Shown piece after piece: positions 1 to 64,000 of a stretch of DNA of 64,000 nt. How positions within the stretch are numbered: position 1 is the stretch's first letter; every line of letters begins with the position of its first letter. This DNA is from Macrostomum lignano (lineage: Eukaryota): assembly GCA_002269645.1 (NCBI GenBank), contig NIVC01000957.1, forward strand, positions 1 to 64,000. The letters run 5' to 3'. The position numbers and the translations under genes are program-made. The notes beneath the pieces were generated by a model that saw only the letters and a list, made by a program, of their open reading frames with translations, did not search any database and was not told where the DNA came from.

Positions 1-122
1 AGCAGCCTCTCACCGCTGACGGAGGCCCTGATGGCCAGGCACTCGTACGACAGGTCGGGCAGCGGACTGTCCGGGTCGGCCGACATCTCACACGATTTTC
101 CTCACCAGCTGTCGTGATCCAC
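1..122 (-). CDS. Probable exon of an unidentified spliced gene, running off the window start
   Basis: Acceptor cacacag at 124-123; GC3-rich frame MSADPDSPLPDLSYECLAIRASVSGERL from ATG at 86. The frame join to the upstream exons is unresolved. Confidence 0.4.
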
Positions 123-521
123 CTGTGTGAGAGAGAGATTGGCACGCGATGTTGCATGCGTTCATTTAAAGAATTCTCCCGAGTCTCCGAGCCAGCGAAC
201 GTAAAAATTTAGCTCGAAAAAGTGCGTGGGTGGAGTTTTGATTTGCGTCAGCAACTGCGGCTGTGCACCCGCTGTGCTATCTGTTGAGCGACCTCTGGGC
301 GCCAGGTGCAGTTATCGTGAAGTCTCGCTTGAAAAGCGCTGATTACTAGCATTTTCTGTCTGTCCGCACCCCCCCCCTAATGCACTCTTTCATTCAAGCA
401 GGTCGCTGCGTTATCAAACACATGACGCTTTTGCTTCACTGCAGATCTTGTTTCGCCAATTCGAAATCTTGAAATCTTGTCAATTTGAATACCGAAACCC
501 ACTGAGTAACCCGCAGCTCAC

Positions 522-1489
522 CTTGATCATGCGAACTCCGTTTCGCAGCAGGCGGACACCAGCAGGGAGAAGAAGGCCCTGTGCAGCGGGTTGTTCCACA
601 GATTCTCGGGCAGGATGCAGAACAGCAATGACTGCGGGCTGAAATTGGTAGCAGGTTCAACCAGATTAAGGCAATGAAGTTTGATGTCAGGATGATTGCA
701 ATAAATTTAGGTTTAAGTTCACAAGCATCCGGTCCAAGGTTTGCATCGATTTTTTAATCGTCATCAAATCCTGATAGAGTCCGAAGTGACCCGACCGAAT
801 CTGGTTGAAACTTGCAATCAAAGTCCTGATAGGTTCTGTCAGGATTCTATAGTCTATTGCCGAATGATAAACCAAGTGGTGTCGAACACCAGTTCAGGTT
901 CTCATTGAGGTTGCTCAGATTGATGGAGTTTGCAACCGGGTATCAAAGCGAGTACCAGAGCCAGATGATTGTGAACATCTACCCAATCATGTAGGCGCAA
1001 ACTTACTCGTTCTGAACGGCGTCGATGACGTGCTTGAAGCCGCCGATCAAGCGGCCGTCCAAGTTGGCCCGCGCGAGACTCTGCTGCATGAACGCGTTGA
1101 CGTCGCTTGAGTGAGCCACACCGTCGTTCACCATCGAGCTGCAGAGCATTTGAAAGCGAACTCGAATATTAAATTCAGTTCGAGCTTGCATTTAAAAAGC
1201 TCTCCTAATAATCGGTGTCGCGGGACTTTTACCTCGCTAAAAATGGTGGCACTTACCCAGATCTGTCGGGCCACAGGTAGAACATGTTGCTGGCTGTATC
1301 CGCGCCGCCGGCGGCCTCGCCCATAAGATTGAGTCCGGAGAACGATACGCAGCGGATGAATCGGCTGAGCCTCATGCAAGATTGGCGTTGCAGTCGGTTC
1401 AATGCTAGCAATAGTCTGCCGCTAATGCTAAGCTTGCGAACTTCTCGATTAGCCAAAGCTTCTCCGTGTCTTCGAGCAGAGATGATGAG
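522..1489 (-). CDS. Three phase-compatible exons (1489-1257, 1138-1007, 638-522) of an unidentified gene
   Basis: Donors gtaagt/gtaagt/gtgagc and cag acceptors; phases 2/2 join to give ...NMFYLWPDRSGSMVNDGVAHSSDVNAFMQQSLARANLDGRLIGGFKHVIDAVQNDPQSLLFCILPENLWNNPLHRAFFSLLVSACCETEFA* (TGA at 529-527). No family recognised. Confidence 0.5.
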
Positions 1490-3656
1490 CTGGCAAGGCT
1501 TGTTTAGTTTTGTTAAGGTTTGCAGGAACTTGACTCGTTAAGAAGCGACCCACCGGGAGCAGGTGGGCGTCTTTATTTAGTCGCACAGTTCTCGGACTTT
1601 CCATGGCAACACGCAGCGACTGCGCGTACACTGCCGGGCCTGGGGTGGTGGCGGAGGGACAGCGGAGAGCGGCCCTCGCTAGGACGAGATTTTAATCTGG
1701 GGGGGGGGTTGCAATAGGGAGAGAAAATACTCTGGATGTGAGTGGGGGTGGGTGGGTTTGAATTTCTCTCTCTCCCCTAAAGCTTAATGTACATTTTGCA
1801 GTGCTGACGTGGGCAATACGTTGCAGCGCTGATTCTCTCAGCTCTGTGTCCCTGGCCCGGACATCAGGGGGGGGGGGGGTGAGGCTTATCTGTAAACTGG
1901 AGCCTGGTGTACATTTATCTGCAAGTCTGATCCGTCCACGCTGTCTCGCTGAGCGTTTCAGTCAGTAGACATTGTGCGCTCTAAATTAGGAAAATACGTA
2001 TCTAGCAAGTCATAACTTGCTTCTTCTGCTTCTACTGCTTGCTTTTCTAGCAAAATGTTTACGGCAGTTAGTGAACTGCACTGCACTTGGGCTTGAGTTT
2101 GCGGCGTACACCGGCCCCAGACACAGACTTTTAGCTGGATTACGCCACGCTGGAGGAAAATGAGTCACCCACAGGCTGCCGCTGCCAGTGTACGCGACTG
2201 AGTACTAGCAAGGCAGCAGCCCGAGCCATTGAGCAGTTCCTGAGCGATGAGTCATCACTAGCTCTAAATAGTGCAGGCAAGGTCGCAGGGAAAGAGGAAT
2301 GTCTACGTGCACGCGGATATCAGGCATGCCAGATCCGTTTGAGGTCAAATATTTTGGCCAATTTGTGCTTTAAGCAGCACCCTTCCCCTGTTCTTAGCGC
2401 TTTTTTCTGTCCTTCTCGCGCCACGCTCAATTTCCTGAACGAACACAAGCGCACCACTCGATGCTTAATGCTCGTAGCCGAAAGTTCACATTTCTGGTTT
2501 AATAAACAAGCAGCATTGTTTTTGTTATTCCGCTGTTTTATGTTTTTCATTATTATTCAATGTGGCTACCTTTTGAAGATTGGCCCCTTGACTATAGTTA
2601 AGATATTAAGGATGTTTAAGAGAGTTTAAAAGTGTTTAAATGTCGTTTAACAATGTCCCCGATGTTGTTCGGATTTTAACAACTTGATGACTTAACTCGA
2701 GTGAGCTTTGATGGAACTTATCAAGTGTACCCTATGTCACAACAAAATTAAACTAATCATCTGAGTTTCACACGGGACTCAATAGAGGACATAACAGTTC
2801 TCAATGCCCTCATTCCGATTGAAAGCGACTAGGCTGACCCACCCGGATATGAGTCCATCTGCATCCGCGTTTGAGTGAACTTTTTGGGGCTTCATATCGA
2901 GTGGACATAGCAGGCGCCACTGTTGCTCATACAAAGCGGTCAAATATTTACCTAAGAAGGTTCGTGTACTGAGCTGAGCACGGTACGAGCCCAAGTATAC
3001 TCAAAGTCCTTGGCTGATCCCAGCTTCCGTACAAGCAGGATATTCGAGTTCTGACGGACTTCCATTGTATGGACTTTTAAAATTGATCTGCTGAATGGCA
3101 CTCCGAACTCAAGTTGCTGCTTCCTTTTCCACAAATAATTTTACAATCATATAAAAGCGTGAGCAGGACCGCAGAAACTTGCAGAATTCAATCGGGCCCT
3201 GGGAAAATAACAACAAGAGCGAGCGAGCGTAACAGTGTAGACAAAAGCGGTGTAAACCCGACTCCGTCACTGACTTCTAAATTAGGCAATATGCGCGTAA
3301 AATTTTACTTTTGCTCGATTCCATATATGGAAGTGGACAGCTGATGCTAAAAATAGCATTGAAAACAAAACAAGTCTCGAGATATCTGACGCCGCTAACT
3401 ACATTCTAAGCATGGCGAGAACTTCGCTTCGCTTTACTTTATTTTCGACCGAAAGTAGACGAAATATGTCTGAGTTTTCACAGCATTGAGAAATGCGACT
3501 TCATTTTAAATTGATACGAATTTTCAATGTCAGAAATTAGGTAGGCTCTGGGATAAAATTATGTTTTAGGCAGTTTTGATTATAGGAAACGTTAGCTCAA
3601 CAACATTATGGTAGACAGGGGTTATTGGCGTCACTCAATCAACGGACAGGGATTAT

Positions 3657-4711
3657 TGACGTCACTCCATCAAATGACCTTGGGTTTAGTGACGTCACTC
3701 CATCAAATGACCTTGGGTTTAGTGACGCCACTCCATCAAATGACATTGGGTTTAGTGATGCCACTCCATCAAATGACCTGGGTTTAGTGACGCTACTCCA
3801 TCAAATGACCTGGGTTTAGTGACGCCACTCCATCAAATGACATTGGGTTTAGTGATGCCACTCCATCAAATGACCTGGGTTTAGTGATGCCACTCCATCA
3901 AATGACCTGGGTTTAGTGATGCCACTCCATCAAATGACCTGGGTTTAGTGATGCCACTCCATCAAATGACCTGGGTTTAGTGACGCCACTCCATCAAATG
4001 ACCTGGGTTTAGTGATGCCATTCCACCAAATGACCTGGGTTTAGTGATGCCATTCTGTCAAATGACCTTGGGTTTAGTGACGCCACTCCATAAAATGACC
4101 TTGGTTTAGTGATGCCACTCCATCAAATGACCTGGGTTTAGTGACGCCACTCCATCAGATGACCTTGGTTTAGTGACGCCACTCCATCAAATGACCTTGG
4201 GTTTAGTGATGCCACTCCATCAAATGACCTCGATTTAGTGACGCCACTCCATCAAATGACCTTGGTTTAGTGACGCCACTCCATCAAATGACCTCGATTT
4301 AGTGACGCCACTCCATCAAATGACCTGGGTTTAGTGACGCCACTCCATCAAATGACCTTGGTTTAGTGACGCCACTCCATCAAATGACCTCGATTTAGTG
4401 ACGCCACTCCATCAAATGACCTTGGTTTAGTGATGCCACTCCATCAAATGACCTCGATTTAGTGACGCCACTCCATCAAATGACCTTGGTTTAGTGATGC
4501 CACTCCATCAAATGACCTGGGTTTAGTGACGCCACTCCATCAGATGACCTTGGTTTAGTGATGCCACTCCATCAAATGACCTGGGTTTAGTGACGCCACT
4601 CCATCAGATGACCTTGGTTTAGTGACGCCACTCCATCAAATGACCTTGGGTTTAGTGACGCCACTCCATCAAATGACCTTGGTTTAGTGACGCCACTCCA
4701 TCAAATGACCC
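3657..4711. repeat. 32-33 bp minisatellite, about 32 copies
   Basis: Unit gacgccactccatcaaatgacc(t)tgggtttagt. Confidence 0.95.
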
Positions 4712-5256
4712 CTTGGTGTAACCTCTTGAAAGAACACAATAATGCAATGTACACAGAAACTTTAACATGCATCATTCTACCGAGAACAAACTATCTGAGA
4801 CTGATCTGTATAAAATGCAGAGTGTATTTAAAAAATATTGTTGCCTCGCTCCTTTGTTTTGCTAATAATTGTAACACATTATAAGTAGCTAAAATAGTGT
4901 AGCTCGAAATTTGATATTTACTCGTAAAAAGTCCGGTTATTAAAACCATTGACGACTGTGATTTGCGCTTGTACATGTAATGCCAGAAGTGATCAAGTTA
5001 CTTTGAGTACTATAGAAAAGTGCAGAAAAGGTGCAAGAAAAAGTGCAGCGATAGATTCTTCAATTATACAAGATAAAATAAGAGACATCCAGGAAACAAG
5101 AAATACTGTCTGTTTCTTTCGTGACTAGCAGAAGTTGCATACAAATTCGTTATCATAAAGAAGTTAAAAATTGTTGCGAATCAACAGAGGACAGACTCTG
5201 ATTTGTGAATTCGAGCTGTCCTGTTCAAATTGGAGCTGATGGTCGGCTGCTTTGCT

Positions 5257-5830
5257 TCAAGCGGCCTCCTGGTCCTGCAGCGGCTCCTTGTGGCAGTAGG
5301 CGTTCTTCCAGATCTCCGAAAGACAGACGGTGGAGTGAAACCGGAAGAAGATGATCATGGGCAGGGTGGTGTACTTGATTATTTTCCAGCCCTTGGCGCC
5401 GAAATAATTCTCGTAGAAGTTGACGGAGATTCGCCGCTTGGATTCGAAAATGGCGGCCACCCACATGGCGAGGTTGGCGACCAGCAGCGCGATGATGATG
5501 CCCCTGGCCGGCTTCCGGCCCTGCAGGTAGAGCCGGCGGCTCAGCTTCCGGCGAGAGAACTGCGCGATGAAGAAGGTCTGGGAAAGCGCCTGGGCGCCGT
5601 CCAGCAGCGATTTGAGGCCGTTGAGCTTCGTGACGACCCCGCTGCGGCCAGTGCCGAACAGGCAGTGGTCCGAGCCCTGCTGGGCCGTGTGCTCGTCCAT
5701 CAGGCAGGAGGCGGAGGACACGACGACAAAGAGGTTGTAGCAGAGCAGGCCGGACAGGCCCACGAGCAGCAGCTTGCCGTCCAGGTCTTCCCGGCCCCTG
5801 GTTTTGTCTACTGACAGGCTGCTGAGTGAT
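5257..5830 (-). CDS. Otop: Otopetrin exon 8 (C-terminal TM segments)
   Basis: Acceptor tccgcag, phase 2; LDGKLLLVG...FFRFHSTVCLSEIWKNAY; stop at 5257. Confidence 0.93.
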
Positions 5831-8800
5831 CTGCGGATTGGAGAAGCGGAAGTGGAGGATTACCTAAAGCGGGTCGCTTTCACAAGATCAAGATTTCATA
5901 AGCTCGGTATCGACGAATTCTTTCAAGTTTTGAGCTTGCGGAAGTAACAAACAAGAGTTCTGGACGGTATGAAGTTTCGAGCTTATGAAACTCCTCTCTC
6001 AATAAAACTCACTGCTTACCTACTTATGTCTCTTATAACAGTAGGATGTCTAGAGCGTCTCAGACTGAATTCTAAGTGTCAACATTACGAGATATTATTG
6101 TCTGCGCGCTTCTGCCGTTGAGCGGAATGGGCGTCCGCGCCTTCCCGCTGTGTCCCCTCCGGCACAGCCCTGCAGCGCTTCTGCAGTAGTGGCTTGGGGT
6201 TTCTCTCGCGAAATAAAGACCTGGCGCAAGGTGCCACTCCATCAAAGTTCGTTCGTTATTGAAAGTGTCTGGACTAAAAAAACTTTTCTTTGTTCATTAG
6301 TTCGCCCCACTAGTGCGAGCCTCCTACTCCCAAGGCACTCCCCAAGGCCTTGTTTTTACTCAAACCTGCAGGCGCCAGCACAGCAGAGTGCAGCGGTGAT
6401 GAGCAGCACGGAGCACTCGGCCGCCAGCACGGCGATGGTGTAGGCGTCCCGCCTGTCCTTGTCGGGCTTCGGCAGCAGCACCAGCGTGGCCAGCGGTACC
6501 ACGATCAGGATGACGATGAGCAGGCCAAAGAACAGGCCCTTGTGCGACTTGTGACACGTGGTGAACATCTTGAAGGATCGGACGGCCTGCGGCTGGCGTC
6601 GGTGCAGGCTCAACCGATTTGAGCAGGGGGCGCCAACTTTGCGGAAGAGTTTAAAGCAGACGGCGGCTGAGATGAGGCCGTATTCTACCGCGCACGGATA
6701 CAGGAAGGGGCTGAGTGCGTGCGAAGAGCCGGCGTAGGCGGCCAGGGTGAGGGCGCACTCTGTGGAGAGGACATTGTCCGAACAAGCATCTTATTTCTCT
6801 GATTCCCATTGAGATCTATTCTCTCTCCTCTCTCCTCCCCGAGGCTCTCTTCTCGTTGCGAGTGACCTCAGATAGAGAAATTACTGCCGACTAGAGATAC
6901 GAGTATCTTTCCACCCAGCCTGTTTGCTGTGCTGTGCAAGCAATAGCAAGACTCAGTCATCTTTAGTTTCACCTTTTTGCTGGCTCAATAACTTGCATTA
7001 CTCGTTAAACACCCTTCCCCAGAATAAGTCAACGCTTTGTCTATAGAAAACACTTTACTGATGATTATGAAGTCTCATATTAAATGAATAATTAAGAAGT
7101 CTTATCCTCTGCAGCACCTGTCTGCGACGAAGAACGCAGGGCTGACCGGTTCTGCCAGTCGCGACCATCTCCGCCGGCGGAGCCGTTGCCAGCAGCAACC
7201 GCATCAGGCTGCTGCGTCACGCTGAGAGCCATCTTCACCTCGTAGATGACCGCTTTCATCCAGATGCACAGGTTGGTGACAACCAGGTGGGCCAGAGCGA
7301 AGCGCACAGCGCTGGTGTACACTGTCACGACAACCTGCGAATTTTGGGGTGAATAGAAGTTCAGGGAGGTATAACATTGTTCCACCAGTACAAGCACAGG
7401 GGATTTTGTCACGTCATCAAAGGACAGGTGACATGACGTGACGGGTTAGTGATGTCACTCCATTAAAGGACAGGGGGTTAGTGATGTCACTCCATTAAAG
7501 GACAGGGGGTTAGTGATGTCAATCCATCAAAGGATAGGGGGTTAGTGACGTCACTCCATCAAAGGACAGGGGGTTAGTGACGTCACTCCATCAAAGGACA
7601 GGGGGTTAGTGACGTCACTCCACCAAAGGACAGGGAGCTAGTGACGTCACTTGCACAAGTGTTGCAGAAGTTTTTCATCAGCACTTAAAAATCAACGTTT
7701 GTACGTTTAAGTAATATGCGACGATTTGCATGAACAATTTAGCATATTAACCACAATACCACCATATCCAAATTTCACCAGCGCATCACCCCAGCTTCTC
7801 AAATTAGCCTCCAATCAAGGACAACTTCATGCTAGATGCCTAATGTAGCCAGGTAGGCTTAAGTCGTCCTTGCCTCCCACCAGCTACTCACCCGATGATT
7901 CTTAAACAGATGAAACGTCTGCAGCAGGATGAACAACAGGTGCACCAGCAGCTGCAGCTGCCACATCACACTGCGACAGTCGGCGCTGCTCGGCTGTTCA
8001 ACCGTGTCCGCCAGCTTGAAGGCATCGTGGATCATCACGCCGAAGCCGAAGACTGCGAGGCGCGGAGGAGATAAGGACAAAGCGAGGAAACTTCAACGTT
8101 TTGATTTGGCAGTGCGGGTCAGTCAAAGGAGATCGAATGACTGCCCCAGAACGAGCATACATGTACTTGATTTACCAGGCACGGCCCAGCCTGCTTCTTC
8201 AGCCGTGAATGCACAGCCTTTACTCGAAACAGGCTCGCCTACCTCGGCCCCAACCTGGATCTCTCTGACGCTTTCAGGCCTAAGGGCTACCGTGCGAGCG
8301 ACCATTCACGACTGGACCTACCGGACCGCAACAAACGCTGCTCTTGATCGCTAGGGGTCGGCAGAATGGGCAGCGTGACACCTCCCAAGCTGCACCCGAA
8401 AGAACCGGAGCCCCCTGCTGCAAAAGCATAGCCACATCGATAGCCCGTCTACCCTGCCGGTCCTTGAGGTATTTAATACTTGAGATTTCTTAGAAATTGA
8501 GACTTCCGTCGAAAGACTGCATCACTAGCTAGCTCAGGACACTCACTGATTGCCCCCAGCCGCAGGTAAAGGTTGACTGCATCACTAGCTAGCTCAGGAC
8601 ACTCACTGATTGCCCCAGCCGCAGGTAAAGGTTGACTGCATCACTAGCTAGCTCAGGACACTCACTGATTGCCCCCAGCCGCAGGTAAAGGTTGACTGCA
8701 TCACTAGCTAGCTCAGGACACTCACTGATTGCCCCCAGCCGCAGGTAAAGGTTGACTGCATCACTAGCTAGCTCAGGACACTCACTGATTGCCCCCAGCC

Positions 8801-11800
8801 GCAGGTAAAGGTTGACTGCATCACTAGCTAGCTCAGGACACTCACTGATTGCCCCCAGCCGCAGGTAAAGGTTTATGCCTTCCACCGACACCCAGACGGC
8901 AGGCTGCGGTTCGTAGCCACCGCCAGTCGCCTCCGCCGCATCCGCCGCCACCGCCGCCGGCTGACCAGTGGCGACGGCATCAAAGCGAAGCGGCTTCAAT
9001 TTCTGTTCCCTCCGCAGTCGGCCGTCACTGTTGTTACTGCTGCTGCCAGCTGCTGCTGCAAGGAAAGACGGGTGTCGCTTATCTTACTGCTTTCAGTAGG
9101 AAATTCTGTATGTCATTCTTAGACTCGCATTAGATAGTAACTTTTATACTTTTTTCAATATAGAAACACGATTTCTTCCATGTTGATATAACAATGATAA
9201 TTAATTACACCTGCCCTACTGGCCAGATGTGCAACCGACAGCTCAGCCGCAGCTATTGCGCGGCGCATCTGAAGGCTGCGTACGGCTGTTCAGTTCAAGG
9301 ACTGGGGGGTGGGGGGGGGTCGCCACACACACCCTCAATTACCCCAGCTAATGCTGGTGCCCATTTTACAGATGGGTGAACTGAAGCAATGCAGAGTTAA
9401 GCGTCTTGCTCAAGGACACAAATTGTTCCGAGTGGGGTCGAGAATCGAACCTCCGACCTTTCAGTCATTAGTCCGACGCTCTGACCACTAGGCTACAACC
9501 CCCTATATTGCTGTATATCCATATTGAATGCATATCAAATACTCTTTTTGTTATAAACATGGCAGTTTCACTGCTCGACCGATTTCATTTCAAAAAAGAT
9601 TTTGCACCGATTGTCTGAATCCTAACAATTCAGAATGGCACAGTTTAAATTTTGTTGAATTTACAAACTTTTAGAGCTGTGCGCACCCTGCTGAGACCTG
9701 CAGTGGTGGTTGCCCTGCCGAGGCCCCAGGGCTGCCAGGGGCATAGCCTCCTCCCCGTCTGGCACGGGCAGATGCGCCGTCAGCGCCACGCGAGCCTCCG
9801 CGTCTCCCTCTTCACTGCTACCGCTGCTGCCGCTGCAACCGTCGGCCTTCTGGAGCGTCGCGTCGGTGTTCAACGCGCGGCGCGGCTCCTTGAACCGGTA
9901 GATCACCAGGCTGATGAAGGCCAAGAAGACCAAGCCGGCGAAATGCATGTACAGGTAGAAAATCTGTGGGGTGCAATGGGGGCGCAACTGGGATATTTGT
10001 GCTCGGTTCACAGGTGCCAAGGGCTGTGGCTTTCGCTCCTGTCTCTTGGTGGGCGCCCCTGTCTCTTGGTGGGCGCCCCTGTCTCTTGGCGGGCGTCCCT
10101 GTCTCTGGTTGGGCACCTCTGTCTCTTGGTGGGCACCTCTGTCTCTTGGTGGGCACCTCTGTCTCTTGGTGGATACCCCTGTCTCTTGGTGGTCGCCCCT
10201 GTCTCTGCGTTGGCGCCCTTGTCTCTTGGTGGGCGCCCTTGTCTCTTGGTGGATACCCCTGTCTCTTGGTGGGCACCCCTGTCTCTTGGTGGATACCCCT
10301 GTCTCTTGGTGGGCACCTCTGTCTCTTGGTGGGCGCCCCTGTCTCTTGATGGGCGCCCCTGTCTCTTGGTGGGCGCCCCTGTCTCTTGGTGGGCACCTCT
10401 GTCTCTTGGTGGGCGCCCCTGTCTCTTGATGGGCGCCCCTGTCTCTTGGTGGGCGCCCCTGTCTCTTGATCGGCACCCCTGTCTCTGGGTGGCACCTCTG
10501 TCTCTTGGTGGGCACCTCTGTCTCTTGGTGGGCACCTCTGTCTCTTGGTGGGCACCTCTGTCTCTTGGTGGGCACCTCTGTCTCTTGGTGGGCACCTCTG
10601 TCTCTTGGTGGGCGCCCCTGTCTCGTGGTGAGCGACGAGGACGCGAGTAGACCCACCGTCTCCGTGCCTTCGGGTTCAAGCTTAAAGAACTGAAATCCGC
10701 TATTTTAATGATTTGCCTACTAATAGTAGTTGTGAGATCCTGCGCACGTGACTAAAAATAAGATTCGAACTAATCGCGATGCCGAATTCTTCTCCGTCAG
10801 CTGGTCTAACAACCCCCGAGGCAGCAGCCCCAAAAATCAATTTTTAAGTCGCTACTATTTAGCAGCAGTGAGGCAGTCAAGCTACTAATAGTAGGTCAAT
10901 TTTTGCAGATTTTCAGTTCTCAATCAAAACAAACCCCATCCTTCGCCAAGTAACGAAATGTCAATTGTCAAAGTGAAACCGGTTTTTGCTGCGGGAAGCC
11001 AGTGAGTGCACTGTGTGCGACTGAATCCGATTTCCGCTTTACTTTGTAATTGTAGCAGAAGCAGGAAAAATTTCCGGATTATCAAAAATGTTGAAGAGAA
11101 GAAAGTTTGACTAACTAGACTAACCAGGTGGGAACAACCGTCTCAGAGATGCTCTGATAATCCATAAAAGTCCGCGATATGAGCAAATAAAACCCGAGGC
11201 TAATCCAGAGAGCTGCTCTGCTGTTCCCTGCCCGACTCAGGTCTCCAGCCCTCCCGGCGCTGTCCCATCTCACAACGACGCTAATAAGTACACACTCGAT
11301 GCCCCTCGAGCCCAGAGAGATTCGCTCACCTTCCCACTTGGGTGTCATTACCTCCGCTCGAGTCCTATCTTACATCTCCCATCTTAGAGGAATCTGCCCC
11401 GATGTTTCCCTGGCCTGGCCACTCATCAAGTTCTCATCCTGCTCCCGCTGCAACTCAGACTTCGAGCTCCGGTCTTGCGCTGCCTCGAATTCGGAGACTG
11501 TTTTTGCACTGTTGTGAGCAACTGTTGCGGAACCGCAGTTGAGTATCTGTGAGATGGAGGATGAAGAGAGTTCCAGTTCGGAAGTGGGGGATGCAGAGAG
11601 TTCCAATTCGGAAGTGGGGGATGAAGAGAGTTCCAGTTCGGAATTGGGGGATGAAGAGAGTTCCAGTTCGGAAGTGGGGGATGAAGAGAGTTCCAGTTTG
11701 GAAGTGGATGATGAAGAGAGTTCCAGTTCGGAAGTGGGGGATGCAGAGAGTTCCAATTCAGAAGTGGATGATGAAGAGAGTTCCAGTTCGGAATTGGGGG

Positions 11801-14800
11801 ATGAAGAGAGTTCCAGTTCGGAAGTGGGGGATGAAGAGAGTTCCAGTTTGGAAGTGGATGATGAAGAGAGTTCCAGTTCGGAAGTGGGGGATGAAGAGAG
11901 TTCCAGTTTGGAAGTGGAGGATTCGGCAACACATTCAGGAAACGTTCGGGAAACATAGGATGAGGAGAGTTCCGATTGGGAAGTTGGAAAGAAAAGAGAG
12001 TTCCAGATGGGAAGTGAAGTCAAATTATAATTGCAAGGAAATCCACCCAAAATCATGAAAAAATTGAAGTCTAATATGTATATACATACATACTAGTACA
12101 TAGAAAATTTGAGATTTATTTATATAGATTTCTAATCAATTTTCGACAATAATGTTTGGGCAAAAAAGTTCTGAGGAAGAGAGGATTGAGTAGAGGAGAG
12201 AGGCGAACGCGCGAGTGAGTGATCTGGAAGCGCATCGTTACGAAAAATATCAGCAATAGAAAAACGAAAAAAAGAGCACATCGAGCACAGAAACTGCTCT
12301 GTCCTGTGAAAGACATCTGAGCAGCTTCAGATTTACTACAGTATTCAGCTTCTGCTCTGAAACTGGAATGCCAGGGACACCTAGAGAGACAGAATCTGGA
12401 ATGGAATGCCAGGGACTCCTAAACAGGCAGAGAATCTGGAATAGAGTGCCATGGACTCCTAGAGAGACAGAGAATCTGGAACAGAATACCAGGGACTCCT
12501 AGAGAGACAGAGCATCTGGAACAGAATACCAGGGACTCCTAGAGAGACAGAGCATCTGGAACAGAATACCAGAAACTCCTAGAGAGACAGAGAATCTGGA
12601 ACAGAATACCAGGGACTCCTACAGAGACAGAGAATCTGGAACGGAATACCAGGGACTCCTAGAGAGACAGAGAATCGGAAACAGAATACCAGGGACTCCT
12701 AGAGAGACAATCTAGAACAGAATACCAGGGACTCCTATAGATACAAAGCATCTGGAATGGAATTAAAGGGCTAATTAGATAAGAATACTGTTATTTCCAG
12801 GAGTTGGAAAAGCAGAAAAGCTTGAAATCAGCAGGAGAAAAAAGAGCACATCGAGCACAGAAATTGCTCTCTCCTGGGAGAAACATTTGAGCAGCTGCAG
12901 ATTCGCTATATGATTATTCGAGTTGCCGGGAGTAAAATCCCCCGTTCTGCTTCTGTCCCAGCCAGGGCAAGGGGCATATCGATCCTTTTCAGAACCAGAA
13001 AAAGTCTGGGCCTGGTCGATTAAGAGGCCTCAGGTCTTCCCTGCCGCTGTGAGCTCCTGCCGGACCCAATTCTCGTCTCGGTAATGTTGGCCATCCTTTT
13101 CCCTGCAATATTAGTACTTGTGCAGTAGTAGCGCGGGGTCCTAAGGCAGGACTGAGTTCCATTAAATTCCGAGCTGAGTAATTAAAAGGATTAATTACTA
13201 CTTGAGCAGATCTTTGTAGATCAGGGAGGCAGTAGTAGCATCAGGGAGGGAGTAGTGGCATCAGGGAGGGAGTAGTAGCATCAGGGAGGGAGTAGTGGCA
13301 TCAGGGAGGGAGTAGTAGCATCAGGGAGGGAGTAGTGGCATCAGGGAGGGAGTAGTGGCATCAGGGAGGGAGTAGTGGCATCAGGGAGGGAGTAGTAGCA
13401 TCAGGGAGGGAGTAGTGGCATCAGGGAGGGAGTAGTAGCATCAGGGAGGGAGTAGTGGCATCAGGGAGGCAGTAGTAGCATCAGGGAGGGAGTAGTGGCA
13501 TCAGGGAGGGAGTAGTAGCATCAGGGAGGCAGTAGTAGCATCAGGGAGGGAGTAGTGGCATCAGGGAGGGAGTAGTGGCATCAGGGAGGGAGTAGTAGCA
13601 TCAGGGAGGCAGTAGTAGCATCAGGGAGGGAGTAGTAGCATCAGGGAGGGAGTAGTGGCATCAGGGAGGCAGTAGTAGCATCAGGGAGGCAGTAGTAGCA
13701 TCAGGGAAGGAGTAGTAGCATCAGGGAGGGAGTAGTGGCATCAGGGAGGGAGTAGTAGCATCAGGGAGGGAGTAGTGGCATCAGGGAGGGAGTAGTGGCA
13801 TCAGGGAGGGAGTAGTGGCATCAGGGAGGGAGTGGTAGCATAAGGGAGGGAGTAGTAGCATCAGGGAGGGAGTAGTGGCATCAGGGAGGGAGTGGTGGCA
13901 TCAGGGAGGGAGTAGTGGCATCAGGGAGGGAGTAGTGGCATCAGGGAGGGAGTAGTGGCATCAGGGAGGGAGTGGTGGCATCAGGGAGGGAGTAGTAGCA
14001 TCAGGGAGGGAGTAGTGGCATCAGGGAGGGAGTAGTGGCATCAGGGAGGAGTAGTGGCATCAGGGAGGGAGTAGTGGCATCAGGGAGGGAGTAGTAGCAT
14101 CAGGGAGGGAGTAGTGGCATCAGGGAGGGAGTAGTGGCATCAGGGAGGGAGTAGTGGCATCAGGGAGGGAGTAGTGGCATCAGGGAGGGAGTAGTGGCAT
14201 CAGGGAGGGAGTAGTGGCATCAGGGAGGGAGTGGTGGCATCAGGGAGGGAGTGGTGGCATCAGGCAGGGAGTAGTGGCATCAGGGAGGGAGTGGTGGCAT
14301 CAGGGAGGGAGTAGTGGAATCAGGGAGTAGTGGCATCAGGGAGGGGGAGCTCTAGTCCATCTACAGGACACAATCCGTGAAAGAGATTCGCTTCGATTTC
14401 AGCTCGATGTCATTTGCAATTAGTTCACCAGCCCAGTTGTCAGCCCCCATTGCTCTCCTACGAGTAATCGGATTCGAGAGTCAGCCCAGCAGAGCAGACA
14501 CTGGATAAGAGCGAGTCAACGTCAACGATCACAGTCAACTTAAATTAACTCAATCAACTCCAGCTGTTTAGGAAAACAGCTTTGAGTCCAGCTGATTCGG
14601 TTAAAAACTTGATAAATCCAATGAATAATCCTAGGGTTAGATTGCGAGTACACGTGCAAAAGTACACGTACACCTCAGGGGAAAGCCAGTACAGGGACTG
14701 CTAGAGAAACAGGGAATCGGGATGCCAAGGACTCCTAGACAAACAAAGAATCTGGAACGGGATGACAAGGACTCATAGAGAGACAGAGACTCTGGAACAG

Positions 14801-17800
14801 AATACCAGGGACTCCTAGAGAGACAGAGAATCTGGAACAGAATACCAGGGACTCCTAGAGAGACAGAGCATCTCGAACAGAATACCAGGGACTCCTAGAG
14901 AGACAGAGCATCTGGAACAGAATACCAGGGACTCCTAGAGAGACAGAACATCTGGAACAGAATACCAGGGACTCCTAGAGAGACAGAGCATCTGGAAAAG
15001 AATACCAGGGACTCCTAGAGAGACAGAGCATCTGGAACAGAATACCAGGGACTCCTAGAGAGACAGAGCATCTGTAACAGAATACCAGGGACTCCTAGAG
15101 AGACAGAGAATCTGGAACAGAATACCAGGGACTCCTAGAGAGACACAGCATCTGGAACGGAATACCAGGGACTCCTAGAGAGACAGAGCATCTGGAACAG
15201 AATGCCAGGGACTCCTAGAGAGACAGAGCATCTGGAACAGAATACCAGGGACTCCTAGAGAGACAGAGCATCTGGAACGGAATACCAGGGACTCCTAGAG
15301 AGACAGAGCATCTGGAACAGAATACCAGGGACTCCTAGAGAGACAGAGCATCTGGAACGGAATACCAGGGACTCCTAGAGAGACAGAGCATCTGGAACAG
15401 AATGCCAGGGACTCCTAGAGAGACAGAGCATCTGGAACAGAATGCCAGGGACTCCTAGAGAGACAGAGCCTCTGGAACGGATCCTAGGAACAGATCAGAA
15501 TATTGCTATTTCTAGAAGTTGGAAATTCAGGAAAGCTCGCTGCTGTTTCCAATCCAGAATCCTAGGTTTAGGCGTCCTAGTCTTAGTTGCTCTGCTAGAC
15601 TCAGGGTTACCTCCTAACCGGGCATCCGGGAAGCTCACAAATATATTTTCGCATTAAAATCCCACAGTTGAGCTGCCTCGCCAGCTTTTCTACAAGAGGA
15701 GAACAGCACAGCGCCCTGATTTATGCCGCCTGCCGCAACCGGAAGCGGAACCGGAAGCAGGCGATCGAATCGGACGACTCACCTGGTCGTAAGTCTGATG
15801 CCGGAGGGTGCCGCTGGCCAGCCCGTCGCTGACGGGGATCACCACACCCAGCATGGTGAGGCTGATGCTGTACAGAATGATGAGGGAGCTCAGCACATGA
15901 CGCCGTGGGCTGCCCGCACCTCCGTCCTCGGCGTCCTCACCGACACCGTCGGCAGCTGGCCCGAGCGGCTTCTCAATCAAGCAGTCGGAGCCGGGCCGGG
16001 CGCTGAGGTGTGGGGGGGGGGGTTTAATAGGCCTGAAAAATGTACTACTCTGTAAACTGAATATCCTGCACATGACACACGTCAGTTGTTTAATAGCTTT
16101 GCAAATATTTATATTATTCAATTCGTTAAACTTCCCATTCCTTCAACACCCATTCCTTAGATATCCCATGCCTTAAGCATCCCATTCCGTAAACATCCCA
16201 AAAAGGCATTGATAAGAGTCAGTTGCATATCAAGTATTGATATCAAGTCTCCGTGCTGATAGCCTAATTAACATCTCATTAAGGTATTTACAGCTACCAA
16301 GCAAGCTCAGGGGCTCGGCCTACTCGTATAAACAGTTTCAGAAACACCTGTCAGACAAATGGAATTGAGGATGAGGAAGCGAATCCCCAGGCAGACTGTG
16401 CCCCCCCCCCAGCTAATCAATGCAGCCTGGCAGAGCGCGCTTTCCATTTGGCTCTCCGTCATTGAATTTTGGTGCGGCCCAGCCAAGCGTATGAAGAGGA
16501 AGAGGCTGGGCCAGCGCCAGGTTCCCACGGTGCAGCCTCTTGAATGTTTCATGACTGCCCGCCCCCTTCACCGATCGGGCCGGGGCAGCTGCTGCTGTCC
16601 TTAAAAAAATTTGGGCGCCAAGCGGCGGATGCGGGGCGTCCAGCCAGCCTCTGAGCTGCATCGCGAGAGAGAGAGAGAGAGAGAGAGAGAAGCGCAGTCC
16701 GACAGCCAAGGTCTTTTGTCTCCGGTGTGAATGCCCCATGCATCCCATTGTGCTGGCCTGAGAGTTTCATGTTTCTCCACCTCTCCGCCTGTTTCCGTGG
16801 GCGCACACACACGACAGTCACAGAAGGTGCACACTGCGGAGTCTGAGCAGTGTGCTCAGGGCGCATGGCTGCTGGCCTTCTGGCTGGCTGCGGGCTGACT
16901 TTTGCGTGTGATCTATGCGCAGTCCGAAGTTCTGCGGGGTCAAAGTGCACCCAAGGACTTCTAGACTAGCTAGTCTAGAAGTCCTTGAGTGCACCCCCTC
17001 CAGTCTGAGCTAACTCGAACGAGCAAGTCCTGGGGTGCAGTCTGTGTGCTTCCCACTCGCATTCCGGGTGGCACGAGAGCAAATCTAATTGAGATGCTTC
17101 GAATCTTGCGGCCCCAACAGTTTGTTTTATCTTTGCCGTTGCGAGAGTTGCAGATCTCTCTGGCGCACAAGCTCACTTGGCTCGGAGTAGACAGGCTCAG
17201 ATGAAGGATCGATGGAGGCTGGCATTCAGCTTTAGCATTCAGCCAGCACTGCCGATTCTCCCAGCCATTCCCCAGATTGACTGCCTGTGTGCTCGGCACT
17301 TCAAGGACTTGGGGCAGGCCGCGCGGATTAAAGTAGGGATTTCAGTTCCGCAGCCTGGGATTTTATGACGCTGAGGAAATCGGGAACAGAAGCGGTTTCG
17401 AAGGAGGGTTTGGAGCAGAGTGGCGCCGAAACCGTTCTCTTATGACATATGGTTACCGGGCTCGAATCCCGATGCGGCGAAATTTCAATTTAGGTTAGAT
17501 AAAAAACCATGGCGTGTCAAGGATTGCCAGTTTAGGAGTGAGGGTTGCCACTCTGAGAGTGAGGGTTGCCACTTTAACAACCAGGAGCCCCTTAAAAGAG
17601 CTAATCATCAGCCATCGGAGTTCGGTTTGAATCAGTTTAGCTCCACATCAATCTGTAGGCATCAAAGCCAGCAAGTTGGCTTTGTCGGCTTGCTTTTTGA
17701 CCGGCAGCGACTGATCGATCAGCCACCTGAAAGCCAATCAAGCAACTGCCTGCTTTAATCAGCCTGTCGTCAGGCAGTGCACACAGGAAACTGTTGAATT

Positions 17801-19333
17801 GCACGCGACAGTCTGAATTTTAATTGAATTGCCTATTAAACACGAAAGCAGGCAAAAATTCTGATTTGCTTGGATCACTAACATGGAAAGGCATCACACA
17901 TCTGTATGATGACCGTGCCTGACTGGAGATAACCCTGCTTAGTACTCAATGCCCCCCCCCCCCAATAACCGGCAAGACCCTGTCTGACAATAAATGACCC
18001 CCAATTACCCAAAATGACCGGCAATGACTCTGTCTAACACCAAATGACCCCCAATGACCGGCAATGACCCTATCTGACACCACATGATCTCCAACGACCG
18101 ACAATGACCCTGTCTAACACTCAATGACCCTGTCTAACACTAAATGACCCCAGTGACCGGCAATGACCCTGTCTAACACCAAATGACCCCCAGTGACCGA
18201 CAATGACTCTGTCTAACACCAAATGACCCCAGTGACCGGTAATGACCCCGTCTAACACCAAATGACCCAAAATGACCGGCAATGACCCTGTCTAACACCA
18301 AATGACCCCCAGTGACCGACAATGACCCTGTCTAACACTAAATGACCCCAGTGACCGACAATGACCCTGTCTAACACCAAATGACCCCAGTGACCGGCAA
18401 TGACCCTGTCTAACACCAAATGACCCCAGTGACCGGCAATGACTCTGTCTAACACCAAATGACCCCTAATGACCGACAATGGCCCTATCTGACACCACAT
18501 GATCTCCAACGACCGACAATGACCCTGTCTAACACTAAATGACCCCAGTGACCGACAATGACCCTGTCTAACACCAAATGACCCCAGTGACCGGCAATGA
18601 CCCTGTCTAACACCAAATGACCCCTAATGACCGACAATGGCCCTATCTGACACCACATGATCTCCAACGACCGACAATGACTCTGTCTAACACCAAATGA
18701 CCCAAAATGACCGGCAATGACCCTATCTAACACCGAATGACCCCAATGACCGGCAATGATTCTATCTAACACCAAATGACCCAAAATGACCGACAATGAC
18801 TCTGTCTAACACCAAATGACCCCAGTGACCGGCAATAACTCTGTCTAACATCAAATGACCCAAAATGACCGGCAATGACCCTATCTAACACTAACTGATC
18901 CCCAACGACCGAAAATGACCCTATCTAAGACCAAATGACCCAAAATGACCGGAAATGACCCTATCTAACACCAAATGACCCAAAATGACCGGCAATGACC
19001 CTATCTAACACCAAATGACCCAAAATGACCGGCAATGACCCTATCTAACACCAACTGATCCCCAATGACCGGCAATGACCCTATCTAACACTAACTGATC
19101 CCCAACGACCGACAATGACCCTATCTAAGACCAAATGACCCAAAATGACCGGCAATGACCCTATCTAACACCAAATAACCCAAAATGACCGGCAATGACC
19201 CTATCTAACACCAACTGATCCCCAAGACTCAAATGTCTAGCAAGCAACTCCCAGTTGAATCAGAGAAAAGCTCAACTCACAGTCTGTCATTCAAGTCGGA
19301 CTCAGCAGGCGCCAGCTCCTGCGGCAGCGTCAT
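5257..19333 (-). CDS. Otop: Otopetrin-family proton channel, 8 coding exons, 701 aa
   Basis: Exons 19333-19281, 16002-15783, 9963-9687, 9055-8846, 8052-7892, 7334-7118, 6759-6366, 5830-5257 all have GT-AG boundaries and matching phases (total 2106 nt). Otopetrin motifs: FYLY, YLRLG..FGFG, HLVVTNLCIW, SPFLYPCAVEY, CHKSHKGLFFG, GRKPARG, LPMIIFFRFHSTVCLSEIWK. Confidence 0.93.
6366..6759 (-). CDS. Otop: Otopetrin exon 7
   Basis: SPFLYPCAVEYGLIS, CHKSHKGLFFG; ccacag acceptor, gtttga donor. Confidence 0.92.
7118..7334 (-). CDS. Otop: Otopetrin exon 6
   Basis: RFALAHLVVTNLCIWMKAV; ttcgcag acceptor; the donor gtgctg is weak but phase-consistent. Confidence 0.85.
7430..7650. repeat. 33-bp intronic minisatellite related to the 3657-4711 array
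   Basis: Unit gggggttagtgacgtcactccatcaaaggaca. Confidence 0.9.
7892..8052 (-). CDS. Otop: Otopetrin exon 5
   Basis: FGFGVMIHDAF...LFILLQTFHLFKNHR; ctcgcag acceptor, gtgagt donor. Confidence 0.9.
8516..8873. repeat. 60-bp tandem repeat (6 copies) spanning the otopetrin exon 4 end and splice donor
   Basis: Unit atcactagctagctcaggacactcactgattgcccccagccgcaggtaaaggttgactgc; one copy is 59 bp. Confidence 0.95.
8846..9055 (-). CDS. Otop: Otopetrin exon 4
   Basis: Ends ...GINLYLRLGAI|gtgagt; ttgcag acceptor, phase 1. Confidence 0.88.
9205..9503 (-). mobile_element. tRNA-derived SINE with a CORE-like domain
   Basis: Minus strand: box A tagcctagtgg, box B ggttcgattct, then tgtgtccttgagcaagacgcttaac...catctgtaaaatggg, which resembles the CORE-SINE consensus; AT-rich tail. 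Confidence 0.8.
9687..9963 (-). CDS. Otop: Otopetrin exon 3
   Basis: IFYLYMHFAGLVFLAFISLVIYRF; ccacag acceptor, phase 0. Confidence 0.88.
10043..10625. repeat. 20-bp minisatellite in otopetrin intron 2
   Basis: Unit gtctcttggtgggc(g/a)cc(c/t)ct. Confidence 0.95.
11552..11920. repeat. 30-bp minisatellite, about 12 copies
   Basis: Unit gatgaagagagttccagttcggaagtgggg. Confidence 0.93.
12365..12760. repeat. 40-bp minisatellite (first block)
   Basis: Unit ctggaacagaataccagggactcctagagagacagagcat. Confidence 0.9.
13219..14345. repeat. 20-bp minisatellite, about 56 copies
   Basis: Unit catcagggagggagtagtgg. Confidence 0.95.
14690..15480. repeat. 40-bp minisatellite (second block, same family as 12365-12760)
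   Basis: Same 40-bp unit. Confidence 0.95.
15783..16002 (-). CDS. Otop: Otopetrin exon 2 (TM1)
   Basis: LSSLIILYSISLTMLGVVIPVSDGL...TYDQ|gtgagt; cacctcag acceptor, phase 2. Confidence 0.88.
16944..16995. mobile_element. P-superfamily transposon excision footprint (8-bp TSD flanking 18+18 bp of TIR ends)
   Basis: agtgcacc | caaggacttctagactag ctagtctagaagtccttg | agtgcacc. Perfect 36-bp palindrome; its first 11 nt equal the terminus of the element at 20894. Confidence 0.8.
17960..19225. repeat. ~39-40 bp minisatellite in otopetrin intron 1
   Basis: Unit ccaaatgaccccagtgaccggcaatgaccctgtctaaca. Confidence 0.93.
19281..19333 (-). CDS. Otop: Otopetrin exon 1 (start codon)
   Basis: ATG at 19333 with an upstream in-frame TGA; MTLPQELAPAESDLNDR-CT|gtgagt, phase 2 matching exon 2. 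Confidence 0.7.
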
Positions 19334-20039
19334 CTCCAAGCGTTCGGCGGAGGCGAGCTCTCAAATCCCTGCGAGCTGCAGCGGCAGAGCAGCGACCACG
19401 AAGGAGTCGAAGGCTTCTCCGGCGGTATAAAATTGGCAAAGCAAGACACAGCAGGGAGCAAATTGAGAAACCGGTTGAGCAGGGGGGGGGAGGTGGAGCT
19501 CAGCGGCCTTCATTGGCTGGCCCAATGCTCTCCAAGCCCTCTCCGTACAGCAGCGCTTCTGTCGGAGCTAAAAGTACACCGGGTTTTTTATCCGCGCGTT
19601 CTTTGATTGTCATCCGTCATCCGAGGACAGAGTATTGGAGTTGGGAGGGGGGGGGGGCAGGGCGATGGAAGCACAGGTTGGTTTGGTGTCGGACAAGAGG
19701 CTCCAGAGTCCAGAGTAATGATATCCGCGTAGATATTGGAGACCAGGGCTTACTGGAGCTTGAGAGCGTAGTGAGGTGTTCCGTTTCCCGATGCTAATCT
19801 GAGGTGCAAATCGATGCAAAGATGAGGAATGAGGCGCATGCTTACGGCGAGGGAGGAAAATTTCCATTGGCCTTTGAGGGCAGCAAAAAAACTCACAACT
19901 GACAGGTAAAGGGAAAGCAGAAAATAGTGGGAAGGAGAGGAAAAGGAGACCGAGGGATAAAGATTGCAAAGTTGGATTAAGAGAGTGAGAGTATAGGGAA
20001 AGGGGAGAGGGAGACGGAGGGAGAGAGATGATAGGGAGA

Positions 20040-20860
20040 GGGAGAGTACAGGGGAAAGTAAGGAGAGCACAGGAGGGAGAGCACAGGAGAGGGAGGACAG
20101 GAGAGGGAGAGCACAGGGGAGGGAGAGCACAGGGGAGGGAGAGCACAGGGGAGAGAGAGCACAGGAGAGGGAGGACAGGAGAGGGAGAGCACAGGGGAGG
20201 GAGAGCACAGGGGAGGGAGAGCACAGGGGAGGGAGAGCACAGGGGAGGGAGAGCACAGCAGGGGAGGGAGAGCACAGGGGAGGGAGAGCACAGGGGAGGG
20301 AGGACAGGAGAGGGAGAGCACAGGGGAGGGAGAGCACAGGGGAGGGAGAGCACAGGGGAGGGAGAGCACAGGGGAGGGAGAGCACAGCAGGGGAGGGAGA
20401 GCACAGGGGAGGGAGAGCACAGGGGAGGGAGGACAGGAGAGGGAGAGCACAGGGGAGGGAGAGCACAGGGGAGGGAGAGCACAGGGGAGGGAGAGCACAG
20501 GGGAGGGAGAGCACAGGAGAGGGAGGACAGGAGAGGGAGAGCACAGGGGAGGGAGAGCACAGGGGAGGGAGAGCACAGGGGAGGGAGAGCACAGGGGAGG
20601 GAGAGCACAGGGGAGGGAGAGCACAGGGGAGGGAGAGCACAGGGGAGGGAGAGCACAGGGGAGGGAGAGCACAGCAGGGGAGGGAGAGCACAGGGGAGGG
20701 AGAGCACAGGGGAGGGAGGACAGGAGAGGGAGAGCACAGGGGAGGGAGAGCACAGGGGAGGGAGAGCACAGGGGAGGGAGAGCACAGGAGAGGGAGAGCA
20801 CAGGGGAGGGAGAGCACAGGGGAGGGAGAGCACAGGGGAGGGCGGAGAGCACAGGGGAGA
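20040..20860. repeat. 16-bp purine-rich minisatellite
   Basis: Unit ggggagggagagcaca. Confidence 0.95.
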
Positions 20861-20893
20861 ACACAGGATACACGTACGCAGCCAGCTAAGGCA

Positions 20894-23221
20894 CAAGGAC
20901 TTCTCAAGTAGAAGGACGTTACACTCAAGTTATCGTGTAAATTTTTTTGGCGGCCGATTGTTTTGAAGTGCTGTAACTTTTTAAGTATTGCATGTAGAAG
21001 GCTAATTCTTTCGCTGATTTGTTCAGAATTTATTCCTCTTTAAAATAATGCTACATTTACGGCTGTATCTGCACGAGGGCGGAAGCAAAGTACAGTAAAG
21101 TACATGTACCTCATTATTTCTAAAAGCAAAATTTATAATTTAAGCACGCTATCTGATTTTTAGTTACTAGGAGCGTATAAAAATGTAGCTATATAGCTAC
21201 ATCCAAGGCATAAAGTGATTAAAGAACAATTGAACAAAGATACACGCATCCTAGGGCCACTGCATGGCTTGACACGGGAGGCTCTAGCGAAGACTGACGA
21301 TTGATATTGATTGACATTATAAAAAGGGAAAATTCTTGATGCTGCTGCAGCTATATTTCAAAACCCTGAAGCAAAAAAACAAAATAAAAGATTTAGAGCG
21401 TAGACGGACAATAGACACAACACATAGTGTCGACTTTGAACGCTTGAAAGAAACGCTTGTCGAGGATTGTTGACTGGATCACAAGCAGCCTGCAAAGTTT
21501 CTATAAGTGCTTGTCTAATTCAACAGACTGCACGACTTGTGCATGCTTCACCCTGTTCAACACAGCTTCCAACTGGCTGAACCGCTTAAGTCGGTTTTGA
21601 AAACCCAGCAGATCCGTGATGTGCACTGATGTATTGCATCGGTGAGCGACTGCTGTTAAGTTGCTTCTTATGGAAACATAGGCATCCACAGTTCGATCAG
21701 TAACTTTCAGTAGGTTCACATGGTCCGACTCCTGCTGCACCAGCCATCCATCAGTAGAGATGCAGTTCATTTTACTAACATGCTCAGTGAACATCTGCCA
21801 CGAACTAATGCGGTCATGTGCATTAAACTCTTCTAGTTCATCTGGGATTGCAGCTCGCTCATTCAAAAGCACGCGACGTCGGGACACATCCCTTGATTTC
21901 CCTGAGAGGTTCAATGATATCAAAATATGACTTTGGCAATGCAAAATCTCCAGCGAGTTGTCTAATGCCAAAGGACGCCAGAAATCTCACTTGGTACAGT
22001 CTGACGCAATGTGCTGGATGCAACAGATGGGAATATACTTGGTGGATCAGCAGGCCATAGAAAGCGCTTCACCTTCATCATCCTTGCATTTTCAGGCCAA
22101 TGCTTGACACAAATCCTTGTCAAGTTTGTTATTCTCTGTGGAAAATAAGTATAATATTGACATTATAATGTAGAGAACAAGCATGGAAAGGTTTTAATGC
22201 ACACAAAATATCTACCTTAACTGTGGTAGGCAAGGCTTTTTTCCATGCTTCATAGTCAGCTGTAGACTTTGGGAAACTATAAACAGTAACTTTAGGCCCA
22301 GTAAGGTAGTTTCCTTTGCAGCCAGGAATGCAGCACTTCAATGGCATGAAGACTAGCTAGAATTAGGTTTAAGATAAATGTAAAAAATTGTTTCTTTTAA
22401 TATATAACAGTTTTAAGGCAATAATCTAAGTAATAATAGAACATAATATAATACTATATAAAATAATAATAAATTATACACTAATACACTCATAGAATGT
22501 TGGTAAATAAACTTGATAAATTTGTACCAGTTGGTATTAGTCATATTGAAGAAATAGGTTGTGTCATATTGTAGAAATATATGTGTAGGCTATAGTCTTT
22601 AATTGTCTTTAAATATTACTATAGTATATAGTGTGAAAGTTTTGAATACCATTAGTTTATACATTTGACGTTGTAGCTTTTTCTAATTTAAAATGACTAA
22701 CCAGATGGCTCAGTTTTTGTAGTATTTGTAGCTAGTAAGTTATATACTTACCTACCTAGTCAATATAGTCATATGCATATTCCTAGCCAAGATAAGACCA
22801 ATACTTCTAAAAACTAATATGAGCAATAAGAGTAAAAACAAATATTATGCCTCTGCCTCTTTGTATTCATTTTAAGTATATTAGTGAAATAAAAAACTAT
22901 TTTGGTGGTTCCCTTCTCTTTGTCTAATATTACAAAAAGAGTAAACTGTTTTCATTAATTTTTACTAAAGAAAAAGTCACAAAAATAGCATAAATACAAA
23001 TGGCATGGACCCAGTCAAATTAAAAAGTAATACAATATGATATTTGTGTTTACAAATTGATGGGATGTTTTAAAGCAAGGCCGCAATCAAGCACAGCACT
23101 TAATTTAGATGAAAAACGTGAAAATTTCCTATCTCGCAAATGCATTTTACGGTGAAAATCGGCCGTCTAAAAAATTTCCACGAAAGCTGAGTGTAACGTC
23201 CTTCTACTTAAGATGTTCTTG
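20894..23221 (-). mobile_element. P-superfamily (THAP) DNA transposon, internally deleted and non-autonomous
   Basis: Imperfect ~65-bp TIRs (caaggacttctcaagtagaaggacgttacactca... versus the reverse complement of the right end caagaacatcttaagtagaaggacgttacactca...); exact 8-bp TSD ctaaggca at 20886-20893 and 23222-23229; THAP gene inside. Confidence 0.9.
21501..22347 (-). CDS. THAP zinc-finger protein (transposase N-terminus), 3 exons 22347-22216, 22135-21991, 21901-21501
   Basis: Splicing restores the C2CH THAP: MPLKCCIPGCKG...SFPK...W...|RITNLTRICVKHWPE...PPSIFP. GT-AG introns of phase 0 and 1. No catalytic DDE core recognisable before the left TIR. Confidence 0.8.
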
Positions 23222-23519
23222 CTAAGGCATCTGAGAATGTCGTGCACTTTTACGAGACAGCCAGTCAGACGAAGATGCCTACCTTCTAAACACTGGTCAC
23301 GGCAGCATTAGCTGGTGCGGAAAAATCAATTACCGCAACTCCTCCATCTAGGCTGCGCTGCCCCGCAATTTCAAGCAGCGAAGCCACCTGCCTCAACTGC
23401 CTCTGGGCAAGGAGAGCTCAAGTTGAGCTTTCGGCACATTGAAAAGCAAATGTACCGATGCTTGAGTTGAAAAACTTTCAATTTTGAGAGTTCTGCGATC
23501 ACAGTGAAAATTTAAAACA

Positions 23520-23638
23520 CAGACAGACAGACAGACAGACAGAAAGACAGGCAGACAGACAGACAGACGGGGAGACAGACAGCCAGACAGACAGACACGG
23601 ACAGACAGCCAGACAGACAGACAGACAGACAGACACTA

Positions 23639-23701
<63 letters not shown>

Positions 23702-23730
23702 AAGACAGGCAGACAGACAGACAGACGGGG

Positions 23731-23773
<43 letters not shown>

Positions 23774-23860
23774 AAGACAGGCAGACAGACAGACAGACGG
23801 GGAGACAGACAGCCAGACAGACAGACACGGACAGACAGCCAGACAGACAGACAGACACTA

Positions 23861-23903
<43 letters not shown>

Positions 23904-23912
23904 AAGACAGGC

Positions 23913-23944
<32 letters not shown>

Positions 23945-24010
23945 GGGCGAACAGACAGACAGACGGACGGACAGACAGAGAGACGGGGAGACAGAAAGAC
24001 AGGCAGACAG
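23520..24010. repeat. (CAGA)n microsatellite
   Basis: Degenerate cagacaga array. Confidence 0.95.
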
Positions 24011-24499
24011 AGTGAAGGACTAGAGACTGAGCATAGCAGAAGCCTGACAGACCAACGAGGTGAGCCCCAAATCGCAGAGGAACTCTCTAATTATAATTGC
24101 AAGGGCCGGCAGCACACGGATAGATCTCAGATAAAAGCCGTCACCGCATGCGCGAGGTTGGAGATGGGCATCGAGTAAAAAGGGAGCCGAGGAGATGCAA
24201 AGAAAAGTTAGCACTGACCAGCACGGATTACGAGCTAACCAGCAGTAGAGCTTGTACTGAACGTCAGACCATACTCGTACTTGCAGGCCTTTCTATGAAG
24301 CATACAGGTAGCCGGGAGCTGCATTAAACAGACATGGCAGTCACGTGAATTTCCAAATGCTTTGTTCTAAGACCGACAAGCCTTTCAAATTGATTAGCTT
24401 TGGCAATTGGCATTTAAATTTTACAGTACCAATATGTGCAATGTAAAAAATGAAATCCGCCTACCTGTTTAACAGACTGAGGACTCAGTGACGGCTCTG

Positions 24500-24780
24500 G
24501 CTGACACCCTAAAACCGGCAATGATCCAGAGTCCGACACCTAAAACCAATCAAGACCCTGTCTGACACCCTAAAACGGATGGAGACCCTGTCTGACACCC
24601 TAAAACGGATGGAGACCCTGTCTGACACCCTAAAACGGATGGAGACCCTGTCTGACACCCTAAAACGGATGGAGACCCTGTCTGACACCCTAAAACGGAT
24701 GGAGACCCTGTCTGACACCCTAAAACGGATGGAGACCCTGTCTGACACCCTAAAACGGATGGAGACCCTGTCTGACACCA
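24500..24780. repeat. 30-bp minisatellite
   Basis: Unit gaccctgtctgacaccctaaaacggatgga. Confidence 0.95.
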
Positions 24781-25789
24781 AAAAGCCGCAATGACTAAAC
24801 CATAAGATAAGAATTAACTAAGTAAAAGATAATTAAGAAAAGAAAATGATTAAGAAAAGGCAAATTCACTGCTGATGACATGCACTCAAGTGCACTGGAG
24901 TGCTGAAAGCAAATAAAGTACAAGTACATAAAAGAAGAGTTTATTCTATCTGCTCAAAATCTAATCATTTACGCATCGGTGCACAATACCTCATAGGCTA
25001 TATATAAAATATAAACAGAACAATAAAAAAGTTAAGCAAACACGAAGAAAGCAAATCAGGAGGGAAAACCCGGAGCCACCCAAGGGCTTCCCTGGTTGTT
25101 GGAATTTCGGTGAAGATCTTCGGTGAGGAGAAGCGCCCTCTCCGTCATGTAGTTCAAGTAGTAATGTGCGCGTAAACAAGGCTTAATAATGAAAAAGCTA
25201 AGAAGCGCAAGGAGGCTGCAGGATGAAGATTGAGTACCAGTCACCAAATGGTCCAAGCCAACCGCATCAGAAATGATACACAGAAAAACAACTGGTCCAG
25301 TTTTGAAAGCACAGACAAAGATTCGCATTATCGATATTGGAAAACAATTAAACTATGCAAATAGGAGAAACCTGCTTCAGTCTATCATAAAGAGCTTGGA
25401 AATACAAAAGCAGAAAAACAGTTTGAGAAGAACAGCACGGTGCTTGACAGCCAGAAACAGCTTAAAAGTTCAATCTATCAAGTTATAAACCGAACAGCCG
25501 TTTAGCACCAAACAATTTTATCCAATTGATTGATTAATTAATTATTCAGACGCATACATCAACCTCTAGACAGTTTTCAATAACCAAAAACCAGAGCTAA
25601 TAATCGCATTTAGCAAAACATGATTAACTATAAAATTATATATTATATTAACGCAGAAAAACTTACAGGCCGAAACGCCGACTAGACACAAAACAGTATC
25701 GAAAGTTGAGCAAAATAATTTCTTGGTAAAACTAATTTTGCCAACTCTAGGAAGTTAGCTTAGAGTGAGCTTCACTTTCAACCGGAAAT

Positions 25790-26110
25790 CACTATAGCAA
25801 CAGAATAGCAACGCCATGGCAACAGCATAGCATCGTCATAGCAACAGCATAGCATCGCTATAGCAACAGCATAGCATCGCCATAGCATCACTATAGCAAC
25901 AGCATAGCATTACCATAGCAACAGCATAGCATCGCCATAGCAACAGCATAGCATCGCCATGGTAACAGCATAGCATCGCCATAGCAGCAGCATAGTAACG
26001 CCATAGCAACAGAACAAAATCGCAGTACAAAGAACATAGCATAGCTTTAGCAACAGCATAGTAACCCTATCGCAACGCCATAGCAACACAGCTTAGCACC
26101 ACCATAGCAA
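25790..26110. repeat. ~22-bp degenerate minisatellite just 3' of the MARK stop
   Basis: Unit atagcaacagcatagcatcgcc. Confidence 0.85.
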
Positions 26111-26174
26111 CAACAAAGCGTTCAAAAAACTATAAACCACTATGTTGCTACGGTGTTGCCATGGCTCGCAAGCC

Positions 26175-33296
<7,122 letters not shown>

Positions 33297-33364
33297 TCAA
33301 GATGGAGAGTTTTGCGTGAAAAAACCGACCAATTCTAAGTACTAAAGAAGCGGATTCTTAAAAA

Positions 33365-34060
33365 ATGAGGGGCGGATTCTCAGGACTGAGGGGGCGGGTT
33401 CTCGAAAACTTAGGAAGCAGATTCTCAAGGACTGAGAGGTGGATCAGGGGCGGATTCTCAAGGACTGAGGGGTGGATCAGGGGCGGATTCTCAAGGACTG
33501 AGAGGTGGATCAGGGGCGGATTCTCAAGGACTGAGGGGTGGATCAGGGGCGGATTCTCAAGGACTGAGAGGTGGATCAGGGGCAGATTCTCAAGGACTGA
33601 GGGGTGAATCAGGGGCGGATTCTCAAGGACTGAGGGGTGGATCAGGGGCGGATTCTCAAGGACTGAGAGGTGGATCAGGGGCGGATTCTCAAGGACTGAG
33701 AGGTGGATCAGGGGCGGATTCTCAAGGACTGAGAGGTGGATCAGGGGCGGATTCTCAAGGACTGAGAGGTGGATCAGGGGCGGATTCTCAAGGACTGAGA
33801 GGTGGATCAGGGGCGGATTCTCAAGGACTGAGGGGTGGATCAGGGGCGGATTCTCAAGGACTGAGAGGTGGATCAGGGGCAGATTCTCAAGGACTGAGGG
33901 GTGAATCAGGGGCGGATTCTCAAGGACTGAGAGGTGGATCAGGGGCGGATTCTCAAGGACTGAGAGGTGGATCAGGGGCGGATTCTCAAGGACTGAGAGG
34001 TGGATCAGGGGCAGATTCTCAAGGACTGAGAGGTGGATCAGGCAGGGACAGATTCTCAAT
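33365..34060. repeat. 33-bp minisatellite, about 21 copies
   Basis: Unit ggatcaggggcggattctcaaggactgagaggt. Confidence 0.95.
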
Positions 34061-36072
34061 GACTGAGCCAATGTAAAATGAATTGCTATCAATGCAGAAA
34101 TTAGCAAAAGAGCTTACTGGATTTTTAACAAAGCCTTCATGCACAGTGCCCAGCATCTTAGTGCCAGATGACATTCAAATAGAATGTGGCGGAATTCAAT
34201 TAGCCTCCTAAGCTATTGAAATCAAAGCAAGGTTTGAATTATTGCTACTTTGTTCCAACAATGCTTGCACTTGCAGCTCACTTTAATAGCTTCATTTAAT
34301 CATCAATAGCTTCATCGCAAAGACTGAAAAATGTTGAGGCATTTTGAAAATAATCAGATTTTCATAAATACTATTGTTTTCATAAATATTATAAATAAAT
34401 TAATAGATATAGATATTTACCCTGCAATTTTGACAACTGTGTGTATACAATGATACAATAAGATAGCTATTATTAGCATTAGAATTATATCTAGTGATAT
34501 GTTTAATTTTCTATTATTACTAGATCCTGATTAAGAACTTCATCAGATAAAATACAAAGTTGGTACTTATCAAAGAAAAATTCATCTACTATTCATATTT
34601 TTCAAATTAAGAAATTTTTATCTATATCTATACCATGGTGTCTAATTTAGTTTGTATAGAACCATAAATCTTGGCAAGAGGCACAGATAGAAACTAAATA
34701 TACAAAAAATTAGCAATTCAGATATACTAAATAAAATGGTTTACTAAAACTAAAAAATACCAAGCAGGTGCCAATATGGTTGCCAAATCATATTGCTATA
34801 ACAGATAATGTGGCACTGCTTGGTAGTGCTCATTAACTATTTGACTTGCATTGCATATTTAGACACTTAACATCTATTGTACTCATTGCCAATGTACTTA
34901 GTGAGGAGTCCATTGTGATCAAAATTGTACATAGACAGACAAACAGTTTTGATTTTTATAGGTATAGAATATCCCAATAAAATGGCCAAAAAGTGCAACA
35001 ACTTAGCAATCTAAAAACAATATAAAAGTTCAATTCAAAGCCTTAATGTATAATATATCTATTATAACATGAAATCATTAGATACTTCTAGTTATTTTAT
35101 CATTTTCCTCTGTATTTATATTATTTGTTGCATTGTATCAACTCTTTTCTGTTTAAGAGAGCTCTTTTTAATTGTATTATTTTTAAGTTCTTTTATTTTA
35201 AGAGAATATAAGACTTCAACTGATAGCCAAACCAGCCTTTATATTATCTTGAAAATGACCAATGGCAACATGTTGCCTACAATACTAGTATTAGTACAGT
35301 GCGATCAAACCATTCCAAGCTTTAGCATATAGATAGATAGAAAGATACAACATGCCATGCGTGCAACACTTCACTTTTACTAATCCTTGTTACATTTGAC
35401 ACAGACAATCTTCAACTATTTTGACACAATCATGTACAATTTTGAGTCTCAAAGTTACGCTTGAATAGTGCTATGTGCTTTTAAATTTAGGCTGCTTTTG
35501 TTAGCAAGGCAGCCACCCTAACCTCTACTTGTCTCTCTTTCCTAATCTAGGCCCAATGTGTAAAGGGGCTTTTAAAATTGACTAACTTTTGGCTGCCATT
35601 AGTTTGCTCCACATAAAGTGATTGACTTCAAACTTGACAAAATATTTCACTGACTCATTTATTGTCTAAATAGTCTCAACTTTGTAACTCAATCAAAACA
35701 GAAACTGCAAGTGTGTGAAGTTTGTCTGCTTTTTATGTTGTTTGTGCCACTCATTCACTCATTCCCACAAAGCCAGACCAAGGGTTGGGTGATAGGGCTA
35801 AATGTACATAGCAATGAATAGTGTTTTGGAATAACTTTTTATCACCTCTATACCCCTATGGCGAGGCTAATGTTTAACGTCTATACTCCCAGTACCAGAA
35901 CCAGTACCAAAAAAGAAAATACAAAATACCAGTAAAAAACGAAAAAATAATCAAGAAAAACGTCTAAAATGGTAAAAATCAACTCCAGCAATTATTATAA
36001 GCGTTACCACAGCGTTCAACATATTTCGTTTCAGCGAATTACATTACAGCATAACTTAATGCCTATTAAAAT

Positions 36073-36389
36073 TGTACAGTACACCTTAATTTCGTAATTT
36101 AAATTGGTGCCAACTCGAGGCGTGTGTTAAGTAAAGCAAAGTAATCGCATCGCAATGTAATAATACTCGTATATGTTCGTTTCGTTCAATACTTTATATT
36201 CGTAACTTTATATCAGCTGAATTTCATCGCCTTAGCTCGATGGTGAGTCCAATAAATGCTGAATCATAGCTCGAACTGTTACTGGCTATGCTTTAGAGTG
36301 TGCCTAGTAAGCAGGCAGCTGTGCAAACTTGTGATTGGGCGGTAAAGGCTCAAAGTCAAATTTAGTGTCCTGCCTCCGTTCTTGCTACA
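36073..36389 (+). repeat. 5' LTR
   Basis: Direct repeat of 48703-49017; followed by the PBS. Confidence 0.95.
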
Positions 36390-36539
36390 TTTGGCGACCA
36401 CGCCAGGACGAATTTCTTCATAGCAATAAAAGACCGAAGGATCAACGTGAGGCAGAAGAGCCTCAACGGCTAAGACTGAGAAATCGCGATATTTTACGTC
36501 CGACCGCTGCGGCTACGGCTAACACCTCATCGTCAACCA

Positions 36540-39500
36540 GTGAGCCAGAATCCGAACGGGAGGCGAACTGGCGGCGCTATCAAGAGGCAAGAGCTTCGTG
36601 ACCTGGATCCTGTGCAAATCTCTGTCGATGAAGCACGCTGCTGTCAGTCTCAAGTGCCAGTGCCCCCCGGGCTTGGCCAACCGTCAACGAACTACATGGA
36701 GACGGGAGACTCATTCCTGCTGGACACCAGGCCTTCCGCGGCAGCTGCGGCAGCTGCAGTGACACATCCACCAAGACCCTCTGTGCACCGTATGGCCGAA
36801 CCATGGGCTCCGTTGCTCCAAAGCGGATCTCACCCTGGCGCTGGCGCCCGCAACCTGTGCGCACCGGTATATCAACAAGCAATCCAGCTTCCGTCGGTGC
36901 CGAAGCCGGCGCCCTTCAACGGATCCGAACCGTTCGATGACTTTCTGGGTCGAGTGTCTTCATATTTAAGCCGGCACCAAGGACTGAGTGACTACAGCAA
37001 GATCAACACGCTCAGCAGTTACCTGGGACCAGCATTCGCTACCTACGAGGTCTGGCTCTACCAACTGTGCGCGCAGCATGGACAGCCCGTTGGGACTTCA
37101 CTGCAGTTCCTGCCAGGTGCCCGCTATGAAGATCTCCTGCAGCACCTTCGCGCTCGTCATGGCGGTGCCACCAGCACTGCGCTACTTCGGCGCGAGCTTC
37201 ACAGCCGGTGCCGGGGCAGGGACGAGAGGTTCGAGGATTTTCTGACTGCCCTCCAGCGACTCGCGTTCAAGGCCTACCCAGAGCTCGGTGCTCAAGACTG
37301 TCGCCAGCAGACTGTGCTTGAGCGGTTCATTCAAGGGCTGAACGACAACTACGTGACGGAGCGGCTGCTTAATATGCAGCTGCCTCTTACTACACCGGAT
37401 CAGGCCCTGCACTATGCCCAGCAAGTGCGCGAGACCCGGCAGATAATGAATTCCCAGTCGCAGCACCACAGCGCCGAGGCGTCAGCTCCAGCGGCACCAG
37501 CTCAGTCAACACCGACAGGAACCCGACCGCAGCATGGGCCATGGCCCATGCAGAAGCCATGCCACAGACGACACAACATCACCAGCCAGCGGCTCATCGA
37601 GCGCAGACAGCCCCAGCGCCACCATGGAGATCAGCTGACGCCGCTGCACATCAACAGCAGCAGCCTAGGGCGGTGCCCATCTGCTACGGCTGCCATCAGC
37701 CTGGCCACATCCGCCGGAGGTGCCCAAACGCTGGGGGGGGGGGGCTGGTCCAATGGGCCAGCACCGGCCCTCTCAGCACTAAGCAGTTCGGCCCAGCCCC
37801 CACGCCCCAGCTGCCAGCCCGACCAAGTGCGCTTCATCACCTCGCGCATGCTCAGAAAACGCCGGCCGTGCATGATCGACACCGGTGCCGAGATCTCCTG
37901 CATCAACGGCGACATCGTGCACTCGGCCAGGCTCAGGCGGCAGCTGAGACCCAGCTCAACAACCATCTATGGCGTGGGCGGCAATCAAGCAACAGTGCTG
38001 GGCGAAATTGAGATAAGTTTTTTTCTTGGTCCGCTTCATTTTCGACACAGATTCCTGGCGGTGACCTGCCTCAGCGCACCGGTAATTCTGGGCTGCGACT
38101 TCCTAAACAAATTTGACATTTCGATTCACCTGAGATCAGGCATTCTCGAGTTTAACGGCCTCGGCGTCACCTTGCCAATGCGGACATCCAGGCAAGCGGC
38201 CCAGACTTGCAAGCTGGCAGCGGCGGCCACGGTTCGACTGCAGCCAGGCGATGGCTGGATCATTCCGGTGCGGCCAGCGAGCGCGGCAGCGTGGACGAAC
38301 TCGGAGGCACCAGGCGTTGTCTGCGGTAGCAAGGCGGCCAAAGTGATGATCGGCCGCAGCGTGTCCAAGCTAGTTGACCACGGAATGGGGGTTGCTGTAA
38401 TCAACACCAGAGATGAGACAGTCGAGATCAAGGAGGGCGACATCGTCGGCAACTTTAACCCGCTGTCTGGCCAAGCCCTGGCGCATCTACAAGCCGGAGG
38501 ATCTGGTGATGGCAGCGAGGCAGATCCGACTACTGCAACGACCTGGCAGGACGAGGTGCAAATCGCCGATGACATCCCAACCGAGGAGCGGCAGCAAGTC
38601 GAACGCCTTCTGCTAGAGTTCAGTGACGTATTCACGAGCCCCAGCAACCCAGGCCGCACCCAATTGTTAAAGCACGAGATCGACACAGGCAACGCCAGGC
38701 CAATTCGCCAAGGACTGCGGCGCCTGGCTCCCACAGCGATCGCACAGCAGAAGGAGCTGGTTAACGAGATGCTGGAAAAGGGAGTCGTCCGACCATCGTC
38801 ATCACCTTGGGCATCTCCGATAGTTCTGGTTCGCAAGAAGGATGGGTCGGCCAGATTTTGCTTAGACTACCGCCTGCTGAACGCGGTGACCAAGCCCGAT
38901 GCATTCCCGATGCCCCGCATCGATGACACTCTGGATGCCCTCGAAGGAAACAGCTACTTCTCAGCGCTGGATCTCGAAAGTGGCTACTGGCAAGTCGAGA
39001 TGAATGACCGGGACAAGGAGAAGACGGCATTTGTGTGCCATGAAGGCCTGTTTGAATTCAACGTGATGCCGTTCGGACTACGGAATGCACCAGCCACCTT
39101 TCAGCGGCTCATGCAGCTGGTGCTCCGGGGACTGACGTGGCAGGCCTGTCTGGTGTTCATTGACGACGTCATCGTGATGGGCCAGACCATCGGCCAGCAC
39201 AACGATCGGCTGCGTTCAGTTCTGGAGCGACTGCGCGAGTTCAACCTGCGCCTCAAGCCGTCAAAGTGCCGATTTGCAAATACCAGCATGTTAGTCCTGG
39301 GCCACCGCGTCAGCAAGACCGGCATCACCGTCGATGAGGGCAAAACCGCGGCTGTGCGGGACTGGCCGGTGCCCCGGAGCTCGAAGGACGTCAAGAGCTT
39401 CCTCGGCATGACCTCCTACTACCGAAGATTTGTGCGCGAATACGCCAAGATCGCCGAGCCTCTGCGCCGCCTTACACTGCCGACGCCCTTCGAGTGGACG

Positions 39501-41663
39501 CCAGAAGCCGAGGCGGCCTTCAACCAGCTGAAGCAAGCGTTGCTGTCAGCTCCGATCCTGGCGTTCCCGGACATGAGCGAGTCGGGCTCCGAATTCATCC
39601 TCGTCACCGACGCAAGTGACTGCGCAATCGGCGCGGTGCTGTCGCAAGTGCAGGCGAGCGAAGAGCGGGTTATCACCTACGCCAGCCGCGCCCTGTCAAG
39701 AGCTGAGCGCAACTACTGCGTGACGCGGCGCGAGCTCCTGGCTGTTGTCGAGTTTGTTAAGAAGTTCCGGAGCTACCTGCTGCCGCGCGCCTTCACCGTT
39801 CGAGTGGATCACCAGGCGCTCACCTATCTGCTGGCATTCAAAGAGCCCGAAGGCCAGCTGGCCAGATGGCTGCAGCTGCTCGATGAGTTCAACTTCAAGG
39901 TCGTCTTTCGCCGAGGCCGCCAACACGGCAACGCAGACGCCCTCTCTCGACGAGAGCAAAAGTGCACCAGCCAGTGTCGAGTCTGTCGGCCAGGGACGAC
40001 AGCGGTGGCGCCAGCCGAGACTTCAACAGCCGCCTGCCAGACGGAGCCGACGGTCGAGGCGCCAGTGCCAATCGCGGAGCCTGCTGGCCGGGTCGACACA
40101 GTCAGAGTCAACTCCGTGCAAACCAACGCAGCGACATCAGCGCCGGCTACCTCTGCGGCTGCCCAGACCAACGCCGAGCCGGAACGTCAGGGCACTTCAA
40201 GGCGGAAGCAGCAGCTTCAACCGCGGCCAAGCGAGAGCGAGGACTCCTGCGAAGACGAAATCAGCGACGAGGCCATTCAGGAAGGCGAGGCGCTGTCAGA
40301 TGCGTCTCAGTCACTGCGTGAACTGCAGCTCCGTGATCCAGACATCGGCCCGGTGTTTCGCCTGCTGTCCAACGGCAAGACAAGGTTCAGCGCCAGCAGA
40401 CGTGACCGACTGTCGCCTGAGAGCCTAATTCTGGCACAGAAGATCGGCGAACTGTGTTTCGTCGACGGCGCCCTGAACAAGCTGGTGAAGTCCAAGCCGG
40501 TGCCTGTGATTCCGCGCTGCAGACAGGAGGAGTTCATCGAGGAGGTCCATGAGCTTGGGCATCTGGGCGAGGACAAGACCTTGGCAGCCCTCAAGCAGCG
40601 TTGCTACTGGCCGAAAATGGCGGAGAGCGTTCGCCTAGCGGTCAGGTCCTGCCAAGTGTGCCAGCGCGCTAAGACACCGAGTCAGCGCCGAGCTCCACTG
40701 CAGACTATGGCCAGTGGATTTCCTATGCAACGCGTGGGCACTGACGTGGTCAAAGTTGGACTGTCACGGCGGGGCAACGATCGGTTGCTCACCATTGTCG
40801 ACTACTTCACCAAGTGGGTCGAGCTGGTGCCACTCCCCGACGAGAAAGCGGCCACCATCGCCAAAGCACTGTTCGACAACTGGGTGACGCGTTTCGGAGC
40901 CCCGCACATTCTGCACTCCGACCGTGGCAAGGCCGTGGACGGCAAGGTCATCAGGAGCCTGTGCCGGCTGCTGGAGATTCAGAAGACGCGGACATCCGGC
41001 TACCATCCGCAGTGCGACGGCCTAGTAGAAAGGTTCCACCGCACTCTGCACCAGATGCTCCGCTGCCACCTGCAGTCAGTCCAGCCGGAGGACTGGGAAG
41101 AAGTGCTGCCGCATTGTCTCCTGGCCTACCGCAGCAGCGTCAATGCTACAACTGGGTTTACTCCTCACTGCCTGCTGACTGGCCGGGAAATGACGCTTCC
41201 AGTTGACGTCGTCTACCGGCCACCGGAGCCGCCAATGACAGTCGGTCAGTTCGCCGCCAACAACCGCGACCAGCTGCTTCGCGCCTACGACTCCGTGCGG
41301 CGATCGATGGCGACGGCACAACGGCGCCAGTGGCGGTACTACGACCAGAAGGCCAAGCGATGCAGATTCCGGGTCGGCGACCTCGTATGGGTTTTTATTC
41401 CGCCGTCGGCGCTTTCAAGGACGACTGGACTGGCTCCGAAACACCAGGCGCCCTGGACCGGCCCGTTCCGGGTGCTGCAGCGAACGTCGCCGGTGAACTA
41501 CCTGGTTCGTCCTATCGATTACAAGGACGGCGACACCGGTCGGGTGGTCCACGCAAACAAGCTGAAACGTGCGCACCAACCCCGCGCTCCCGACCCGGCG
41601 CGGAGTGAGGCGACCAGCGACTGCAGCAGCGAAGTTCTTGACGATGGCTGGGTCCTAGTGTGA
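36540..41663 (+). CDS. gag-pol: Gypsy Gag-Pol polyprotein (Gag, PR, RT, RNase H, IN)
   Basis: 1707-aa ORF: protease IDTGAEIS; RT PWASPIVLV, FCLDYRLLN, FIDD; RNase H VTDASD, NYCVTRRELLAV; integrase H-x3-H..C-x2-C, LHSDRG, GLVERFHRT, GPF motif. Order is PR-RT-RH-IN. Confidence 0.96.
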   Translation: MSQNPNGRRTGGAIKRQELRDLDPVQISVDEARCCQSQVPVPPGLGQPSTNYMETGDSFLLDTRPSAAAAAAAVTHPPRPSVHRMAEPWAPLLQSGSHPGAGARNLCAPVYQQAIQLPSVPKPAPFNGSEPFDDFLGRVSSYLSRHQGLSDYSKINTLSSYLGPAFATYEVWLYQLCAQHGQPVGTSLQFLPGARYEDLLQHLRARHGGATSTALLRRELHSRCRGRDERFEDFLTALQRLAFKAYPELGAQDCRQQTVLERFIQGLNDNYVTERLLNMQLPLTTPDQALHYAQQVRETRQIMNSQSQHHSAEASAPAAPAQSTPTGTRPQHGPWPMQKPCHRRHNITSQRLIERRQPQRHHGDQLTPLHINSSSLGRCPSATAAISLATSAGGAQTLGGGGWSNGPAPALSALSSSAQPPRPSCQPDQVRFITSRMLRKRRPCMIDTGAEISCINGDIVHSARLRRQLRPSSTTIYGVGGNQATVLGEIEISFFLGPLHFRHRFLAVTCLSAPVILGCDFLNKFDISIHLRSGILEFNGLGVTLPMRTSRQAAQTCKLAAAATVRLQPGDGWIIPVRPASAAAWTNSEAPGVVCGSKAAKVMIGRSVSKLVDHGMGVAVINTRDETVEIKEGDIVGNFNPLSGQALAHLQAGGSGDGSEADPTTATTWQDEVQIADDIPTEERQQVERLLLEFSDVFTSPSNPGRTQLLKHEIDTGNARPIRQGLRRLAPTAIAQQKELVNEMLEKGVVRPSSSPWASPIVLVRKKDGSARFCLDYRLLNAVTKPDAFPMPRIDDTLDALEGNSYFSALDLESGYWQVEMNDRDKEKTAFVCHEGLFEFNVMPFGLRNAPATFQRLMQLVLRGLTWQACLVFIDDVIVMGQTIGQHNDRLRSVLERLREFNLRLKPSKCRFANTSMLVLGHRVSKTGITVDEGKTAAVRDWPVPRSSKDVKSFLGMTSYYRRFVREYAKIAEPLRRLTLPTPFEWTPEAEAAFNQLKQALLSAPILAFPDMSESGSEFILVTDASDCAIGAVLSQVQASEERVITYASRALSRAERNYCVTRRELLAVVEFVKKFRSYLLPRAFTVRVDHQALTYLLAFKEPEGQLARWLQLLDEFNFKVVFRRGRQHGNADALSRREQKCTSQCRVCRPGTTAVAPAETSTAACQTEPTVEAPVPIAEPAGRVDTVRVNSVQTNAATSAPATSAAAQTNAEPERQGTSRRKQQLQPRPSESEDSCEDEISDEAIQEGEALSDASQSLRELQLRDPDIGPVFRLLSNGKTRFSASRRDRLSPESLILAQKIGELCFVDGALNKLVKSKPVPVIPRCRQEEFIEEVHELGHLGEDKTLAALKQRCYWPKMAESVRLAVRSCQVCQRAKTPSQRRAPLQTMASGFPMQRVGTDVVKVGLSRRGNDRLLTIVDYFTKWVELVPLPDEKAATIAKALFDNWVTRFGAPHILHSDRGKAVDGKVIRSLCRLLEIQKTRTSGYHPQCDGLVERFHRTLHQMLRCHLQSVQPEDWEEVLPHCLLAYRSSVNATTGFTPHCLLTGREMTLPVDVVYRPPEPPMTVGQFAANNRDQLLRAYDSVRRSMATAQRRQWRYYDQKAKRCRFRVGDLVWVFIPPSALSRTTGLAPKHQAPWTGPFRVLQRTSPVNYLVRPIDYKDGDTGRVVHANKLKRAHQPRAPDPARSEATSDCSSEVLDDGWVLV

Positions 41664-41884
41664 GTCTGACAATCTTTTTTGCCGATTTCTGCGACCTGCG
41701 CAGTTTGTGCTTGAGTTGTGCATTTGTGCGCTGTTCCAGCAGAGCTGCCTTTGCGTGTCACTTGGCTAAGTATTTTTTGCGTTTAATTCGTTTTTTAAGA
41801 TCCCTCTGGTAAATAAACCAGATAACACCACAAGATAATTTGCGAATCTTGTCAGATTCACTACCGATTTCCTTGTTTGAGTTG

Positions 41885-42560
41885 CGAAACTGGTGAAACC
41901 ACCAGATTCGTCACCAGGTAATTTTTTGTTTTCTTGTTTGACTGTTATCTGGTGAGTTATCTGAATTTCACCAGATAACATGGCCCGAATCTTGCTTAGA
42001 AATCAGATTACATGACAAGATTCGCCACCAGATAATTTTTTGTTTTCTTGTTTGACTGTTATCTGGTGAGTTATCTGAATTTCACCAGATAACATGGCCC
42101 GAATCTTGCTTAGAAATCAGATTACATGACAAGATTCGCCACCAGATAATTTTTTGTTTTCTTGTTTGACTGTTATCTGGTGAGTTATCTGAATTTCACC
42201 AGATAACATGGCCCGAATCTTGCTTAGAAATCAGATTACATGACAAGATTTGCCACCAGATAATTTTTTGTTTTCTTGTTTGATTGAATCTTGTTTGAAT
42301 CGGAATTTCACAGGATAACATGGTGCGAATCTTGTTTGAAAATCAGATAACAGTACAAGATTCGCCATCAGGTAATTTTTTGTTTTCTTGGTTGATTGAA
42401 TCTTGTTTGGATCGGAATTTCACAGGATAACATGGCGCAAATCTTGTTTGAAAGGCAGATAACAGTACAAGATTTAAATCAGGATAACTGTGCATTATCT
42501 AGTCTGTAAGAAACCTGTGTGAATCTGAAATTTACCGGATAACAGGATGCAAATCTGGTT
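41885..42560. repeat. Left subterminal array, 114-bp unit
   Basis: attacatgac recurs at 42007, 42121 and 42235, followed by degenerate copies. Confidence 0.9.
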
Positions 42561-43004
42561 TGCAAACCAGATAATGGAAAAAGATTTCAATCAAGATGCC
42601 TTTGTGTTATCCGGTCTGTAAGAACCCGTTGTACTCGTACTTTTCACCCATAATTTTTTTTCAGAATTTCGTGATCCAGGCCTAATTTAATTGATTTCCA
42701 AGTGAAGGCCCGGATCAGCATTTTTAGCCTGGAATAGCCCCTTTTTTCCGGAAATGTGATCCTGCAAAAGTTCGGCAAAAAGGAAAGCTGTTCCGGCTGC
42801 ATTTTCCGAAAATTTTCACCTTGAACACTGCTAAATTCTAATTGTAGACCCAAATTTCAGGTTTTCCAAATGAAAATGTTCTGGATGAGATTTCAGGAGT
42901 TCAGTCGGAATTCCTCAGTGATCTAGACCAAGTGATTCGGCAAATCCACAGGGATCAGCTCCCATTGACTCGAATCTCGATGAAGTTATGGATAAGACTG
43001 GACT

Positions 43005-45180
43005 TCGCGTCTGTTGTGGCTCAAGGCAGCTCATAAGCTGACCTGCGATGGATAATCAATCCTCGCTTCTGTTGTGGCTCAAGGCAGCTCATAAGCTGAC
43101 CTGCGATGGATAATCAATCCTCGCTTCTGTTGGGACTCAAGGCAGCTAATAGCTGACCTGCGATGGATAATCAATCCTCGCTTCTGTTGTGGCTCAAGGC
43201 AGCTCATAAGCTGACCTGCGATGGATAATCAATCCTCGCTTCTGTTGGGACTCAAGGCAGCTAATAGCTGACCTGCGATGGATAATCAATCCTCGCTTCT
43301 GTTGGGACTCAAGGCAGCTCATAAGCTGACCTGCGATGGATAATCAATCCTCGCTTCTGTTGGGACTCAAGGCAGCTAATAGCTGACCTGCGATGGATAA
43401 TCAATCCTCGCTTCTGTTGTGGCTCAAGGCAGCTCATAAGCTGACCTGCGATGGATAATCAATCCTCGCTTCTGTTGGGACTCAAGGCAGCTAATAGCTG
43501 ACCTGCGATGGATAATCAATCCTCGCTTCTGTTGGGACTCAAGGCAGCTCATAAGCTGACCTGCGATGGATAATCAATCCTCGCGTCTGTTGTGTCTCAA
43601 GGCAGCTCATAAGCTGACCTGCGATGGATAATCAATCCTCGCTTCTGTTGGGACTCAAGGCAGCTCATAAGCTGACCTGCGATGGATAATCAATCCTCGC
43701 TTCTGTTGTGGCTCAAGGCAGCTCATAAGCTGACCTGCGATGGATAATCAATCCTCGCTTCTGTTGGGACTCAAGGCAGCTAATAGCTGACCTGCGATGG
43801 ATAATCAATCCTCGCTTCTGTTGGGACTCAAGGCAGCTCATAAGCTGACCTGCGATGGATAATCAATCCTCGCGTCTGTTGTGTCTCAAGGCAGCTCATA
43901 AGCTGACCTGCGATGGATAATCAATCCTCGCTTCTGTTGGGACTCAAGGCAGCTAATAGCTGACCTGCGATGGATAATCAATCCTCGCTTCTGTTGGGAC
44001 TCAAGGCAGCTCATAAGCTGACCTGCGATGGATAATCAATCCTCGCTTCTGTTGTGGCTCAAGGCAGCTAATAGCTGACCTGCGATGGATAATCAATCCT
44101 CGCTTCTGTTGGGACTCAAGGCAGCTCATAAGCTGACCTGCGATGGATAATCAATCCTCGCTTCTGTTGTGGCTCAAGGCAGCTCATAAGCTGACCTGCG
44201 ATGGATAATCAATCCTCGCTTCTGTTGGGACTCAAGGCAGCTAATAGCTGACCTGCGATGGATAATCAATCCTCGCTTCTGTTGGGACTCAAGGCAGCTC
44301 ATAAGCTGACCTGCGATGGATAATCAATCCTCGCTTCTGTTGTGGCTCAAGGCAGCTAATAGCTGACCTGCGATGGATAATCAATCCTCGCTTCTGTTGT
44401 GGCTCAAGGCAGCTAATAGCTGACCTGCGATGGATAATCAATCCTCGCTTCTGTTGGGACTCAAGGCAGCTCATAAGCTGACCTGCGATGGATAATCAAT
44501 CCTCGCTTCTGTTGTGGCTCAAGGCAGCTAATAAGCTGACCTGCGATGGATAATCAATCCTCGCGTCTGTTGTGTCTCAAGGCAGCTCATAAGCTGACCT
44601 GCGATGGATAATCAATCCTCGCTTCTGTTGGGACTCAAGGCAGCTCATAAGCTGACCTGCGATGGATAATCAATCCTCGCTTCTGTTGTGGCTCAAGGCA
44701 GCTCATAAGCTGACCTGCGATGGATAATCAATCCTCGCTTCTGTTGGGACTCAAGGCAGCTAATAGCTGACCTGCGATGGATAATCAATCCTCGCTTCTG
44801 TTGGGACTCAAGGCAGCTCATAAGCTGACCTGCGATGGATAATCAATCCTCGCTTCTGTTGTGGCTCAAGGCAGCTAATAGCTGACCTGCGATGGATAAT
44901 CAATCCTCGCTTCTGTTGTGGCTCAAAGCAGCTAATAGCTGACCTGCGATGGATAATCAATCCTCGCTTCTGTTGGGACTCAAGGCAGCTCATAAGCTGA
45001 CCTGCGATGGATAATCAATCCTCGCTTCTGTTGTGGCTCAAGGCAGCTAATAAGCTGACCTGCGATGGATAATCAATCCTCGCGTCTGTTGTGTCTCAAG
45101 GCAGCTCATAAGCTGACCTGCGATGGATAATCAATCCTCGCTTCTGTTGGGACTCAAGGCAGCTGCTAAGCTGACCTGCG
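43005..45180. repeat. 52/53-bp minisatellite, about 41 copies
   Basis: Unit tcaaggcagct(cata/aat)agctgacctgcgatggataatcaatcctcgcttctgttg(tgg/gga)c. Confidence 0.97.
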
Positions 45181-47084
45181 AGGGGTAAAGTGCCATATAT
45201 CAGCAAACGCTAGCGCTCGTAATGTGAGGCCGTGCCCACCCTCCCTGCAGGTGATAGCTTTGTTGGCTCTCCGACAAACTATTGCATTCTTATTGTGCTG
45301 GAGAGGTTTGACTCCCAATGGCATGTAGTCTGTCGCGGTTACTTAGTGTATCAGATTACCCTATTATCTGGTGCAGCTGGGTGTCTAGATGGAGCTGTGG
45401 CATGGTTCCAAAAGCTCCTACTGGCCCAGTTCTAAGGTAGCCTTTTTTTAAGACAGACGTTATTCTAGCTCTTGCTAGAGCATGCTCCATTGGGTTTTTT
45501 TAAAGCGTCTGCAGTGTTGGTGTATGGCCACCAGTGAGGGATAATTGAACCCCGCTTCAACCGATGAATCAAAGTTGAGCAGTTGACTGAAAATGCTGAC
45601 CTACGAGGGGTAATCAAACCTCGCGTCTGTTGTGGCTCAAGGCAGCTGCTAAGAGTAGTCACTTTTATTTGACTACGCGGGTCAATCTTTAATCCGAGGG
45701 GTAATAAAGCCTCGAAATTGCAAGGTGAATTGATCTGCTTTTCGGAGGCACTGTAGCGTCCGTAATGTGAGGCTGTGCCCATCCTCCGTACAGGTGACAA
45801 TTGAAAAATTGTTGCGCCCTGTTTGTGTGCGAGAGGTTTGACTACCACTGGCATGCAGTCTGTCACAGCTGCTTAGTGTGTCAACGGGCTGAATGATTCT
45901 ATCGTCTTATTTGACGCTTAGAAGCATGAGTCAGCCAACCATATTGTTTGGCACAGCTGGGTGTCTAGACGGAGACTGTGGCATGGTTCCAAATAGCTCT
46001 AACTGGCCCAGTATGCAAAGCAGCTTTCCTATTAAGATAGACGCTAATCCGATTTTTTTCGGTGCATGCTCCATTGGTTTGTCTAAGGCGTTTGCAGTTG
46101 CACCAGCCGTGAGCAGAACAAGTCAAGAGAGTAGTCGTTACAGACTACGAGTGTCGGTAATCTTGTCGAGATTTAATAAATCCTCGAACAAGTCAAGAGA
46201 GTAGTCGTTACAGACCATGAGTGTCGGCAATCTTGTCAGCCACTTTTTCCGGAGGGTGTCACTGCTTCGAACGACGCAGTTGATGACGCCGTTGGACGAT
46301 CGTCCATCGCACTAGCGACATCTGCAACGCCAAGTCGGTTGGATATTACCGTTGGCACACGGGATTGCGAAAACAATCAGGTAAGAGTTTCCAGCGTAGT
46401 CGGCATTTCGTGGACGCAACGAAGCCAGCGCCGCGCGAGCCGGCGCATCAGATGATACACCATTCACTTTGTCTCCGGTCTACGAGCAGCCGATCAACGA
46501 AAGCCAGTTGATTCCGGACGACGACTATGCTACGAATGACAATTCTATCGACGTATGTTCTATCACCTGTATGTACATTACTGTTTCTTTATAACTGTGT
46601 ATATTTTGGAGAAACTGCCTTCCATCGCCATTTAATTTAACTTTAATATTGCAGAGTCGTTCCATTGCGCCGGCATATAATGCAAGCCCCCGTCAGTGGT
46701 CTCATTAATCGCCTTCCACGCGCGCAACCCGATCTTTCAAACGTCTGGCTCACGCATCGACTGCCATCAGAGTCGCGTCCGAGTACAGCAGGTCCGACCT
46801 GCGACTCAGCACCAGCTCGCAGCAGATCACCAATTCAGTAGTATCAATTAGTATCCACAGTATAAGTAGGTCTACTTATAACTGGACTGTCGAAACTCAT
46901 ACGTATGCCACGCTGTTCTCCAGAAGTTTTCGTTCCTGTTGAGCTTGTTCCTGTTCCTTGTTTAGTTTGTATAAGGCGCTCACAAAGTACAACCCGCTGT
47001 TAAATATAGAGAGGCTACTCATAAAATCTTGAATCACCAACTTCTTATACGCATCTTTACTGCGAAATTTGATGTCAATGCCTT

Positions 47085-47955
47085 CCGGCTTCTTTCACAT
47101 GAATTACCCGACTGTTACCTGGTCAGCGAATCCTGTTTGCCAGACAGGATAACAAACAAGATAACAAACAGGATAACACGATGTTTCCCTGCAGGATTCG
47201 CACGAATTATCCGGCTGTTACCTGGTCAGCGAATCCTGTTTGCCAGACAGGATAACAAACAAGATAACAAACAGGATAACACGATGTTTCCCTGCAGGAT
47301 TCGCATGAATTACCCGACTGTTACCTGGTCAGCGAATCCTGTTTGTCAGACAGGATAACAAACAAGATAACAAACAGGATAACACGATGTTTCCCTGCAG
47401 GATTCGCACGAATTATCCGGCTGTTACCTGGTCAGCGAATCCTGTTTGCCAGACAGGATAACAAACAAGATAACAAACAGGATAACACGATGTTTCCCTG
47501 CAGGATTCGCATGAATTATCCGGCTGTTACCTGGTCAGCGAATCCTGTTTGCCAGACAGGATAACAAACAAGATAACAAACAGGATAACACGATGTTTCC
47601 CTGCAGGATTCGCATGAATTACCCGACTGTTATCTGGTCAGCGAATCCTGTTTGTCAGACAGGATAACAAACAAGATAACAAACAGGATAACACGATGTT
47701 TCCCTGCAGGATTCGCACGAATTATCCGGCTGTTACCTGGTCAGCGAATCCTGTTTGCCAGACAGGATAACAAACAAGATAACAAACAGGATAACACGAT
47801 GTTTCCCTGCAGGATTCGCATGAATTATCCGGCTGTTACCTGGTCAGCGAATCCTGTTTGCCAGACAGGATAACAAACAAGATAACAAACAGGATAACAC
47901 GATGTTTCCCTGCAGGATTCGCATGAATTACCCGACTGTTATCTGGTCAGCAAAT
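47085..47955. repeat. Right subterminal array, 103-bp unit, about 8.5 copies
   Basis: gaatta recurs at 47101, 47204, 47307 and onward. Confidence 0.95.
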
Positions 47956-48702
47956 CCTTTTTGAATCTTGTTTGAAACAAGGAAACGTAAGATTTCGTCA
48001 CGCAAACAAGATTCATACAAGATAACATTTTGCATAACCGGAATAGGGCATGTTATCTTGTTTGAGCGAATGTTATCTTGTGGTGTTATCTGGTTTATTT
48101 ACCAGAGGGATTCAAATCCGCTGTCTTTTCGAGTTTTAGTCAGTTGTTGTTTCCGAGTTCCAGGCCGGTGCTTTATGTATCCCCTTATATATTAAATCGC
48201 ATTTTGCTATCAAAATATTTATTTCGATTTCAACAATCTAAATATACTAAATCTCTAAGGTTTGTATGTCCATAACGCTCTACAGATTGCAATATTTTCT
48301 AAATTCAAAAAAAGTTGGTAAAATTTTCGCGTTGGAGTGAATATTGCATTTTTATTCCGCATTGACATAATTGTTCAATTTTTAGCATCCGTTAGGGTAA
48401 TGTGCGTTGATCATCATCCGATATTCTATTAAATTAGACTCGAACATTTTCGTTCCGCGTTATGTTCAAATTGCATTGGTGAAGTCCTAAATTGCTGTGG
48501 TTGAAGAATTTTGCCGCTATTTTTGAAGTTGGCTTTATTTAAATTTTGCTCATACGCGATTCGATCCTTTAGTGTCCGTCTTGTGAGCGTGCATTGAACG
48601 CAACTTGTATTGTGTCAAAGAAATATTTTCATAAAGTAGATTTTGTTCGAACCGTCAATTTTCAGCGCAATGGGGACATTGTTTTTTTCGCGAGGGGGGT
48701 AG

Positions 48703-49017
48703 TGTAGTACAACTTAATTTCGTAATTTAAATTGGTGCCAACTCGAGGCGTGTGTTAAGTAAAGCAAAGTAATCGCATCGCAATGTAATAATACTCGTAT
48801 ATGTTCGTTTCGTTCAATACTTTATATTCGTAACTTTATATCAGCTGAATTTCATCGCCTTAGCTCGATGGTGAGTCCAATAAATGCTGAATCATAGCTC
48901 GAACTGTTACTGGCTATGCTTTAGAGTGTGCCTAGTAAGCAGGCAGCTGTGCAAACTTGTGATTGGGCGGTAAAGGCTCAAAGTCAAATTTAGTGTCCTG
49001 CCTCCGTTCTTGCTACA
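48703..49017 (+). repeat. 3' LTR
   Basis: Preceded by the PPT; ends taca, followed by TSD aaat. Confidence 0.95.
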
Positions 49018-49212
49018 AAATGCCTATTTAAAAACTAAAAGTAAAACACCGAAATTAAACATTCTAGCTAATAAAACCTTAAAACAAATATAAATAAAAC
49101 TAAAAAACCTATCAACAATTGTTGGTGATGCCATCGATACAATATAAATATACCAAAAAACTGTACATGTAATATGTTCAATTAATGTAAATTTTAACAC
49201 AAAAATTACTTT

Positions 49213-49520
49213 AATGTACTTCGGCAGGAACCATTGTGAGTACGAAGCTGAAAACTGAGATCTGGAAGGAAACATTATCAATCTAGAAGCCTGCAAGACG
49301 CCAAGGCTCCATCTGTTCCCTACTCGAACTTACAGACTCCCAAGTCCCCCGCTGAGTACATTAATATGCAGAAAGTACTTTAGTGTACTTCGGCAGGAAC
49401 CATTGTGAGTACGAAGCTGAAAACTAAGATCTGGAAGGAAACATTATCAATCTAGAAGCCTTCAAGACGCCAAGGCTCCATCTGTTCGAACTTACAGACT
49501 CTTGAATGCCCCCGCTCAGT
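49213..49520. repeat. Imperfect tandem duplication of about 165 bp
   Basis: tacttcggcaggaaccattgtgagtacg...gaacttacagactc occurs twice. Confidence 0.9.
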
Positions 49521-50020
49521 TCATTATCCCCTCTCAGACGGCAGAGCGCTGTGTGTTGCTTCTGTTGCGGCACTGCCATTTGCGACTTCAATTGTTAATG
49601 CTTGAAATTACTTGTTGTACTAATAGATAATAGGTCTTTGTACGAAGTTGTCGCTTTTGTTTATTTTGTTTGATGTGCCTTTTGTCAGACGTTTTCGGTG
49701 TCTTTTATTGTAATACTTATATATTTCGTCTGATGCTGTCAATGTGCTCTGTGCCGTCTTCTGTCTGTTTTTATTCCCTCTTAGTCTCTGTTCGCCGCAT
49801 TAAAACCCGTCTGTAAGCCCCCAATTCTTATGTGGTTAGTCTCATGGTATCAAAGAGCTTTACTCTTAGATCTGCCCGATTGAATGGATCGTCCAATAAG
49901 GATGCTTCTGCTTAATTTCATGGACGACGATTCCCCATTGCTCACTCCATATATGCAGCTGCTTTCATTGTTGTCCAACTTAAATTCGCCATCATAGCTT
50001 TCTGTCTTGTCTTTCAAATC

Positions 50021-52720
50021 ATGAGTCTCTTCATTCGCATTTGCCTACTGGCTGCTCTTGTGTTGCTTTGTGACGGAACGCACAATCGGCGCATATCGTT
50101 TCTGGATTTGTCCAAAAATTTGTTTCAAGAGTACAGTGACGAAAGTCTTAGAAAGTCCTTTCCCATATGGTACTTGCGGGCAAATACTTGGAAAAATCTC
50201 AGCAAAAAATAGTTTAGAAAATCGTCGAATTGTATGGCTATTCTACCAAAGGAAGATCGTTGGAGGTAAGTCAACTATCCCGACTAAATCTAGTAACAAA
50301 TTTTCTATTCCAAATGATAGGAGGAAAGCTTCTTTTGTTGCTGGTAGGAGTGCTGCTGGTGCTGCTGGTGTTGCTGGGAGGAGTGCTGCCGCGGTGTTGC
50401 TGGTGTTGCTTTGAGGGGTGCTGCTGGTGTTGCTTTGAGGGGTGCTGCTGGTGTTGCTTTGAGGGGTGCTTCTGTTGTTGGGAGGAGTGCTGCTGGTGTT
50501 GCTGGTGTTGCTGGGAGGGGTGCTGCTTCTGTTGCTGGGAGGAGTGCTGCTGGTGTTGCTGCGAGGGGTGCTGCTTCTGTTGCTGGGAGGAGTGCTGCTG
50601 GTGTTGCTGCGAGGGGTGCTGCTTCTGTTGCTGGGAGGAGTGCTGCTGGTGTTGCTGGGAGGAGTGCTGCTGGTGTTGCTGGGAGGAGTGCTGCTGGTGT
50701 TGCTGGTGTTACTTTGAGGGGTGCTGCTGGTGTTGCTTTGAGGGGTGCTGCTTCTGTTGCTGGGAGGAGTGCTGCTTCTGTTGCTGCGAGGAGTGCTGCT
50801 TCTGTTGCTGGGAGGGGTGCTGCTTCTGTTGCTACGATTGCTGCTGGTGTTGCTGGGAGGAGTGCTGGTTCTGTTGCTGGGAGGAGTGCTGCTTCTGTTG
50901 CTGCGAGGAGTGCTGCTTCTGTTGCTGGGAGGGGTGCTGCTTCTGTTGCTACGAGTGCTGCTGGTGTTGCTGGGAGGAGTGCTGCTTCTGTTGCTGCGAG
51001 GAGTGCTGCTTCTGTTGCTGGGAGGAGTGCTGCTGCTGGTGCTGCTGGTGTTGTTGGTGTTGCCTGTGTTGCTGGGAGGAGTGCTGCCGGTGTTGCTGGT
51101 GCTGCTAGGAGGGCTGGTGCTGGGAGTGATGATGTTGGGAGTGATGATGCTGGGAGTGATGATGTTGGGAGTGATGATGCTGGGAGTGATGCTCGTCGGA
51201 GTGATGTTGCTGGGAGTGATGCTGTTGGGAGTGATGATGTTGTGAGTGATGATGTTGGGAGTGATGCTGGTCGGAGTGATGATGCGGAGAGCAGTGATGC
51301 TGTGAAGCAATTTCATTATTTGAATTTTATTATTAAGTTGTCTTTTGATAGGTGGCAAAAAATATGAAAATTAGGCAGAGTCAGAAGAATTATGCTGCAC
51401 TCACGCGGAGTGCAGCATCATGGTGGCTAGATACGTTGAGGGAAAACTATCGAAGCTATTGCTCTGCTAGTGAACAGGGAAGTAATTGTGTGTTGAAATT
51501 CAAAAATCGCTATGTGAACTTTCCGTGTTCCAAAAGGCAAAACCCAAAATACTTTTTAAAAAAAGTCGCTTTTTGTCAGCACGCTGGTTGCGAGATCGTT
51601 CACGATTTCAGAATTTCCAACGTACCCACCTCAAATCAGCCAGTGGAGGTAGTGGTACATAGCAGGGGCAGAAAATGTCACAAAAAGCAACGATTTCGAG
51701 AATGACCCCTGCGGAGGCGCAAAAGATAACGAAGCTGCTTGAAGCCGATGCACCAACAGAGGTTCACGATAGGCTTCTTTCCGAAATGTCTAAGAGAGAC
51801 AGAGACGAGTACAACTTCTCAAGAGCAAAGAATTTAGATGCCATTCGGCGCGTCAATGCAAAGCGTATTGTCTCTGCTGAAGATCGTCTCCACAATAATG
51901 TTGAAGTCGAACTCTCTGTGCAGCAGCAAATTTTGCACGATACAGATGTGAAGAGTAAGTACGTGCTAGGCTACATTCAAGCCACATCACGTCGCCCTTT
52001 TCACATTCATTTGTATCTGGAAAAGCAACTTGAATTAATAGTCAACAGGCCTCAGTGTGTATTGCATCTTGACGCGACTGGCGGCATGTTCAAAAAGATC
52101 CAGCGCCTAGGCAAAAAGATGATGCTGTACTCCCTAGTACTTCCCTCCGTCAACCAGGAAACACGCAGTGTACCAGTGGCTAAGATGGTTACAAGCGATC
52201 ATAAAACAAAATCAATTCAACATTTCCTATTCTCTGTGCGAGCTGATTTAGGAGCACTCGCTTCCGGCACACTGATGTCATACGAGTTTATGCCAGCTGT
52301 AATTGTCACCGACTTTTCATGGGCGATGTTGCATTCAGTTTGTCGGTCATTTGGAAACAGCTTAGAGGAATACCTGGTCGATTCATTCGAGGCAGTTCAC
52401 AGTGGGAGGTCCATATCGTAAACGATTCCGTTTATTTGCACTAATCATGCAATTCATGCATTTGCCAGAGGCATCAAAGCAAAAGGAACTGTCGACAAAG
52501 CCGTTCGAGAACTTTTTATAAATTCATTCGTTCTGCTTATTCACCAGGAAACCTTTGAGGCGTTCGAGTTCACATTGAATATCGTAACAGAAACATTCCT
52601 AGGGCAGCGCCATCCTCGGGACTTAATAAATCAAATCAATCAATGGGAAACGACTCACACCACCACCGATGAAAACATTTTGCTAGACATGTGTGGCAGT
52701 GGGGTTGCCACGGACAGTTT
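50021..52720 (+). pseudogene. Decayed MULE/Mutator-type DDE transposase with an intron (50266-51351)
   Basis: Motifs GYIQ...PFHIHLY, LHLDATGG, IVTDFSWA and CxxH (ICTNH); frameshift near 51690, in-frame TAA at 52419-52421, stop at 50215; truncated before the third acidic residue. Confidence 0.75.
50330..51300. repeat. Complex (TGC/TGG/TGA) simple-repeat array inside the transposase intron
   Basis: ggaggagtgctgct(gg/tc)tgttgct units grading into gggagtgatgatg units. Confidence 0.9.
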
Positions 52721-53788
52721 TCATTTATTTTAATAATTTTAAAGTATTTTTATGTATCAATTGAATCTCCGCACTTTTTATGATGTATCCGGCGTTCTTG
52801 AATATTATTGTGTTATTATTTACTCAGTATTTATTCAGTAGTAAGTTTCCATTTCCGCGATACCTACTGTACGTACTTAATTACTTTACTACTATTGTTT
52901 TCCTGTATGTTAATTCCTATCGTATTTGAAACGCGAATGCGCTGTGTTTGGTGTTAGGGTTTTCTAGGCGCTGTAGTAGTTGTAGAGTAGCGTAGTTTCC
53001 AGAATTCAAGTCCATCCAGTTTAAATAATAAATCTAATTACTTTTATTGCAAATATATTATACAAATAAATATGAATTAAATTAAGGCGCATTGCACCCA
53101 CCAAGAAAGGACGCATTCATTCATCCGTCTGTCATCACAACGAATATTCTTTTTGAATTGTTTGACTTCAAGAAGTTTATTTTACATAATTAAGTTTTTT
53201 CTAATTTTCAAATGCGTGCCAATTTTCCGTGAACGCCAACCCATGCGACCAACTGAGGTTTGCCAATGACCTCACCTCCCCTTGCTCGTCCCGAGTTTGG
53301 ACCACTGGCTGATGTTTAGTTTCCCAATTTCTGGCCCAACGTTAAATCACCAGTTATTTTAACCGTTTTATGCATAATTTCTTGTTAGTTTCATTATAAA
53401 CCATTGCGTGGCCCCAGTATTAGCGAGCTTAGACCCCAAGCCCTGAAATTATTAAATATGTCTACTATAAATAACTTTGCTCTGCTCAATTTTCTGCATA
53501 CCTCTCCCCCTTTTCCGTTATTGCCGTTTCGTACTGAGTTCGAGTTTTTTTTTAACAGTTTAGTTCTGTTCTGATTGCCTACCCAGTTTGTTTAGCGTAT
53601 CGGCTTTTTCCTTTAATAGTTTTTATTTAGCGCACCGGCGCCCGCGACATTATTTCGTCTGCTAACAATTAACTTCAATTTATTAATAATCTTTGCCAGC
53701 TAGAAAACCTGCTTTAATAAATAAACACCTGACAAATTTAATCATTAATACTTATTCGTTGGCGTCAGCCATAGCCTATCTTGAATCA

Positions 53789-54213
53789 TTTGCCCGTGGG
53801 GCGTAAAATAACCTAGTCTCAACTCAAAGAAAGCTCTGAGGCTCTTCTCGTTCCGTAATACGAAAATTACGGTGGTGGCAGCAACTACCCTACTGAAAGT
53901 AATAAGCTCAACAAATCAACGCATTAATTTTTACGGCGCCAAAATCTCCGGTGTCTACTATTTGAACGACAGTGCCGCTAACGACCGCTCCGCTACGATT
54001 ACGACTACCCTCCCCTCCGGACTTGAGAACCCGGCAGCCGGAGTAAAACAGGAGAAAGGTTTCGTTGTGATTCGTCTGCACGATTTTCCGGATTTATTCG
54101 TGCGAACTTGACGCCGGCGGCAATTCAAACGTGGAATCCGCCCCACCTCAACTGGTGTCAGCAACTAATTTCAAACAACCAATTTCCAAGAAAACTTTCT
54201 CCGCCCCACCTCA
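53789..54213 (+). repeat. Copy 1 of a dispersed ~430-bp structured repeat family
   Basis: Homologous to 59116-59535, 60154-60560 and (inverted) 58113-58345. Confidence 0.8.
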
Positions 54214-54369
54214 CATTTATACGGGTATTTTATCATTTTAACAAACTATTTTACAATATACACCTAAAATAAGAAAGCTTAACTAAAAGCAGTGGAACTG
54301 AAACTGTTAAAAATTTGATAAAAATAAAAATATCGGCGAATAGTTATTCTCATACAAAATTTTTCGGAT

Positions 54370-54551
54370 GCAAGAGATGTGTGTTTTGTAGAAAGTGTGT
54401 GAGCACTCGACAGCAAGCTTTGCAATGTGATGATTGCAGTCAATGGCAGCACCGAATATGTGGTTCAGGCATAAGCCAAAAGGAGTATCGTCAGATTCTA
54501 GAAGACGACGCTGTATTTAACTGGATTTGCTCCCGCTGTAAATGGGAAAAG
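54370..54551 (+). CDS. Orphan PHD-finger exon, transposon-type
   Basis: CVFC...ALQCDDCSQWQHRICGSGIS..Y...WICSRC (C4HC3 spacing); ends at an AAG|gtaag donor. Confidence 0.7.
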
Positions 54552-54819
54552 GTAAGCAAAGTAAAATTGATCACATTATCATCCACACTCCACACATCAT
54601 CCACACATATCATCCACACATTGATCACACTTAAACCCACTTAATTCCTTTCACCCAGCCACATAATTTACCCACTTAATTCACTTTCACCCAGCCACTC
54701 AGCCACTTAATTCACTTTCTTTCACCCAGACGAGTCCACATTAACTTACCCAGATAAATTTATGATCCATCTGGGCATCGCATAGTCTATTCTACTTCTA
54801 CAGGCTGGGTTCCCACTCA

Positions 54820-55565
54820 AGGGTGGATTATTCTATGGCCAAAGGTGATGCGGTTCGATGACGAGTGTCGCACGCAGAAGCAGCAGAATGAGAGTTGGAA
54901 TCAGCCAGCATCTGACCTTGGGCTTGTGGCAGCGTATCTGATGGCGCCAGGCAAATCGGATCAGGCGAACGCTCGTGCAACTCGAAAAGGAGGCCAGGGA
55001 ATCTGTTTTGACTTCAACCGGGCTGGTGGCTGCTCCAGAGCTCAGTGCCGATTTGCTCACCGATGCCGCCGGTGCGGCCGGAGTTACTCCGAAGCCTCCT
55101 TCCACCGCGAAGGGGATCCGGAGTTTCCACGCCAATGACTCGAGGACTCAGGGGCACGGGAACATCAAGAGTCGCCCCCGTGTCCCCTTAGTGAATCAGC
55201 TGTTCAGAGCGACTCCCACACCAAAAATGCTAACTCACCTCTGGAAAATCTCGTCAATACCGATAGTTTTATGAAACATCTTTGCTTATCGAGTGACATG
55301 CATCTTGAAGCCTGGAAAGAAGAATTGGAAGAAATTAATATCTCCAAAGATGAAGCCAATTTTATAATCTCTGGTGTAACTCATGGATTCCGCATTACTT
55401 AACAAGACACGCAGTGATCCCCAGCCAAACATTGAACTGGAAAACTATTATTCCTTAAAGGCCAACATTAAGCAGGCCGATGTACAGATCCAGAAAGAAG
55501 TTCTGCGCGGTCGGTATCGCCGCTGCCCGATTGGCATCAAGCCACAGATAGTCAGCGTCTTGGGA
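54820..55565 (+). mobile_element. DIRS/Ngaro-like retrotransposon fragment (Gag C-terminus and RT N-terminus), frameshifted and truncated
   Basis: FDDECR...W...CFDFNRAGGCSRAQCRFAHRCRRCG (DIRS-type Gag Cys motif); EAWKEEL...SGVTHGFRI; NYYS...IQKEVLRGRY...PQIVSVLG. Confidence 0.7.
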
Positions 55566-57493
55566 TGTCGCGACTTTCCTAGTCATTTCTTAGTTCACCT
55601 GCACTTGTCTCTGTTTACTCTGTTTTATCTCTCTGTCTAGCTCAATCTTGTTATTCTTATCTCTCTCTCCCTTGCTGCCTTCTGATTGGCTCTCCATTCT
55701 CGCCTCTCTCTTCAGTCGCGCACTTCACCCCCTCCTTATTATCTGGAGTCAACCCCCCTCTAAATTAGTCATATAAATATACTTGTTTGGGCCCTGCGCC
55801 CACTTACTGGCTGGCTTATCTTAGATTCAATTTAACTCTTATTTAAATATCTCATAGTTAAGTTTTAGTATTTTCTCTACATGGCGCCCAATGAAAAATA
55901 ATTCAGTCAATACAGTAAGGCTGGCAAAGGCCATGCCATCGTCGTAGTCGTAGCCCTCCACCAGTCATCTCGTCATCCCGTCATCGACTCTCAATCGTCT
56001 CCTCTCTGGTTGCCGGCCTCAATCGTCTCGTCTCTGGTTGCCGGCCTCTTAATCATCTCGTCTCTGGTTGCCGGCCTCTCAATCGTCTCGTCTCTGCTTG
56101 CCGGCCTCTCAATCGTCTCGTCTCTGCTTGCCGGCCTCTCAATCGTCTCGTCTGCCGGCCTCTCAATCGTCTCGTCTCTGCTTGCCGGCCTCCTAATCGT
56201 CTCGTCTCTGCTTGCCGGCCTCTCAATCGTCTCGTCTCTGCTTGCCGGCCTCTCAATCGTCTCGTCTCTGCTTGCCGGCCTCTCAATCGTCTCGTCTGCC
56301 GGCCTCTCAATCGTCTCGTCTGCCGGCCTCTCAATCGTCTCGTCTCTGGTTGCCAGCCTCTCAATCGTCTCGTCTACCGGCCTCTCAATCGTCTCGTCTC
56401 TGGTTGCCGGCCTCTCAATCGTCTCGTCTCTGGTTGCCGGCCTCTCAATCGTCTCGTCTCTGCTTGCCGGCCTCTCAATCGTCTCGTCTGCCGGCCTCTC
56501 AATCGTCTCGTCTCTGCTTGCCGGCCTCTCAATCGTTTCTGCTTGCCGGCCACTCAATCGTCTCGTCTCTGGTTGCCAGTCTCGTCTTCGGAGTCGGTGC
56601 CGGCAGCATATTCACATTTCAACTCGGGCTGTCGGTCTCGTCTTCGGAGTCGGTGCCGGCGGCATATTCACAATTCAACTCGGGCCGTCGTCACGTCGTC
56701 GGAGTCGATGTCGGCAGTCAATCTCACCGGTCTTTGTCAAACTTTCTTCACTCGGTCCCCTCCTCTCTTGTCAGTGTCTCCAGTTGTCTAGTCGTCTCCA
56801 GTTGTTCTTTTCATCAACTTGATTCTCATCTCATCTCATCTCTCTCATCTCAGCTCTCGTACTCAACTGACAATGTTAATGTTTTCTCTAAACTTTACTA
56901 GCCATTTACAATTAAAAATTGCTAATTTTTAGGGGGGAGGGTGGATATATTTAATTTAGTCTTTTCAGTCTTCTCATTGGTTCAAAAAACTACTCATTAA
57001 AAATCTAAGTTTAAAATTCGGTTTAAATATTTTGCATTCACTCTACTGTTTTTGTATTCAAATTCTTAGTCATTATGTATTTTTCAAATCGTTTTATACA
57101 CCATTTATTGTGAATGTGTTTTTCAATTTAATTCGACCTAATTCTAACTCATTAATTTCAATTGGTAATGGTAGTCAATTATTAAAAAATGTTCCATTTT
57201 TTGGGGGGAGTGTCGCTACTTTCCTAGTCATTTCTTAGTTCACCTTCACTTGTCTCTGTTTACTCTTTTTTCTCTCTCTCTGTCTAGCTCAATCTTGTTA
57301 TTCTTATCTCTCTCTCCCTTGCTGCCTTCTGATTGGCTCTCCATTCTCGCCTCTCTCTTCAGTCGCGCACTTCACCCCTCTCCTTATTATCTGGAGTCAA
57401 CCCCCCTCTAAATTAGTCATGTAAATATACTTCTTTGGGCCCTGCGCCCACTTACTGGCTGGCTTATCTTCAATCGTTAGTATTTTCTCTACA
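55566..57493 (+). mobile_element. Non-autonomous LTR element (TRIM-like)
   Basis: Direct repeats 55566-55881 and 57211-57493 (TG...CA); PBS tggcgcccaa (tRNA-Lys-like) at 55882; PPT ggggggag; no coding domains inside; no TSD. Confidence 0.8.
55985..56580. repeat. 21/27-bp minisatellite inside the TRIM-like element
   Basis: Unit gccggcctctcaatcgtctcgtct(ctgctt). Confidence 0.92.
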
Positions 57494-58112
57494 AAAGAAA
57501 AGGAAAGGAACGGAGAGTATAGAGAAACTGATTAAACACACAGGATATATATAACATGCGCAGATAATTCCCAGAGGGGGGGGGCACCAATTGGAACAGC
57601 AAGTGGGTCACCCAAGGGAAAGAGAAAAACCGGCAGCTGGAAACACTAAAACAAACAAACAAAAAGGGGGGAGCTCCGAACGGAGCAACCGGGGGAACAG
57701 GCGAGGGAACAATCAGAGGAACAAAAGTGACGTCAATCGTCAGCCGGTGGAAACCCGTCTCGTCAACCGTCACAGATTGCTGCAGTCCTCCCAGTGGTAG
57801 ACCGGCCTACCACACCACAATATATAAATACAAAGAACGTGAACGTAGAGCACACCAACGATTCTAATGGTAATTTCCTGACATTACCATTGACCTTGGG
57901 CATATTCAACTTACTAAAATTATTTTTTTTCACTTGAATTAGTCAAACAAGCTGCTTGCTAGTACTCTCGTGTAATACACGGGTGACGGGCTTGATGATT
58001 CCTATGACCTATATATACAATATATTATTATTAGCTCGTATATCATGAATCATGACAAGAAAAATTATACAACAAAATTTGTCTACTACGAACATGCCAT
58101 AATATGAGTATG

Positions 58113-58345
58113 TGAGGTGGGGGCGGAGAAGAAAAGAAAATTTAAGGGTAGGCGGTTAATAACGTTTGAATTGCCGCCTGTGTTGTCTCGGCACTCGTAA
58201 AGCCGGAAAATTTCAAGAAATGATTCGTGTCGCTTCTCCTTTGATACTCCGTCTGCCGGGGTCCTCAATTCCGGGAGGAGGGTAGTCGTAATTAGCAGTC
58301 GAGCAGTCTTTTAACGGCACGGTCGTTCAATTGGGTCCTCAGGCA
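58113..58345 (-). repeat. Copy 2 (inverted, 5'-truncated) of the structured repeat
   Basis: Reverse complement nearly identical to 59270-59470. Confidence 0.8.
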
Positions 58346-58740
58346 ATTTCGTCGTTTTTGCGTTCAATTTCGGCGCCAGCGCTAGTATGCAGTCCAAACA
58401 ACTGAGCCATAGACACTGGGCAACTTTTGCGTTCAAATTCGGCCTTTTTGCGTCCTATTTCGGCAGCTTACGGCATCAAACATACTTGCGGAGACGACTA
58501 TAGGCCTGCTTTAGGAGACAAATTTTTCGTCCCACCCTCACTGAATGCGATCGAGTGAGAAAGTGTTTATGGCAAAAACATTCGAACTGTGTCCACAGTG
58601 CGGCCCATGTGATTGCGCTGCCGAAATAGGACGCAAAAAGGCCGAATTTGAACGCAAAAGTTGCCCAGTGTCTATGGCTCAGTTGTTTGGACTGCATACT
58701 AGCGCTCGCGCCGAAATTGAACGCAAAAACGACGAAATTG
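58344..58740. mobile_element. Fold-back element/MITE with ~125-bp near-perfect inverted repeats
   Basis: 58344-58468 matches the reverse complement of 58617-58740; ~150-bp spacer; no TSD seen. Confidence 0.85.
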
Positions 58741-59115
58741 ATTGCAAAAAGGTATATTTATATGTCTGTGTAACCAACTTTGCTCTCATTCCTGCTCCTT
58801 GGTCGTGTTGCGTTCCGTTTTAGTTTGCTCTCTTGTGTTCTAGTAAGCTTGTGCTCTATCTTGTGCTTAATTTCGTACTTTGTTCGTTTATTCTTCAACT
58901 TAAGCACCGCTAGCGTCTGATTTTATTTTAGTCACCCTATTGCTCGCTCTCGGCACCGCCGAATTGTTCTCTGTCGAGTCCGCCACAAAGTAATAATTTA
59001 GTAACTCTATTGCCGTATACCATTATCCAGTTTATTAACATAATAAAATTTAACCAATTTAATAATTATTTATTCGTTCGTTCTTATTCGAAGCCCTTAG
59101 TTTTCTATTGAGTTA

Positions 59116-59535
59116 TTTGCACACGGGGCGTAAAACAATCAATTAGTCTCATCTCAAAGAAAGCACTGAGACCCTTAACGTTCCGTAATACAAAATTACG
59201 GTGGTGGCAGTGCTACTTTACTACTGATAGTAACAAACCGAGCATGTCAACAGATTACGAATTTTACGGTGCCTGAGGACCCAATTGAACGACCGTGCCG
59301 TTAAAAGACTGCTCGACTGCTAATTACGACTACCCTCCTCCCGGAATTGAGGACCCCGGCAGACGGAGTATCAAAGGAGAAGCGACACGAATCAGTTCTT
59401 GAAATTTTCCGGCTTTACGAGTGCCGAGATAACGCAGGCGGCGATTAAAAGTTAGAATCCGCCCCACCTTTTGGTGTCAGAAACCTACGACTTACAAATC
59501 AATCAATTTATTTATTTTCTTTTCCACCCCACCTC
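59116..59535 (+). repeat. Copy 3 of the structured repeat
   Basis: Contains stems gtctca/tgagac and ccgtaat/attacgg; followed by hairpin cagtggtag-gccgga-ctaccactg. Confidence 0.8.
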
Positions 59536-60153
59536 AGTGGTAGGCCGGACTACCACTGTCTGAGCGGAACGAGACCTCCGTGGGCAATGATTAATTATTT
59601 CTCCTTTAAGTGGTGCCTCGTATGACGTCAATATGTTCCCATGCTTGGTCCCGCTGTTGTCCCTTGTGTTGGACCCAACCCGTGTTCCTCCCTTTTTGTT
59701 TTATTTCTGCTGCGTCCCTTGTGTTGGTCCAATTCCTGGCTTTCCTCCTTTTCCTCCGGTTGCCCCACCTGTTGTGCCACCCGGTGACCCACCTATTGTT
59801 TTCTTAACTTTCTCCCCTACTTAATAAATGTGTTTTGGGCACGAAAATGTTATGCTCTTCCTTCCTCCCGCTCCCTCGTTATTTTCTGTGTATACGTGCT
59901 AACTTACAGTTTCCCCATTGCTCACATTCATTTGCTCCGTTTTAATTTGTAGCTAACAGTTCTTTTATCCAACCTATAGTGCGCTTGGCGGCTCTGCCGG
60001 ATAATATCTCATCCGAACGTCGGCCAGTAAAAATAATATTAACACTAGCTTGCTCATCGTATTTATCTAGTTAATACAATATTAACTAATAAGCTCTACG
60101 TCAATTTATTCCTTAGTAACTAATTGAAGCCCTCCTAGTTTTCTATTGAGTCA

Positions 60154-60560
60154 TTTGCCCGTGGGGCGTTAAACAACCAAATTAATCTCATCTCTGAACG
60201 AGCTTTGAGATCTCAACGTTCCGTAATACGCAAATTACGGTGGTGGCAGCACTACTCTACTATTAGTAAGCAACTAAGAGAAACGACGTACATTGAAATT
60301 ACGGAGTCTAAGGACCCAAACTGAACGACCGTGCCTGTTTAAAAGACCGCTCGACTGCGATTACGACTACCCTCACCCCGGACTTAAGGACCCGGCAGAC
60401 GGAGTACAAGGAAAAAGCTACCGCAACGAAACTGCGCAATTTTTCCGGCTTTACGAGTGCCGAGATAACGAAGGCGGCAATTCAAATGTATCAACCGCCC
60501 CAACTCATTGGTGTCAGCGACGACCGACTTACAAAGTTTATTTTCTCTGCCCCCACCTCA
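60154..60560 (+). repeat. Copy 4 of the structured repeat
   Basis: About 1040 bp downstream of copy 3, with homologous AT-rich upstream sequence. Confidence 0.8.
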
Positions 60561-61088
60561 AAATTTTAATTTTTAAGTCATTAAGTCAACGAGCGATTCA
60601 ATTAAAAAAGTGCGAAAATTGTTTACTTAACTGTGCTTGTGCGTAAAAAACAAAAACGGTCAAGCGAAATTGGGTAAACGACCGTATGGTAATGTATTAT
60701 TCCTATATACTAAAAACATATATTCTTATATACTAAAGTTGAGTTTGTTTGTTTGTTTGTTTGCTTGTAACAGAAAATCTTGCGAACGGAATGACCGATT
60801 TTCTCCGTTTTTGCACCATTAGATGGCAAATTGTCCGGAATCGGTACACGTATTTTTAATAAGCTATCCAAATTAAAGAGGCCTCTCAATTGTCAGAAAA
60901 CAGGTTTTTGCCCATCTCGCTAATGTATTTTTTCGGCAGTGAGAGCTTGCAAACGGTTTTGGCCATAGATTATAATGCTAATAGATGTAGGCTGCTTGGT
61001 TTTTATGTAGCCCACTGCTTCCTTTCCTTCTTTCTTTTCTTTGGTTTTTGAACCCTCTAATAGTGCTTTATCTATTTAGCCCCACTGT

Positions 61089-64000
61089 ATGATGGTGCGC
61101 CGTGGCGCAAGCCATTTGAAGAGAAGCCGTGACGCAAAGAAAAGACGACTGGCCGAGTCTGCTGGAGAGCGCGATGCCCGTCTGGAAGAGCAGCGGCGGC
61201 GAGACGCCGAGCGCCGCGCTGTTGAAGACGAGGCTGAGCGATTTGCCCGTCTGGAGGAACAGCGGCAGAGACAGGCTGAATGTCGCGTTGCTGAAGACGA
61301 GGCTGAGCGGATTGCCCGTCTGGAGGAACAGCGGCAGAGACAGGCTGAGTGTCGCGTTGCTGAAGACGAGGCTGAGCGGATTGCCCGTCTGGAGGAACAG
61401 CGGCAGAGACAGGCTTTGTTTCGCGCTGCTGAAGACGAGGCTGAGCGGATTGCCCGTCTGGAGGAACAGCGGCAGAAACAGGCTGAGTGTCGCGTTGCTG
61501 AAGACGAGGCTGAGCGGATTGCCCGTCTGGAGGAACAGCGGCAGAGACAGGCTTTGTTTCGCGCTGCTGAAGACGAGGCTGAGCGGATTGCCCGTCTGGA
61601 GGAACAGCGGCAGAGACAGGCTGAGTTTCGCGCTGCTGAGGACGAGGCTGAGCGGATTACCCGTCTGGAAGAGCAGCGGCAGAGACAGGCTGATTGTCGG
61701 CGCGGTCACCAGGTTACCTTGTGTCGAATCTATTGTGCCCTTTAGTCAGTTGCAGGTCAATACCACCATTGGCGATGGCAACTGCTTTTTTCATGCCGTG
61801 TGCGACCAGCTACGTGGCACACCGCATCAAACCGATGCCGCTACCCTTCGGCACGAGTTGGCCTGTCGTGCAGTTGAACTTTTGCCACAGTTGGTCGCGA
61901 ATGGCATCATCGCGCCTGACTGCGCCGATGAGATTGCGAATTCCTCCTTTCAGGAAGGGGTTTATATTTCAGACGAAGTGGCAGCTCTGTTTAGTAGCTG
62001 CTTTGACATGGACCTGGTGATTTACCAGTCCAATGGTAATGTGCTGCAATATTTCAAGTGTGACAAGCAGCCTCCCAATGCCACTGTGCGTGTGCTCTTG
62101 AGTCACGAGCACTACGAGTCGCTCAGACTTCGACCGTCTCTGCAAGCTTCTTCAGGTGCAGAGTGTCCCAGGCCAATGGCAAGCGGCTCAAAGGCAGTGC
62201 CAGTTGACATCCACAGCTCATGTGCCGACATTGGAGCATCGGGTGATCATCGGTGAGTCTTCTTCATTTGTCTTTTTGATTTGAACTGCTGTCCTCACAA
62301 CATGTCTTATTCCACTGTACTCACAGGCGTGCCGAGCCATTGCTGCCTGAGGCCCCGGCTCACCAGTGTGGACCAATGAACAACGCCTGCAATGACTGTG
62401 GCGCATTGTTTTGGGCCAAAGAGACGCGCAACTTCTGCTGCGCCAAGGGCAAGGTGAAGCTGCCCACCCGTACGATGCCGCAGGTCTTGGTAGATCTTTA
62501 CACGGGGCAGCACCGACTCAGTGCAGAGTTCCTGGCCCACATCAGGAGCTACAATGCGGTGCTGCACCTCACATCTCTGGGTGTGAAGCTCAGAATGGTG
62601 CCTGGCTATAGTCCCAGCTTCATCATCAGCGGCCAGCTGCATCACAATATGGGGCCGCTGCTTGCCGACCCCTCAGCCGAGCCGCATGGCTGGCAGGTGT
62701 ATTTTACTGACCGCGAATTGGAGAGCCGCCTGAGCCTCAGTCAGAGAGTGAAGCCGGAGCTGCTAAAGCTGCTGCAAACTCTGCTGCATCAATCCAACGG
62801 CTACGTGCAAAGCCTTCGAGCTGCTGTTCAGCGAATCAGTGGCGACCCTGAGCTGGGAGATGCGCGAATTGTGATTCACCCGGACCGAAGACCAGCAGGG
62901 GAACACATTCGGTGAGTTTGTGGTGTCAAAATAAACTATGATGTATATATTGTATATATTCATGATACAATATATAAAAATATAAAAATATAAAAATATG
63001 ATTTTTCCTCAGGCGCTACAATCTTCCTATGGCCAATGAGGTTGGCATTCTTATCGTTGGTGGCACAGAGGACGCAACGACAAATCGTGACGTTGTGATC
63101 CGACTGCGTGGTGGCCAAGTCCAGCGCATAGCCGAGACGTACCGGTCCTATGACCCTCTGGAGTACGTGCTGCTGTTCCCCAATGGCGAGGACGGCTGGC
63201 ACCCGGAGCTGAAGATGGCGAATGGGCGGAAGCTGACGCCCATGAAGTACTACGCCAGCGAAATCATGGTGCGAGCTGGCCAGTTCAATGTGCTGCACCA
63301 CGGCAGGCGTCTGTTCCAGCAGTACCTGGTGGACATGGCTGCCAAGATCGAGTCCGAGAGGCTGCTGTACCTGCGGACTCATCAGGAGGACCTGCGCAGC
63401 GAGACTTACAGCGGCCTGAGAGACGCCCTGTTTGCTGCTGATGGCAGGCACACTGAAGCCGATCCCAATGAGATTGGTAAGCCTGCTCATGTGTATCTGT
63501 CCTCCAGTTTTGTTGGTGGACCCAGGTACCTGATGGAGAGGCTGCAGGACGCAATGTCCTACGTGCACAAGTTTGGTAAGCCAGACCTGTTTGTCACGGC
63601 CACGTGCAACCCGAAGTGGCCAGAGATTACGGTGCAGCTGCTGCCTGGTCAGCGGCCTGAAGACCGTCCGGACATTGTGACCCGGGTGTTTGAATTAAAG
63701 AAAAAAGCTCTGATTGAAGAGCTCAGGAAGCGCTTTGGCAAGGAAGCTGCGCATGTCTGCTCACTGGAGTTCCAGAAGCGCGGTGAGTTGATCCGTTTTC
63801 TCTGTGATGAACTGCAAAAAGTAAAGTCTTATAATTAATGTCTTTTGTCTCATGATTAATTATAAGACATTACTTATTTATAAAACATTCAACACAGGCC
63901 TTCCCCATGTGCACTTTCTGCTGTGGCTGGCAAACGGAAGTCGAGTCACTCCGGATCGCTACGATGCCATCGTGTCTGCGGAGATCCCAGACCCACAGCG
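61089..64000 (+). CDS. Helitron Rep/helicase polyprotein with coiled-coil repeats, OTU protease, Helitron_like_N and HUH Rep; exons 61089-61712, 61756-62252, 62327-62911, 63013-63782, 63898->64000
   Basis: Phase-consistent GT-AG introns; OTU GDGNCFFHAV...HYESL; CNDCGALFW...CCAKGKV; FLAHIRSYN; YDPLEYVLLFPNGEDGWH; LFQQYLVD; GKPDLFVTATCNPKWPEI; EFQKRG|LPHVH (HUH). Confidence 0.93.
61165..61700 (+). repeat. Coding 60-bp repeat (20 aa, about 8-9 copies)
   Basis: AEDEAERIARLEEQRQRQAE unit. Confidence 0.95.

Follow-up and report, generated by a model that had tools for sequence, protein, structure and literature searches.

How did a perfect 36-bp palindrome come to lie between two exact copies of an 8-bp sequence near an otopetrin gene of the flatworm Macrostomum lignano, and is it the mark of a transposon that has left the site? 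The site (hereafter, the scar) is located in a window of 64 kb, i.e., the whole stretch of DNA that was analysed. It lies ~1 kb past the outermost 5' block shared with an otopetrin paralogue (15778-15896), and the nearest part of a MARK-like kinase gene, its 3' end, is 9 kb away; intron 1 of otopetrin, in which the first-pass annotation placed the scar, is therefore a putative location. The otopetrin exons of the window are 100% identical to M. lignano UniRef A0A1I8HN11. Together with 107 kb from other loci, this window, which was chosen for the scar site, makes up 171 kb of M. lignano DNA, a partly biased sample of a genome of ~0.8 Gb. The scar flanks are single-copy in all of the M. lignano DNA examined, in which one allele was seen. 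The otopetrin paralogue (L002) was considered as an empty-site comparator and rejected: it is old, ~80% identical in exons, and unalignable around the scar.

Structure and rarity of the scar

The 52 bp at window positions 16944-16995 read AGTGCACC / CAAGGACTTCTAGACTAG + CTAGTCTAGAAGTCCTTG / AGTGCACC (Table 1), which confirms the perfect palindrome inside an exact 8-bp direct repeat described in the first-pass annotation. The core (16952-16987) consists of two 18-nt arms with zero spacer, CTAGTCTAGAAGTCCTTG being the reverse complement of CAAGGACTTCTAGACTAG. The GTGCAC core of the flanking 8-mers is itself self-complementary, and repeat finders stretch the palindrome to 25+25 at 96%. When the two 8-mers are compared, they agree at 8/8 positions as a direct repeat and at 6/8 as an inverted one, and their outer two bases agree only in the direct orientation; for this reason, we prefer to read them as a target-site duplication (TSD). 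Both TSD copies are kept around the scar, and the sequence outside them shows no palindromy.

Table 1 Coordinates of the scar and of the neighbouring element in the window, with the reading given to each part.
Feature	Position	Strand	Remark
Left 8-bp target-site duplication, AGTGCACC	16944..16951	.	Exact direct repeat of 16988-16995
One transposon terminus, 17 nt, CAAGGACTTCTAGACTA	16952..16968	+	Exact match to nt 1-17 of the P-type 5' terminus at L008 8893
Central GC	16969..16970	.	Either the 18th nt of both termini or a 2-nt insertion or microhomology from end joining
Other terminus, inverted, 17 nt, TAGTCTAGAAGTCCTTG	16971..16987	-	Perfect reverse complement of 16952-16968
Right 8-bp target-site duplication, AGTGCACC	16988..16995	.	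Exact direct repeat of 16944-16951
Related, internally deleted P/THAP9-type element with TSDs	20886..23229	-	Full-length P-type transposases align with the N-terminal part of its product
THAP exon	22129-22347	-	Coding remnant of element 20894-23221
Second THAP exon	~21962-22123	-	Coding remnant of element 20894-23221
N-terminal region ORF	21501-21971	-	Coding remnant of element 20894-23221

The scar is not a random arrangement of bases. Its core is the sole perfect palindrome with arms of at least 12 nt in the 64-kb window, and, among all short near-palindromes in the 171 kb of M. lignano DNA, the scar alone has a flanking direct repeat >3 bp. When scanned for CA...TG palindromes enclosed by an 8-bp direct repeat, the 171 kb gave two sites, and 10 and 20 block shuffles gave none. 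Based on a rough estimate, chance would produce a 36-bp palindrome flanked by an 8-bp repeat ~1e-11 times per window. A second copy of either the 36-mer or the 52-mer was absent from the 171 kb, a sample small enough for moderate copy numbers in the genome to be possible. The scar is most unlikely to be a palindrome formed by chance, an artefact of the assembly, or a gene for a structured RNA that has nothing to do with transposition. Long-read assemblies can hold palindromic artefacts, and the palindromic core of the TSD would suit such an origin; what speaks against all three is that shuffles give no such site, that the arms agree with the end of a transposon at 17/18 positions (chance expectation ~3e-4 in the DNA searched), that the flanks are direct rather than inverted repeats at which palindromy ends, and that the scar has no match in Rfam. 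Similarly, an exact scan for the 18-mer of the arm returned one match in bacterial/archaeal genomes and two in JGI metagenomes, none with a palindrome or TSD, and these counts are at or below chance.

Matching termini and P-type transposases in M. lignano

Allowing up to three mismatches, the 18-mer has four matches in the window (0.09 expected), i.e., the two arms of the scar, a terminus at 20894, and the first unit, at 14726, of a 40-bp satellite (14725-15478). The satellite unit resembles the TIR at 15/18 positions and has no TIR/TSD structure, and its match was put down to chance. The terminus at 20894 belongs to a neighbouring element of 2,328 bp (20894-23221) with TIRs of ~53 nt and an exact 8-bp TSD, CTAAGGCA, at 20886-20893 and 23222-23229. 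The first 11 nt of the scar are identical to this terminus (15/18 nt overall), in line with the earlier description of a THAP/P-like element with an 8-bp TSD at this position. A HMMER search of 1.8 billion representatives returned 607 relatives, the long ones among them carrying THAP, P-transposase HTH (PF12017), TNP-like RNase H, and GTP-binding insertion domains, and the ORF of this element aligns with the first 250 residues of the long relatives. Based on the domains of these relatives and on the N-terminal alignment, we assign the element from its sequence to the P/THAP9 superfamily, as an internally deleted copy, and the former THAP/P-like label is borne out. An assignment to hAT, which its 8-bp TSD and CAAGG end might suggest, was ruled out by the transposase domains and by a match to the Drosophila P transposase structure 6P5A. 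An 11-nt match between the centre of the palindrome and the sequence upstream of the THAP ATG is inside chance expectation.

A closer counterpart of the arms was found in the public M. lignano assembly, where CAAGGACTTCTAGACTAA starts at L008 8893, ~1.1 kb upstream of a transposase gene of 833 aa (P0187). Each arm of the scar is identical to L008 8893-8910 at 17/18 positions, compared to 15/18 for the terminus at window 20894 and 14/18 for another copy. Alignment of five P-like termini showed that CAAGG is the exact point at which similarity begins in every one, that the sequences outside it are unrelated, and that the L008 terminus has a 5'-specific subterminal block in common with the aligned copies (~100 bp of subterminal sequence are conserved among M. 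lignano copies), implying that L008 8893 is a true element end. The protein encoded by P0187 contains THAP, TNP-like RNaseH_N, and GTP-binding insertion domains (PF05485, PF21787, and PF21788), and homology to the P transposase of Drosophila is apparent over its residues 226-671 (6P5A chain A; E 6.7e-8). Judged by these features, the L008 element belongs to the P/THAP9 superfamily, and GTP-dependent cleavage with a 17-nt stagger is predicted for it by analogy. Two frame changes, located at T-runs, are needed to read the C-terminus of P0187, and these may represent either decay or homopolymer errors of the long-read assembly.

The first-pass annotation had anticipated a longer element beginning with the 18-mer of the scar and carrying a THAP/P transposase. 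A 5' terminus and a THAP9/P-type transposase gene were thus found together in L008, whereas a 3' TIR was absent within 10 kb in searches by BLAST, regular expressions, and local alignment. A complete source copy of the L008 subfamily with both TIRs and a TSD was not recovered in the 171 kb, in which L008 contributes the 5' terminus only. Cluster look-ups named three M. lignano relatives with DNA on record. Two THAP genes of M. lignano (P0006 and P0155, in L006 and L009) have neither recognisable P-type termini nor a match to the 18-mer and are, therefore, uninformative. A third homology search with the alignment as query added zero M. lignano proteins, the last cluster look-up for relatives gave zero with DNA on record, and an exact look-up of one transposable element ORF of the window matched no record.

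The habit of these elements to duplicate 8 bp is apparent from a second copy of the same group as the neighbouring element. This copy (L007 8935-12417; 3,483 bp) has the TIR CAAGGACTACTTAAGTAGAAGGACG and the exact TSD AGCAAATG, so that 8-bp TSDs are exact in both the window element and the L007 copy. It is inserted in a repeat, of which an uninserted paralogue at window 35369-35814 has a single copy of the L007 target. This paralogue represents an empty site, showing that the family of the L007 copy moved and duplicated 8 bp upon insertion, as had been supposed for the source of the scar.

TSDs of 8 bp are also made by hAT elements, and CAAGG fits their terminal consensus YARNG, features that the scar shares with the sites left by Ac/Ds, hobo, and Hermes; furthermore, hAT-type proteins with a fused THAP domain exist. 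Nevertheless, it is highly improbable that the scar is a remnant of hAT or of another superfamily with 8-bp TSDs. The element with the matching terminus encodes a P-type and not a hAT-type transposase, as indicated by its RNaseH_N and GTP-binding insertion domains and by the 6P5A match. In addition, hAT excision proceeds through hairpins on the flanking DNA, a route that alters the TSD junctions, so that the TSDs are separated by a small number of changed or palindromic bases and not by TIR ends, whereas the scar keeps ~17 nt of each TIR. Flank hairpins are formed by Transib and MULE elements as well as by hAT, Tc1/mariner excision leaves 2-3 nt, and piggyBac excision is precise. Apart from P, we know of no superfamily that leaves ~17 nt of each TIR.

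Probable staggered excision and other possible ways to lose an interior

Considering the structure of the scar, the 17/18 match of its arms to a P-type terminus, the 8-bp TSD habit, and the likeness to Drosophila P{wa} junctions, the scar is probably the donor-site footprint of a staggered P-type excision that was followed by end joining. The earlier proposal that a related P-superfamily subfamily was excised here is thus supported, and none of the checks that were run refuted it.

In Drosophila, the cut made by P transposase falls at the very end of the element on the 3' strand and 17 nt within it on the 5' strand, which leaves the donor with 17-nt non-complementary 3' tails (PMC7776569; PMC2895639; PMC10983969). 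After P{wa} excision, at most 17 nt of each 31-bp TIR are kept in inverted orientation and are joined directly, via a 2-nt self-complementary microhomology, or via a few inserted nt (PMC2895639). The resulting order (8-bp TSD, <=17 nt, 0-n nt, <=17 nt, 8-bp TSD) is also the anatomy of the flatworm scar (PMC2895639). The commonest P{wa} junctions are 14+(AT)+14 and 15+(TA)+15, always between two 8-bp TSD copies, and others found between 8-bp TSDs include 17+17 blunt, 17+AC+16, and 17+TA+17, the last of which has exactly the 52-bp layout of the scar (PMC2895639). As supposed in the first-pass annotation, the dimensions of the scar match those of experimentally recovered Drosophila P junctions, and it falls in the same class. 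The flatworm event differs from the P{wa} events in being natural and undated, whereas the latter were induced.

According to this reading, a source element of the L008 subfamily (5' terminus CAAGGACTTCTAGACTA) would have inserted at AGTGCACC and duplicated these 8 bp. By analogy with Drosophila, its transposase would have cut the 3' strand at both transposon/flank junctions and the 5' strand ~17 nt inside, leaving a single-stranded 3' TIR tail of ~17 nt on each flank. Host end joining would then have linked the tails, which are identical and non-complementary, in a nearly end-to-end fashion, either through a 2-nt GC insertion or microhomology between 17-nt tails, or as a blunt 18+18 junction with 1 nt added per side. 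The predicted product is a TSD, 17-18 nt, 17-18 nt inverted, and a TSD.

The length that was retained at each end can be read in two ways. Compared to the terminus in L008, the scar can be written as TSD8 + 17 nt + GC + 17 nt + TSD8, with nt 18 being A in L008 and G in the scar. Since G is also found at nt 18 in a related subfamily (the termini at window 20894, window 23221, and L007), 18+18 is an admissible reading too, and the sequence is compatible with either 17 nt plus GC or 18 nt. The 18+18 previously assigned to the scar thus fits the palindrome, and so does 17 nt plus GC. If the central GC is transposon sequence, the flatworm scar keeps one nt more than the 17-nt tail of Drosophila P, which would mean that the stagger differs or that slight synthesis or insertion took place. 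Slippage between self-complementary CTAG motifs (nt 15-18) was rejected, as it predicts a 32-bp product and 36 bp are seen.

We infer the stagger of the cut, the pathway of repair, and the loss of the interior through excision and not through a deletion of a different nature. The arms of the scar are perfect, exactly equal in length, and both end at or beside nt 17, as is expected for a symmetric, enzyme-defined cut and not for random deletion end points. An abortive, template-directed repair of the gap (SDSA plus end joining), or another internal deletion in situ, is unlikely to have removed the interior; either would make the scar an extreme internally deleted P copy with little information on the stagger. 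Synthesis that starts at one or both ends, remains incomplete, and gives way to end joining does account for most P{wa} repair products (PMC2895639), and the neighbouring element at 20894-23221 is itself internally deleted. If 18 and not 17 nt were retained, this could, moreover, be due to synthesis of 1 nt per end. However, synthesis-dependent deletions are normally asymmetric and deeper, whereas both arms of the scar stop at an identical position at or next to nt 17, and the junction has no microhomology unless the parent element continues with C, CT, and so on. Gap repair would also begin with the same transposase cut, and it is in this respect a variant of the excision explanation.

Perfect TIRs within a perfect TSD formally define a TIR element, and the scar could accordingly be regarded as a minimal mobile element, i.e., a 36-bp MITE composed of two terminal repeats that was inserted as such and generated the 8-bp TSD. 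We consider this very unlikely. No other copy is present in the window or in the 107 kb of other M. lignano loci, the size of 36 bp is far below that of any described MITE, and internal and subterminal sequences are absent, whereas M. lignano copies have a conserved subterminal region. Drosophila P elements depend on transposase-binding sites that lie internal to the terminal 31 bp. P-derived MITEs such as BuT5 of the Drosophila repleta group resemble the scar in being non-coding with P-type ends and TSDs, but they are ~1 kb in size, multi-copy, and mobile, whereas the scar has 36 bp, no interior, and a single copy in 171 kb (PMC3698922).

P-type excision outside Drosophila

The scar was also compared to P-type systems of other animals. 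The flatworm belongs to the phylum Platyhelminthes, and its terminus, CAAGGACTT..., is unrelated to the CATGATGAA... of the Drosophila P element. Other non-insect members of the superfamily are zebrafish Pdre2/zfTHAP9 and human THAP9, which share TIR elements and 8-bp TSDs with the flatworm and for which imprecise donor repair and one-ended cleavage events are reported (PMC10983969; PMC8230255). These vertebrate data come from plasmid assays in cultured cells and show larger flanking deletions, whereas the flatworm scar is natural. The available parts of the two papers describe no natural genomic scar that keeps ~17 nt per end for zebrafish or human THAP9, and no mapping of the 17-nt stagger for non-insect P relatives (PMC10983969; PMC8230255). 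In the literature searched, P-type elements or their scars were not described in Macrostomum.

The very long stagger of 17 nt is a hallmark of Drosophila P transposase, and the scar offers inexpensive, direct genomic evidence of the same cutting geometry in a distant protostome lineage. The claim that the mechanism is hereby extended to a non-insect lineage is sound insofar as a natural flatworm scar exists, but its novelty was overstated, because vertebrate THAP9 proteins have been shown to excise P-type elements in cell assays (PMC10983969). The scar adds a clean case to a process that is already known, and no new mechanism emerges from it.

Excision of P-type elements in M. lignano means that they were active there, and the scar hints at recent P activity in what is a laboratory regeneration model. 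We tentatively entertain, as one joint and rather doubtful proposition, that a stagger of ~17 nt is not peculiar to Drosophila but is ancestral and conserved throughout the P/THAP9 superfamily; that P elements of M. lignano are recently or currently active, as the near-intact 833-aa gene in L008 would suggest; that scars (two candidates in 171 kb) are common enough for a census of the stagger by arm length; and that a native transgenesis vector is possible. The genome-wide distribution of scar arm lengths is a simple test suggested by the scar. Other footprints had been foreseen in the first-pass annotation, and one further candidate was found, at L008 13912-13957, where an 8-bp repeat surrounds 15+15 nt with the candidate terminus CAGAAAATATCGAGC.

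P-type insertion and scar-like sites at other loci

At L007, another M. lignano locus with a P/THAP9-type element, the P-type copy contains a 9-nt insertion after nucleotides 15–17 of its 5' TIR (8935–8968; CAAGGACTACTTAAGTA-TCGTTTATA-GAAGGACG) that is absent from its 3' TIR. Because this insertion lies where a P-type transposase would be expected to make its 5' cut, it might, as a single case, represent a repaired one-ended cleavage. The element interrupts a dispersed repeat (L007 8474–8931 and from 12418 onward), of which an uninterrupted copy with ~81% identity is found at window positions 35369–35814; this copy is a paralogous empty site for the L007 insertion, with the target present once.

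A candidate for a second excision scar was found in L008, a further P/THAP9-type locus, ~850 bp 3' of the stop codon of its P transposase. Here, an 8-bp direct repeat (GTCTTCCA) flanks a 30-bp near-palindrome (13912–13957; arms CAGAAAATATCGAGC and GCTTGATATTGTCTG, complementary at 13 of 15 positions), and no element matching its terminus was found among the M. lignano DNA examined. To read the last ~90 codons of the L008 transposase (12780–13070), the frame must be changed twice, at T-runs, and the annotated 833-aa model finishes with a tail that is out of frame; the gene may be in early decay, or the assembly may contain homopolymer errors.

Tandem repeats in the window

Minisatellite density is very high throughout the window (60 TRF rows), with periods of 16–173 bp and arrays of up to 2.2 kb (e.g., 43005–45188). 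Minisatellites with a 21-bp period are scattered between the 3' exons of the MARK/Par-1-like kinase gene, and a 69-bp minisatellite (61167–61699) precedes the Helitron fragment. A 40-bp satellite (CCAGGGACTCCTAGAGAGACAGAGCATCTGGAACAGAATA) occupies 12366–12757 and 14725–15478, and its first unit at 14726 matches the transposon terminus (the 18-nt arm of the main scar) at 15 of 18 positions. This likeness is probably due to chance, because neither satellite array shows TIR or TSD structure.

Probable mobile elements and a kinase gene elsewhere in the window

Features identified in the window, with positions, strand and supporting evidence
Feature	Position	Strand	Evidence
1,707-aa uninterrupted ORF	36540–41663	+	resembles a gag-protease-RT-RNase H-integrase polyprotein by eye
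Helitron fragment	62340–63838	+	ORF 63029–63838 matches Helitron_like_N (E 1e-47)
MARK/Par-1-like kinase, 3' exons	26175–29286	-	KA1 domain (26175–26642) and kinase domain end (28774–29217)

The 1,707-aa ORF reads like a retrotransposon polyprotein, of Ty3/gypsy type by eye, and the region that it spans has the appearance of a young copy of an LTR retrotransposon. In addition, a repeat at 51168–51652 is 98.8% identical to L008 1–482 and contains the hairpin ATTATGCTGCACTCACGCGGAGTGCAGCATCAT. It adjoins a 248-aa ORF (51675–52421) for which Pfam gives no match, and the repeat shared between the two loci is possibly a young, unclassified transposon.
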